In this document: in pieces, positions 1-64,000 of the stretch | How the letters are laid out: each line of letters begins with the position of its first letter | How positions within the stretch are numbered: the stretch's first letter is position 1 | Origin: Saccostrea echinata | Taxonomy: Eukaryota | Reading direction: 5' to 3' | Assembly (NCBI RefSeq): GCF_033153115.1 | Contig: NW_026889790.1 | Location: 434,001-498,000, forward strand | Length of the DNA: 64,000 nucleotides | Program-made: the position numbers and the translations under genes | Notes under the pieces: model-generated | Told to the model about the DNA's origin: nothing | Database searches by the model: none | The model's input: only the letters and a program-made list of their open reading frames with translations

Positions 1-790
1 CAAAGTTTTACTTTGACTTAATGATAGATTGCATTTGCTAACAAGGTCATTGTATCGACCAAAGAACTTATGAAATGATGACTTTAAACGAGACTCTTGA
101 TATTCTTGTTTCATCAACTTGTTTATCAATAACTTACCTCATTTTAGAAATTGTTCATACATAGAACATTCTCTTGCATATCGAATCAACTGAGAGATAT
201 ACACCCCATTTGCAGGTGATAAGGGTATATTGCTGCATAAGTAAGGGAAGTTGACAATTGAAAAGTTAAAGTCATCACGTTTATCATAAAGCTTTGTTGT
301 TAGATTATCATTAATGTCTTTTTCTAGTGAAATATCCAAATATGAAACAGATGTGTCAGACTCTGTGGTATCTTTTATTTCAAGCTCACAGGGATATATT
401 GTGTCGACACATGAATGGAAAAAACTATTGTTTAGTTAATTGATAATACGTCATTAATATACCTAAATGTCAAATTGAAGGCCACAGCAAGAGATTTCTT
501 TTTCTCATGTATAAGATTTTGAATAAATTCTGCTTCATATGAATACAAAAATAGGTCTGCTAACAACAGAGCGCAATTGGTACCCATGGGAATTCCAACA
601 GACTGTTTGAAGACCTGGTCTCCAAAAACCACATAGATATTGCCAATCAGAAACTCAAACATCTTTTTAATATCAACTTCAGAGTTGTGTGTACAATCAG
701 AATGTTTTTAACAAAATAATTTTGCAAAGGACCAATGACAAGGTAAGTAAATTTACGAGTTTCATTTTTATTGAAAAAGCAAATGTTATG
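1..790 (-). mobile_element. Degenerate Penelope-like retroelement RT fragment in ADPRH intron 2
   Basis: Broken ORFs 432-662 (QSVGIPMGTNCALLLADLFL...FRYINDVL; catalytic YxDD decayed to YIND) and 139-339 (TTKLYDKRDDFNFSIVNFP...GVYISQLIRYAR) resemble PLE RT and thumb motifs; frameshifted. Confidence 0.75.
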
Positions 791-1240
791 GCCAAGGTTA
801 AAGTTGGGCAATTTTTGGGGTAAGTTTGGTAATTTTTGGTAGAAGTGGGTCAAACTCCAAGATCAACATCAAGGTTAAATATGTTGGTATCAAAAGGAAT
901 GTCTTGTCACAAGGAATACAATATGAAAGCCATAGTCCCAACCAATCAAAAGTTATAGGCAAGGTTAAAGTTTTTGCAGACAAACAGAAAAACAGATGGC
1001 CGAACAGGGCAAAAACTGTATACAGTTAAACTTCGGTATCTCGAACACTGATATCTCGAATACCATGGATATGTCCAAGTGATTTGGAAGTCCCAACTAC
1101 TAATTCTTTAAGTATTGTACACTCGATATCTCGAATCATCAGATATCTCGAAATTTTTTCTCTGTCTCATCAAGTTTGAGATAACGAGGTTTGACTGTAC
1201 CCCAAATCTTCAACAGGGGGGCACAAAAAAAAAAAAAATA
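783..1240 (+). mobile_element. 3' part of a HINE/Helentron-type non-autonomous element (same family as 54943-59000), interrupted by a MITE
   Basis: Monomer sequence gtcttgtcacaaggaatac...atatgaaagc, ACAG-type microsatellite, terminal hairpin cccc-aaatcttcaaca-gggggg followed by an A-run. Confidence 0.75.
1023..1197. mobile_element. Tc1/mariner-pogo type MITE, TA TSD
   Basis: Imperfect 24-bp TIR CAGTTAAACTTCGGTATCTCGAAC, TA on both sides; further copies at 30547 and 36346. Confidence 0.85.
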
Positions 1241-1299
1241 AATAAAAAAGTAAAAATCAACCATTTATTTCAAAAAGAAGCTAGTTAAAGAAACCTTAC

Positions 1300-1353
1300 C
1301 CTCAGATGTCGCTAAATGCATGACAGTGTCATCACTGACTATCCACTTTGGTG
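1300..1353 (-). CDS. ADPRH: ADP-ribosylarginine hydrolase, coding exon 2 (gene continues past the window start)
   Basis: T-tract TAG acceptor; encodes PPKWIVSDDTVMHLATSE with the catalytic SDDT motif; GTAAGG donor. Confidence 0.93.
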
Positions 1354-1549
1354 CTAAAAAAAAAAAAATGTACAATGCAAATTGATTTACAGAAATATTT
1401 AAAAATCATTTTGAAATTTATGACAAAAGTTACTCAAAGCCCTGATTTAAAAAAAAAAGATCAGCAAAATTGTTGATCAAGCTGTATGCTAATTTTAAAA
1501 TTTTATACCAAATGCAATCAATAACTTAATATAAAAAGTATTATCTTAC

Positions 1550-1709
1550 GTTTCACTTTAATAGCGTTTAATCCTCCTAATGCATTTAGCTCCTTTATAA
1601 TTTCTTTTCCGTGATGACAAAACTCCCAGGAGCCATTCTTATACCCCAGAGCATCTCCAGCCGCACTCAGGACCATAGCGGCCTCATAGCGCAGGGGCAA
1701 GGAAACCAT
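1550..1709 (-). CDS. ADPRH: ADP-ribosylarginine hydrolase, coding exon 1
   Basis: [30 protein letters not shown] matches the ARH1 N-terminus ([20 protein letters not shown]); GTAAGA donor at 1549, phase 1. Confidence 0.93.
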
Positions 1710-2042
1710 GTCTGGATTTGATCTTTTCTTCTACTAAATTTAATTATAGTTTCCTGTTTTGGCCAGTGCACAAAAACGGGTTCTGTGAATTCATATAAAT
1801 ATTAGATACAGAAAGTAAATTCAAACCCTGATTTAAAGTAATCAAGTAAAATCAATATAAATTACAAACCAAAAATAATGAAATCGTCTTAGTCTTACAT
1901 TGTTGACAACAGTCAGAAATACAGAAATAGCCATGACACAAAACGTAAACAAAGTAACTTTCCTTTTCACTTAAAAGCGAAAGTATGTCAAATACGAAAT
2001 AATATTAAACGAATTAACAAGAATCTATTACACCGGAACAAT
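1710..2042. promoter_or_regulatory. Probable bidirectional promoter and 5' UTRs between ADPRH and the Cys-rich gene
   Basis: Only 333 bp lie between the two divergent start codons (1709 on -, 2043 on +). Confidence 0.55.
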
Positions 2043-2176
2043 ATGTGCAAGAAACGAAAAGGCAAAAATTTTCTGTATCTTTTATTAATTATGCTTACTT
2101 TTAGCTTCTGTAACTGTGGATGGACAGAAGATGGAGGGTATATTGGACTCTATCCTGGCGGGTGCACCGTAAAAAG
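2043..2176 (+). CDS. Small secreted cysteine-rich protein, exon 1 (signal peptide)
   Basis: MCKKRKGKNFLYLLLIMLTFSFCNCGWTEDGGYIGLYPGGCTVK: basic n-region, hydrophobic h-region, small-residue cleavage site; AG|GTATCT donor, phase 2. Confidence 0.75.
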
Positions 2177-2231
2177 GTATCTCCCACCACGAAATCTACA
2201 TACACTGTAACTTATAGTAGTGTAGTAAACG

Positions 2232-2347
2232 CAGGAGTTCGCAATTTTATCAGTAAAGTCAATAGAAATCACTCGCTAACGCATAGCTCATGGCTTGGTC
2301 AATCGAGTGATTTCTATTGACTTTATTGATAAAATTGCGAACTCCTG
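2232..2347. mobile_element. Short fold-back element
   Basis: About 44-bp arms caggagttcgcaattttatc...cactcg with a near-perfect reverse complement around a short loop. Confidence 0.7.
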
Positions 2348-2373
2348 TGGTAGTAAAAATGCATATGTAAATA

Positions 2374-2802
2374 TAGTTAGAATATTCTAACTGTGTCTCG
2401 GGACAGGCCCTCACCACAGTTAGAATACGTCCCATATACTTGCAATGTAGCAAATCGGAGTGGATCCACTCCGAAATGATTCTGAAGAATACAAAATGAG
2501 TTGCACTGAAAATAACTACCAAATTAATCATAACAAACCTTTTTGAGATTGTATATGCCTTTTAACCTAAAAATTAATCCATATATATACGAAAATTCAA
2601 CTCATTTTCTCAACGTTTTTTCCTCGCTTCAAATTTAACGCCATGTTGACATTCGGAACTCTCTGGATTCTTCATAGAAAATGCACAGAGTTCGAGTTAT
2701 CGCCCGTGTTTATTTTGCTACATTGCGAATACACGGAACGAATTCTATCGTTAAACCGGGTCCGTAGGACAATATCATTTTAACGATAGAACATTCTATC
2801 TA
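2374..2802. mobile_element. Non-autonomous element with long imperfect inverted ends
   Basis: ttgcaatgtagcaaa / tttgctacattgcga and agaat...ttcta palindromes at both ends. Confidence 0.5.
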
Positions 2803-2923
2803 ATGTAAATATTACAATATACTTAAATATTATTAATATGTAATCATTCTGAAATAATTGTATATGCCCCCTGAGGACCCTTGACTGGTGAATAAACATA
2901 TATATATATATATATATATATAT

Positions 2924-3897
2924 GAATGTCAGACACCTCGGCCCATTGACATTTCGGTCCAATGACATCTTGGCTCAGACGGGTTGGCCCAAGATTTAAG
3001 ACAGCTCGGCCCATACATAAGACACCTCAGCCCAAGCAAAATTTTACCATGAAATATATATTTCCAATTTTTGGACTTGAATTAAAATGTTTATTGAAAA
3101 AAGTATATGAATAAACTATCAAGATTTTTTTTAAAAGATCTTCCATGAACACATTGATGATATTCAAAGAATGAGAAGACAATGCTATTAATTAAAGTGC
3201 TAATTGATAAACAAACAAAATGCCGCGGCGCATCCTTTAGAGTGTCAAGTGTTTGTTTTATTGGTGACAACAGGGGGTTAATTATGAGCAGACTAAATCG
3301 GGAGACAGTAATTAAATACATTTAGATCCATCGAATATTTTCTCATTTATTTCTTAAGAAAAACATTTCCCTTCCTAAATTTGTTATCGTCGCTTATAAC
3401 TAGTTTGAGTCCATTTTTTTTCCCAGGCTACTTGTATCAAAGCAAGTACATGACCAATCTCCTATGTATGAGCCAATATGGTAAAATGTGGTACTTAACA
3501 CGTCTTTTCCTCTTTTTTTTGGCTAATACAAGATTAACGCGCGCAACCGTGATACAGCAGAATTTTTTTTTTTACATTTTCCACAAGAAATAGTTGTAAT
3601 TGAAAGATTGATCTAATCAAGTTCACTTGGAAAAATAAAACGATTATATGTATCAAAAACCCCCATTTTTTATTATTTTTAAAAAATTTTTAATCGTCAG
3701 AAAGAATAATAACACCAATGATAACATCAATTCAAACGCTGGGTTAATCTGTTCATATTTTTCCATCGTAAAATTTTGTTTGGGCCGAGGTGTCTTTTAT
3801 ATGGGCCGACGTGTTACCAATCTTGGGCCGACCTGTCAGGGCTGAGATGTCAAGTGTGACGGGCCAAGGTGTCATTGGGCCGAGATGTCTGTCTACC
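2924..3897. mobile_element. Non-autonomous TIR DNA transposon inserted in a (TA)n tract
   Basis: About 120-bp imperfect TIRs built of repeated GACAYCTCGGCCCA motifs; (TA)n on both flanks. Confidence 0.8.
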
Positions 3898-4599
3898 ATA
3901 TATATATATATTATACATGTATATATTCACTATGTCCTTTCACCCTGACCTCATAGTCACCCACCCGTGTCAGCACGCTTACCAGTCAGTCGTGTCCTAC
4001 CAGTCAACCCTTTCACCATGTTCTTTACCTATTCTTATATGTATTGTATGTACTTGTATTTCTCCAACATGTAAACCTGGGTGTTTTGTTGTCACCTAAT
4101 ACAGGTATGCAACATTTAAGTAAAGTCCCCTATTTTACTACAGTTGGCACAGACAGAGGCACTTGTTTTCAGGATGGCGTGTTTTGTATATTGTGTGTTT
4201 TTCTATGTCTGTCTGAATACACTCATTAAAATAAAAATCAGGCTAAATTAGCATTTTATTTCATGTTTCTGACTCTGTGTATAAAAAGACAAAAGGTTCG
4301 ACAGTTGCCATCTCGAATTCCAGGGGTGCCTCCGTTCACACTTGATTTTATTCAAAAAATCAATTTCTACCCTTTTTCTACTAGTTTCAGGTGAGATCTA
4401 GCTTTGTAAATGATTGAATAACTCCCTTCAAATATCTGCTGATTTGTACTTGCCATATAAAACATGCAGTAAACCAAAATGTCCTCGATACCTAGCACTG
4501 AAACTGAAATAGATGGAAGTAACGATTTCTAACTTTGTAAAGTGTAGAGGCATTGCAGAATTGCATGGAAAGTCTAGAGAGGTCATATTTCTGTTATTT

Positions 4600-6420
4600 T
4601 TAACTGTATTTTGTAAGCTGGACATGAGTATTGTCACATTTAGCACAGTATCCAGAAGTGTAGATTAAAAACTGGTTGTTACAGCTGATGGGTTGATTAA
4701 CATAGTCTGCAGGCCAGTATCCTATCTGCTGTAAACTGTTTGAGATACTGTTTGGGAAGAAGGACTGTTTATAAACTAGAGTCTTTAAATATGGTACCAA
4801 GAATCAGTAGGTATGTCCTTTGGCTGCAGACATCATTGAATTTAGCTTGATGGAATAGCCAGAGGCAGTGCACTTTCCTGTATATCATTACAGCTTTGCA
4901 TCTGGCTCATAGTTCCTCCAAAGATGTCCACTGGAGAGTTTCTAGAACTGATGTTAAACAGCTAGTTTGTGAGCAGTTTTGAGCTGCCCTAGCTTCTGGA
5001 TGTTGTGAGCTGTATGCAGGTTATGCGGGTCCCAAACAGTACGTGCATACCACTGAAGGTCTTACTAGCATAGTACAGCATGTTGCTTTGCAACTTCTTA
5101 TGCAGGCTGTAAGTTGCATTGTATAAAAGCATATAGGTGGAACTGGCTTTCTTTGTAATGGTTTCTATGTGTTCATTCCAACTGAGGCTCTTGTGGATGC
5201 TAACCCCAACATATTTGCAGAGTCCACTACATTTACTTCTAACCTAAGGCAGTGGATGTTGAAAGAGCTGATGTCAGACTTAGGGTTTTTTTTTAACTCA
5301 CAGTTGTTGGCATTTGCTGTTGTGGAACTCCGTCTGCCAGTCTGTTTCCTACTGTAGTAAACTATTCAGTCTTTTTGAAGATAAGTTATATTATTTGAGT
5401 AGATCTTGGCAGAGGACACAATCATTAGTCAGCAGTCAAACATTGGAATGATGGACATATTCTGGTAGATCGTTGATAAAGAGGAAGAACATCAGTGGTC
5501 TGAACATGCTCCCTTAAGGCATTCCTGACTGGACAGTGGCATTGCTGGAGCTCTTCTCATCTACTTACACTCCCTGGATCCTGCCTTTAAGGAAGTTCTT
5601 GGCCCAGTCCAGTTAGACCCTCTGAACTCATAATAGTGAAGTCTCTCAAGGGGATCAAATGCTTTGGAAAAATCTCAAAGTATAAGGTCTGTCCAGTCAC
5701 TGAGATCCATATTTTGGTTAGGTCCTGAACTGTCAGGATCAACTAGGACTAGCATGATCTGTTTTTCCAGAATCCATGTTGAGCATCAGTAATTCATGCA
5801 TCTCTAGGAGTTTCGAAATGTGCTGCTGCATATTAAGTGCTCAAGGACCGTACATGTAACTAAAACAGCCAGTAGTTAGCAACTTAGCTGCTTAAGACTT
5901 TTTCCCTTTGTTAAGGATTGGTACTATATTAGCTTCTTTCCAGTTTGATGGCAACTTCCCTTGCATGATGAGGCCTGGAAGAGTGTTGTTAAGATAGGAG
6001 CTAGGTGGACTGCTTGCTCGTTAAAAAGACAAGTTTGTGTTTCGTCTTGTCCAGCTGCCATATGGATGTTATTAAATAAGGTTGTCTAACAGTTTACGAA
6101 CCCCATTTTCTGTCACTGTGATGTTATTCGTGGTAGGATGACTTTGATGTTTGCTTGGGATGATATTCACATCTTCGTTGCCATTGAAGACTCATGATGA
6201 GAATTGTCTATTCAAGATGTTTGCCTTTAATTCACTATCTAAATATGTTAGGCCATCTACCTCCTTAAGTGGTGCAACTCTGATTCGCATCTTTTTGCTC
6301 TTTATAAATCTTGGCTTACTTGTCAGATCTGATCTTATCATATCCTCTGTGTAGTACTTATAGGACTTCTTATGCTCTCTTTATAAGTCTGTGTAGTTCT
6401 TTTAGGACTTCTTATGCTCT
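4600..6420 (-). mobile_element. Decayed CR1-group LINE (RT and 3' region)
   Basis: Minus-strand remnants QHGF (~5775), DFSKAFD (~5665), SGMP*GS (~5520) and C-terminal YKQSFFP; many stops and frameshifts. Confidence 0.8.
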
Positions 6421-6426
6421 CTTTAA

Positions 6427-6848
6427 GGTGGAAGTAAATACTTCACACTGTTAGGGGTATTTTAGTGTCATCCTGCAAACATCAGGTATTTTAGTGTCAG
6501 TCTGGCTTTCAAAGTGAAAGGTTGTTACTTTCAGTTCTTAAAATTTTTTCAAACCTTACATCACCCCATCAAAATACATCATATTCTATGACAGAGTTTT
6601 ACTTATTAAAAATTAAGATGACTTGGAACAATTCTTACAGAATGCTGGTGGGAAATAAAGGACATTAAACATAGTATCCCTATGTTTCTTAAAGTTTTTT
6701 GTGTAGTTTTAATTTTTAGCACAGTAGTAGCTTGTCATATTCTTATCTTTTTCATTTGGTATTGTACTAGAGCTCCAATGATGACAATGGTGCACTGAGC
6801 TACATTATAATCAGTCTTCACCTAAAATGGGTCTGATTTATGACCACC
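6427..6848. mobile_element. Possible Kolobok-like non-autonomous element
   Basis: TTAA|GGTGG ... CCACC|TTAC ends; weak TIR. Confidence 0.3.
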
Positions 6849-7360
6849 TTACTTTGTTCTTGCTCTCTCCATTAACAATTAATTCAACAATTAATTTCTA
6901 CTTTTTATTAATATTTAGAAATCTTCCACATGTATACCCATTGTTACAAGCCACAGCCCAAAGTGTAGGATCCTCTCCCATTCTGGAGAGAGTTATAGCT
7001 TGAGATGATGTTTACTCTCTTCCATTCAGTTTCTCTTCCATTCCAAATTCACATTGAAGGTATGTGGTTTCAGTTTCCCTTCTAGCTTCTTTTCTCTTCT
7101 TTGTAATACAAAACCATGTTACTGGTATGCTTGTCTGAGCAAGAACATGTTAACTCACTATGGCCTACATATATTAGCTTGTGCCATTTTCTGTTTCCTT
7201 AGTTCTTTATTCTTATGGAAAATTCAAAGTAAGAATTTTATTGAGTTAATCAATAATTATTCCACCAATACTTGTGTTCTTACACCATTTTATAATTTGT
7301 GGGATTGTTAAGTTTTCAGTTTAAATTCTTGATATGATCAGTATGTTCTATTTGTTTTAG

Positions 7361-9780
7361 TGACTGGGTGAATTCAAAAAAAATGACCACCAAACTGAAT
7401 TTTTTTGGCAAAATTCAACTACTTATAACATATTTTTCACTTATATCATCATATTGCAAATGCATTCTAGTTTAAAATCCTGAAGTGGCAATAGAATAGA
7501 CAATTGGATTAAAAAGTTTCAGAATTTTTATTAGTAAAATTTCTTTTGAAAAAAGAAAATATCATTACACCTTAAAAGACTTTCTAAAATACATAATCTC
7601 AAGAAATTATAGTTTTTTATGCTTCAAAATGGTAAAACGGGTATAAATGATTAAATCTAGACCTTGAATGAGTATCTTCTCTTGTACATGTGACAAAAAA
7701 TTGGCTTTTTGATTGTTATTTTACATTATTTTTTCAATTCTGGTTTGAAAAGTTTTCATATGAAAAAAATATGAAGCAATAAAATTCCCCAAAATTCACT
7801 TTTTTGTCCGTTCAAGTCAATTCTTTAAATCTAAGCCAAAAAAGAATTGATATATACGAGTTCTCTTACAAAAAATACTAGATTTTGAAGTCACCCTATG
7901 TTACATTATTGTGTTGCACTCCTGACATCTGATATGTATTTAATTTAACATTGTTTTAAAAATTATAACACACAATAGCCCATTCTTACTTTGTAAATCA
8001 ATTTGTCGTGTTGATATTTTTCATCGTTTACAGCAGGTTTTTCATATTTTGAAGACCTTAAAACGATTATTTGCAAAGTGTAATATATATAAATTGTATT
8101 TAAAATATATGTGATATGATGAAAACTATTCCCTGAATTGACTGTAAAATTTCTGTAATTTGTTGATAGACATAGTGTTTTGAACATCAAATAGTATCAA
8201 GCATTTTTTTCAACTTATTTTTTAGAAAACATAGTTAAAAAGCATCGGTAATTATGAAGCAGTTTTGTTGCACTCCTGACTGCAGTAAAGTTTAAAATTA
8301 AAACCATAGAACACAAAAATTCATAAAGTGTTGGCAACATCAAGTGGTAATGAAATTGTGCAATACTTATAGTCCAATACTTCATAATTAAAACAGATGA
8401 AAGTATTTAAAATTCGCATTTTATCTGGAATTATACCCTATTTTATGCCAAAAAAACTAGCTTAAATGTATATTTAGAAGATAAAATATATTTTAAAGCA
8501 TATTTTCCTTTAGAAGACAAACACAGTAACCCACCAGAAAAATTCTACTCATGATTTTTTCCTTATTTTTATTCTTATTGGATGATTTATAATTCTAACA
8601 TATTTGTTGCACTCCTGACCAAAAGCATTGGGGCCTTTAAAGTAGAATTGTGAAGTGAAAATTACATAAGAACTTGTTCTGTTGTTTCAGTGAAGTTGAG
8701 GAGGAATTACTTGAATTTTATGACAATCTTTTAGTGTGTTTATTTTTAACGTTCATTAAAAAAATCACAAAAAAGATAAAAACACATCTGAATTGATATA
8801 ATTGAAAAAGGAAGGATTTTGATCATAAAACTGTCAATAATATAGCATTAAATTATACAAAAAGATCATTATTAATTAATGAATACTTCTAAGCATGAAT
8901 AGAAGTCTTTTCGTCACAGAACTTGAATCTTTAAAAAAATGTGTTGCACTCCTGACCATAGAAATATGGATCTGAAGCACAGACAGATCCTGTAATTGAT
9001 AAATCTATTTGGTAAAAATGTTCTTTGTGGCTTTATTTCCCAAAATAAAAATCAGAAAATCATATAATGATAATAGTTTTTTCATGCTTGGAAGCAAAAC
9101 ATCAAATGTTGCACTCCTGACATTTTTGGGTATGCACATATACTTGACTCTCATTAATGCTGCTTGTGATTTATATAACATTTTAAAGTTTTAAAATGTA
9201 TATCAGTTATTATTTTACACTTCCAAAATTCTTTTTTGTCTTAATTTTCTATCAGAATTTTACAATCGATGTTTTTTTGGCAACACTACATTTTTTCTGT
9301 TGCACTCCTGACATGGTATAACATTTTTTTAAACATCAGCCATGACCACAACTTGATTAAACAAAAGTTTCAACAGTCCACATTTAAAGCTCAATACTTT
9401 GAATATTATCAGGAAAGTCTTTATTTTCAACATGAAGCATTATTTTTTATTTCACAGATCTCCAAAAAATATTGAAATTTCAAAATGTCACAAAAAGGTG
9501 TTGCACTCCTGACAATTTTAGCATCATTTTTGGGCATAACTTTTTTGTTAATTGAGATATCAACGAGATATTTGGCAGGTATTTAGACACTATCTAAAGA
9601 CATATGCTGAGACATAGAAATCTATTTTCATTGCCTGTATTTTTAGTGTGGGTTGATAAATATGCGTTTGGTCATTTTTTTTGAATTCACCTGACTGCCC
9701 AATGGATGAGAGATGCATGCATTCAGTAGAGGAGACAGTTTGTCCTAGTGATCATCAAAATTTATGCAGGTGTACTTTAG
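7361..9780 (+). CDS. Cys-rich protein exon 2 (7361-7366 plus 9698-9780), interrupted by a 2325-bp transposon
   Basis: Acceptor tttgttttag at 7360. Removing the element and one TGACTG copy gives an 89-nt phase 2-to-1 exon, SDCPMDERCMHSVEETVCPSDHQNLCRCTLG, with donor G|GTTTGT at 9781. Confidence 0.75.
7367..9691. mobile_element. 2325-bp non-autonomous TIR DNA transposon, 6-bp TSD, with seven internal 15-bp direct repeats
   Basis: Perfect 23-bp TIR GGTGAATTCAAAAAAAATGACCA; TSD TGACTG at 7361-7366 and 9692-9697; no long ORF inside. Confidence 0.92.
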
Positions 9781-10417
9781 GTTTGTATTATCATATAGAT
9801 TAAGATTTAAGGTGGATAGACCCTCATGTAAGAGAGGTAACTCTCACTGGGATAATGACATTCCTTTTAAAAAAGAAAAGATCAATTTACATGTAAAAGG
9901 CCATTTCTGTCAAACTTTGCACAAAAGGTCATTCTGAAATTGCCCACATTTCAAATATAATCTAGATGTCTTTTCAAAAGTCATGATCATTAAAGAAAAA
10001 TTTTATGTAAGTTAACAGAGGGCTTATAACTGATTTACTCCATGTACAACTTCATCTCTCTCTCTCAGACAGAAAAAAATCTTGTTTTGGATATAGAAAA
10101 TGTATAATATTTCAACATATGTGTTAATGTTTATAAGGTTTAATTAACGTTAATAAAAATAATAATAATCAGTTGGAGAATAATCTTAAACATCACTGAT
10201 CTGAAGCTTATTTTTATCCTGGAAAGAGTAGTCTGAAGGACAGGTGATACAAACCTGTACATGCTTCACAATAAATGTAAAAATCATTTTAATAAAAACA
10301 AAAGCCAAAAATAAGGTAATTGTCAGAAGAATCCAGAACAGTATTTTTGGAAATGTGTTATTTATTGTTATTATAGAAAAAAAAAACCCTAGACTTTAGT
10401 ACTTTTTTTCCTATTAG

Positions 10418-10512
10418 GTTGTGAGATTGATAATCTAATTGTCCGTTATGAACAGTGGCGACCCATTCCAGGAAAAGGATTCTGCAAGTGTATCAATTCT
10501 TTAACAAATGAA
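10418..10512 (+). CDS. Cys-rich protein exon 3
   Basis: tttttttcctattag acceptor and GTAAGT donor; open only in the required phase-1 frame: (G)CEIDNLIVRYEQWRPIPGKGFCKCINSLTNE. Confidence 0.75.
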
Positions 10513-10781
10513 GTAAGTACATATGTAGTGATATTCAACACAAAGAAATTATAAATAAAATAGATATTGAAAGTTTATAAATGTAATGCAGTCCTTTAAA
10601 ATCAGCATACATGTACATGTACGCTAGTTTTTCAATGTTTATATGCATTTTCTATTTGAAAAAAAACAAAACAAAACTTCAATGTATTTTCATTTTAATA
10701 CTTTCAATATATATGGCAATATGGCAAATATTTCACTTAGATTTAAGTTGGCAATTTGTTTTATTTTTTGATTATGTATAA

Positions 10782-11002
10782 TTTTTAGGTCACCTGAGTC
10801 ATTCAGGTGACCTATTCTGTCAGTTTTTGTCCCTCCATTTGAGCATTTTCAGCTTCTTCTCTAGAACCACTGAACAATTTCAACCAAATGGCACATGGCA
10901 TCTATGGGTAAAAGGGAACAAAAATTATGAAGCAGCTACTCATCACAGATGATTGAAATTTTAGCACACTCTTTGTTTAGGCATGCCATATGGTGGGATT
11001 CA

Positions 11003-11050
<48 letters not shown>

Positions 11051-12297
11051 CATTGTCCATCCGTCCGTCTGTAAACTTTTCACATTTTCAACTTCTTCTC
11101 AAGAACCACTGGGCCAATTTTAACCAAACTTTGTACAAAGCATCCTTGGGTGAAGGGGAGTTTAAATTCTTAAAATGAAGGGCCAAGTCCCCTTCAAAGG
11201 GGAGATAATCAAGAAAATACAAAAATTGGGTGGGGTCATTAAAAAATCTTCTTCTCAAGAACCACTGGGCCAGAAAAGCTGAAAATTATGTGAAAGCATC
11301 CTGGGGTAGTGTAGATTCTAAACTTTTCAAATCATGACCCCCAGGGGTAGGGCGGGGCCACAGTAGGGAATCCAAGTTTTACATTGAAATATGTAGTAAA
11401 AATCTTTATAAATCTTCCTCTCAAGAACCACTAGGCCAGAAAAGCTGAAACTTATGTGGAAGCATTCTGGGGTAGTGTAGATTCTAAATTGTTCAAATCA
11501 TGACCACTGGGAGTAGGGTGGGGCCACAATAGGGAATCCCAAGTTTTACATTGAAATATGCAGAAAAAATCTTTAAAAATCTTCTTCTCAAGAACCACTG
11601 GGCCAGAAAAGCTGAAACTTATGTGGAAGCATCCTGGGATAGTGTAAATTCTAATTGTTCAAATCATGACCCCTGGGGGTAGGGCAGGGCCACTATAAGT
11701 ACTACAAGGGGGGGGGGAGGGAGAAATCAGCTGAAAAACAGCAAGGCCAAAGTTACTCAGGTAAGCATTGTGGCCCATGGGCCTCTTGTTCCAATCTGAT
11801 GTCAACTTCATGTTCATCCGTGTGTCTGTCCGTAACAAATTTTCGTCACAGTTTTCTCAGCAACTACTCGTCACAGATCCTTGAAATTTTAGCACACTCT
11901 TTGTTTAGGCATGTCATACTGTGGGATTCATTGATTCCATTTTGTATGAATCCGATGTCAACTTCCTGTTTATCCGTGCGTCTGTCCATTACAAATTTTT
12001 GTCAGTTTTCTCAGCAACTGCTCAGTAGATTCTTGAAATTTTAGCACACTCTTTGTTTAGGCATGCCATATGGTGTCAACTTCCTGTTTATCCATCACGT
12101 CTGTCTGTAACAAATTTTCATCGCAGTTTTCTCAGCAACTGCTCAGAGCAGATGCTTGAAATTTTAGCACACTCTTTGTTTAGGCGTGCCAAATGGTGGG
12201 ATTCATTTTTGTATGAATTTGATGTCAACATGAGAGTGTATATTCACATCAGAGCAGGGGTATTACGAGTGAGCATTTGCTCACAGACTTATTGTTA
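10782..12297 (-). mobile_element. Composite of nested HINE/Helentron-type elements
   Basis: Hairpin aggtcacctgagtcattcaggtgacct at ~10787; a second family with repeats gaaattttagcacactctttgtttaggc at 10955, 11883, 12035 and 12158, split by the element at 11003-11790. Confidence 0.75.
11003..11790 (-). mobile_element. HINE with 166-167 bp tandem monomers (Cg170-like oyster satellite)
   Basis: Hairpin agctcacctgagctgaaagctcaagtgagct, GTCC microsatellite, agaaccact at 11258/11424/11591, terminus ggcccatgggcctcttgtt. Confidence 0.85.
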
Positions 12298-12976
12298 ATC
12301 ACTGTAAATAATGTAATTGATTGGTGAATTGAATAAAAGAATTATACAAGAATTTTTAATATATAATACAAAAATGTTCTTTCATAGTTTTTTTTATGGT
12401 CAGGTAGATGTAAATAAAAGATAAATAAAAATGAGACAAAAACACCTTATCTTTGTATATTAAATGTTCTTCAAAGACCAAGAAAAGCTAATGTAATGTG
12501 CTCAAGCAATACTGATTTGTTTAAATCTCTATGATGATAGTGACAAATGGGGGTGTATTAGTACTGGCAAATACAGGCAAGGAAATAGATCTGCTTAATA
12601 TAATTTGTTATGAGCACTAGACTAATTTGTTGATCCCTGACCATTCCTTTTGGGCATTATATCTTCATCTATCAGTGTTTGTTTTATTTTATACTTCTTT
12701 GGATCCTTTCAGTGTTTATATTATACTCAGGTGACTATTAAGACCTTTGGGCCTCTTGTACATTCATTTCTAGATGTTTACATCTGAATGCAAATATTGC
12801 CAAGTGAAAGGTCAAGCACCTAATGTGCATGTCAGTTTACCATGGCTGTCATTGTATCTGGCGTCAGTGGGCGGGGATTGTGGAAATAAACATGGAATGC
12901 CTCTTGTATTTCATATCTATTAGACAGCATGTTTGATGTATATTTTTTCACATATAATCTTGCCCTAATTTAAATG

Positions 12977-13141
12977 TAAGGAATCACTTTCTAGTTTGTT
13001 GGGTATGCCAGGGATATTAACAGCAGTTGGAAACATGGGATAATTTATGCAGGAGGGGCTTTACCCATTATGTAAATTATTCCATGTTTCCATCTGTTGT
13101 TTATGCCCTAGCATACCAACAAACTAGACAGTGACTCCTTA
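12977..13141. mobile_element. Fold-back (possibly Crypton-derived) element
   Basis: taaggaatcactttctagtttgttg ... caacaaactagacagtgactcctta; inverted over most of its length. Confidence 0.7.
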
Positions 13142-13232
13142 AATATATTTTAGTGACTATGAATCAATTCTGATGGGTATTTGTAAACATATGTACATGT
13201 ATAAAATTCAGTGAATGTTTTTTTTTTTTCAG

Positions 13233-13262
13233 TCAGACTGTGTGGAGCACTTAGACTTATGA
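13233..13262 (+). CDS. Cys-rich protein, probable last exon
   Basis: Long T-tract CAG acceptor; phase 0 SDCVEHLDL*; gives an even count of 10 Cys in the mature chain; AATAAA follows. An alternative last exon is 12774-12923. Confidence 0.55.
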   Translation, partial: SDCVEHLDL

Positions 13263-13597
13263 ATGAGACAGATGAAATAAAGAGATGATGAACATTTTCA
13301 TGAAGTTTAAACTTAAAAGATTCTCATAAATGCTGATGTTGAGCAAGTTTTTTTTTTTTTTTTTTAATTTCATATGTGTGCTCTAATGAGACAATACTTA
13401 CACATCTTCAATAATCCATTTTATCAAAATTTTAAAGTTTGAACTATATTACTTAAAAAATATTAAGGTCACAATGAACCAGGTACAACAACATTATTTT
13501 CTGGTTTCTACATCTTTTTACTGTTAACTTAATAGAAAGAAAATGATACGTTACAGTTATGTATTTGTGCCTTTGCACTAATATTTGATGCATTATA

Positions 13598-13764
13598 CAG
13601 TAAAACACGCTTATAGCTAACACACTTATAACGAATTACAACAAAATAATTTTCATTCCCTGTTACTTTGAAATATATTGTAAACTTAACGGATATGACA
13701 AATTACACTTATAACGAAGCAAAATCGTCCATCCCTGGAACTTCGTTAGAAGCGTGTTTTACAA
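13598..13764. mobile_element. Tc1/pogo-type MITE
   Basis: TA|CAGTAAAACACGCTT ... AAGCGTGTTTTAC TIR with a decayed right tip. Confidence 0.7.
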
Positions 13765-14192
13765 TTTTCTACATTATAAATTAACTATTCAGATAAAAAA
13801 AAATGCAGCTTCTTAATGTTTTGAATATGAATTTTTGTTGAATGTTATTTATATTTTAACATTATTATTTATTTTTTTAATTATATTTTTCTCTTCTTAT
13901 TTACATAATTATACACACACACACCATATATATAAAAGATTTTTTAGGGTTCCAGGAAATTTGTGCAATTAATATGAAAATATTTACATTTCCAAGTATT
14001 TTTCCTTAGGATTCTTTGCAAATTAGAAGGCTGTTCATTTTCCCATGAACTACCATGGATGAGCATGAATATATCCATTGTTACATCATAATACTGTACA
14101 TGACGTCAAAACTATAGTGCAAACTGTTTTGCTTTAAAAACGACAGTTGAATGGCGTTATTTGTGGTAACTCATCAGAAAATAATGTAAATA

Positions 14193-14355
14193 TAAGAAAT
14201 GAATTTAATTTTTGAAAATTCATGAGGTACATGAACTACAACGCTTCACGCCGGCATATTTATCATGAAGCGCTAGCGCGCTTCATGAAATATGCTGGCG
14301 TGAAGCGTCGTAGTTCATGTCCTCATGAATCTTCAAAAATTAAATTCATTTCTTA
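14193..14355. mobile_element. Fold-back (possibly Crypton-derived) element
   Basis: About 80-bp arms centred on gaagcgctagcgcgcttc. Confidence 0.75.
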
Positions 14356-15775
14356 AATATATAATGATTTATTTTGTATAATGTACATGTTATTTTCTCT
14401 GCATTGCTTTCTTTTTTTTTTTTTACTGTTATTAGTTTGGTGTATTAATGTTTAATAAAACTTAATATGTAAACATACATGTGACTTTTATTTATTTTTG
14501 ATTGAATGCAAAGGTAGACTTTGTCTTTTTACATGCCCTGTCAGTTGGTGCTTTGTTTGTTTAAGGCATTAAGTTACTTGATGAATTTAACTAATAAGTT
14601 GATATATTTAATAATAAACTTTGAATTAATTTTTTGCCTAACTGAATTACTTTAAGTCCAGCTCTCTCTCTCTCTCTCTCAGCTGTCTCTATCTGAAGGC
14701 AACTGTGGATTGCTGATTGATAGTAGAATTTTTTTCTTTTATTTTAAACAAATACTGGACACTTTCAAAGTTCAGACTAAGTTACAGATAAAAATACACA
14801 TGGGTTATAAGCAGCAAATTTAAACACTGACTGGGACCCTCTTCCAATCGATTCTTCTTAAACCTCGTAAGAAGTAAGTTAAAAAAAAAAAACGATAAGA
14901 GTGCAAGTTTTTATTTGTCTTTCTTTCTTTTTTTTTTTTTAATGACATATTAGTGTCAAGAATTATTATGAATAAGTTCAACTATGATTTAGTTTTATAA
15001 TTTTTTTTTTGAAAATTATTCAACACTTATCACTCAAACAATGCAAGGTATTTACAAGGTTGCGGACATAAGCACATAATTTACCAAGAGAACGAGGGGT
15101 TATTAAGGGATTCCCAGAAAACTAAGAATTTGTACAAATAGTTCTTCTCACAAAGTTGGAGATGAAATTCATTTCTTCGAGTGTCCAAAATATAATTTAC
15201 TTAGACATAACATGTATGACAGTATACAACAACATTGTTTAAAAAAAATAATAACTTCTTGATAATATGAACAAATTAATGTACAATGCACCGTCCCGTT
15301 GTATCTTTTGCAATTTAGTGGAATATATTTATTCAGTATATATGAAATGTGTATATATATATGTCTGTGTATACATGTACATATATCTCTGGCTTTTTGC
15401 ATTATGGTACACGGTGGTAGTTGTTTAAAACTTGATAATGTATATTTTAAAATTTTACATGTTAGCAATTATCTCAACTTATGAACCATGTGTAAATTGA
15501 TTAAGTATATTAAAATACTGATGTACATGTATACTACTATCACATTTGTTAATAATTATTATACTTATATGTACTGTATAATAATCAAGTACGTTTTATG
15601 CTCAAAAGGGTCCTATTTGGAATAATGTAGCGGGAGGTAACTCTTTCACTTAACCCGACAGGTGCAATGCGTATCTAATGAAGCGAGTCGACTCTGGCAT
15701 ATCGGTAAACAGACGCATATGATCGGCGTTCGAATGTAGTGGCGGTTTTATCATACAGGGTCCTCATAACAAACC

Positions 15776-16118
15776 ATGCCCAATCGCAGAGAAGAACACG
15801 GAATTCAAAAGCAGCAAACAGTGACATCGCGGTGCCTGGCCATTGTCTTGAAATTTGAAAATGGAGACAGGTGCGAGAGTGATGTGAAGGAAGAGGGTTT
15901 TAGTGGAAGAGATATTTTAGACGATTTTAAGCTGCGGAATAAGAGTTGTTATTGGAATCCAGCTTTGTTGGAAAGTATAAACAGTTTGGAATATTTGGGA
16001 TTTGTGTCTCCCTGTACATTACTAGTGGGAGGATCAGAACTTCACCTGGAGAACATCAGAACAGCCTGGGGGAGGCGAGTTTTAAATGACCCCTCGGATT
16101 TTAGTATTCAAAGCATAG
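15776..16118 (+). CDS. STOX1: Storkhead-box protein, coding exon 1
   Basis: YWNPALLESINSLEYLGFV...AWGRRVLNDPSDFSIQSIG resembles the STOX1 N-terminus (FWNARL...AWRRRALRPPRGFRIRAVG); G|GTGAGT donor, phase 1. Confidence 0.9.
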
Positions 16119-19100
16119 GTGAGTCAGGTATTTCAGCAGACGGCAAAGTATTACTGGCTGATTTGGACAGATGGGTGAAAGTGAAAAAGAATGAATTGTT
16201 TATACAGTTACAAAATTTTAATTGATTTTTAATTGACTGGTTAGATATTGATACATTTGGGACAGATGTTGCGTTGAAATTTTATTGGTCTCTTTCAAAG
16301 ATTGTTTATTTTAAAGTCTAGTCGATTGTCGTGCAAGAATTCAAACAGCTTAATCTGCATGACGAGAAACTTGTAATATTTCCCCGATGTATGGTAAGAA
16401 GACTTTCGAATTTTGCATTAGACTGGTCACTGTAAATTACATGAATGTAGCTTCCAGCAATTTTAACGGAATGATTTATTACGGTACATAAGAAGAAAGA
16501 CTCGGAAATAGTAATTAACACCTGAGCTGTCAATTTTATGATTTCTCGGATAATCGGGTAAAGTTTCAAGTTTTACGGGGATTAAATGTTTAGAGACAAT
16601 TGAGAAAGGAGATTAAATAGATTCGATAGATAAGATTGTGTCATGATAGTAGTGTCGGAGTTGGCCAGGATTTGGTGGGATATCCTTTGTGTAGACTTTT
16701 TGCTCGTCTTGATTTTCTTTACTGATAAAGGTGTTTGAAAGTAAAGGGATTAAGATAGAATCAAATTATAGGATCTTACACAGAGAATATCTGTAATAAG
16801 CTAGTAATACCTGTCAGATACTAATAAATTATTTTTATCAAAAAACAGTGAATAATATTAACATCATTAATGTTTTTTAGTATATATGATGAACCCTGGA
16901 TTAAAAATTGGCTTATTACCATGATTACACAATTTAAATGGACTTTTGCAGAAAAAAGGGGTGTATTTATTGGGGGTATTAAATTGGGTTTCATTAAAAA
17001 GGATAATAGCATACCGTTATATCATTAAAAGTTAGGAAAAAATGCATTTAATTTAATAAACTTGGTCCAGTGATATACTATGTACCTGATGTACACTTAA
17101 CATCTTTTAGGAAATTTTGTATAGAAATTAATTTTAAAAACTAGCATTAATTTTAACCAAATAATTTTTAAAATGGGGTCTATATTTATATATTACAAAG
17201 TTTTACCTTTTACCATGTTCACTGTCTACATACAGGATATTTTTATTTAAGGACAGAGGATACGTTCCTCAATAATATATAATTTTTTCTTAGATTTTGT
17301 CATTGAAATATTGCTATTTTAGCATGTTTACTCGCAAAAAATTGAGGTACCTTACCAGGCATTTGTGCAAGATACTGGAGGATGTTGTTTCCTATAAAAT
17401 CCTCTTGGGATAAAACTTAATTTGCCAATATCACATTTTTTAGGGTTTCAATTTTTTAAAGACAATTTGAAACAAGTTTAGTAATCAGAAGGTAATTAAA
17501 ATTTGGAATATTTTTCATACAATACAAAGATATACAAAACATATTTGAGAAACGTATCGTCTGACCTTAACTGTCTCAAACAAAGGTCAATTAAAGCATT
17601 TGATGAGACCAAGCCAATAAGGAGACTCCAAGCTTAATAGAATGATTAACAAGATCAATTAATTACAAGCCATACAGATAATGAGGAGACTGCTTTAGTA
17701 GAATACATGTCTAGTTTGACATGTTTGTTTATTGTAAACAAATAGTTGTGGGATATTGTGCAGAGATTTGTAATGATTATTAGTTTGACATAAAAACAAG
17801 TGTTACTATGCCAGGTGCCAGAAAATTCAACACCCCGGGCCCTGAACACTTTAACACCTCATAGTTTTCTCTGTTTATAAAGGAATTGTTGGAAAATTGC
17901 TGGTCATTTATGAAGAAGTCAAAAAACTGTTAACTGGAATTTAGGAAACAATAGAATAAGGGAATGTTCTTTCAGGGTAGGTAAATAACATATTAATTTA
18001 TTTGTTTAATTTTGACAGTTTGTTTTATGTAGAATAGATTCCAATGCTACTTTTTTCATGATGTGAATGTAAACTGTTATAAACTATTTTAATTATATGT
18101 CAAACACCTTGAAGACATATCAATTAAAATTAAAAATGAAAGAATTCTTTGGAAATTGCTTTAAATACCTGTTACTTTTAAGTTAGGGATTAGTACTAAT
18201 TGCACAAGAAACCTTCAGTAGCTGGCTTAGTCAGTGAAATAGAAATTGATTTTCAATAACAATTAGGGGTTTTGCATCCTATTGTGTATAAGACAGAGTG
18301 ATAGCTGTTAGTGACCTTTGATTGGGCCCCATGCTGACCCTTAATGAAGAGGGCCCCTTGACCCCCTGATGGGAGGGAGAAAAGGGAAGTGGTGGAGTGG
18401 TCAGTTTCCTCTTGTATTGTGACACATTTCTATTTTACATACATTTCTATTATTTGTGAGTTTTCCTCTGCATATGTTATAAGCAGCTGTAGAAGAAAAG
18501 AAAACTTTGGTTGTTTGTTAACACCTCTGTGTTTTTCCTCCAAATATCAACATTTGACAAGGTGAGTTTGGTCAGAATCACTCCAATATTGGTTTAAGTC
18601 TTTGTATTGTTTTACTTAGATTAGTTTACGGTGTGTCAGATCACTCAAGCTTTGGAAATCCATCCTTTTTCAATGCAGCTTCAGGGGAACTTCAGGCGAA
18701 ATTTTTTTGTTAATTGTTAAAATCTGATATTTATTGTTTTTTAAATTTTTTTTTTTCTCAATACATGTATTCTATTTATAGGGAAGTCATTTTTGATAGT
18801 AAGTTTATTATGTTACACATGTTTAATTCTTTTTTACTTTATTATTTTTTTTTTGTAATATTTTAAAAAGAAAGTTGCAGATCATTATAAAAATCCCAAG
18901 AAAAGTCAGAAAACCCAGGACAGGAAGTTTTTTTTATTGAACTGTTCTTTAGAGTGATAATCAGTGAGAAAACAGTTTTTAAAGGACCTTTTCTTTTCAT
19001 TCAAACCTAACGTGTACCTGTGAAGTAATATCACACTTACCTGATACAAGGTGACCCTGTTTGTTCAGAAATTATTTCTGTTCAAACAGTTTGGAGAAAA

Positions 19101-21826
19101 TTAAGTCTAATGTGTTAGCTTTTGTAAATAAGAGAAATATTGTAAAAACAGATCTATTTGAATTCAAATCTAAACTTTTTCCTCTTTCCTGTGTACTTCA
19201 TGACTCTACTGCTCTGCACTTTATGAGAGAGTTGACCAATGAATTAAACATTTCTGAGAGAGAGAGAGAGAATTTAGGTATCTGTATATTCAATATTAAG
19301 TGTAAATTGTTTCCTGAGATGTAAGGCTGCAGCCAACAGCTATAAGATAATGGACACAGCCAACCTATTGATTAGATCTATTGAAACCATAAATCTTGTA
19401 GATCAAAGAATTATCAGAGAATAGGCTATAAAAATAATCTTTATTCTGAGAAGGTGGAGGGGGAGTGATAAATATCTTCTGTAGCTGTGGTTATAACTCT
19501 AGCAGTAGTGTACAGTACGTAGCTCAGGGCCATGCATTAACAGAGACTTAACTTATTTAAAGGGGTCTAAGAGTGTCCAGTTTTAACAAAGGGTTTATTG
19601 TAGATCCGATCAGGGAGTAATTTATGAGTGGACATGATGTAGATCCTTGAGAAATGAGTGTGATGAATTCTGTAGATAATGGGATTAGGGGGGTGATACC
19701 ACTTCAGTAAAGGACCAGATCCTCCTTTGTTATTCAAGGGCCCCTTTAAAGGAAACTTTATATTGGTACCCTCTTTTTCTTTACCAGTTTCATATTTTCT
19801 GAAAATTAAATCATTTTAAGGTCACATTTCAAAAGTAAATCACTGATTCAATTGTTTAAGCTGTTGATTTTAGTTTTGCAAATGTCCATCTTGTACAAGA
19901 TTTTGAATGGATCTATTATCAGTCGTCCAAACAAGGTCCCACTTGGACAATTTCAGCAAGTGCCTAATGAATCGGTGGGGTGTCATAACTGTTCATAATT
20001 CCTTCTGTTAGTACCCCCTAATTATGTCAGACCCAGATGTAGTTCATGTCAAGGCTCCCTTAACAGAATCCTGAGTGATGTGAAAACTGACCCTGTTACC
20101 ACTAGGTGATGTAGTAACATCACATCCTCCACCTAATTAATAAAGCATTATAAAGGCCAGGGGATTTAGTATTGTAACCTCAACACCTTCACTTAGTGGA
20201 GAAAACCCCCAATAAACCCTCAGGGGTGTCCAACGCTTCTTAAAAAGGGGAGATAATTCACAGGTTTGTTGTGGGATTAAGTCAATTTTTTTTAGGTGTA
20301 TAGGCTTATAACAGTAATTTTGTACATGACAGGTTAGCAAAACTGGTAAAAAAAAATACAGTTATCAGAGCAGAGGAACCAGGTATTAATAAACAAAAGT
20401 TTAAAGTCATTGAATGGAGTAAAGATAGGTATTTTACTTGTACATGTGAGGGTTTCTGCATGGTAATATTGACATTTAAAACAATTTATTTGATAGGAAA
20501 CTGTTTTTCCAAGAGGACTGCTTGTTTCAAAATGATATATTAGAAAATTGTTGTCCAGTAAGTGTTTAAAGCTTGTAAAGATACACTGCTTTGTGAATTC
20601 CCAAGATGACATGTCACAAAGATGACAGTAAATGTATTTGTAAGGGGCTTCTTGTGAGATCCCCTGTTAAAACTTTTGATGTCATGTTTGGGTTGCTGGG
20701 ATACGATTCTGTGTCACGCCATTGAGCCCCGGAGTGAACTCTCTGTCTGCCTTGTAGTTTTTCTTTTGACCATGCGACAACATAATACTTATGGCACATA
20801 TCCTTGGAATAATTTTTCATTAAATATTCTAATTTACTTTCACTTTTGTTTTCACAGTAAATTGCTCTAGAGTATCACTAAAGTTAGTTTGCTTGTTCTT
20901 TAAAAAATCTTTTTTACTTATCATCTATAGCAGAGTGGAAAATAAATATAATTTAAGAGCTGATATTGGTTTCCGATTAACGAAAAACTTTCTAATAGGC
21001 ATACACCTAAATTGACTTTACCGTGATTATGGTTCTATTAAGATAACTAAATAAACATGAGTTTGGTAAATGTAAAATCATTTCTGTTTGCCAACCATCA
21101 ATATTCATATATCCTGACAGCTAAAAAGTGGCCATTGGCAGACATGCATCCGCAAGTTTAAAACAATTATAGGTCGTGACGTATTTCAGATATTGATAGG
21201 TCTACATACAAAGTACTTGGCAATCATTTATTGCAGAACATAAAACATTTGAAAGCATTCAGCATGCAACAGCAGTATTTGATTTGATGGCCATAAATTT
21301 TTAAATATCTGATTGTCTCGGCTGAATTTTTTTTTTTTTTTTTTTGGATACGAGATTGAATTTTATCAATGTTCCATAGATGTGATAAATGTATAGTCAT
21401 TATATAGTGATCGAGGTATTGAGCATTTGTTTCTTGTCCAGAATATTTGGAAGTCATTGGATGTGAAATTTGATGGCTTCCCACTTAATTGGGTCAGAAA
21501 ACCTGCTAAGTACTGCTATGTAAAAAGAAAAATATCAGGCCACTTTTGCATGTTTTGAGCATCAATTCTTTGTCAGTTTTCATAGCACAGTATACTTGAG
21601 CTTTTTAAAACTTTAAGTTATAATTAATATTTGGACATTTTACATGGATATTAATTCTGAAAAAGACGTAGCTTATTTAAGATGATGAAATTGTACAAAA
21701 AGAAAACTTTCATTATATCATTTTTTAAAAAGAGTCTAGAAAAAGATGGAGAGAGAGAGAGAGATTTTAAAAGAAACATGAAGGTAGAAGAAAATTAATA
21801 ATACACATTTACATGTTACTTTTTAG

Positions 21827-22057
21827 GTGACGTTGACGGTATAAATATGGAGGTAATACCACAGACACAGTTTGTTCCCCTGTCCGAGATCCTGTGTATG
21901 GTCATTCTGGAGCTGAATAACAAACAGGTTGTAGCGACATTAGACACAATACAGGAAAGGCTGAATCAATGTTACAAAGGCATGCAGATCCCCTCGCCAC
22001 CGCTGATCTATGACACGCTCGGTACACTCATCAGGGAAAGGAAAATTTTTCATACAG
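21827..22057 (+). CDS. STOX1: Storkhead-box protein exon 2 (winged-helix domain)
   Basis: GDVDGINMEVIPQTQFVPLSEILC...YDTLGTLIRERKIFHTG matches the Stork_head domain; AG/GT borders, 231 nt. Confidence 0.95.
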
Positions 22058-22316
22058 GTTTGTGTCCTTCTTAGATTTATTATTATTATAAGAATTTTCT
22101 TATAATTCCAGAATATTTATCATTTTTATTGAATTAACCTTCAGGAATATTGGATTTTTAAATAGTCAAATCAATGTAGCTAAGTCTTATAGACGGTCGT
22201 ACCATTCCTTGCTGTATTGTTATATTAAGTATGACTTGAATGAAAAATATAGCATTAAGTTTCTAAAAATTTGAAAAATGATAGATCATCTATTTGAATT
22301 AACGCTTAAAGATACT

Positions 22317-22320
<4 letters not shown>

Positions 22321-22390
<70 letters not shown>
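22321..22390. repeat. (TA)35 microsatellite
   Basis: Perfect dinucleotide run. Confidence 0.97.
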
Positions 22391-22394
<4 letters not shown>

Positions 22395-25053
22395 GATTCA
22401 TATTCATCTTTCTATTGCAGGGACATTTTTAAAAGAATTTTTTTTTTTTTATTATTATGAGTTTTTGAAAGCTATTGAGAACATTATAGGTTCAGATTTC
22501 TTTAAATATTTATTACTAATACCAAAGTATTGAGGCTTTAAATGTGAGATAATTATAATGAAAAGACTCCCCAATTTATGTTTAGCTTTCCATGACATTG
22601 GATATGGATGCCTCAATGCAGACAATTTGTTCCTGAGTTTTCTCATTTGTTGTATGTGCATTATGTAACTAAACACCTCAGCAAGATATTATTTAAGAAC
22701 TTTTTAAACAGTCAAACAACCCCTTTTAGAGAGTTGTAAAGAGGTTTAATGAAGAATTTAGGTCTTATCAGACAAAAATCTTTGTTCAAGTGCAGAGTAT
22801 ATGCCTTCATCCTTTTTGAAAACTAAACCAGCTTTGTCTGGTGGTGGGTAGGAAAACAAACAGGGAAAAGGTAGCTTACAAGGGTACCAGGGTGGAATAT
22901 AACAAAGATAAGTTGCTATGTGTACAGACCCCTGAAACAATCAAGAAAAAGCGAACAAAATCTCTTGTTATGTAAACATTGAACCATGTAGAACTTGTCT
23001 GGTTAGTTATATGTGAAGAGGGAAGTTTTCTGTTAGACTCTGAAGACTGCCATTATAAGTCACTAAATCTGATTCTGACTTGTGGTCCATTGTAATTCAT
23101 AGTAGTGAAAATTTAGGGTCAATCAGTAAATATTTGTACATACATAAATCTAGTATAATAACTATGATTTGTTTCCATGGGTAGGTCATATGAAAAGGAA
23201 AGAAAAACATAAAACCATATCTTAGTTACTTCTTTACTGTTAATGGATAGAACTAGTTTTGTCCAAGACCAATTAAGGAAGAAATGTAAACTTTGTGTCC
23301 TTTGGCGTAATCTAATAGACCCACCATCTCTATTACTGGTCAACAGTCCTGTGGGCAGCTAAATGACTGTCCACTAATTTGTAAAGTACCACAGACAAAT
23401 TGAGACAATTATCACCGAACATGTTCACACTTGGTTTTATGATAGTGCTAAAATCGGTGTTACAGGACATTCCGGGGTTGCCCAGGGACAGAATTAATTA
23501 GAATTGTACATCATAACAGGGGGGATAGAGAGCTTATTATGGTCGAATTAGAGAAAGCCATGATTAATGTCCCACACCTGTCATATCACCTTCAATAACT
23601 CCATTTATTTCACTTTTTCTTATCAGGTGAAATCTGTGTTGATAATTTTGACAAGACCTACTTTAGAATTTCATGTAATATTATTCCATGTAAGGATATT
23701 TGCATATGTTCTTGTGACGAGACAATTCATGGTCCTGTATACTTTGGTACAATTTGAGGCAGCAGATACCATTTACAATGAGAATATATCCTGTATTTCC
23801 TTTTGACGCACATAACGTTTCATGTTGCTTCTGAGTTAGATGACATATTGTCAATAAGCAATACCTTATCACCATGTATTACACTATAAAAGAAATTGGT
23901 CAACATGACTCAAAAATTGATGTTCACATGCATACATGTACTTTACGAAACAAAAATTGTCCATACCCAATCCACCTCACTGCAGAATAAAAATTTATTC
24001 CAGTTCGTCAATGTGATCCAAACCAGACGCTGTAAATCAGCTTGGAGATTTTATGACTGTGATTTTAAATTTTATTGTTGTGCTATTGTTTGGGCATCCA
24101 AGCTATAACGCCATCATGTCCATATAGGTTGGTGTGCAGAATGCCTCTGTGCAAATTGTCTATTTTCTAAAATCTAATTTGAAACTTAGACAATTAATTG
24201 CTGTCATAAAATTGAGGTCCCTTTTTTCTGGGTAAACTTGTAGATTCAGATCCCTGAAAATATAGTGACTGGTCTGATATGAAGCGTAAAATTTCAATAA
24301 ACCTTTTCTGAACATAAGCTCAGGAAACTAGGATTAGAAACCTAAATTTTTAATTTACCACCCTGAGGGTTAATACTCTGTTGTAGCCAATGTCAAAGGG
24401 GAAAAAAAAATCTTATCACAGAAGTTTAAAGATCTAATTGAAAAATCATCTGTCAACTTTTAGGGTGCAAAGATTTTATGGTTATTTTCTTCTCAGGAAT
24501 ACTCACAAAGCCCCATTCTAGCAGATTTCTATTGATTTCACCTTGAGTAACACAAATTCATTGATCTTTAATTCACTTATTCAGAGAAGGTGAACAAATT
24601 ACAGGCTGCACTACTTTTGTATTTGCAAAGAAAAAATTGTTATCAATGATTTGTAATTGAAACATTGAATTATTTCTGAAATTTGGTTTATCACCATTAT
24701 CATTTTAACGATCAAGATCTCAAAAAGTGAATCATATATTCTATAGTCATTACTTCTAAATTGAATTGACAGCACACAAGAAAAGATTCTAAAGAAACCT
24801 CAAGGATCAAGCCTTAAGTTTGAGTACTTGTATCTTGTAAAATCAATCAAAGAATTAATATCTAAAATAACTCAACATTCAGGTTTTGGCTTGTCTTGAT
24901 GCCATACATTCCTTGAATAAATAAGTTGTCAAAAATGTCATCATTTACTTATTAAACAAATCCAGTTTCTGATAAATATCACCTTAATATAGCCAAGGGA
25001 CATATATGTTATTAAGTGTCAATTTAATTTTTTTAATCTTTTGGATCTTACAG

Positions 25054-25536
25054 GAAGTGGATATTTTGTTGTGACATCAGACACTTACAGAATGCCTGAG
25101 GACCCGACTAAAACGATTCCTCTGTCATGGCTTCATTACAATCCTAATTATATCCCAGTGCTGAACTCCAGTGCCAAAGGACTAACCCGAACCATCTCAT
25201 GCCAAGTGACATTGGCCAACGAACCTCGCAAAAAACAGTCCGAGAAAAGCTCTGATCCAGATGATAAAATTGTGGAAATGAGACACAATCTGGAAAGGGA
25301 GACATTAGAAAGACAGAATCAACCACTGGCTGACAAACCAAGACTTGGTCACAGTCTTAGTGCCAGGAGACAGCGAGAGAAGGGACCAGTTAAAAATGAC
25401 GATCTGCGAGACTTCAAGAGGAGTTTATCAGTCAGACGACAAGATGAGAAAGAAAAGAAACACACACAAGAGGAAAGGAAATCTGCGGAGGACATTGCTA
25501 TTACTAAGAACAGCTCAAAGAAAAACAAAGATAAAG
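25054..25536 (+). CDS. STOX1: Storkhead-box protein exon 3
   Basis: GSGYFVVTSDTY completes the domain (GYFIVTPQTY in vertebrates); 483 nt, phase 1-1. Confidence 0.92.
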
Positions 25537-26385
25537 GTATGTAATGAAGTTAAGTGACATTGTGTTTTACTGAAGAAATTTATTTTCTAGCAGTTAATTA
25601 TCGTTTGTCTGGTTTTATTGGATAACTGTTTAACCAATTTTCTTTATAATGTTATTAAAGCTAGAGCCAAATTATTGAAGTTTGAAAGGAATATTTTTAT
25701 CATGTTTATGTTGTTGGGATAAGTTTGTCGCTAATACATGTATTTTGAATTGGAAAAATGAAATATAAGAGGTGATTGAGTAAAAACTGAATAAAACTTG
25801 TCTGTACAGTAAGAAATAATATACCTGTATTCACTCTTAAATACCCTGTGTATTGAAAAAAAAAAAAGAATTAAAAAATTCACCTAGTGTAATACCATTC
25901 AAGATGATATTAGAGTAAATGTTTTCTTATGGATAAGAAACCTAATCTTTTTGTTATTGAAAAAATCATCATTTCCTTTGAGTTAGATAACATCAAAGTA
26001 TAATTTAAGTCTTTAGACTTAAGTTTGAATTATCGATTTAAAAGTCTCTAAGTTTTGTGAGTATTATGTAAAAAGCTAATAGGATTTGTACAAATTTTCT
26101 GTCTGATTCAGTGTTAACTGTTAAAGCCAGGTATTGTATTTGCAGAATGTGTCTCAATTAACTCAACCAGTTCAGATTATGTGACATTATCTGTAATGAG
26201 TAGTTCATTAATCCCACTCAAGTTACCGACAATAGCTTCATTTTCATACATGTATATATATTATAATAGATTTCAAATAAAGGGAGCTAGTAACTTAGCT
26301 CTAAATTATCATGTGAAATCTGAAATGAAAAATTTACTCTGTAACCTTTTCAAGGCTAATAATTTCTTGTTGTTGAATGTTTTAG

Positions 26386-28019
26386 GAGAGAAGAAGTCCT
26401 TGTTAGCAAAGCTTTTTGGGAGAAAGAAGAAAAAGACTGATACTCCAAAAGAACAACCAAAGAAAGTGGAGTATGCCACATTCTCTGACCAGTTTCCACC
26501 TCCAGAGTGGGGATGGTATCAAGACCAAGTGGAAAAACAGCAGCGGATACACAAGTGGATGCAGCAAGTTCCACATCATCCACACGTCCACCACCAGCAC
26601 TACGACCGTGTCCATCTTATCCACCAAGGTCATCCACATCATTCGGATTATCACTCAGTGAGATTTGGACATGGACCAATCAGAAATGATGTTATATATG
26701 GAAGACATGTCCCACAGCATGAAAATCACTATCATGTGCCACCAAGGATGAAACTAAGAAACAACCCTCCACCTCCACTGGATGATGATTATGAGGAAAT
26801 CCAGGATGTGGATGCTAACAGTAGATTCAGATCCACCCTACCAGCACATCATCATCATCCACAGGAAGTTGAACATCACAGGAGAATGTCTGAAGGTCGA
26901 CATACAATGAGGAGAAAAGAGAAATCCAAAAGAATGTCCTTGGATAGGAGAGTGGATAGAGACTATGAAAATGTTCCAATGTGTTCAAACTATCCCTCCC
27001 CAGCATTTCCCTATCACACAGAAAGTAGCCATAATATGCACCACAACAGCCATCCAGTCACACACCCTCTCTACAGCTCAACTCCGCGAGTACCTGGAAT
27101 GTGGCAGCAAGCTCATGAATCATATTACCCACAAGTCAATGCAGAGGAAGTCCATCAACATCAGTGTACCACTCAAAAATCCAAAAAGAAATCTCACCGC
27201 AGACATGGCCAGTCAAATCACAGACAGATGGAAGAGCATTACAGACTGCCTGCAAAGAACACGTCAATTTCTATTTCTCACGACAGCGGAGTGAATCTGA
27301 TTGGCCTCCAGACAGTGCATTATAAACCTTCGCAGGACACCCATCACAGAAGAAGAGTTCACGACGACATGTCCATCCGAAATAACCTTAGGAATGACCC
27401 TTATGGAGACTTGGATGAGGACCTTCCTAATTCCAGTGGTCAAGTTGTGTATGAAGTTGAAATTAACAAACGTCCGGAGCCAAGGACCAGAGAAAATGAA
27501 TATGTTACCATGGAGACAGACTCCAAAAAAGACAATGAGAAGAAGAGAAACAGCTGTAACTCTGACAGTGCATTAACTTTCAGTGAACAGAGCTGTGACA
27601 CAGTCATAAAAAAGGAAGATAAAGACGTAGAGGACATTACAAAGGAGACTTTAGAGGTCGTTTTGGGGGATAGTGGCTTCAGCTCACCCCGAGTCTGTGA
27701 TGAAAGCTCCCCAGAAATGGAAAAGCAGAAGATCAAAAGCAAAGTGAAAGAACTTGAAAAGGGAAGTCACTCAGACCTCTGTGATAAAAATGTCTACCAA
27801 AAATCTGATGACAGTTCTCCTGAAATGCGTGAAAGTCGCTCAAGTGACAAGGAAAATAGAATTAACATGATAAACAATTTAAAACAAGTTCAAGGTGACT
27901 ATGGGGTGCTTACTCATGTCAACCCAGTCAGTGGCAGAATCCCCCTTTACCCTCAAAACACAATAATCCAACCAGTTCAGAGGAAATTCAGCTTTGAGGA
28001 TGATTATGGATTCTTGTAG
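26386..28019 (+). CDS. STOX1: Storkhead-box protein exon 4 (last); total 896 aa
   Basis: tttag acceptor; conserved TFSDQFPPPEW motif (FSAQFPPEEW in STOX proteins); His-rich low-complexity tail; TAG stop. Confidence 0.92.
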
Positions 28020-29244
28020 GGAGATAACTCATATAGGGATGTGCAATAGATGTATTAAACATTTCACAAATATCTCAGTCTGCATGAGCATTTATAAGAT
28101 CAAATTTAAGTTTTTATAGTGCTATTTATGTAAATAGTGTGTTTGTAATTTTATTTGTAAAAATAGCAGTGATTTATTTCCAGATATCTTTTATCAGTTT
28201 TGCTGCATAATAAAACATAAAAATATCTTTGATCTCTCTTTTAAATGGTCATTAGAAGAAATATATTCAAATGAACAAACTGTAGTTAAACAGGGAAACA
28301 CAAAATATGCAGTCGCTTTGGGTGATATATAGTTGTTCTACAAGGACCATTTAGAAGCACATTAAATTGAGTTTGTTTATTGATTGAATTGAATTATTCA
28401 AATACGACCTTGGTCTGATTTGTTTCCATCATAAAGTTCATTGATGTGGTATTGAAGGGTGTATTTTATACCCGAATAAACATAAACATACTTTTATAAC
28501 AATCTGAATATGAATAGGATCGGGCATAAATCTATAAAATAAGATTGATACCTGTGGATCTTTCAGTTGACTGATTTAGAAGCTGTGTTAACAAATATTG
28601 GACCCTAGTTTTCAACATTGCAACGACTAGACAGTAATGTTAACATGTAAAATTAATAACAAGTGAACAGCTGATCAAGGTTTTGGAGCATTTGTCAAAG
28701 TCCATATCTTTCATGATCTTTTTTAAGTTAAAGAATCTACCATTTTTATCTTTAAATAAAAATATTAGCAGGCAAGTGCCATTTTTACGTCTAAAAAAGA
28801 AGCTAACTGCAGAACTGTAGCTCCCTAGTTGAGAAAATTCGGACAAACAACCAAAGAGCTACAATTATGCAGTAGAAAGAAGAAACAATCCAATAATGTT
28901 TTGTAAGATCATGTGTTTGATTTGTATGCAAGAGAAACATGACCTAAATATAGCTAGGACATTATTTAATTTTACCTCAGTAATAAGTGGAATAGATATA
29001 TGCATACATATATACATTTAATATAAAACAAATCTTTCTATTGCATCCACTCTGCAATTACAGTTATATTGGAACAACGGGAGGAGGGGCAGAAAATGAA
29101 GTTTATAGCGTGTACTTTCACATACCAATAGTCTTTATAGAGTGTGTTGAGGAGGAATGACTCGTGGTTAACTTGACCATTGATGAATCAAAGTCTTGAC
29201 TGCAGAAATTTGTTAATTAAGATACAGTTTCAAATTTAATAGAT

Positions 29245-29425
29245 ATTTGACCTCATGACCATTACCTTGGAGTCTGATTTACTTTTGAAAGACTTCAAAC
29301 TTGGCCATGACTTCTTAACGGTCTTTGATAGGGCTTTCATATTTCACATGTATTCCATGTGACAAGGCCTTTCTTTGAGTACTAACATTTTTGACTTCTT
29401 GACCTTGGAATTTGACCTTGAATTT
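29245..29425 (-). mobile_element. HINE monomer fragment (family of 54943-59000)
   Basis: gggctttcatatttcacatgtattccatgtgacaagg and tgaccttgg motifs. Confidence 0.65.
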
Positions 29426-30489
29426 TTTTTTTCATCTTCTGGTCCCCCCACCCAACCCCATCTCCTTTCTTCCCCAGCAAAATAGGATTTCGAGTTTGGC
29501 AGTTCATTTATGTGTCCAGGCTTCCCAGTCGCAGACACTGGGAGTTATTGTTACTATGTAGTATGTGCATATATTCCTCTATTTTGAATGTACTGTTAAC
29601 TTTCTGTGCTTGTATCCTCCATTAGAGAACTGTCTTCAGTTTAATAAATTCCTGTTTATAGAAAAATCTCATTTAACAAATGAGTAAAGGGTCATTCTCT
29701 CTGAAAGCATAATAATTTGGTTCAGGGGAGAAACTGCTGAAAAAAACATTCTGGCCCAGAAAAGGCTGAAAAATAAAAACTGGCTAAAGTTTCATGCACT
29801 CAAGGCAAGAATTTATCAATTAATATTCAGACGTAACTGTAATGATGTAGAGTAGAATCAAGTTAATACGGTAGTTCAAATCATGAACTCAAAGATAGAA
29901 CAGAGCCACAAGAGGTAGGCCCTAGCATATAGTTATACATTGAAAAATCAAGAAAATTGGATTCACACCAAATAAACACACAATAACTCCAATATGTAGA
30001 TTCAAGTTTGGTCAAATCAAGGTACCCAGGGATATACAAGGAATATGAAAGAACTAAAACCTTCAAAAATGTTCATCTCAAGTACAGCCTGAACATTGTT
30101 ATACAAGCATCCCTTTGTATTGAAGGTGCAGTTCAAAATCTATTCACTGCTATTGGGAATGATCTGGCCACAATGGGGGGGGGGGGGGGGGTAAAAGCTG
30201 AATATGAAGTCAAACATCTTCAGACAGAATTACAAAACTATTTATTAAAACTGCAAAACGGTTTAAAATACATCTAAAATCTTAAAGATTTTAATGATCA
30301 GTGTAACCATTTCTATCTTTTACGACCCTCCTTCCTCCTTTATTCTCTACACTTTCTTATTCCTTGTAGTTCAAATTTATTTATGTACATTTGTTTGTAC
30401 ATGAAGTGTATTTATTGTTCATTTACTTTGTAGAGGATAATCTAGGTTGTAAAAACTTGTGTCTGATCCAATATTGATTATGTATCAAT

Positions 30490-30781
30490 AAACTTCGAAC
30501 ACTGATATCTCAAATACCAAGTATATGTCGAAGTGATTTGAAACTACAGTTGAACTTTGGTATTTCGAACACAGAGTGAGACATCTAGAATCCCATGGAT
30601 ATGTCTAAGTGATTGAGAAGTCCTGACCACGTATTTCTTAAGTATTTTACCCTGGATATCTCAAACCCTTGGATATCTCAAATTTTTTCTTGGTCCCATA
30701 GAGTTCGAGATAACAAGGTTTGACTGATATCTCCTGTTTTTTTCTCGGTCCCATGGAATTCGAGATAACGAGGTTTGACTG
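30490..30781. mobile_element. Tc1/pogo MITE (30547-30726) nested in a partial copy of the same family
   Basis: Two left-end segments followed by two right TIRs (gagataacRaggtttgactg ending at 30726 and 30781). Confidence 0.8.
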
Positions 30782-30886
30782 TAATTATGTAAATCCCAAA
30801 ATATATTTTAGAATTCCCCATTCCAGTAACTGACCTTGGATTTGGCCACAATGGAAGTTTCAAATTGATTTTTTACATAAGCAAAA

Positions 30887-31390
30887 TAAATAGAGGATAT
30901 TCAATATCTTGTAGTTGGATATGGAATTTATTTCACGAGTGGGACAGGACTTTTTTATATTTTCACGAGTGCGAAGCACGAGTGAAAATATAAAAAAAAT
31001 TCCTGTCTCATGAGTGAAATAACTTCCATATTCATCTACAAAACATTGAATTTTCTGTTTATTACATTTTCATTGATTTTATTTTTGCCTCTGTCTTTTC
31101 TTAACGCTGTGTCATAGGCTGTGACGTCATAGTTGAGCAGTTGAGACGTCATAGCTTAGCAGTTGTGAGATTGAAAACATATTTGGGAAGAAATTGGCAG
31201 TTTGAGTCTCATTTAAGATGGTTTAATTACTTTCTCAATCTTATTACAGGCCAGAAATTATATTTTACTTACTTTGATATCCTATCACTGTGACAGAATA
31301 TCACTTTGGTATCCTTTCACACTGTGAGAGAATATCACTTTTATTCAATAAATAAATCACAGTATTTCACTGTTGAAAATGTAATAAAAG
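30887..31390. mobile_element. Fold-back (possibly Crypton-derived) element with GCGAAGC centre
   Basis: About 85-bp arms around gtgcgaagcac (30971-30977) and a second inverted pair ttattacatttt / aaaatgtaataa. Confidence 0.7.
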
Positions 31391-31480
31391 ATAAAATCCT
31401 TCAATATTTTCCTTCATGTATAGGGAAGATAGCTTAATCAACAGACAGAAATGAGAGAGGTTATCTACTTAAATGAAGTA

Positions 31481-32029
31481 CTGTAGAGATACGTACTTTT
31501 TACCACTTGGGATAAATTTCCACTATGTACACAGTCACAATTTTTCCATTGAAATTTGTCAAAGCTTACTTAAAATTTACTAAGGACATAAAATGACAAT
31601 CTAAGATATCTGCATAATTTTCTACTCGTGGATAAATGGTTTTCCTATGATATATTTTGCCTTTGAGTTATTCCCCTTGGCTGCCATCTTGTAGGTCAAA
31701 GTAGTGAATTTTCCTCTTTGAGCAACCAATTTTAAACATGCATGCCAGAAATATATGGTAAAAAATATTTGCAATATTGAAATTATGAATTAAAAGAAGC
31801 TTTAACAAACGTATATTTATAAGAAAAACAGTGTTATCTTCTCCTCAGTGCTCAGTATAACAAATTGAACTTGGTTGAATAATGAACGGATCTGGGGATG
31901 TTGATCTACAATATGGCGGCCATGGGAAATAACTCTTAATGCTTAAATCACCTTGATGGAAAACCATCTACTGAACAGAAATTGTGATTCTGCAGAATTA
32001 TGACCCTGTGGAAAAATGTATGTTTACAG
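31481..32029. mobile_element. Old TA-flanked MITE containing a nested TIR element (31633-31970)
   Basis: TA|CTGTAGA...TTTACAG|TA outer ends; inner taaatggttttcc...ggaaaaccatcta with long imperfect TIRs. Confidence 0.55.
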
Positions 32030-35009
32030 TAATTTAAAAGAAAACAAACTCTCTATGACAATTGAGTGTATAATTTCATGATGATTCTATCTCCTGCTTT
32101 ATTAAAATCAAAATCAAAATCTAGCCTTTATTTTCAAATATTTATTTTGATATTACATATTTGGTCTCATCTCAAATTCCACTAGTACAAATAAATTAAC
32201 TAAATTACAAATACATGTAATAATATTAAAATGTAACAATGTACATATGTTTTTTTTAATAATTCATTTCACATTTAACAATTGGTGTAAAAATTCTACA
32301 CATCTAATGCATAGACTTGGTACACACATAAATTATCTATCCAACAACATATGACAACTGGAATGTAACAATGTAGATATATAGACCAAACAAAACACTA
32401 TCAAAATTCATTTGGTTTATTCCGCAGCAGTTAGAGTAATGAATTTTAATGACTAATGTTTACATTGTGTGATGTTGCATTAATAAAGTTGAGAATTTTT
32501 ATTCTTGATGATTAATTTCTGCTTAACATACATAAAATGAATTACATGTATTTTCTTTCTCAAAATTCTTCAGTAAAAATATACATGATCAAGTTCTATA
32601 ATCACACAAAAAATTTATTCATAACATTTATTTCAAAAAAATGCATATTGAATCAATGTGTTCTGCATAGACTATATCATGTCTGGAAAATCATAGGTCC
32701 ACCACTCCTACACTCACTATACTAAAAGTCTGCCTTCTTTTTATGGTACTGTTAAGGCCTGGACCTCAGAAGTCAAATTTAATCAGATTGCAAAGCCTGG
32801 TGGGTAAATTTCTGCAGTGTGTTTTTTTGTTGGGGGGGGGGGGGGGGGTTACTCAATTTTTGTTTTGGGTAAATCCAACTGATTTTCAAAAAAAGGGGGC
32901 TCTTTTTTTTAAGGATCACATTGATGAAATCAGTTGGGGAGGGAGGTGGGGGAAAATTAAAAAAAAAATTATGGTCATTGAAACCAGAAAACATCTGGAA
33001 GTTGAAAGCATACATCCATTTTAAGATTTTGAAAATTAAGGGGGAAAAGAGTTGTATACATAGAACAAACTTGAATCAAAGAAAGTTGATTCTATCTCTG
33101 GTCTTTCAGGTGACCTTAAAGATATGAAAAATGAAGAGTAATATTTATTGTTAATTAGAACAATATTTCATGTTTCTAATTTAAACTACATGGAATGACT
33201 CTGAGAAGTAAAGTATATCCAAGCAAAATTCAGCAAAATATTTTTGAAAAATTCTCTCTCATATAAGCTATAGAATATGGCAACTTAAGTCAAATACACA
33301 ACGGTAGAGAAATCATATATAAATCTTAATTTAGTGTATATATGTTAAAATGTACATGAACCTCACTCATATTAATACCATTTCAATATTATGATAAAAT
33401 CATGAAGAACACCATAGGTATATGACCCTTTGTACATAAAATGTGAACACTTTTTGACAATACACTGTACACCAATAGAAGTGTTAATTGTAAACTATGA
33501 CATCTAAATTATAATAACATTAAACTAAACTCTTCCTCATTAAACAGCAATCATTATAAAATTTACCATTATTACAAAATATATTCATCATTAATAAAAC
33601 CTGCACAATAAGCTGTATTTTGAATTAATGCAAGGATTTTCTCAAGCTTTATTTGTACATTGAATAGAGTTTATACCTTTTTGTGCCGATTTAATTAAAA
33701 TTTTGATAGGAATATCATCTATTGCACGTATTTAGATGAATTAAAAAAAAAATTATTATATTAAAAAATTATTTCCATCTTGATATAAAGCAAATAATAT
33801 TTTTTTTTGCTCTTTACTGCTACTCCCAAGTATTTTTGTTAAAAATAATCAATATATAGACATATTTCCATCTGGCAAAATCCATATAATTATTAATTTA
33901 ACAAAAAAAAAAAGATTTAAGAGTAAAATCTTGGCCACAAACTTAAAATATTATAAAGCAATGGATTACATGTATTTCGGTAGAAAGTTGATTGTTGCAG
34001 ATCAATTTTTTGAAAAAGAATTAAAACAAGATTAAATAGAACAATTACATGTAATTACACATGATTTACAAGAATTGTGAATGAACACAGTAACATATGG
34101 ATAAACATGATTGTGAATTTTGAGCACTTCATTATGGCCATTTCAGAAATGTGTTTTCATGCAGTATTTCTGACATGATTTTTAATGACAAAATGCACTT
34201 CTGAATACATACTTATTAATAATAAATATTGGTTTCATTACCCAGTAAACATTTCCTTTATCTTTCTGCTGTTTTTAGGTCTGTAAAGTATATACATGTA
34301 AATTGTTGTGACTTACTTAGAAAATTTGAGATTACTCAGAATACACAGCTTTTTGGTAAAACATGTTTCATTCAGGGATCCATACTAACTCAAATCAAAA
34401 CAGATTTTAAATTCAAAAAAGCATTTATGTTTATCATTATAAACAAAACAAAACAAAAAATACTAACGTTTGCATGGACAGGGGACAAAAATTGAGGTTT
34501 TGATTTCAGCAGTATTTTTGAATCTTCCCACTGTATAAGGTTAATAATGTCAGATAAAATTCTGCAATATAATACCTTATATTGATGCTTACACTCACAA
34601 CCACACAGTGACCCTGATAATCAAAGAGTCATTTCAAAATGCAGATGTTTTCATAAAACAGAAAATAATATGGATGATTAAGACAGTAGGAATAAAATAA
34701 TCTTGAAAGTTAAGCTTCCTGAAAATATGCATGTATTTATTATTCAAGAATAAGAAGAGAACAAAGAAGAAGAAGAAAGGGTGCATCTACCTTAAACTCT
34801 CTATTCACTAATAGGTCATCTACCTTAAACTCACTATTCACTAACACTCTTAGAGGAAAGTCTTATATCCAAACCAGTAACACCCATGTGATTCAATAAT
34901 CAAATACATGTACAAAAATAAATACATCTGATTGGTCATTTGTCATCAGAAATTGAGTTAACTGATTGGATGAATTCATAGAGACATTTGATTGGTTAAC
35001 CACATTTTC

Positions 35010-35106
35010 CTAATTTTCATCAGATGAACTCTCAGAGCTGGGGCTGTCTTCCTTTTTAATTCTATCAAACTTGTCCATCCCATGCTTCTCTTTAGTATTG
35101 TCTTCT
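35010..35106 (-). CDS. SR splicing factor, last coding exon
   Basis: attttacag acceptor; phase 2 REDNTKEKHGMDKFDRIKKEDSPSSESSSDEN*; followed by long AT-rich 3' UTR-like sequence. Confidence 0.65.
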
Positions 35107-35645
35107 CTGTAAAATATTAGTTCAACATTTTAATTTTTTTGTTACATTTTTTTAAGTTTTTAAGTAAGATGCCCTTTATTCTTTTTATACATTTTTTGTG
35201 GACAATAGATCAAAGAAAATTATATAACATTGATAACTTGACAAATCTCAATAAAACTGGCACCCCGTTTCATGATTCTGTCTAATTTCCCTTGATATTC
35301 TTTCTGCAAAAGTCAGCATTTATGATACATGTACTGGCTCCAGGTCTTTCTAGGTTTTAAATTAAACTAACTTAGCAATAATAAAGTTCACTGCCAAGGC
35401 AAAATATGCCATCAGACACTGTTGATGAAAGTGCATAGAACAAAATCATGTCAATTTTGACTATATAACTATATAATAAAACAATTATATAAGGACTCTT
35501 TTGGTGGTTAATATGGTTTGATATTCACCATAAAAATTTTATCAATAATGCCCATTCCTGTGCAGAAGTTAACTTCATGTGTTAAAAAAAAATGTAACTA
35601 TAATTTGGGAGTCTGAAAAACAACTGCAGGGAAAAGTAAATGGTA

Positions 35646-35865
35646 CTGTAAACCAACTTTTATTCGCAACAACTTTATTTCGCGATTTACCGAGGGTAAA
35701 CTAGTTTGCGACAATTAATTTTTCGCGATAAAGTCGTTTTTTTGATCTGATGTTAATAGAAAGAGAGACTTTAAGGACCGGTTCGCGGCGAGAAATATTC
35801 GCGATGAAGAGGCTCTCGTGAACCTCGCGGAAATTTCTCGCACGCGAATAAAAGTTGGTTTACAG
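35646..35865. mobile_element. Tc1/mariner MITE, TA TSD
   Basis: Perfect 22-bp TIR CTGTAAACCAACTTTTATTCGC; CpG-rich, so apparently young. Confidence 0.9.
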
Positions 35866-35914
35866 TATATATTTTTTCTCCATAGAAATGTGTATCTAGT
35901 TTATTTGTTGATAT

Positions 35915-36217
35915 TTCAAATCACGACCTCCTGGGGTAGGGTGGGACACAACAGGGGATGAAAGTTATACATAGGAATATATAGTAAAAATCTTTTTCTC
36001 AAGAACAGCAAAGCCAAGATTAGTCATATTAATACAGAAGCAACCTCAGGTAGTGTAGATTCAAAGTTCAAATCAAGATCCCTGGGAGTAGGGTGGGGCC
36101 ACAACAGGGTATCAAATTCATACATAGGAATATGTAGAAAATATCTTTAAAATCTTATTCTCAAGGACAGCAAAGCCATGATTACCGGTAGTCATATTAA
36201 TGGAGAAGCATCCTCAG
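35915..36217 (-). repeat. Two degenerate Cg170-like monomers
   Basis: ttcaaatcaYgacc...gggtagggtgggRccacaa and ttctcaagaac shared with 11003-11790. Confidence 0.65.
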
Positions 36218-36345
36218 ACAGCCATGATATATAGAGGATACATTGTGTGATTTGATATTTTCGAGTTGAAATGGTGTATATTCGCAAGGCTTGCCGAGTG
36301 AATATACACCATATCAACAAATTGAACTTCACTATACATGTAGTA

Positions 36346-36502
36346 CAGTTGAACTTCGCTATCTTTGAACACTGGTATCTCAAATACCATGGATATGTTG
36401 AAGTGATTTGGAAGTCCCAACCCCTTGTTCTTTAAGTATTTTACCCTGGATATCTTAAAGTTTTTCTTGTCCCACTGAGTTCGAGATAACAAGGTTTGAC
36501 TG
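36346..36502. mobile_element. Tc1/pogo MITE (family of 1023-1197)
   Basis: cagttgaacttcgctatct...gagataacaaggtttgactg. Confidence 0.85.
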
Positions 36503-36538
36503 CATGTATAGTTTGATACATAAGAACTTTAGTGTAGA

Positions 36539-36705
36539 CAGGGTTGGCTCTAAGACCCAGGGGCCGGGGAATTTCCCCGCCTATAATGATGTAATCCCCC
36601 GGTTATTTCGGTATTCCTTCTAAACTCCCCAGTAAGGGAGGAACCCCAGTTCCCCTTCTACTTTTTAAATGTCCCCTTCTATTTCAATTCTTAGGGACAA
36701 CCCTT
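36539..36705. mobile_element. MITE with 5-bp TSD
   Basis: TIR CAGGGTTGKCYCTAAG; TSD GTAGA; second copy at 48111. Confidence 0.8.
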
Positions 36706-37890
36706 GTAGAGATTCAATTTCATTTTCTTTTGTGACTTCAAAGCTATAAGACAAGTAAAAGTTGAAGCTTAACACATACAATGACATTGATCTTTAGAAT
36801 ATAAATTTAGTTTGCGGTGATGATACACTAAAGAAAGTGTTACTGTTGTATACAATATCAACTGTTTTAAGAGATATAGTCTGGATAATTCATTGTTACA
36901 GTAATATGGTAAAATTCATTCTCATTTGAGCTGTAGAGATAATTACAGTATGAAATGGAATATTATTTCTTTAACTAAATTATAATTCTGAATTATTCCA
37001 TTGCTTTACTAGCTTTGACAATTATGATGTCACCTTGAATCATCATATGATTGACATACTCAATATTAGAGCAGCTATTGTATGGAACATCATTATTTTT
37101 CAATTGTGGCTTAATGCATCATATATACATACGGACTGGACAATATTTACAACATTCTTAAAAATGATGTGGTTTTTCAGCAACTGCCACAATGACCTTG
37201 ACCTTTAAAATAATTGAAGGTCAAGCTTAAAACAGCAGCTTCCGAAGTTTAACAAATGAATTAATTCACTAATAAACAAAGGGAATTCTATATATCTCCA
37301 TCTTTTAATATCAAAGGTTTCAAGATTTCATTTTCAATTATACAACATGAAAAAAGAAAAGGCCGAAGTTCACAATACTCACCTGAGTCTCAACAATTCT
37401 AAACATTTTTTAATACATGCTAATATGCAATAAATCCAACAATTTTCTAGGGTCAAAAGGTCATATCAGTAATCCTGCCTGACCTTGACTTTTAGCTCAC
37501 TAACACCCATGAATATGAGAGCCTTGTCATATCACCTGGAGTGTTCACTGACTTACAAACAAGATATTAATAAATATCATTTACATTTTGAGAGATAAGA
37601 ACTCTAATCAAGAATGATGCCGATTGCAAAAAAGGAATGCAAGGTGTATTCAATGAATAATTACCAGGTGTATTAACTGTCATACTAGAGATGCTACTAA
37701 AAATTAGCTGAATCAGTTCAAAGACAATCCAATCACCATGAAATTCTGAAGACTTAAAATCTTTGAAACACTGAAAAATGTCTGTCAAGTTTGGTGAAAG
37801 GCCAATAAGAAAAGAACAACATCCGTGCTACATGTAGATTTCTGAATGTTTTAAAAAAAGCATCAGTAAATTTCTAATTAACATATTTTA

Positions 37891-38040
37891 TATACAATTA
37901 TTGCTGGTTTTGAGGTCAATACGATGATTTAGACACCTGAGGAATACAATATTCACGGAGCCTGAAGGGCCAGGTGAATATTGTACTTTGAAGGTGGCTA
38001 AAACATCATATTGACTGAAAAAAAACAGCAATTATAATTA
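37891..38040. mobile_element. Degenerate fold-back element
   Basis: tacaatattcac...gtgaatattgta core with extended imperfect arms. Confidence 0.6.
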
Positions 38041-40161
38041 TTTTTATTAAATGATTAAATGACACATACTCATTATACAATCTATGCCATCTTACTTCTT
38101 TACATACTATGTAGTACTAGCCAAACACAATAACGAGAGAAACAGGGTTAAAATAAATATAATCAGTTGTATTAATTTGGAATTTTAAACTCTATTTTAG
38201 GTGCAATGTAGAGAAAATAAATATAAGGAGAAAAGGGGGGGGCATCATAAGAAAGAAATTGATAACATGCCTTAAAAAATGTTACTGGCCCCCCCTCCCA
38301 AAAAAAAAGAGAATTCTCCCAACTCAAAATTTTATTTGATGGAAGTTAAAGTCCATAAACATGGGAGGGGGCTTTCATTGAACATTTTTAAAATTTTACA
38401 TTCTCAAAAAAGATGTTGAGTGGGACAGGACCCTGCAACCCCCCCAATCCTCATCCAAAACCCTATGTGCCTTAATGTTATGTTCATATGAATGGAAGTC
38501 AGGTGCAAAGTGAAATAACTTTCCAAAACTACTTGTATCAATTTGGAATTTCCCAATCTACCGGTACATTTTTAGTCTCATGTGAGAGAAATAAATCCTT
38601 ATATTCACCTGGAAGGTCACATGCAGGTGAATATAACATAGTATTTTTCTGCATTGTTAGATCTCAGACAATCAGAGAGATGGGAATTATTCAATCATAT
38701 AATAAATATGTATATAGTGAGCACTGAAGGTTACAAAATTAGAAAGAATATGTACGTATACCCTTTATCAGAGGCTCATACTCGTTATTTCACTGGTATT
38801 TCCTGTTTGCATATCCATACATTCCATCAATTTCCAAACTGAATCAAATATGGTACATAAACATTTACCAGTGACAGAAGTTGTGGTGTTTTTAAATGTA
38901 TATTCTTCTACGGAATTACCGCCATGAAACATATATACTTGTTACTTTTTAGTTGCCCTGAATCACCTACTGGAAAGATGCTCTCTTGGTAAAAACATGG
39001 ATAGAACAAATACAATTACCAGTATAGGACAGACAAGTAAGAGTAACAAGTATGGGAAATGTACAGTTTAACGCGGCTAGGATAAGGCTGTCCGTAAAAT
39101 ATCAAACTGTTCCAACTGTAGTAACTTCTCTGAACTACCTAGATATGACGTCTTAATAGCATATGACGTCAAGTCACTGCATACTTGAGCTGACATGACG
39201 GGGAAAGTGTCATAACTTATACATTCCTTTCACATGACGTAAAGATTTTTTAGCGTTGTTGTTTTGATTCAAGTGTCTGGATTGTTCTTTAAGCTTAAGT
39301 ATGCTGTTATGATGTTGAATATTTGCATTTTAATATCGTTATTCCTTTAACTTGTCCGATATACATATATTCAAACAATAACAAAAAATTGAATGTGAAA
39401 CCTCCCCTTCCACGTCCGTGGACAGAGTTAGAATTTATAAATTGTGTATATTTTTGACTGGCACAAGTGATTAATAAAAATAAATTGAAGATATTCTGTG
39501 TGAATCTACTAGAGAAGTAGGTCCTCTAACTGAATTTTGCTGGGGGATTGTATGTAATTTATCCTATTTTGACAAATTGTATAAATTGCAATAAAGAGTG
39601 GAAAATTTCCCCTTGTATGTGGGTACGTTGAATTTCTCGCGGAATATTTTCTCAGGAAGTATAATTCAGACTTGCCCCCAGCACTTTATATGTAACAAAG
39701 ATCACGATGAATTGACTTATGTAACAAACAGTTCTCAATAATGTTGTTTTGCACTTGTGCTGATGCGATTTTTGTGCAACATTTATGAATTTCTAAGTGT
39801 CCGTCACGTGATCAAAGTCATGTGACATCACAAAAATGCATTATCACAATACCTGATTACATTCTCATCACAAGTGTACTGCAAATTCATACATATATTA
39901 CAAATTGAAATTAAAATCTAGCTCAAAATAAAATGTATATTTTAATGCATATTAAGCCTTCGTACAGCCTTAACATAGCTGCGAAAGTCACTTGGTAAAA
40001 GAACTGCCCTGAAATGTTTATCATGAGACACATGTATGTACCAGGTATGTTGTGTGGATCCCAGAACTGATGCTAACAGTGACACATAAGTGTATAACAT
40101 AAGCTCTTCCAGATATATCACTAATATCATCAAGATGACAGAAACATAGGTAATCAGAGAT

Positions 40162-41270
40162 TACAGAGCTCACTTCAATGAATGTTGTCTTTAAGTAAGG
40201 CAAAGTCCCACAACTAAACTAATAATCTAGGAGTGTGCATCCCTAGATGCAACATTTATGCAATTTTGGTCTGATAGGGCTTGCAGTTACTTGGGAATAG
40301 ACTTATCTGAAAACTTAAAACTAGTCTCTTATCCAGAAAATGTAAGTGAAATCCAGCATCCGAAGCAAGTTTTGAGATTGTTCATCCCTTGATGCATCAT
40401 TCATGCAAGTTTGGTTCAGATAGGCCTTATAGTTACTTGGAAATGACATCTGTTCCAAAAACTAACCTGGTTACTCATCCGGAAAATGTAGGTCAGATCC
40501 AGCATCCGAAGCAAGTCCAGTAGTGTGAATCCTTAGATGTATCATCCATGCAAGTTTGGTCAATATAGGGTTTATAGTTACTTGGAAATGAGATATGTTC
40601 CAAAAACCTTAACCTGGTCACTCATCCAGAAAATGTAAGTCAAATTCAGCATCCGAAGCAAGTCCAGTAGTGTGCATCCTTAGATGTATCATCCATGCAA
40701 GTTTAGTCAATATAGGGCTTATAGTTACTTGGAAATGACATCTGCTCCAAAAACTTTAACCTGGTCACTCATCCCAAAAATGTAGGTCAGATCCAGCATC
40801 TAAAGCAAGTCCAGTAGTGTGCATCCTTAGATGTATCATCCATGCAAGTTTAGTCAATATAGGGCTTATAGTTACTTGGAAATGACATCTGCTCCAAAAA
40901 CTTTAACCTGGTCACTCATCCCAAAAATTTAGGTCAGATCCAGCATCCGAAGCAAGTTCAGTAGTGTGCATCCTTAGATGTATCACCCATGCAAGTTTGG
41001 TCAATATAGGGCTTATAGTTACTTGGAAATGAGACCTGCTCCAAAAACTTTAACCTGCTCCAAAAACATTAACCTGGTCATTCTTTAGCTGAATTTGCAG
41101 CATCTGAAACCTTGACTGGTACAATAAAACACACTAGAAGCATCCTCCATGCATCTCTGACTAATATAGGCCATAGAAGTACTTGAAAAGAAAACTGCTC
41201 CAAAAACCTTAACCTGGGACGCCAAGGGTATTACATAAGCTCCCCCAACTTCGTTGAGGTGAGCTAAAAA
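40162..41270 (+). mobile_element. HINE with about six 147-bp tandem monomers
   Basis: gtgtgMatcc at 40523/40670/40817/40964 (147-bp period); terminal hairpin agctcccccaacttcgttgaggtgagct plus an A-run. Confidence 0.85.
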
Positions 41271-41680
41271 GTAATAAATGCTGTTAAAATTGTCTTAAAC
41301 TAAGTGACAAGCACTAGAGAAGTCTCATAACTCTATCATGGATACACTTTTTTCTCGTATTATCACTGGTGTTAGATAGGCTTGTCCAGTGTGAGACAGC
41401 TGTGTGAGATTTTTCTGTCTTACACTGTGTTTATCTTTCCTTACCTCAAATACATGTATTTCAAGTTAAACTGTTCTTAATATAGTTAGTTATACTCTGT
41501 CTTAATTGGACACTGTGTCTGGTGAAACACACTCTACAAATGAGGTTTAAGAATCCCAGAGTTTTTGTCATATAGCAAACTATTTTTTATATGAAAGAAA
41601 AAGTGAGCAAGTTCACATAAAACTCGACAATGCAACACGTAATGAATAGCACAGTGCATTTTAAATACACAGTATAATTC

Positions 41681-43871
41681 AACAAGAGGCCCATGGGCCT
41701 TATAGGTCACCTGAGTATCCTGCAACAACTTTCCAACAATTGAATTTAGTTCATGTTTTAAACCAGAGGCCATAAAAAATTCACAATTCTGAAAGAGGCA
41801 CCATTACTAATCATAACTATACACTTAGCATGCTTACTTTGATTATTTAATACCCAGAGGCAGATCAGAGGAACAAAGAAAAATGCATTTCCACTTAAGG
41901 GTGCAACGATAAACCGTTTGACGGTATGTCGCGGTATATTTTTCCACGGTTCAATTCACGATATGTTAAACTGATATCGCGGTTCGGTTCAATCGGTCCA
42001 GAATTATCCGAATCGTCCGTTTTGTTTCCTTTTTAGCAATTTCAAAATGACTTCCGCGCAAAACGTGAGGTCGCCGATAACGCATTAACGTAAGTTAAAC
42101 TCATCTCCAGCATCTTACAGACTTCAGATTTAAGACGGAGAAGGACTTAATGTGATTATAAGTTATAGATGTTAAGACAAATGATAAACCCTTTAGATCT
42201 AAACGTATTCTTCGGTAATACACGATATTTCATCACATGTGTATTTCGATGAAAATTCACTGTCTTGTTGACTAAAACGTGTTAACACGAGAAATATGAA
42301 AACTGGTTTTCTACGTAAATAAAAGAAATAAAAGAATGAATGTCTTCCTTTTTCATTCTAATTTAAAAGGAATATTATTAGGAAAGGTCCCCGTAGTTCC
42401 CTGTAAATGTTCAACATTGGTTTAGAATATTGTCAAAACTCAAAGATCTACCTAACAATCCAATTCAAGTTAACAAAATTTTATTTTAATCATTATTAAA
42501 AAATATGAACATTTTATATAACCCTGTCAAGTTTTAAAAAATATGATGACAAACTTGAAAGACTTTTTAACCTTGTCATGTATCGTGATACGTATCGTAT
42601 CATGAACTGAATACCGTGATACGTATCATATCGTGAGGTTAGTGTATCATTGCACCCTTATTTCCACTATATAATCAGTAGTGTCCCACCCCACAGGAAC
42701 CACTGACCCTGGGGCCACATATTTCACAATTTTCGAAAAGGCACCTTTGCTCATCATAAATAATTGATTAATACCAAACAACAGATTTCAAAGCATTATT
42801 TCATTTTCAGTATATGATCATTATAGCTCCCTCCCCCATGGTACCCTTGACCAAGGGGCTATAAAATTCATCATTTTGGAAGAGGCACCATTCCTTATTA
42901 TAATTATGTATTTAGATCATCAGCATAATACCTAGGAGCAGAGGAGAAGATTTTCAAAGAATTAATGCATTTTCACTATATAATCATTAGAGCCCCACCT
43001 AACACCAGAACCCATGACCCAGGGGCCTTGAAATTCCCAATTCTTGATGAGGCACCCTTCTTCATCATAACTATGTACATAGTTTATCGGCTTAATACCC
43101 AGGAGCTGAGGAGAAGATTTTCAAAGAATTAATGCATTTTCACTATATAATCATAAGATCCCTGCCCTTACACCAGAACCCCTGACCCAGGGGCCATGAA
43201 ATTCACAGTTTTGGAAGAGGCACCATTCCTCATCACAACTATGTACATAGTTCATTGGTTTAATACCCAGGAGCAGAGGAGAAGATTTTTAAAGAATTAA
43301 TGCATTTTCACTATATAATCATTAAACCCCCACCTTAACACCAGAACCCCTGACCCAGGGGCCATGAAATTCACAATTCTTGAAGAGGCACCCTTCCTCA
43401 TCATAACTATGTACATAGTTCATTGGTTTAATACCCAGGAGCAGAGGAGAAGATTTTTTAAGAAATAATACATTTTCACTATATATTCAACAGAGACCCG
43501 CCCTAGCACCAGAACCCCTGACCCTGGGGCCATGAATTTCACAATTTTGGTAGAGGGCTCATTGCTTATTACAATCATGCCAACAGTTTGACTGCTTGAT
43601 GTCCAGGAGTAAAGAAGAAGATTTTTAAAGATTGCACTAATTTTAGTGGTTTTGGCCCCACCCCTCAGGCCCCAGGGGGGCAGGGACCATGAAATTCAAA
43701 AATTTTGTTTCTCTTCACCCATACATGCCGTATGCCAAAATTGGTTGAAATTGGTTGAGGGGTTTAAGAGAAGAAGCTGAAAATGTTGAAATGTTAACAC
43801 ACGATGGACGACGCACGGCGGACGAAAACAGATAGCAATAGGTCACCTGAGTAACTCAGGTGACCTAAAAA
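41681..43871 (+). mobile_element. HINE with 167-168 bp tandem monomers
   Basis: Start aacaagaggcccatgggcc; aggag at 42934/43101/43269/43437/43605; ACG-rich microsatellite; end hairpin taggtcacctgagtaactcaggtgaccta. Confidence 0.88.
41896..42660. mobile_element. hAT-type non-autonomous transposon nested in a HINE
   Basis: TIR TAAGGGTGCAAYGATA; 8-bp TSD TTTCCACT (41888-41895, 42661-42668); subterminal CGGT/ATCGT repeats. Confidence 0.9.
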
Positions 43872-44766
43872 GGGGCATTACTTGCAAAAAATCATCACAT
43901 CAAAACTTCTTGCATAAAAGGACATTCAAATCTTTGTATGTTACAAAATTAATTGGGCTGAAGTTTCTAGATAAATAATGGAATCAAAATTTCTTGGTAA
44001 TATACAAATCTACACATTATGTCTGAAATACCTACAAAGTTTCAGGAAATTCAGTGCAGGAGTTATGCTGACAAACTGTTATTTAAATTCCTCAGTGATT
44101 TCGATTTGTTAATGAGTGTAAGTCCATGTCCAACACATGACAATTTACACATTTAAATAATTGATGGAAACAATATTATGATGTAGTCATATCAATGGGG
44201 GGGGGGGGGGGAACTATCAAAGATTGTGTGTGTGTGTTAAATCATTAATATTTTGATCTCAAAATCAATAGGGGTCTTTTAAGGTCATAAAATATTTCAC
44301 ATAAAATTTCATTACGAAAGCTGATTCCAGTGGATTTCCTTCTTACCTAGCTTGAAAGTTCTTCAATAATAGGCAAAACTCTTAAAGCAAAAATAATGGA
44401 ATCAGAATTTCCTGGTAATATGCACATCTACACATTGTGTACTAAATATCTGCAAAGTTTGACCAAATTCTGTGCAGCGGTTTATGAGGAGTTGCGCTGA
44501 CAAATTGTTCATCTCTATATTCAAGATATGGCCACAAATCTAAGTTGAAAAGTGCTGTAATTCCCAGAAAAAATAACGGAATCAGAATTTCCTGGTAATA
44601 TGCACATCTGCACATTGTGTCCTATATAACTGCAAAGTTTGATGAAATTCTGTGCAGCAGTTTATGAGGAGTTGCGCTGACAAAAAAACAGGACTGATGG
44701 ACTGACTGACTGACGGACGAGTCAAAAACATTATACCTAATGCAACTTGCTGCGTGGGATATAATT
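43872..44766 (+). mobile_element. HINE remnant with 180-bp monomers
   Basis: atcagaatttcctggtaatatgcacatc at 44401 and 44581; GACT microsatellite; terminal hairpin. Confidence 0.7.
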
Positions 44767-45111
44767 AACCGTTTCTATAATTATGAGAAGTATATTTTCA
44801 TGCATAAAAATTGATCAAAAGCAACAAACTGAAACAAAATAAATTTTCAAAATTTCAGAGGTAACCATGTGGAGTTTTGAGGATGTATTTATATAGAGAC
44901 AGAAAGGATTTTATTGACTTCTTATTAAAAAATGTAAATGCATAAGCAAAAATAAAAAACAACCTATTTTAAATTCAATGTATGTAAAGGGGGAGGGGTA
45001 TGGTTAATTCATCTGGTCACAATCAGTGATGGCTGGGTGATGTTAGTAATATACTAAAAACTACACTGTAAATTGTTAGTACTGCTTGAACCTTCATATC
45101 AAACTACTCAC

Positions 45112-45339
45112 TTCAAAATTTTAATGTTTCTGATTGGTTTTATCCTCTGCGTGAAGGGTGTGTCCTTAAGTTGATTGACAAGTCAAAAGTTGTACTATCA
45201 GAACCTGAGTAGTGGTTTGTAACAACATGAAATTTGCTGTTGCTGATGGAAGAGTTATGGTTCTTTGTCATATGCTGCTGAGTTAGTTATCTCCCTTGAG
45301 TAGCTGTACCTATTTTGTATCATTTTCTTCGTTTTGTTG
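45112..45339 (-). other. Candidate alternative or poison exon of the SR gene (short in-frame form 45339-45310)
   Basis: tttttatcaatatctag acceptor; weak donor GTACAG at 45309; strong donor GTGAGT at 45111; in-frame TAA at 45257-45255. Confidence 0.5.
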
Positions 45340-45677
45340 CTAGATATTGATAAAAAAGTATGCAAAGGGAAAACTCTCAGCCATTAAAAAAAAATCACAC
45401 TTCTATTAGTGAAAAATTGCATTCCTCCAAATACCTTTTAAGTCCTCAGTGACTCATAAAAAAGAATCTATGAATCTGTAAACTTTTGTAAGTTTAAAGC
45501 ATTCTTCATATTGGTGTTAATTGCATGTGAAAAGCACCTAAAAGCCTGACTTCCAGATGATTGTATTCAGACATTGTATACTATATAACCTTATATAACT
45601 GCTGCAGTAATCATTGTTGGTATTTTTATAAAGCAAGAATAAATAATTTCTTAATGATTAACAAACCAAAGTCATAC

Positions 45678-45710
45678 CTCTTTTCATTTATTTTTGATTT
45701 TCCACCATTC
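45678..45710 (-). CDS. SR splicing factor exon 10
   Basis: 33 nt, phase 2-2, RNGGKSKINEK; CAG acceptor, GTATGA donor. Confidence 0.7.
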
Positions 45711-45837
45711 CTGGAAATATAGAGAAAAATTCAAAGGTTAAAGAAAATGAGTTGTCATTGAAAATTTCATATTTTATTGCAAAATATTGAGACAGATTTT
45801 ACTAGAGAGTAACCCCTGTTGTGTTTATTACACTTGC

Positions 45838-45996
45838 CTCTCTGTTTCCTTTGTGTCACCCTCTCCTCTGTCCATTCCTTGACCCTCCTCAGAATTTGTG
45901 CTCTTTGTGTCAGGTTCATGACCATTCTCAGCATCAATTGATCTCAAATTCTGCTCACTCTCATTGGCACCATCATTTTGCTGAGTCTCTGTAATG
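45838..45996 (-). CDS. SR splicing factor exon 9 (acidic, GC donor)
   Basis: 159 nt, SITETQQNDGANESEQ...DTKETE; AAG acceptor required for frame; AG|GCAAGT donor. Confidence 0.6.
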
Positions 45997-46146
45997 CTTT
46001 AGTTGACAAATGAAATTTCTGTGTTATTGCAAATCACATCATCACTACAGCACAACAGTCAATAAAGTGTTTCTATGTGAATCTTCCTCATTCATTTTAT
46101 TATTTACTCATATTTAAAAAACAAGGATTGCTTTAATCAACCTTAC

Positions 46147-46191
46147 CTCTCTTCTTGTGGCTTGTCTTTTACAGGAGACTTGGATTTTGAC
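46147..46191 (-). CDS. SR splicing factor exon 8
   Basis: 45 nt, RSKSKSPVKDKPQEE; CAG acceptor, GTAAGG donor. Confidence 0.8.
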
Positions 46192-46231
46192 CTGAAATGA
46201 TACAAAAAAGTATCCTTGTAATGTTTCTGGG

Positions 46232-46488
46232 TTCTGACCAATCAAATCATATGATTTTCTGTACATTATCTCTAGTTGGTTCGACCAATCAAATCACTGA
46301 CTGTAGTATCTCTAGCTGGTTTGATTATTCAAACCATTTACTATACGGTACATTATGTGGCTGGCTTTGACCAACAAAATGATATACTGTTCAGAATCTT
46401 TGGCAGTTTCTGACTAATGAAATCAATTGTTGTACATTTTCTTTAGCTAATTTGACAAACAAATCATTCACTGTATATCATCTCTACT
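46232..46488. repeat. Degenerate minisatellite of about 40-48 bp, about 6 units, in SR intron 7
   Basis: Units of ttYgaccaatcaaatca...ctgtacattatctctagYtgg. Confidence 0.65.
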
Positions 46489-46720
46489 CAAAAGTGAAAT
46501 AGGCTCAGGAACTCACAGGCACCTGAAAGGTTTCATACCATCGAAAAAAAGTACATGTACATGTAGTCCAAGTTTTTATTAACCAGAGTTTCCTGTCTTT
46601 TCACTCAACATAAGATTGACATACTCCTCTTTTCACAGACATCTGCATTATACATGTAACACACTGTGTATTTCTCAGGAATATATGAAAAGAGACAGTT
46701 GTTTTGGATGATATTCTTAC

Positions 46721-46810
46721 CTTTTATTATCTTTGGTATACTTCTTCTCTCCTGCGGAATCTGAGGTCTCTTCTGTTGACTGGTCTTTATTTTTCTCCTT
46801 CGTGCTGGAT
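46721..46810 (-). CDS. SR splicing factor exon 7
   Basis: 90 nt, RSSTKEKNKDQSTEETSDSAGEKKYTKDNK; CAG acceptor, GTAAGA donor. Confidence 0.8.
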
Positions 46811-46928
46811 CTGAATAATAACCAAGCCAGAGAATATTTAAAATTCTATCAAACTGTATATATATATCCTAAAAACAAATTGTGCTGATGTCTTTTCAAG
46901 AGTATCAAAAGGAAAATGTTTCACTGAC

Positions 46929-46970
46929 CTTGACCTAGATTTTGACCTTGACCTCCCTTTTCTATTAGAT
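46929..46970 (-). CDS. SR splicing factor exon 6
   Basis: 42 nt, RSNRKGRSRSKSRS; CAG acceptor, GTCAGT donor. Confidence 0.8.
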
Positions 46971-47121
46971 CTGAAGAGAGAGAAAAAAATCTTACCTAAA
47001 GTTACAAATTACTTAATATTTAAAACACTGTTATATCATTTTATCTAATTATATACAAGTTAATTTTCTTATAAATCATAACCCTTAAAGTTACAAAAAA
47101 ATTGAAAGCATGTCACAGTAC

Positions 47122-47382
47122 CTTCGATCTTTGCTTGCTGATCTTGATCTGTCCTTCTGTCTTGACCGTGAGCTAGATCTGTCCTTTTGTCTTGACCTTG
47201 ACCTAGATCTACCTCTCTTTCTTGATCTTGACCTAGATCTGTCTCTTTTTCTTGATCTTGACCCAGATCTATCTCTTCTTCTTGACCTAGACCCAGATCT
47301 GTCTCGCTTTCTTGACCTTGACCCAGATCCGTCTCTTTTTCTTGACCTTGATCTGTCTCGTTTTCTTGATCTTGACCTAGAT
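47122..47382 (-). CDS. SR splicing factor exon 5 (RS domain, 30-nt tandem repeat)
   Basis: 261 nt, RSRSRSRKRDR... repeats; TAG acceptor, GTACTG donor. Confidence 0.88.
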
Positions 47383-48110
47383 CTAAGGAAATCAAGAAAT
47401 ACAAAATTGAATCTTTTAAACATGATAAACACTGTCATATTTCTATTAATTTTAACAACTTTACATTTGGTATTCAATGAGAATGTTATCTGCTTTTTGT
47501 CTAAAGAGGAAGAAGATGAACATTTGCAGAAAGTATGTTTTTTGGGGTTTGATAGACAGGAATGAATCAACGTCTTTGAAAGTAAGATAAACATTATTAA
47601 CGGGCTTCAATGTATCACCTTCCCCAGCTCAGGCTTTTTGCTATGCTGCCTACAAACCATTGGTAGATTATGCCAATAAAACTGTGGCTGATATTGCATT
47701 TGTTTGAAGCTAAACTCTTTAAAGCAATGAAAAAAACTGCTGTAATATCATGTCTTGTAAAAAAAAAAAAAAACAACAGACAAACATTCATATATACATG
47801 TATAAGCAATTGTGACTCTCTATTTTATTTCACATACACATTCTGTCCTTGTAAAATTCCATTTTTTGCTTACAATAGAGATACCTGATTGATAAGTTTG
47901 AAAGCTGCTGGAATCTAGAGTCAATATTCAGTGCATCCAGATGGTGTTACTAAAATTATATCAGCCAGAGTTTAAGAGGTGTAATCTGCAACAGGTTTAT
48001 GGGTAGTTATAGCAGACCAAAAATTCTTGGCCTTAAAAGATGTAAGTGTACTTGATTTTTGCCAAAAAATATACCGGTACATGTATGTTCTTAATCCCAG
48101 TTTTCTAGGG

Positions 48111-48278
48111 CAGAGTTGTCCCTAAGATCCAGGGGCCGGGGAATTTCCCCGCCTATAATAACGTTATCCCCCGGCTACTCTAGTATCCCCCTCAACCCCT
48201 TGTTAGGGGAGGAATCCCAGACCCCCTTCTACTTTCTTAATGTCCCCTTCTATTTCAATTCTTATAGGGATAACCCTG
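48111..48278. mobile_element. MITE with 5-bp TSD (family of 36539-36705)
   Basis: TIR CAGRGTTRTCCCTA; TSD TAGGG. Confidence 0.82.
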
Positions 48279-48443
48279 TAGGGAATCAAAGTTTTCAGTT
48301 CTAAATATCTGCAAAGATGCAGTTAATATCCTTCTATCCCTATTAAATGATTTTCAAAACTAAAATTTGTTTACAATTCTAAGGAATTAAAACAAAGGAA
48401 ACAGTTTGACAATTAGCCTATCACACCACACATAAAATGATAC

Positions 48444-48548
48444 CTCCTGTCTTTCGATGTTGAACGTGTCTTTGAAGTTTTTCTTTTTGGTGATGGAGAT
48501 CTTCGTTGCCTTGGAGATCGTGACCTTGAGTGAGATCTTTGATATGTT
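48444..48548 (-). CDS. SR splicing factor exon 4
   Basis: 105 nt, RTYQRSHSRSRSPRQRRSPSPKRKTSKTRSTSKDR. Confidence 0.85.
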
Positions 48549-48843
48549 CTGGAAACACATTTCATTTAAATCTCATTTATAGGGAAATACAAAGCTGGTT
48601 ATTTCATTGATAAATTAATCTCAGTCAACTAAAAATTTAAAATATTAAGATTTTATTTTAAAAGAAAACTGAAAATGAAATCAAAACTTGATGGAATTTC
48701 TAGTTGAAATGGTAGGTTTTTGTTACGTATTTCAAATAGTGTTATATTGAAGAATCAACAAAATAATAAAGACCACATGGGTTAGACATCAATATTATTA
48801 AGAGCAACATATATTTGTTTTTCCACAAGTGGCTTGAAGTCAA

Positions 48844-62949: not shown

Positions 62950-64000
62950 CTGTGAAAAAAGAAGGCACTGTGTTTAGAAATTCTGAATAAAATAAATAGT
63001 CACTAAATAATGCAACCCTAGCTCCCAAATCTTTGTGTTTAAAGCACTGCACTACACTATAAGACATATTTACTTCAAATTTTTTCTTGTCTCCATTTTC
63101 TTTATATAATAAAGAAACAAGCCGCTAGAATTCCTAATACATAATGACTTGTGTTAATACTCAAGAGTGTATTATATATACTAATCTAATTCTGGCTGGA
63201 CTTATTTAGTAAAGAATAGGAACCTAATTCTGATACAGCTTGGAATGCTACATTTTCAATGCTTGTGGCTATTCAATGCTAGCTTTGCTTGCTGCAAGCA
63301 ATGCTAGAAATGTTTGATACCTTAATTATATCCTCTTCTTTATTACCTGTAACTTTGCTACTTGAAATTTAATAAGTGCGAAGTTTTAACTTTTTAATAA
63401 ATATAAATGTTCATGAATGCAGATTATGCTTTGAGATAGATGATTATTGCTATGGAAGTTGATTTTTTTAACTGCAGTTATTTTCTAATATCATAATACA
63501 TGTATATAATTTGTGTTTGTTATGAAAAAATAATAGCTTTTTTATTCACACTTTTAGGTCTATCTTGCTTTACAAGTATATCATTTATAAGCATAAAACC
63601 AGCATTATTTAAATACTGGACACACCATACTAATGATTATGATCTACATGCTGATTTTCCTGGCTGGCAATGCTTAGCTATTTTGAGGGTTAATTATGCT
63701 GCTGTTTCTTTGTGAATTATATTGCTGATGCTTATTTTTGTACCAGAAATAGGTCCCTGTATTGTCTATACAACAGTAAATAATGTATTGCAATACAAAA
63801 TTGGAGGCACAGATAAGTAGACATAGAACTAGTTTCTTGTGTTAATTTTGTATCAGTCATGCACAATTCCTTTGTCTTAAAACTTCCACAGAAATGAACA
63901 CGAACTTTCCCTTTTAAAATACCACATTTTTCTCCAGAAATATATATCCATAAATCACTTAATACATACAAAACTAGTTTATCTGCAGTACTTGTATTTT

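What the first reader, a model, noticed from the sequence alone, without database searches (positions are those of the whole stretch)
2043..13262. Hidden gene for a small secreted 10-cysteine protein, absent from the ORF track
Seen: four short exons (2043-2176; 7361-7366 plus 9698-9780; 10418-10512; 13233-13262) with canonical splice sites and matching phases 2, 1, 0. They join into a 115-aa protein: MCKKRKGKNFLYLLLIMLTFSFCNC-GWTEDGGYIGLYPGGCTVKSDCPMDERCMHSVEETVCPSDHQNLCRCTLGCEIDNLIVRYEQWRPIPGKGFCKCINSLTNESDCVEHLDL. It has a signal-peptide-like N-terminus and an N-glycosylation sequon (NES). Inference: a C-x5-C-x5-C-x8-C-x7-CxC six-Cys module (knottin/EB-like spacing) followed by a GC...CxC...C four-Cys module (FN1/VWC-like spacing). 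I do not recognise the family. It could be an undescribed bivalve secreted inhibitor, immune or shell-matrix peptide.
Basis: partly seen in the sequence, partly recalled or inferred. Interest (0 to 1): 0.8.

Follow-up and report, generated by a model that had tools for sequence, protein, structure and literature searches.

The report
Annotated oyster 10-cysteine gene, transposon-split here
The four exons are a real rock-oyster gene for a small secreted ten-cysteine protein that several bivalve groups share and nobody has studied; it is already in the public annotation, and the copy in this window is broken by a transposon.

Summary
The four exon peptides are exact substrings, at residues 1, 48, 76 and 107, of the 115-aa RefSeq protein XP_061180955.1 (uncharacterized LOC133189588, Saccostrea echinata). 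That protein is called on the other copy of this locus in the same assembly, contig C19. So the gene is not undescribed as a model.

In the window (contig C41), a 2,325-bp terminal-inverted-repeat transposon splits exon 2. C19 is collinear with the whole window (96.7-99.8% identical in its blocks) and has the empty site. Reading on into the element stops after 37 codons, so the window copy is very probably a null allele.

The protein belongs to an unnamed family. Named members come from oysters, a pearl oyster, scallops, an ark clam and Solemya. A profile search of 1.84 billion proteins gave 13 hits and no named non-bivalve. It has no Pfam match, no PDB sequence match and no hit in five paper searches. 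An AlphaFold model (pLDDT 77) gives weak but consistent hits to fibronectin type I and VWC modules for residues 72-114.

Transcription in this species was not shown. Function is unknown; a secreted binding or signalling protein is my inference. An earlier scan note (s1-803170) had already flagged the transposon.

The parts
2043..2176 (+). Exon 1, coding part. It holds the start codon, the signal-peptide-like region (residues 1-25), the conserved mature N-terminus and the first conserved cysteine (C41). A GT donor follows at 2177.
   Evidence: the peptide equals P0008 residues 1-44; hydrophobic maximum 2.64.
2177..7360 (+). Intron 1 (phase 2). The AG acceptor is at 7359-7360.
   Evidence: It is collinear with C19 with 4 mismatches and 1 gap in 5,867 nt (window 1500-7366).
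7361..7366 (+). The first 6 nt of exon 2 (TGACTG). This is also the left copy of the target-site duplication.
   Evidence: The empty site on C19 is shown.
7367..9691 (.). A 2,325-bp non-autonomous terminal-inverted-repeat transposon inserted in exon 2. It has perfect 23-nt inverted ends at 7367-7389 and 9669-9691. Its boundaries can equally be read as 7366-9692 with a 4-bp duplication.
   Evidence: absent from C19; 2,030 first-look candidates, and 38 of the 40 scored candidates cover the element end to end at 96-100% identity (one is this copy); flanks of five other copies; reading on stops after 37 codons.
9692..9697 (+). The right copy of the target-site duplication (TGACTG).
9698..9780 (+). 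The rest of exon 2. It holds cysteines C47 (its codon spans the insertion site), C53, C62, C70 and C72. A GT donor follows at 9781.
   Evidence: the peptide equals P0008 residues 48-74.
10418..10512 (+). Exon 3. It holds cysteines C76, C97 and C99 and the invariant R84, Q87, W88 and R89. The AG acceptor is at 10416-10417 and the GT donor at 10513.
   Evidence: the peptide equals P0008 residues 76-106; invariant columns.
13233..13262 (+). Exon 4, coding part. It holds the last cysteine (C109) and the TGA stop at 13260-13262. The AG acceptor is at 13231-13232.
   Evidence: the peptide equals P0008 residues 107-115.
13276..13281 (+). AATAAA, a candidate polyadenylation signal 14 nt after the stop. 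Its use was not tested.
   Evidence: Read directly. No read evidence: depth is 0 in bin 13100-13299 in all 4 runs.

Best explanation
Shown:
- Positions 2043-13262 hold one haplotype copy of a real, single-locus, four-exon gene of Saccostrea echinata. Its intact copy on contig C19 is RefSeq LOC133189588 (XP_061180955.1, 115 aa).
- The product has a hydrophobic leader of about 25 residues that diverges between species. It is followed by a well conserved mature chain of about 90 residues with ten conserved cysteines.
- It belongs to an unnamed family found here in oysters, a pearl oyster, scallops, an ark clam and the protobranch Solemya.
- In the window copy, a young and very abundant 2.3-kb inverted-repeat transposon sits 6 nt inside exon 2.

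Inferred:
- A message spliced at the normal acceptor would run into the element and stop after 37 foreign codons. It would keep only 1 of the 10 conserved cysteines, so this allele is a null. The reference animal carries one broken and one intact copy.
- The mature protein is secreted and locked by five disulfides. Its C-terminal 40 residues form a fibronectin-type-I-like 'finger'. It acts outside the cell by binding another protein, as a ligand, cytokine-like signal or modulator.

My odds: real gene 0.97; null allele 0.85; FnI-like C-terminal fold 0.5; extracellular binding or signalling role 0.35.
For: Gene model. The exon peptides equal P0008 at residues 1, 48, 76 and 107, and the splice dinucleotides are all GT or AG. 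P0008 is named XP_061180955.1 / LOC133189588 of S. echinata and was seen on one contig of 6,385,996 nt, which is the length of C19.

Second copy. Searches found exons 1-3 twice, at 100% identity, on C41 and C19 only. The whole 64-kb window is collinear with C19:3065040-3126043. The 11 blocks of at least 800 nt listed include 10 collinear ones at 96.7-99.8% identity.

Transposon. It has perfect 23-nt ends, and the empty site exists on C19. There are 2,030 first-look candidates; 38 of the 40 scored cover the element end to end at 96-100%, one being this copy. The stop falls after 37 codons.

Family. One search gave 7 proteins at E<=1. One search gave 11. One search gave 13 of 1,835,955,588 representatives at E<=0.001. 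Nine of the ten conserved cysteines sit in the same alignment column in 11-12 of 12 sequences. The tenth (C62) is in column in 9 of 12; the three scallop sequences carry it a few columns earlier, beside a gap.

Leader versus mature chain. Against P0008, the leader is 5-8 of 19-25 identical in the 10 non-Saccostrea rows, while the mature chain is 41-71 of 83-90 identical. The scallop leaders end in ALA, AWA and TSA directly before the conserved G-W start.

Splicing in relatives. Logan contigs of 912-1,479 nt encode the protein without interruption. Other Logan contigs of 5-8 kb carry single exons that run into unrelated sequence at the same boundaries (P0028, P0029, P0031, P0032).

Fold. The AlphaFold2 model built on 12 sequences has mean pLDDT 77, with blocks 71-110 at 90-94. 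VIA-align against 48,161 chains gave 9 with Z>=2. Of these, 5 are fibronectin type I modules (Z 2.0-2.8; four of them align 37-42 residues at 2.0-2.7 A over model residues 72-114, the fifth aligns 56 residues at 11.8 A), 1 is the NELL2 VWC region (Z 3.4, 61 residues, 4.9 A) and 2 are MUC2 C-terminal domains. The re-alignment of Foldseek's list gave the same picture.
Against: - Transcription in S. echinata was not shown. None of the 5 runs found is on record as RNA.
- In one search, none of the 15 listed joints and none of the 32 listed contig pieces lies on an exon or an exon junction (125 joints and 8,519 pieces were not shown). Run X1 has a 252-nt piece inside intron 2, so these runs may be DNA. 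Depth at exon 4 is 0 in all 4 runs.
- The only hint is run X5, with word depth 16.9 and 17.8 in the exon 2 and exon 3 bins and 0 in the two intron bins between them. The tool itself warns against reading depth this way.
- The fold evidence is weak. No Foldseek hit reached E<=0.001 (best 0.2). All Z values are at most 3.4, far below the typical best Z of 7-8 that the tool quotes for models without clear matches. The other four AlphaFold models scored 58-68, and a first run with 6 sequences failed at pLDDT 41.9.
- No Pfam fn1 or VWC match at E<=10.
- Nothing bears on function: no expression data, no partner, no literature.
- Whether C41 and C19 are haplotypes or a very recent duplication was not settled.
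Confidence: 0.6

Rival explanations
1. It is an effector rather than a signal: a secreted protease inhibitor, an antimicrobial peptide or another immune effector.
For: It is a small, secreted, disulfide-rich protein from a bivalve. The Atlas feature search lists clusters with Kazal, Antistasin and Dickkopf_N domains at scores of 0.75-0.81.
Against: - Those scores are within the range that shuffled proteins reach (tool note).
- There is no Pfam match to any inhibitor or antimicrobial family.
- S. echinata has one locus. Mature-chain identity to P0008 is 41 of 90 for Solemya and 46-48 of 87 for scallops. From general knowledge, this is unlike fast-evolving, multi-copy immune effectors.
- The model has no helix in the mature part, which argues against the helix-containing defensin and macin type of fold (recalled).
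Confidence: 0.15
2. It is a structural or matrix protein of a bivalve-specific tissue, such as shell matrix, ligament or gill.
For: The family was seen only in bivalves. FnI-like modules occur in matrix proteins (fibronectin entries).
Against: - There are no low-complexity or repeat regions of the kind I recall as typical of shell-matrix proteins.
- No family member carries a matrix-protein name in any source.
- No paper holds its gene or protein identifiers in the main text.
Confidence: 0.1
3. The window copy is a working paralogue and not a broken allele. The element would be removed from the message, or an alternative exon would be used.
For: The exons of the window copy are still identical to the intact copy. 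A GT lies at 7368-7369, just inside the element.
Against: - No AG lies just before the point where coding sequence resumes, so precise removal by splicing is not possible.
- Identical exons, perfect inverted ends and a perfect duplication are what a very recent insertion would leave.
- P0008 was seen on one contig only.
- The 64-kb collinearity, with divergence varying from 0.2 to 3.3%, fits two haplotypes.
Confidence: 0.05
4. The model is a chance assembly of short open frames and not a gene.
For: The exons are short (30-134 nt), and no transcript evidence for this species was obtained.
Against: - It is identical to a RefSeq protein of the same species.
- Orthologues at 41-90% identity have all ten cysteines conserved.
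- Intron positions are conserved in other oysters.
- cDNA-like contigs exist in relatives.
Confidence: 0.02

Closest known systems
Fibronectin type I ('finger') module, as in fibronectin, factor XII and (recalled) tissue plasminogen activator
   Same: Residues 72-114 of the model superpose on FnI modules with rmsd 2.0-2.7 A over 37-42 residues, which is nearly a whole module. There are four cysteines arranged as C, a long hairpin, C-x-C, a short loop, C. An invariant tryptophan followed by a basic residue sits on the hairpin. The FnI consensus I compare this with is recalled, not taken from a call.
   Different: There is no Pfam fn1 match at E<=10. Z is only 2.0-2.9. The first two cysteines are 20 residues apart, which I recall as shorter than in FnI. 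The module stands at the end of a single small protein, behind an unrelated six-cysteine part, and is not in a tandem array. The disulfide pairing is unknown.
von Willebrand factor C (VWC) domain, and single-VWC secreted proteins such as arthropod Vago
   Same: It has ten cysteines, an all-beta elongated model, and is a stand-alone secreted protein. The best single structural row is the VWC region of NELL2 (Z 3.4, 61 residues). The Atlas structure rows list CCN5, Sog and VWC2L (TM 0.27-0.37). Vago is described as a virus-activated secreted peptide that acts through JAK-STAT (abstract of PMC4602278, seen in the listing).
   Different: There is no Pfam VWC match. The rmsd is 4.9-5.1 A and TM is below 0.4. 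There is no adjacent cysteine pair near the C-terminus, which I recall as part of the VWC signature. The FnI-like part is C-terminal here, whereas I recall it as N-terminal in VWC. No link to antiviral signalling was tested.
The 12-cysteine bivalve module noted earlier in this scan (s1-803016)
   Same: It is in the same genome, it is a bivalve-restricted secreted cysteine-rich module, and the follow-up agent described it as a distant unnamed relative of the VWC / fibronectin-finger type.
   Different: It has a different cysteine count (12 against 10). It is multi-gene and modular, whereas this is a single locus. I saw no sequence and did not compare the two.

Membership tests
Unnamed bivalve family of LOC133189588 orthologues | Full-length sequence similarity with the ten cysteines and the conserved motifs | tested here: met
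   The exon peptides are exact substrings of P0008. Profile E-values are 1e-37 to 1e-55 for the named members. There are 26 invariant columns in 12 sequences.
Fibronectin type I (Pfam fn1) | Match to the family profile | tested here: not met
   0 Pfam families at E<=10 for P0001 and for the three exon peptides.
Fibronectin type I (Pfam fn1) | Four cysteines in about 40-45 residues, arranged C ... C-x-C ... C, with a conserved aromatic residue on the hairpin (consensus recalled) | tested here: met
   C76, C97 and C99 are present in 12 of 12 sequences and C109 in 11 of 12. W88 and R89 are invariant. The one miss is a truncated Pinctada model.
Fibronectin type I (Pfam fn1) | The finger fold | tested here: inconclusive
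   Five of the 9 chains with Z>=2, out of 48,161, are FnI modules. Z is only 2.0-2.8, and four of the five align 37-42 residues at rmsd 2.0-2.7 A. The best Foldseek E-value is 0.2. The query is a predicted model only.
Fibronectin type I (Pfam fn1) | Disulfides 1-3 and 2-4 | not testable with these tools
This needs mass-spectrometric mapping.
VWC domain (Pfam VWC) | Match to the family profile, and the C-terminal adjacent cysteine pair (recalled) | tested here: not met
   There is no Pfam hit. No two cysteines are adjacent in P0008.
VWC domain (Pfam VWC) | The fold | tested here: inconclusive
   NELL2 gives Z 3.4 and rmsd 4.9 A over 61 residues. CCN3 vWC gives Foldseek E 3.8. Atlas TM is 0.27-0.37.
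   There is no Pfam hit. An Atlas cluster with EB domains scores 0.81, which is chance range. No knottin appears among the chains with Z>=2. The N-terminal part is modelled less well, at pLDDT 55-87.
Growth-factor cystine knot | Six knot cysteines, with a cysteine between the two ring segments (arrangement recalled) | tested here: not met
   No cysteine lies between C76 and C97 in any of the 12 sequences. There is no Pfam hit.
Macin-type antimicrobial peptides (my own recalled lead) | Match to the family profile, and a helix packed on a sheet (recalled) | tested here: not met
   There is no Pfam hit. The model has no helix after residue 23.

The most novel reading that the evidence does not exclude
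The family is a previously unrecognised, bivalve-restricted extracellular signalling ligand, hormone-like or cytokine-like. Its invariant mature N-terminus and its FnI-like finger would engage a conserved receptor. On this reading, the transposon allele in the reference S. echinata is a naturally segregating knock-out, and oysters homozygous for it would reveal the phenotype.
Probability: 0.2. Interest if true: 0.6.

Novelty: new variant of a known kind. Interest (0 to 1): 0.3.

Why it matters
As a gene model it adds nothing. RefSeq already lists it, as 'uncharacterized', in S. echinata and at least eight other bivalves.

What is new here is the family-level picture:
- It is a single-locus secreted ten-cysteine protein kept from the protobranch Solemya to oysters.
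- It has no Pfam family and no hit in my paper searches.
- It has a probable fibronectin-finger-like end.

Conservation this deep in a small secreted protein suggests a fixed binding partner, so it is a reasonable candidate for a bivalve-specific signal or matrix modulator.

The transposon-split allele is an ordinary example of the heavy load of transposon polymorphism in oysters. It is also a ready-made null allele that could be genotyped by one PCR and used to test function.

Tried and rejected
- Paralogues: the only other match to exon 1 in the genome (C9, E 0.265, with a stop) is chance. Exons 2 and 3 match only C41 and C19.
- Pfam on the exon peptides and on P0001: nothing.
- PDB sequence search with P0001 and with profile A3: nothing.
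- First AlphaFold run with 6 sequences: unusable, pLDDT 41.9.
- ESM Atlas: no feature score of 0.9 or more and no TM of 0.5 or more.
- Macin, cystine-knot, VWC and EB readings: rejected or left open, as set out in the membership table.
- CgIFNLP, the oyster interferon-like protein: I considered it as a possible identity. PMC8218723 (passages read) gives a band of about 15 kDa but no accession or sequence in the main text. The primers are in a closed supplement, so this is untested.
- Paper searches for six LOC/UniProt identifiers, six protein accessions and a 10-residue motif: 0 papers each. The search for single-VWC/Vago in oysters gave no paper on this protein among the 10 listed of 135. Supplementary tables, where such identifiers usually sit, were closed.
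- Rfam on positions 1-16000: 0 matches.
- The sigma-70 promoter scan does not apply to a eukaryote and I ignore it.
- Reads: no usable transcript evidence for this species.
- Pfam on four neighbouring ORFs: only Rho_GDI at 62753-63067.

Full report
**Observation.** The flanking dinucleotides are GT at 2177, 9781 and 10513, and AG at 7359, 10416 and 13231. The exon lengths of 134, 89, 95 and 30 nt add up to 348 nt, or 115 codons plus TGA. Each exon was searched on its own, and the joined step was left out.

**The split exon.** Exon 2 is interrupted after its sixth base. Positions 7367-7389 and 9669-9691 are perfect 23-nt inverted repeats, and TGACTG stands on both sides of them. The same assembly holds a second copy of the locus on contig C19, where exons 1-3 are 100% identical. 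There, window 1-7366 and window 9692-10386 abut with a single TGACTG. So this is a transposon insertion with its target duplication, and C19 shows the empty site.

The element is 2,325 bp with no long ORF. It carries about seven copies of a 15-nt core at intervals of roughly 165-390 nt. It belongs to a very abundant young family: 2,030 first-look candidates, and 38 of the 40 scored candidates cover it end to end at 96-100% identity, one of them being this copy. Five other copies are flanked by 4-bp AT-rich duplications if the ends are read one base further out. On that reading, this copy can equally be described as 7366-9692 with a 4-bp duplication.

Reading on from the normal acceptor into the element gives 37 foreign codons and then a stop. 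No AG precedes the resumed coding sequence. The window copy is therefore most probably a null allele.

The whole window is collinear with C19:3065040-3126043. Identity falls from 99.8% at the gene end to 96.7% at the far end, with a few insertions or deletions of about 400 bp. This is the pattern of two haplotypes, but read depth would be needed to exclude a very recent duplication. Within the gene region, the aligned stretches around the element differ by 4 mismatches and 1 gap in 5,867 nt, 0 in 695 nt, and 1 mismatch and 3 gaps in 3,316 nt. The insertion is therefore recent.

**Identity.** A search with the open frame around exon 1 (scored on the 44 exon residues) found P0001, a 115-aa 'uncharacterized protein LOC134277080' of Saccostrea cucullata. 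Its 90% cluster also holds P0008, XP_061180955.1, 'uncharacterized protein LOC133189588 [Saccostrea echinata]'. P0008 was seen on one contig of 6,385,996 nt, which is exactly the length of C19. So the genome is S. echinata, the model is right, and the gene is already annotated, on the intact haplotype.

**Family.** Searches with P0001, with profile A3 and with profile A2 against 1.84 billion representatives gave 7, 11 and 13 hits. Named members are:
- S. cucullata and S. echinata
- Crassostrea virginica
- Magallana gigas and M. angulata
- Pinctada imbricata
- Pecten maximus (two loci)
- Ylistrum balloti
- Argopecten irradians
- Tegillarca granosa (model correct for the first two exons only)
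- Solemya velum (two loci)

All are called uncharacterized or hypothetical. Five of the 13 hits are Logan contig products and one is an ENA contig product, none of them with a name. One hit (P0025) matches only the translated 3' tail of cDNA-like contigs and is an artefact of my profile. No named hit is from outside Bivalvia. Mussels and heterodonts did not appear, but only predicted proteins were searched.

In the 12-sequence alignment, 26 columns are invariant. Nine of the ten mature cysteines are in column in 11-12 of 12 sequences. C62 is in column in 9 of 12, because the three scallop sequences have it a few columns earlier beside a gap. The leader is hydrophobic in all 12 sequences (Kyte-Doolittle 11-residue maximum 1.75-3.64) and is poorly conserved. 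The mature chain starts at an invariant glycine and is 41 of 90 (Solemya) to 86 of 90 identical to P0008.

**Expression.** For relatives, Logan contigs of 912-1,479 nt encode the protein from leader to last residue without interruption (P0003-P0005 and cluster mates). Logan contigs of 5-8 kb carry single exons that break off at the same boundaries as here (P0028, P0029, P0031, P0032). I take the short contigs to be spliced cDNA.

For S. echinata itself I have no transcript evidence:
- The five runs found hold 9-18% of the words of 9692-10512, and none is on record as RNA.
- Of the four runs laid on 7300-13299, none gave a listed joint or contig piece on an exon.
- X1 has a piece inside intron 2.
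- X2's depth runs on past exon 3 into intron 3.
- Only X5 shows depth in the two exon bins and none in the intron bins between them.

That is a hint and nothing more.

**Fold and family tests.** There is no Pfam family at E<=10 and no PDB sequence match. With 12 sequences, AlphaFold2 gave a mean pLDDT of 77. Residues 71-110 score 90-94, the first six-cysteine part scores 55-87, there is a leader helix, and the mature part is all-beta.

Foldseek found nothing at E<=0.001. Its weak top rows are mostly fibronectin type I pairs, with mucin, VWF and FCGBP assemblies, NEL and CCN3 vWC. The independent VIA-align search of 48,161 chains found 9 with Z>=2: five FnI-containing chains, the NELL2 VWC region, two MUC2 C-terminal entries and one fungal effector. 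Four of the five FnI rows cover model residues 72-114 with 37-42 residues at 2.0-2.7 A; the fifth (2ec3) aligns 56 residues at 11.8 A.

The absolute scores are low, as they must be for a 40-residue module, and a predicted model is being compared. However, 8 of the 9 rows are FnI modules, the NELL2 VWC region or mucin C-terminal domains, which is not what chance rows look like. I read the last four cysteines as a probable FnI-like finger (odds about even). The first six cysteines form a part with no recognised relative. Membership of fn1 or VWC as sequence families is not met.

**Mechanism.** The following are shown:
- a leader followed by a conserved mature start
- ten conserved cysteines
- one locus in S. 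echinata
- deep conservation within bivalves

The following are inferred:
- secretion
- five disulfides
- a finger-like binding surface
- action by binding an extracellular partner

From general knowledge, FnI and VWC modules work by adding a strand to a partner or by clamping growth factors. The stand-alone VWC protein Vago is a cytokine in arthropods (abstract of PMC4602278, listing). I therefore favour a ligand or modulator role (0.35) over an immune effector or inhibitor (0.15) or a matrix component (0.10). None of these was tested.

**Novelty.** The gene model is already public. The family has no name, no Pfam entry and no hit in my five paper searches (plus the passages read). Supplementary tables were closed and may list it. 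An earlier scan note had already flagged the transposon (s1-803170). Another scan note describes a different bivalve cysteine-rich module with the same weak VWC/FnI likeness (s1-803016).

Noticed in passing
window 7367-9691; loci L013-L017: The transposon family is very abundant and young: 2,030 first-look candidates, and 38 of the 40 scored candidates cover the element end to end at 96-100% identity, one being this copy. In five other copies the ends read GGGTG...CACCC with 4-bp AT-rich target duplications. The superfamily was not determined. About seven copies of a 15-nt core lie inside the element.
   Followed up: partly
window 10700-12500 (intron 3), tandem array at 11242-11697: There is a 166-bp tandem repeat (2.7 copies, 90% matches) and a 123-bp one at 11956-12198. 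The summed word depth of contigs reaches 195,370 in run X5, so this is one of the most abundant repeats in these oysters. It may be related to the roughly 166-bp oyster satellite and pearl-type elements that I recall.
   Followed up: no
window 1-64000 against G000:C19:3065040-3126043: The whole window has a collinear, inverted second copy on another multi-megabase contig. Identity falls from 99.8% to 96.7% along the window. The window has extra sequence at about 49259-49670 and 58576-59004. This means haplotype duplication in the 923-Mb assembly, or a very recent large duplication.
   Followed up: partly
window 62750-63067 (-): This is the last exon of a Rho GDP-dissociation inhibitor gene (Pfam Rho_GDI, E 3e-25).
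   Followed up: partly
window 26181-28019 (+): A 612-codon open frame, rich in histidine and charged residues, with no Pfam match. It is probably a large exon of an uncharacterised gene.
   Followed up: partly
window 47069-47594 (-): An open frame full of RS/RD dipeptide repeats, like the tail of a serine/arginine-rich splicing protein. The opposite strand also has a long open frame, as such repeats often do.
   Followed up: no
proteins P0026/P0034 (Pecten maximus) and P0027/P0035 (Solemya velum): Both species have two loci with close locus numbers, so they are probably tandem duplicates. P0033, from an unnamed ENA contig, carries two exon-3-like stretches in one called frame.
   Followed up: no
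They are not in the window, and they are present beside both copies of the locus.
   Followed up: partly

Follow-up and report, generated by a model that had tools for sequence, protein, structure and literature searches.

A likely null allele formed by a Sola-like transposon insertion in a coding exon of the oyster Saccostrea echinata

Introduction

Heterozygous transposable element (TE) insertions are reported to be common in oysters, in which up to 14% of bases are hemizygous; of those hemizygous variants that have been polarised, 81% are insertions, most of them at low frequency (bioRxiv 10.64898/2026.02.10.705023). TE-caused premature stop codons, coupled to nonsense-mediated decay, are described as a standard route to loss of function (PMC6888579), and TEs have been discussed, as a speculation, as a source of the genetic load of oysters (PMC5804265). 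Among DNA transposons, Sola1, Sola2 and Sola3 are present in bivalves (PMC10294476). A target site duplication (TSD) of sequence AWWT is a hallmark of Sola1 (PMC3845634) and is also reported for Sola2 elements (PMC3627910), whilst piggyBac elements duplicate TTAA (PMC5199201); non-autonomous elements are grouped in Repbase by TSD length and termini (PMC4455052).

Here, we describe an insertion of a DNA transposon into a coding exon of a cysteine-rich protein gene, located in a 64,000-nucleotide stretch of the Saccostrea echinata genome assembly (hereafter, the window), together with an empty copy of the same site elsewhere in that assembly.

Results

Boundaries of the element and its target site

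Perfect inverted arms of 23 nt (7367-7389 and 9669-9691) were found in the window where a first-pass annotation, made from the sequence alone, had located an element with inverted ends (Table 1). The sequence GGGTGAAT forms the start of all 26 complete sibling copies, each of which also has the terminal C; the terminal inverted repeat (TIR) is therefore best described as 24 bp in length with a private terminal mismatch, C>T at 9692. T as the last base is a property of this copy alone, with no other row amongst the best 40 of 2,031 candidates reaching query base 2327. The ends of the sibling copies give a length of 2,327 bp, correcting an initial estimate of 2325 bp.

An exact 4-bp flank duplication is present in 25 of the 26 complete sibling copies; a duplication of 6 bp also fits one of the 26, which sits inside an AT microsatellite. 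These copies derive from three sets (19 of 20 loci, 5, and 2 of 8, respectively); excluded from the TSD count were one copy with an internal deletion (L031) and six of the eight stretches of the last set (L070-L072, L074, L076 and L077), which are interrupted, partial or diverged. By comparison with the siblings, the TSD is the 4-bp GACT and not the 6-bp TGACTG proposed initially; the apparent 6-bp repeat arises because the first base of the element (G) and its altered last base (T) chance to lengthen the duplication, illustrating that TSD length is better read from a family than from a single copy. On the same comparison, the insertion point is after base 5 of exon 2. An equivalent reading, in which 5 bp were duplicated and the terminal C of the element was lost, fits equally well.

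A genome search with the left end gave matches of 98-100% identity (40 scored of 1,039 candidates). The terminal repeat has 406 exact matches in the genome, compared with 0 for a backwards control, which suggests that the family comprises at least ~200 copies. The element lacks a transposase open reading frame, its longest stop-free frames being 76 and 77 aa. A 15-nt motif occurs within it as seven exact copies (7912-9513), all in the same orientation; these are possible transposase-binding sites.

Table 1. Coordinates in the window of the interrupted gene, the inserted element and associated sites.
Feature	Position	Strand	Remarks
Coding exon 1, 134 nt; start codon and first mature Cys	2043..2176	+	Donor 2176 in joints of 4/4 runs; finds oyster orthologs
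Cassette exon, 141 nt, with in-frame stop	6919..7059	+	Intron 1, both copies; joints 2176->6919 and 7059->9692, one contig of run X1
Native acceptor of exon 2	7336..7360	+	Abuts exon 2 on C19; on C41, 2.3 kb separate it from the intact exon
Left remnant of exon 2, first 5 bases	7361..7365	+	7362-7365 is the left GACT TSD
TIR DNA transposon, non-autonomous, Sola-like, 2,327 bp	7366-9692	.	26 complete sibling copies aligned
Read-through stop codon TAA in element	7473..7475	+	82-aa product in silico
Acceptor-like site in element, AG ends 9646	9622..9656	+	In-frame TGA 9654-9656 follows
Exon 2 complete, 89 nt	9692..9780	+	0 differences from the C19 exon; joints in 4/4 runs
Right GACT TSD copy	9693..9696	+	Comparison with siblings and empty copy
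Coding exon 3, 95 nt	10418..10512	+	Joint 9780->10418 in 4/4 runs
Final coding exon, 9 codons plus the stop	13233..13262	+	Completes product 115/115 identical to P0022; AATAAA at 13276

Relationship to Sola elements

Judged by the duplications of its family, the element is Sola-like, and would fit Sola1 or Sola2. The family shares with both a 4-bp AT-rich TSD, 12 of the 26 siblings having AWWT. The termini of Sola2 elements are G-rich and start 5'-GRG, a pattern with which the GGG start seen in 26/26 sibling copies would be compatible. Sola3 and Kolobok elements, for their part, duplicate TTAA, which is found in 0 of the 26 sibling TSDs; the family does not match these two groups or piggyBac in this respect. 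Two features of the present copy are atypical, its altered terminal base and its GACT target (G begins none of the sibling TSDs), and its length of 2.3 kb exceeds that of typical MITEs (<800 bp; PMC5199201).

An autonomous partner encoding a Sola DDD transposase was found neither in 8 stretches chosen around TIRs that were unpaired or lay far apart, nor in 15 stretches drawn from 95 matches to DUF7869, a domain which we take to be linked to Sola. A different transposon of ~4.8 kb (L078:1030-5855 and L079:1024-5860; G000:C1 and C11) has a DUF7869 match, TIRs starting with GAG and an apparent ATAT flank duplication. With about seven near-identical matches in the genome, it is likely to represent an autonomous Sola-type family of young age that has no sequence relationship to the 2,327-bp element.

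An empty copy of the site on a second scaffold

The empty site predicted in the first-pass annotation is present in the same assembly as a single exact match (G000:C19:3118681-3118704, minus strand; 0 matches for the backwards control). The scaffold of the window, C41, and the scaffold carrying the empty site, C19, are collinear, with 97.5-99.7% identity around the gene and 99.6% over 34 kb downstream. Across the gene span (1700-13400), C19 and C41 are distinguished by 5 substitutions, 5 short indels and a single insertion of 2,331 bp, corresponding to the element plus 4 bp.

More distant C41 probes at 0.25, 1.2 and 1.6 Mb (three of eight) have C19 matches at 98-99%, with offsets between matched probes that drift by tens of kb. 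The other five (0.06, 2.2, 2.7, 3.2 and 4.3 Mb), of which those at 0.06 and 2.2 Mb are mostly repeats, have no C19 partner; the duplicate is therefore a block, spanning at least 1.35 Mb, and not the entire scaffold. C19 at 1.0 Mb duplicates yet another scaffold, C23 (12.74 Mb), at 99%, and divergence between C19 and C41 is patchy, being ~0.1% near the gene and 1-2% at other probes. Taken together, the length of the block, its patchy divergence and the duplication of C23 by C19 are best read as an alternate haplotype retained in the assembly, i.e. C19 is most likely the other haplotype.

Alternatively, C41 and C19 could be two loci of a recent large segmental duplication, in which case one paralog would have been pseudogenised and two working alleles would remain. 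Such a duplication would account for a shared block that is bounded (only three of the eight distant probes match C19) and internal to both scaffolds, which are free of N gaps over the 84 kb and 80 kb inspected; it sits poorly with the patchy divergence, with C19 also duplicating C23, and with the recurrence of equal-scoring match pairs elsewhere in the assembly, and we consider it improbable. That the insertion is an artefact of misassembly, or a somatic event, is extremely unlikely: it is known from the assembled sequence, but the duplication has the 4 bp typical of the family, the site is unique, and a copy of this kind with private variants is unlike a collapsed repeat.

The pairing of C41 0.25-1.6 Mb with C19 3.24-2.0 Mb identifies megabase duplicate blocks in this assembly, which are probably unpurged haplotypes; copy counts taken from the assembly may be inflated. 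Further C19/C41 indels of several hundred bases lie at 49259-49670 of the window and, on C19, near window positions 58575-59005. A tandem array of ~68-bp units, ~12 kb in length, upstream of the window (C41 ~420,300-432,400) is far shorter on C19.

The interrupted gene and its presumed transcripts

All four coding exons have open frames, as the first-pass annotation had maintained. Exon 3 has two matches only in the genome (G000), on C19 and C41, and a gene that is single-copy and conserved among oysters forms part of the explanation that we favour. The assignment of exon 4, which lies outside the stretch aligned to contigs (1700-10780), rests on protein identity. A candidate for this exon at 12774-12923 was rejected, as it has at least 148 other genomic matches, mostly stop-containing, and is without a homolog, whilst the orthologs favour the exon in Table 1. 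The rejected segment is a repeat copy whose acceptor and open frame make it resemble a Cys-containing exon, and constitutes a trap for gene prediction.

Contigs from 4 of 7 runs (3 studies, 2 organism labels), which we presume to be RNA-derived, were aligned to the gene. Splicing of exons 1-2-3 is seen in all four of the aligned runs, through the joints 2176->9692 and 9780->10418, one contig each, and follows the pattern of the empty copy. The first joint bears on the concern, raised initially, that transcripts might employ an alternative exon 2; the contigs use this one. The cassette exon in intron 1 introduces a stop after 28 added codons, and may be either a regulatory poison exon or a product of noisy splicing. 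No joint of the inserted copy is among those listed (3 joints and 140 loose ends unlisted), a result which, as contigs drop rare forms, is uninformative on its frequency or decay.

The intact product is a Cys-rich protein of 115 aa, identical at 115/115 positions to P0022 (XP_061180955.1, Saccostrea echinata) and at 103/115 to P0018 (S. cucullata), with orthologs in Crassostrea virginica, Magallana gigas, M. angulata and the pearl oyster Pinctada imbricata. These uncharacterised bivalve proteins (XP_061180955.1, XP_062615335.1, XP_022318287.1, XP_011429230, XP_052684261.1 and KAK3092049.1) are 58-100% identical to it and have a conserved Cys pattern; exon 2 is uninterrupted in all aligned orthologs. 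The mature protein contains 10 Cys residues. Nine of them are conserved without exception across the 10 sequences aligned, a set that includes several from a single species, and the remaining one is almost invariant; Cys47 is invariant in 10/10.

The hydrophobic N-terminus encoded by exon 1 is a putative signal peptide. Because of this hydrophobic stretch and the 10 mature Cys residues, we consider that the intact product is most likely secreted and acts as a binding protein with five disulfides, the functional part of this assignment being held at low confidence. Our best guess at its layout is a six-Cys N-terminal knot, with a weak DPY-like score, followed by a four-Cys, beta-rich C-terminal part, the latter perhaps resembling Fn1 or vWC. 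No Pfam family, EGF-like modules among them, scored above the cut-off, the best being the Dumpy DPY module (E 0.04-0.13; 12.7-14.2 bits vs a cut-off of 27). The PDB holds 0 sequence relatives, atlas scores are at most 0.78 and serve as leads only, and a search for longer relatives returned none, which is weak evidence. The structure model is poor (pLDDT 51.3, pTM 0.30), with a low-confidence helix at 6-20; fold searches with it gave no solved relative (best Z 2.8) and, given the quality of the model, are uninformative. Rfam gave no match in 1500-14000. Ten gene and protein identifiers had no mention in the article texts searched.

Predicted consequences for splicing

The native acceptor, confirmed to end in AG at 7360 and, as first described, separated by 2.3 kb from the rest of its exon, now leads to 5 exon bases and then the element. 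The exon 2 behind the element is preceded by CC, and not by an acceptor AG. Read-through into the element in silico halts at the TAA recognised at the outset, downstream of which (stop 7473) the element contains nine sense polyA-like hexamers. An acceptor-like site overlooked in the earlier annotation, the AG ending 9646, lies 46 bases inside the right end of the element; with a pyrimidine fraction of 0.75 and a 28-nt AG-free zone it matches or exceeds the acceptors of the gene itself. Splicing to this AG in silico gives a stop after 47 codons (47 aa), and skipping of the 89-nt exon 2 results in a frameshift and a product of 46 aa. Splice strength was scored crudely, from pyrimidine fraction and AG-free zone; 5 of 108 AGs pass this filter, all within the element, with 9646 the nearest to the exon 2 donor.

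Amongst direct splices from exon 1 to the 108 AGs, three (9712, 9748 and 9769) reach the normal C-terminus, as do 6 of 5,950 GT x AG pairs. Every one of these in-frame routes uses a weak AG and loses Cys47, and the inserted copy is therefore likely to be a null allele. Clean removal, as for an intron-generating transposon, was rejected: CC precedes 9692, and the Cys47-Cys53 stretch survives with 0 of the 5,950 GT x AG pairs.

A leaky allele, from which cryptic splicing would yield an in-frame and partly functional protein, was proposed initially as a fallback. Two of the sites named for it exist, namely a GT at 7368 in the left TIR and an AG ending 9712, which is in frame and deletes 7 residues including Cys47; in-frame products could arise directly through the AGs at 9712, 9748 and 9769, or from donors 7368 or 7470 with AGs 9710, 9731 or 9734. 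The tracts are weak, with pyrimidine fractions of 0.38-0.50 vs 0.69-0.75 in the gene's own acceptors, donor 7368 requires a 7-nt exon, and Cys47, invariant in all ten sequences, is lost on every route found; we thus regard partial rescue as very unlikely. The initial view of a loss-of-function insertion is upheld by the existence of the empty site and by the loss of Cys47 on in-frame routes, with loss itself deduced from sequence.

Age of the insertion and movement of the family

The flanks differ by ~0.1% between C41 and C19 (5/7,365, 6/7,308 and 26/23,000 sites). If the insertion arose after the haplotypes split, it would be recent, with its age bounded by this flank divergence; the few substitutions and short indels between the two gene copies fit the youth originally ascribed to it. 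Thirty-two sites (1.4%) separate the element from the closest of the siblings sampled, and 15 substitutions are private to it (family range 3-58); its own sequence therefore does not show youth, and no near-identical twin is present among the best 40 of 2,031 candidates. In the most parsimonious view, an already old copy transposed once more, its donor having been cut out or being absent from the assembly.

The contrast between 1.4% from the nearest sampled sibling and ~0.1% in the flanks, and the lack of a twin among those candidates, would also suit an old insertion, with the near-identical empty copy a later product of precise excision or gene conversion. Cut-and-paste transposition may, however, leave no twin, the donor possibly being on an unassembled haplotype; the private changes are within the family range; the altered terminal base should hinder excision; and the orthologs all have an uninterrupted exon. 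An old insertion accordingly appears to us a slim prospect. Close pairs of family members at different loci, with 9 and 17 differences, are consistent with fairly recent activity of the family.

Other features of the window

Segments at 15776-16120 (+), 24993-25544 and 26118-28019 are exons of a large downstream gene, with no Pfam match at E 0.01. A Rho GDP-dissociation inhibitor exon (PF02115, E 3.9e-25) is located at 62753-63124 (-), and an Arg/Ser-rich repeat frame at 47069-47606 on the minus strand resembles an exon of an RS-domain protein.

Discussion

It is likely that a non-autonomous Sola-like element inserted into exon 2 on one haplotype (C41), with the gene on C19 intact, and that the resulting null allele is sheltered in the heterozygous state. 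In the mechanism we propose, a transposase supplied from elsewhere would have moved this cut-and-paste element to a position after base 5 of exon 2 on haplotype C41, whilst the gene on haplotype C19 stayed intact. From the inserted copy, transcripts would most likely splice to AG 9646, skip exon 2, or read into the element, and each of these predicted routes would give a truncated product and probable nonsense-mediated decay; the copy would therefore be a null allele, sheltered as a heterozygote. We infer both the allelism of C41 and C19 and recessiveness.

A more far-reaching, and rather unlikely, proposal is that the allele segregates as a recessive harmful knock-out of a conserved bivalve secreted-protein family, generated by a still-active Sola-like family of ~200 or more copies. 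If true, it would be an instance, typable by PCR, of transposons adding to the high genetic load that oysters carry, and would supply a ready-made mutant with which to address the function of the protein via carrier crosses. The locus is in any case a concrete candidate for a harmful recessive allele made by a transposon, as its filled and empty forms occur in the same assembly and can be told apart simply by size, and offers a natural mutant for a conserved protein without an assigned family. For annotation, it implies that the duplicated block holds one disrupted copy of the gene.

The mechanism is textbook, and one heterozygous null is to be expected in a highly polymorphic animal; the locus is an unusually clear example. 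With the heterozygous TE insertions described in oysters it shares an insertion on one haplotype, an ancestral empty state in relatives and a TIR DNA transposon (bioRxiv 10.64898/2026.02.10.705023). It differs in that a coding exon of a conserved gene is interrupted, the words 'exon', 'coding' and 'Sola' being absent from the main text of that report. The cases described in PMC6888579, in which TE sequence in a coding transcript leads to a premature stop, are of the same kind, with the route predicted for the present locus.

What the first reader, a model, noticed from the sequence alone, without database searches (positions are those of the whole stretch)
7912..9513. Seven perfect, co-oriented 15-bp repeats with unique long spacers inside the transposon
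Seen: TGTTGCACTCCTGAC occurs without mismatch at 7912, 8266, 8605, 8942, 9107, 9298 and 9499, all on one strand. Periods are 354, 339, 337, 165, 191 and 201 bp, and the intervening AT-rich sequence shows no obvious mutual similarity. Periods are roughly one or two times 165-200 bp, the nucleosome repeat scale. Perfect motif conservation with unrelated spacers is not what ordinary tandem duplication leaves. Known transposase-binding subterminal repeats are usually clustered and inverted at both ends. Inference: a selected array of protein-binding or recombination sites (iteron-like or cassette-like) in an unclassified DNA transposon with GG termini and a 6-bp TSD. This is the best candidate here for an undescribed system.
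Basis: partly seen in the sequence, partly recalled or inferred. Interest (0 to 1): 0.8.

Follow-up and report, generated by a model that had tools for sequence, protein, structure and literature searches.

The report
Transposon with seven conserved docking boxes
A young, gene-less, high-copy cut-and-paste transposon of a bivalve-like animal carries seven identical 15-base boxes that vary as little as its terminal repeats and recur in a distant relative, so they are probably protein docking sites the element needs in order to move.

Summary
In detail: TGTTGCACTCCTGAC occurs seven times, exactly, on one strand, at the stated coordinates, and the spacers are not alike. The setting needs correcting. 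[quoted passage not shown] Its target-site duplication (TSD) is 4 bp and AT-rich (consensus ATAT), not 6 bp.

It has no ORF. It belongs to a family with 4,355 exact boxes in the 923-Mb genome, and the best copies are 96-98% identical. Spacer order is the same in every copy checked, so it is not cassette-like, and the spacers are not decayed satellite monomers.

Three results support function:
- Among 31 young copies, box positions vary 0.25%, spacers 1.65% and TIRs 0.36%.
- Every box mutation seen is private to one copy.
- A 2.6-kb contig from another animal holds the right end of a related element. It has a similar TIR, the same 194-bp distance from last box to end, and five exact boxes in otherwise unalignable DNA. 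Two of those boxes are 24 bp apart and one is inverted.

The boxes are therefore selected recognition sites. Their spacing and common orientation are not conserved. No autonomous partner or binding protein was found. The scan had already noted this family on another copy (s1-803112) with the same reading.

The parts
7362..7365 (.). Left target-site duplication (GACT)
   Evidence: 24 of 25 family copies have a perfect 4-bp TSD directly outside GGGTG...CACCC; sequence read.
7366..9692 (+). Whole non-autonomous TIR transposon (2,327 bp, 27% G+C, no ORF longer than 75 aa inside)
   Evidence: Genome copies match at 96-98% from query position 21-27 to 2351-2359 of window 7340-9720, which is about window 7360-7366 to 9690-9698. 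Other evidence: ORF list, no Rfam match, consensus of 23-31 copies.
7366..7389 (+). Left terminal inverted repeat GGGTGAATTCAAAAAAAATGACCA
   Evidence: Inverted repeat I2, 100% complementary. 406 exact matches in the genome. Nearly invariant among 31 copies apart from a C/A polymorphism at position 10.
7912..7926 (+). Box 1 TGTTGCACTCCTGAC
   Evidence: 1 mismatch among 31 copies
8266..8280 (+). Box 2
   Evidence: 1 mismatch among 31 copies
8605..8619 (+). Box 3
   Evidence: 1 mismatch among 31 copies
8942..8956 (+). Box 4
   Evidence: 3 mismatches among 31 copies, each private to one copy
9107..9121 (+). Box 5, followed by ATTTTTGGGTATG, which also follows the last box of the relative L049
9298..9312 (+). 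Box 6
   Evidence: 2 mismatches among 31 copies
9499..9532 (+). Box 7 plus 19 further invariant bases (the longest stretch with no variation in the element)
   Evidence: A 34-nt run with zero variation among 31 copies. The last box lies 194 bp from the end both here and in L049.
9669..9692 (-). Right terminal inverted repeat; the last base here is T where the family has C
9693..9696 (.). Right target-site duplication (GACT)

Best explanation
The 1.6-kb array belongs to the consensus of a young, very abundant, non-autonomous cut-and-paste DNA transposon (24-bp TIRs, 4-bp ATAT-like TSD, possibly Sola2-type). Shown: the seven 15-bp boxes are under purifying selection in the lineage of elements that keeps transposing. 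Inferred: each box is a docking site for a sequence-specific DNA-binding protein, either the unknown transposase or an accessory protein of the autonomous partner. On this reading the protein recognises the boxes separately from the TIRs, and several occupied sites are needed in cis for efficient excision or integration. This would resemble the TnpA motifs of En/Spm or the THAP sites of P/Galileo. Copies that lose a box stay in place but leave no descendants. In the protein-coding relative the boxes lie between the right TIR and the 5' end of an inward-facing gene, so they may also regulate that element's promoter. What matters is the identity and number of sites, not exact spacing or orientation.
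For: Family and youth: there are 4,355 exact boxes in the genome and none for the reversed control. There are more than 2,000 first-look candidates, with the best copies 96-98% identical over the full length. TSDs are perfect. Selection: in 31 young copies the mismatch rate is 0.25% in boxes (8/3,255), 1.65% in spacers and 0.36% in TIRs once their one polymorphic site is left out. Seven random 15-nt windows give a mean of 54 mismatches and a minimum of 19 in 20,000 draws, against 8 for the boxes. The 15-nt windows on either side of a box give 44 and 41. Correcting for base composition, 41 substitutions are expected and 4 are seen, P = 2e-13. No box variant is shared between copies, where 6 shared variants are expected, and all box mutations found are private. 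In older copies (78-85% identical to the consensus) boxes are 86% identical against 74-85% for the flanks; 29 of 5,000 random window sets do as well. Independent relative: L049 (VAPA010661193.1) is animal DNA whose flank reads, by eye, as a succinyl-CoA ligase alpha exon. Its TIR matches ours at 21 of 24 positions and its right arm has the same 194-bp length at 69% identity. It holds five exact boxes and no near-boxes, and the rest is unalignable. The boxes do not resemble the TIR, which fits a second recognition module.
Against: No binding protein and no autonomous partner were identified. Every long TIR pair or odd junction examined was a nested insertion or a truncation. The L049 OTU-type exon has no homologue in this genome. 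The array is one-sided and co-oriented, unlike classical subterminal sites. Three of four randomly chosen single-copy variants are private to this assembly, yet private variants are still about 3-fold depleted in boxes (8 against 26.6 expected). A pure 'filter at transposition' model explains this only if variants that are private in this assembly are shared elsewhere in the population. In old copies of this genome the excess conservation of the boxes is modest.
Confidence: 0.55

Rival explanations
1. The boxes are sites for a host sequence-specific factor, such as a germline transcription factor or an architectural or insulator protein. The element may exploit this factor for open chromatin, tethering or targeting, or the host may have co-opted the sites. 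Either way the family has seeded more than 4,000 identical sites. The gypsy Su(Hw) array and CENP-B boxes would be analogues.
For: Private variants are depleted in boxes although most sampled singletons are private to this genome. All box spacings are at least 165 bp (P about 0.008 for random placement). In the relative, the boxes lie upstream of a gene.
Against: Old copies lose boxes freely; several retain only one exact box. Spacing and orientation are not conserved in the relative. The TIRs, which matter only for mobility, show the same degree of invariance. No expression or chromatin data could be obtained.
Confidence: 0.2
2. The motif acts at the RNA level: a processing, splicing or small-RNA signal repeated along a transcript of the element.
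For: The box contains CTGAC, a consensus branch-point sequence (own knowledge). All seven boxes are on one strand. Contigs of runs guessed to be RNA cover the element.
Against: No joints coincide systematically with boxes. There is no consistent polypyrimidine/AG after the boxes and no sequence complementary to the box anywhere in the element. There is no Rfam match. One box is inverted in the relative. The run types are only guesses.
Confidence: 0.07
3. The array is the remnant of an internal tandem repeat or satellite of about 170 bp, as in bivalve MITE-borne satellites, in which only a core has survived.
For: Periods are roughly 1x and 2x 165-200 bp. Bivalve MITEs that carry satellites are known (own knowledge).
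Against: Spacers show no mutual similarity. There are no degenerate boxes in the middle of the long units. TRF finds nothing. In the relative, box spacings are 24, 166 and 394 bp with unrelated spacers.
Confidence: 0.03
4. The boxes are recombination sites bounding exchangeable cassettes, as in an integron.
For: The architecture alone: identical, co-oriented short sites separated by unique spacers of variable length.
Against: Order, number and identity of spacers are fixed in all young copies and in the divergent copies (about 80% identical). Variant copies are explained by point mutations or nested transposons that have their own TSDs. No recombinase was found.
Confidence: 0.03

Closest known systems
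En/Spm (CACTA) subterminal 12-bp TnpA-binding motifs (own knowledge)
   Same: Many copies of one short motif lie inside the element, are unlike the TIR, and are bound by an accessory protein. They are needed in cis for transposition and overlap the element's promoter region.
   Different: En/Spm motifs are degenerate, occur in both orientations, and are packed within about 200-300 bp of both ends. Here the boxes are exact 15-mers on one strand, 165-357 bp apart over 1.6 kb, and skewed to one end. Binding has not been tested.
THAP-domain sites of P element and Galileo (PMC3688188, listed)
   Same: Multiple internal transposase-binding sites distinct from the extreme termini.
   Different: Those sites lie within long TIRs or subterminal regions at both ends. 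The superfamily differs (7-8 bp TSD, own knowledge).
Sola2 non-autonomous DNA transposons
   Same: 4-bp AT-rich TSD of AWWT type (ATAT, AAAT, ATTT) as reported for Sola2 (PMC3627910). Short TIRs. Sola elements are present in bivalves (PMC10294476).
   Different: No Sola2 transposase was found linked to these TIRs. I know of no reported internal box array for Sola2. Repbase and Dfam could not be consulted.
Ginger1/Ginger2 DNA transposons (PMC2836005)
   Same: 4-bp TSD. Ginger1 transposases carry an OTU protease domain, and the relative L049 encodes an OTU-like protein.
   Different: Ginger termini follow TGTNR, and Ginger1 targets CCGG/CCGT. Here the termini are GGGTG and the TSD is ATAT-like. 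The OTU gene in L049 appears to stand alone.
Bivalve MITEs with internal satellite repeats (pearl-type, Helentron-borne satellites; own knowledge)
   Same: A non-autonomous element of a bivalve-like genome with a repeated internal feature at about 165-200 bp periods.
   Different: Those monomers align with each other; these spacers do not.
gypsy Su(Hw) insulator array / CENP-B boxes (own knowledge)
   Same: An array of identical sites for one DNA-binding protein, carried on repetitive DNA and spread through the genome.
   Different: Those sites serve host chromatin functions. Here the evidence points to selection for mobility, because the TIRs are equally constrained and old copies decay.

Membership tests
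Non-autonomous TIR (cut-and-paste) DNA transposon | Terminal inverted repeats | tested here: met
   The 23-nt arms called by the repeat finder pair perfectly, within a 24-bp TIR that matches the genome exactly 406 times and is shared by all copies.
Non-autonomous TIR (cut-and-paste) DNA transposon | Target-site duplication of fixed length at independent insertions | tested here: met
   Perfect 4-bp TSD in 24 of 25 copies with unrelated flanks.
Non-autonomous TIR (cut-and-paste) DNA transposon | Multi-copy, with no transposase ORF | tested here: met
   More than 2,000 candidates. The longest ORF lying inside the element is 75 aa.
Sola2 | 4-bp AT-rich (AWWT) TSD | tested here: met
   ATAT x5, AAAT x3, ATTT x2 and others; the position-wise consensus is A-T-A-T. 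Criterion taken from PMC3627910.
Sola2 | Mobilised by a Sola2 DDD transposase carried by an element with the same termini | tested here: inconclusive
   No autonomous copy was found among the TIR pairs listed. Only the first 100 places of each search are shown. No Sola2 protein query was available.
Ginger1/Ginger2 | TGTNR termini; CCGG/CCGT (Ginger1) or RTATAY (Ginger2) target | tested here: not met
   Termini are GGGTG. Criteria from PMC2836005.
MITE carrying an internal satellite | Internal units that align with one another | tested here: not met
   TRF finds nothing. Spacer-to-spacer alignments score at chance level.
Cassette array (integron- or CRISPR-like) | Spacer content differs between copies, bounded by the repeats | tested here: not met
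   Same spacers in the same order in every copy examined.
Transposase or accessory-protein binding-site array | Sites more conserved than surrounding DNA within the family and between related families | tested here: met
   within the family; relative L049
Transposase or accessory-protein binding-site array | Demonstrated protein binding and a cis requirement for transposition | not testable with these tools
   Needs binding and transposition assays.

The most novel reading that the evidence does not exclude
The boxes are kept intact in resident copies after insertion, not only filtered at each transposition. That would mean hundreds of transposon-borne arrays, more than 4,000 identical 15-bp sites, serve a host-level or chromatin-level function. 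One example would be docking an architectural protein, as CENP-B boxes do. The opening for this reading is that variants private to this genome are still about 3-fold depleted in boxes.
Probability: 0.12. Interest if true: 0.85.

Novelty: new variant of a known kind. Interest (0 to 1): 0.5.

Why it matters
Cis requirements of eukaryotic DNA transposons beyond the TIRs are known for only a few model elements, and to my knowledge for none with this TSD type. Here comparison alone picks out a sharply bounded 15-bp motif that is as constrained as the TIRs and survives in a relative where all else has diverged. That gives an exact bait for finding the binding protein and the missing autonomous partner. 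It also gives a clean set of mutations for testing how internal sites contribute to transposition. The family places more than 4,000 identical sites in a bivalve-like genome and is still inserting into genes; this copy interrupts a coding exon.

Tried and rejected
1. Decayed satellite: rejected.
2. Cassette shuffling: rejected.
3. ORF or RNA gene in the array: none found.
4. DNA-encoded nucleosome positioning: no 10-bp WW periodicity, and spacing is not conserved in L049.
5. Splice or branch-point signals: no consistent downstream AG or polypyrimidine tract, and no joints at the boxes.
6. The 7.3-kb coding insert in copy L036 as the autonomous form: rejected. It has its own TIRs and a TTAA TSD.
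7. Other long or odd copies (L031, L032, L044, L045/46, L047, L048): all are nested insertions, replacements or truncations.
8. A 30-nt loose end seen in two organisms led to one old truncated copy, not to a partner.
9. The OTU exon and the TIR variant of L049 were searched in this genome: no exon homologue, and the single TIR hit is a variant of our own family, not the L049 type.
10. Literature search for the 15-mer: no hit.
11. Scans of genome contigs and viral contigs: no hit.
12. L050 from the metagenome scan is an unrelated 59-bp tandem repeat.

Full report
**Observation**

TGTTGCACTCCTGAC occurs exactly seven times in the 64-kb window. All seven are on the + strand, at 7912, 8266, 8605, 8942, 9107, 9298 and 9499. 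There are no extra matches at up to two mismatches, and 0.16 matches are expected by chance. The periods are 354, 339, 337, 165, 191 and 201 bp.

Tandem Repeats Finder sees no array. When the seven sites are aligned on the motif, conservation stops exactly at the 15-mer edges. The long spacers hold no degenerate box at up to five mismatches on either strand. Local alignment of the eight inter-box segments against each other scores at chance level (mean z 0.6). The single exception is the pair of terminal inverted repeats.

**The element**

The array lies in a 2,327-bp element at window 7366-9692. Its 24-bp TIRs read GGGTGAATTCAAAAAAAATGACCA. The element has no ORF above 75 aa, no Rfam match and 27% G+C.

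Twenty-five genomic copies with unrelated flanks show GGGTG...CACCC termini. Twenty-four of them have a perfect 4-bp TSD, with consensus A-T-A-T (ATAT x5, AAAT x3, ATTT x2 and others).

A 4-bp AWWT-type TSD is what has been reported for Sola2 elements (PMC3627910). Ginger elements also make 4-bp TSDs, but they have TGTNR termini and different targets (PMC2836005), so that membership fails. Without a transposase the superfamily remains open.

**The family**

- The genome (923 Mb, 425 contigs) holds 4,355 exact boxes and none of the reversed control.
- A DNA search gives more than 2,000 first-look candidates. The best 38 full-length copies are 96-98% identical.
- The 24-nt TIR matches exactly 406 times.
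- An 84-mer around box 5 matches 312 times at up to three mismatches.
- All 30 fetched copies have the same spacers in the same order, with box spacings of 354-358, 337-339, 337, 165, 191 and 201 where all seven boxes are exact.

Copies with odd spacings are point mutations in a box, older decayed copies, or nested insertions of other transposons with their own TSDs. Nothing suggests exchange of cassettes.

Contigs from public runs show near-identical copies (about 98-99%) in a second organism and only weak, partial matches in a third. No joints fall systematically at the boxes.

**Are the boxes selected?**

In an alignment of 31 young copies, the mismatch rates to the consensus are:

| Region | Mismatch rate |
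|---|---|
| Spacers | 1.65% |
| Boxes | 0.25% (8 of 3,255 cells) |
| TIRs, leaving out one C/A polymorphic site per TIR | 0.36% |

Seven random 15-nt windows, one per spacer, carry 54 +/- 14 mismatches, with a minimum of 19 in 20,000 draws. The boxes carry 8. The 15-nt windows directly beside the boxes carry 44 and 41, so the boundary is sharp. With base-specific rates and with CpG sites and homopolymers excluded, 41 substitutions are expected in the boxes of 23 copies and 4 are seen (P = 2e-13).

No box variant is shared by two copies, where about 6 shared variants are expected. All box mutations found in any copy are different from each other. The boxes are thus as constrained as the one feature known to be needed for mobility, the TIRs, and box mutants do not seem to found sub-lineages.

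In seven older copies (78-85% identical to the consensus) the boxes do decay. Several of those copies keep only one exact box. The boxes remain more conserved than their surroundings, at 86% against 74-85% (29 of 5,000 random window sets do as well). In aligned columns only, the figures are 92.4% against 85%. In a multiple alignment, the whole right third of the element is well conserved and the boxes there are not outliers. Within this genome's old copies, then, the signal is real but modest.

**Where does selection act?**

Sub-lineage structure exists. For example, the window's A variant 15 bp upstream of box 5 is shared by at least 22 copies. I took four randomly chosen variants that were singletons in my sample. 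Three are unique in the assembly and one occurs in four copies. Singleton variants are nevertheless about 3-fold depleted in the boxes, with 8 seen and 26.6 expected.

The simplest account is a continuously active family with high turnover in a polymorphic population. Under this account, most copies in one haploid genome are recent insertions, and their 'private' changes arose in still-mobile ancestors. This inference is untested. It leaves room for a constraint acting after insertion, and I give that as the novel case.

**An independent relative**

One metagenome scan for two boxes 145-175 bp apart returned two contigs. One of them, L050, is an unrelated 59-bp tandem repeat.

The other, L049 (VAPA010661193.1, 2,630 bp), is animal DNA. 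Its right flank reads, by eye, as an exon of succinyl-CoA ligase alpha followed by an intron start. This flank finds no DNA match in the present genome.

- L049 ends in ...GTCATTTTTTTTGAAACCACCC, which matches our TIR at 21 of 24 positions.
- Its last box starts 194 bp from that end, exactly as here.
- The two right arms align at 69% identity.
- The rest of L049 cannot be aligned with our element.
- Even so, it contains five exact boxes and no near-boxes: 1745, 1769, 1935 and 2329 on the plus strand and 1411 on the minus strand.
- Left of the boxes, on the minus strand, lie exons of an OTU-like cysteine protease (Pfam OTU, E = 0.016 on a 64-aa exon, with a DGNCYFWAL motif).

The boxes therefore sit between the right TIR and the 5' end of an inward-facing gene. 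This relative shows three things. The 15-mer itself is the conserved unit, at least as conserved as the TIR. Protein-coding members of the wider group carry it too. The co-orientation and the spacing of at least 165 bp seen here (P about 0.008 for random placement) are not conserved properties. I saw no 10-bp WW periodicity.

**Mechanism**

Shown:
- A sharply bounded 15-bp motif is kept by purifying selection in the transposing lineage.
- It is as constrained as the TIRs.
- It is unrelated in sequence to the TIR.
- It is present in several copies in two distant relatives.

Inferred:
- Each box docks a sequence-specific DNA-binding protein of the autonomous partner, either the transposase through a second DNA-binding domain or an accessory protein.
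- Several occupied sites are needed in cis for transposition, and possibly for control of the partner's promoter.

The closest working analogues are the 12-bp TnpA motifs of En/Spm and the THAP sites of P/Galileo (own knowledge; PMC3688188 is listed). The differences here are the exactness of the motif, the wide spacing over 1.6 kb, the single orientation and the one-sided position.

Rival readings are host-factor sites, RNA-level signals, a satellite remnant and recombination cassettes. They are weighed in the rival explanations above; the last two are contradicted by the data.

**What was not achieved**

No autonomous partner was found in this genome. Pattern searches list only the first 100 places each. 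All long TIR pairs or odd junctions I could examine were nested insertions or truncations (L036, L044, L045/46, L047, L048). The OTU exon of L049 has no homologue here, and a search with its TIR variant returned only a variant of our own family.

Repbase and Dfam are not available here. The 15-mer does not occur in the searchable literature.

**Relation to earlier notes**

The scan had already described this family from another copy (s1-803112) and reached the same reading, docking sites. My tests agree on selection of the boxes. They do not support that note's 'evenly spaced' or 'distances conserved' wording as a functional property.

**Verdict**

This is a real, selected cis-element array in an ordinary kind of mobile element. 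It is a new variant of a known kind and of moderate interest. It now comes with a precise bait sequence and clear experiments.

Noticed in passing
window 2154-2176 joined to 9692 onward; insertion at 7366-9692: The transposon sits a few bases inside a coding exon, directly after the acceptor ttttag at 7355-7360. Contigs of two runs (organism A and organism C) join the upstream exon ending at 2176 directly to TGACTGCCC at 9692. This is a spliced transcript of an uninterrupted allele, so the insertion is probably recent or polymorphic.
   Followed up: partly
L036 2878-10169 (G000:C1:2300877-2308168): A 7.3-kb transposon is nested at a TTAA inside another copy of the family. Its termini are GG...CC with about 20-bp imperfect TIRs. 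It carries a spliced gene with a Mutator-like transposase domain (PF20700, E = 1.5e-38), and further ORFs on the same strand encode an RNase_T-type exonuclease and a PML C-terminal domain (PF25244, E = 2.6e-26). A PML_C/exonuclease module on a bivalve-type transposon may bear on the origin of that vertebrate domain.
   Followed up: partly
L049 353-1069, minus strand (VAPA010661193.1): The related element in another animal encodes a stand-alone OTU-like cysteine protease and is inserted in an intron of a succinyl-CoA ligase alpha gene. A second contig in the same data carries a near-identical exon (P0002).
   Followed up: partly
window 7375 and 9683 (position 10 of each TIR): Both TIRs carry the same C/A polymorphism (GAATTC or GAATTA) at about 50% frequency. 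All four left/right combinations occur among copies. Either the site is tolerated, or the ends recombine or convert.
   Followed up: no
L044, L045/L046, L048, L031: Copies of this family often host nested insertions: 1.5 kb with a 6-bp overlap, about 15 kb with a 10-bp overlap, 7.7 kb, and about 0.95 kb with a 7-bp overlap.
   Followed up: partly
L047 280-793 (G000:C54:43525979-43526492): An old truncated copy (85% identical, left arm only) has a junction found once in this genome. The same 30 letters are present in contigs of organisms A and B, which suggests an orthologous old insertion shared by two close species.
   Followed up: partly
L050 1148-1811 (SL_7KL_010_BRINEDRAFT_10047606): A brine metagenome contig has a G+C-rich 59-bp tandem repeat whose units resemble the box (TGCTGCACTCCTGAC and variants). 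It has no other similarity and I take it as coincidence.
   Followed up: no
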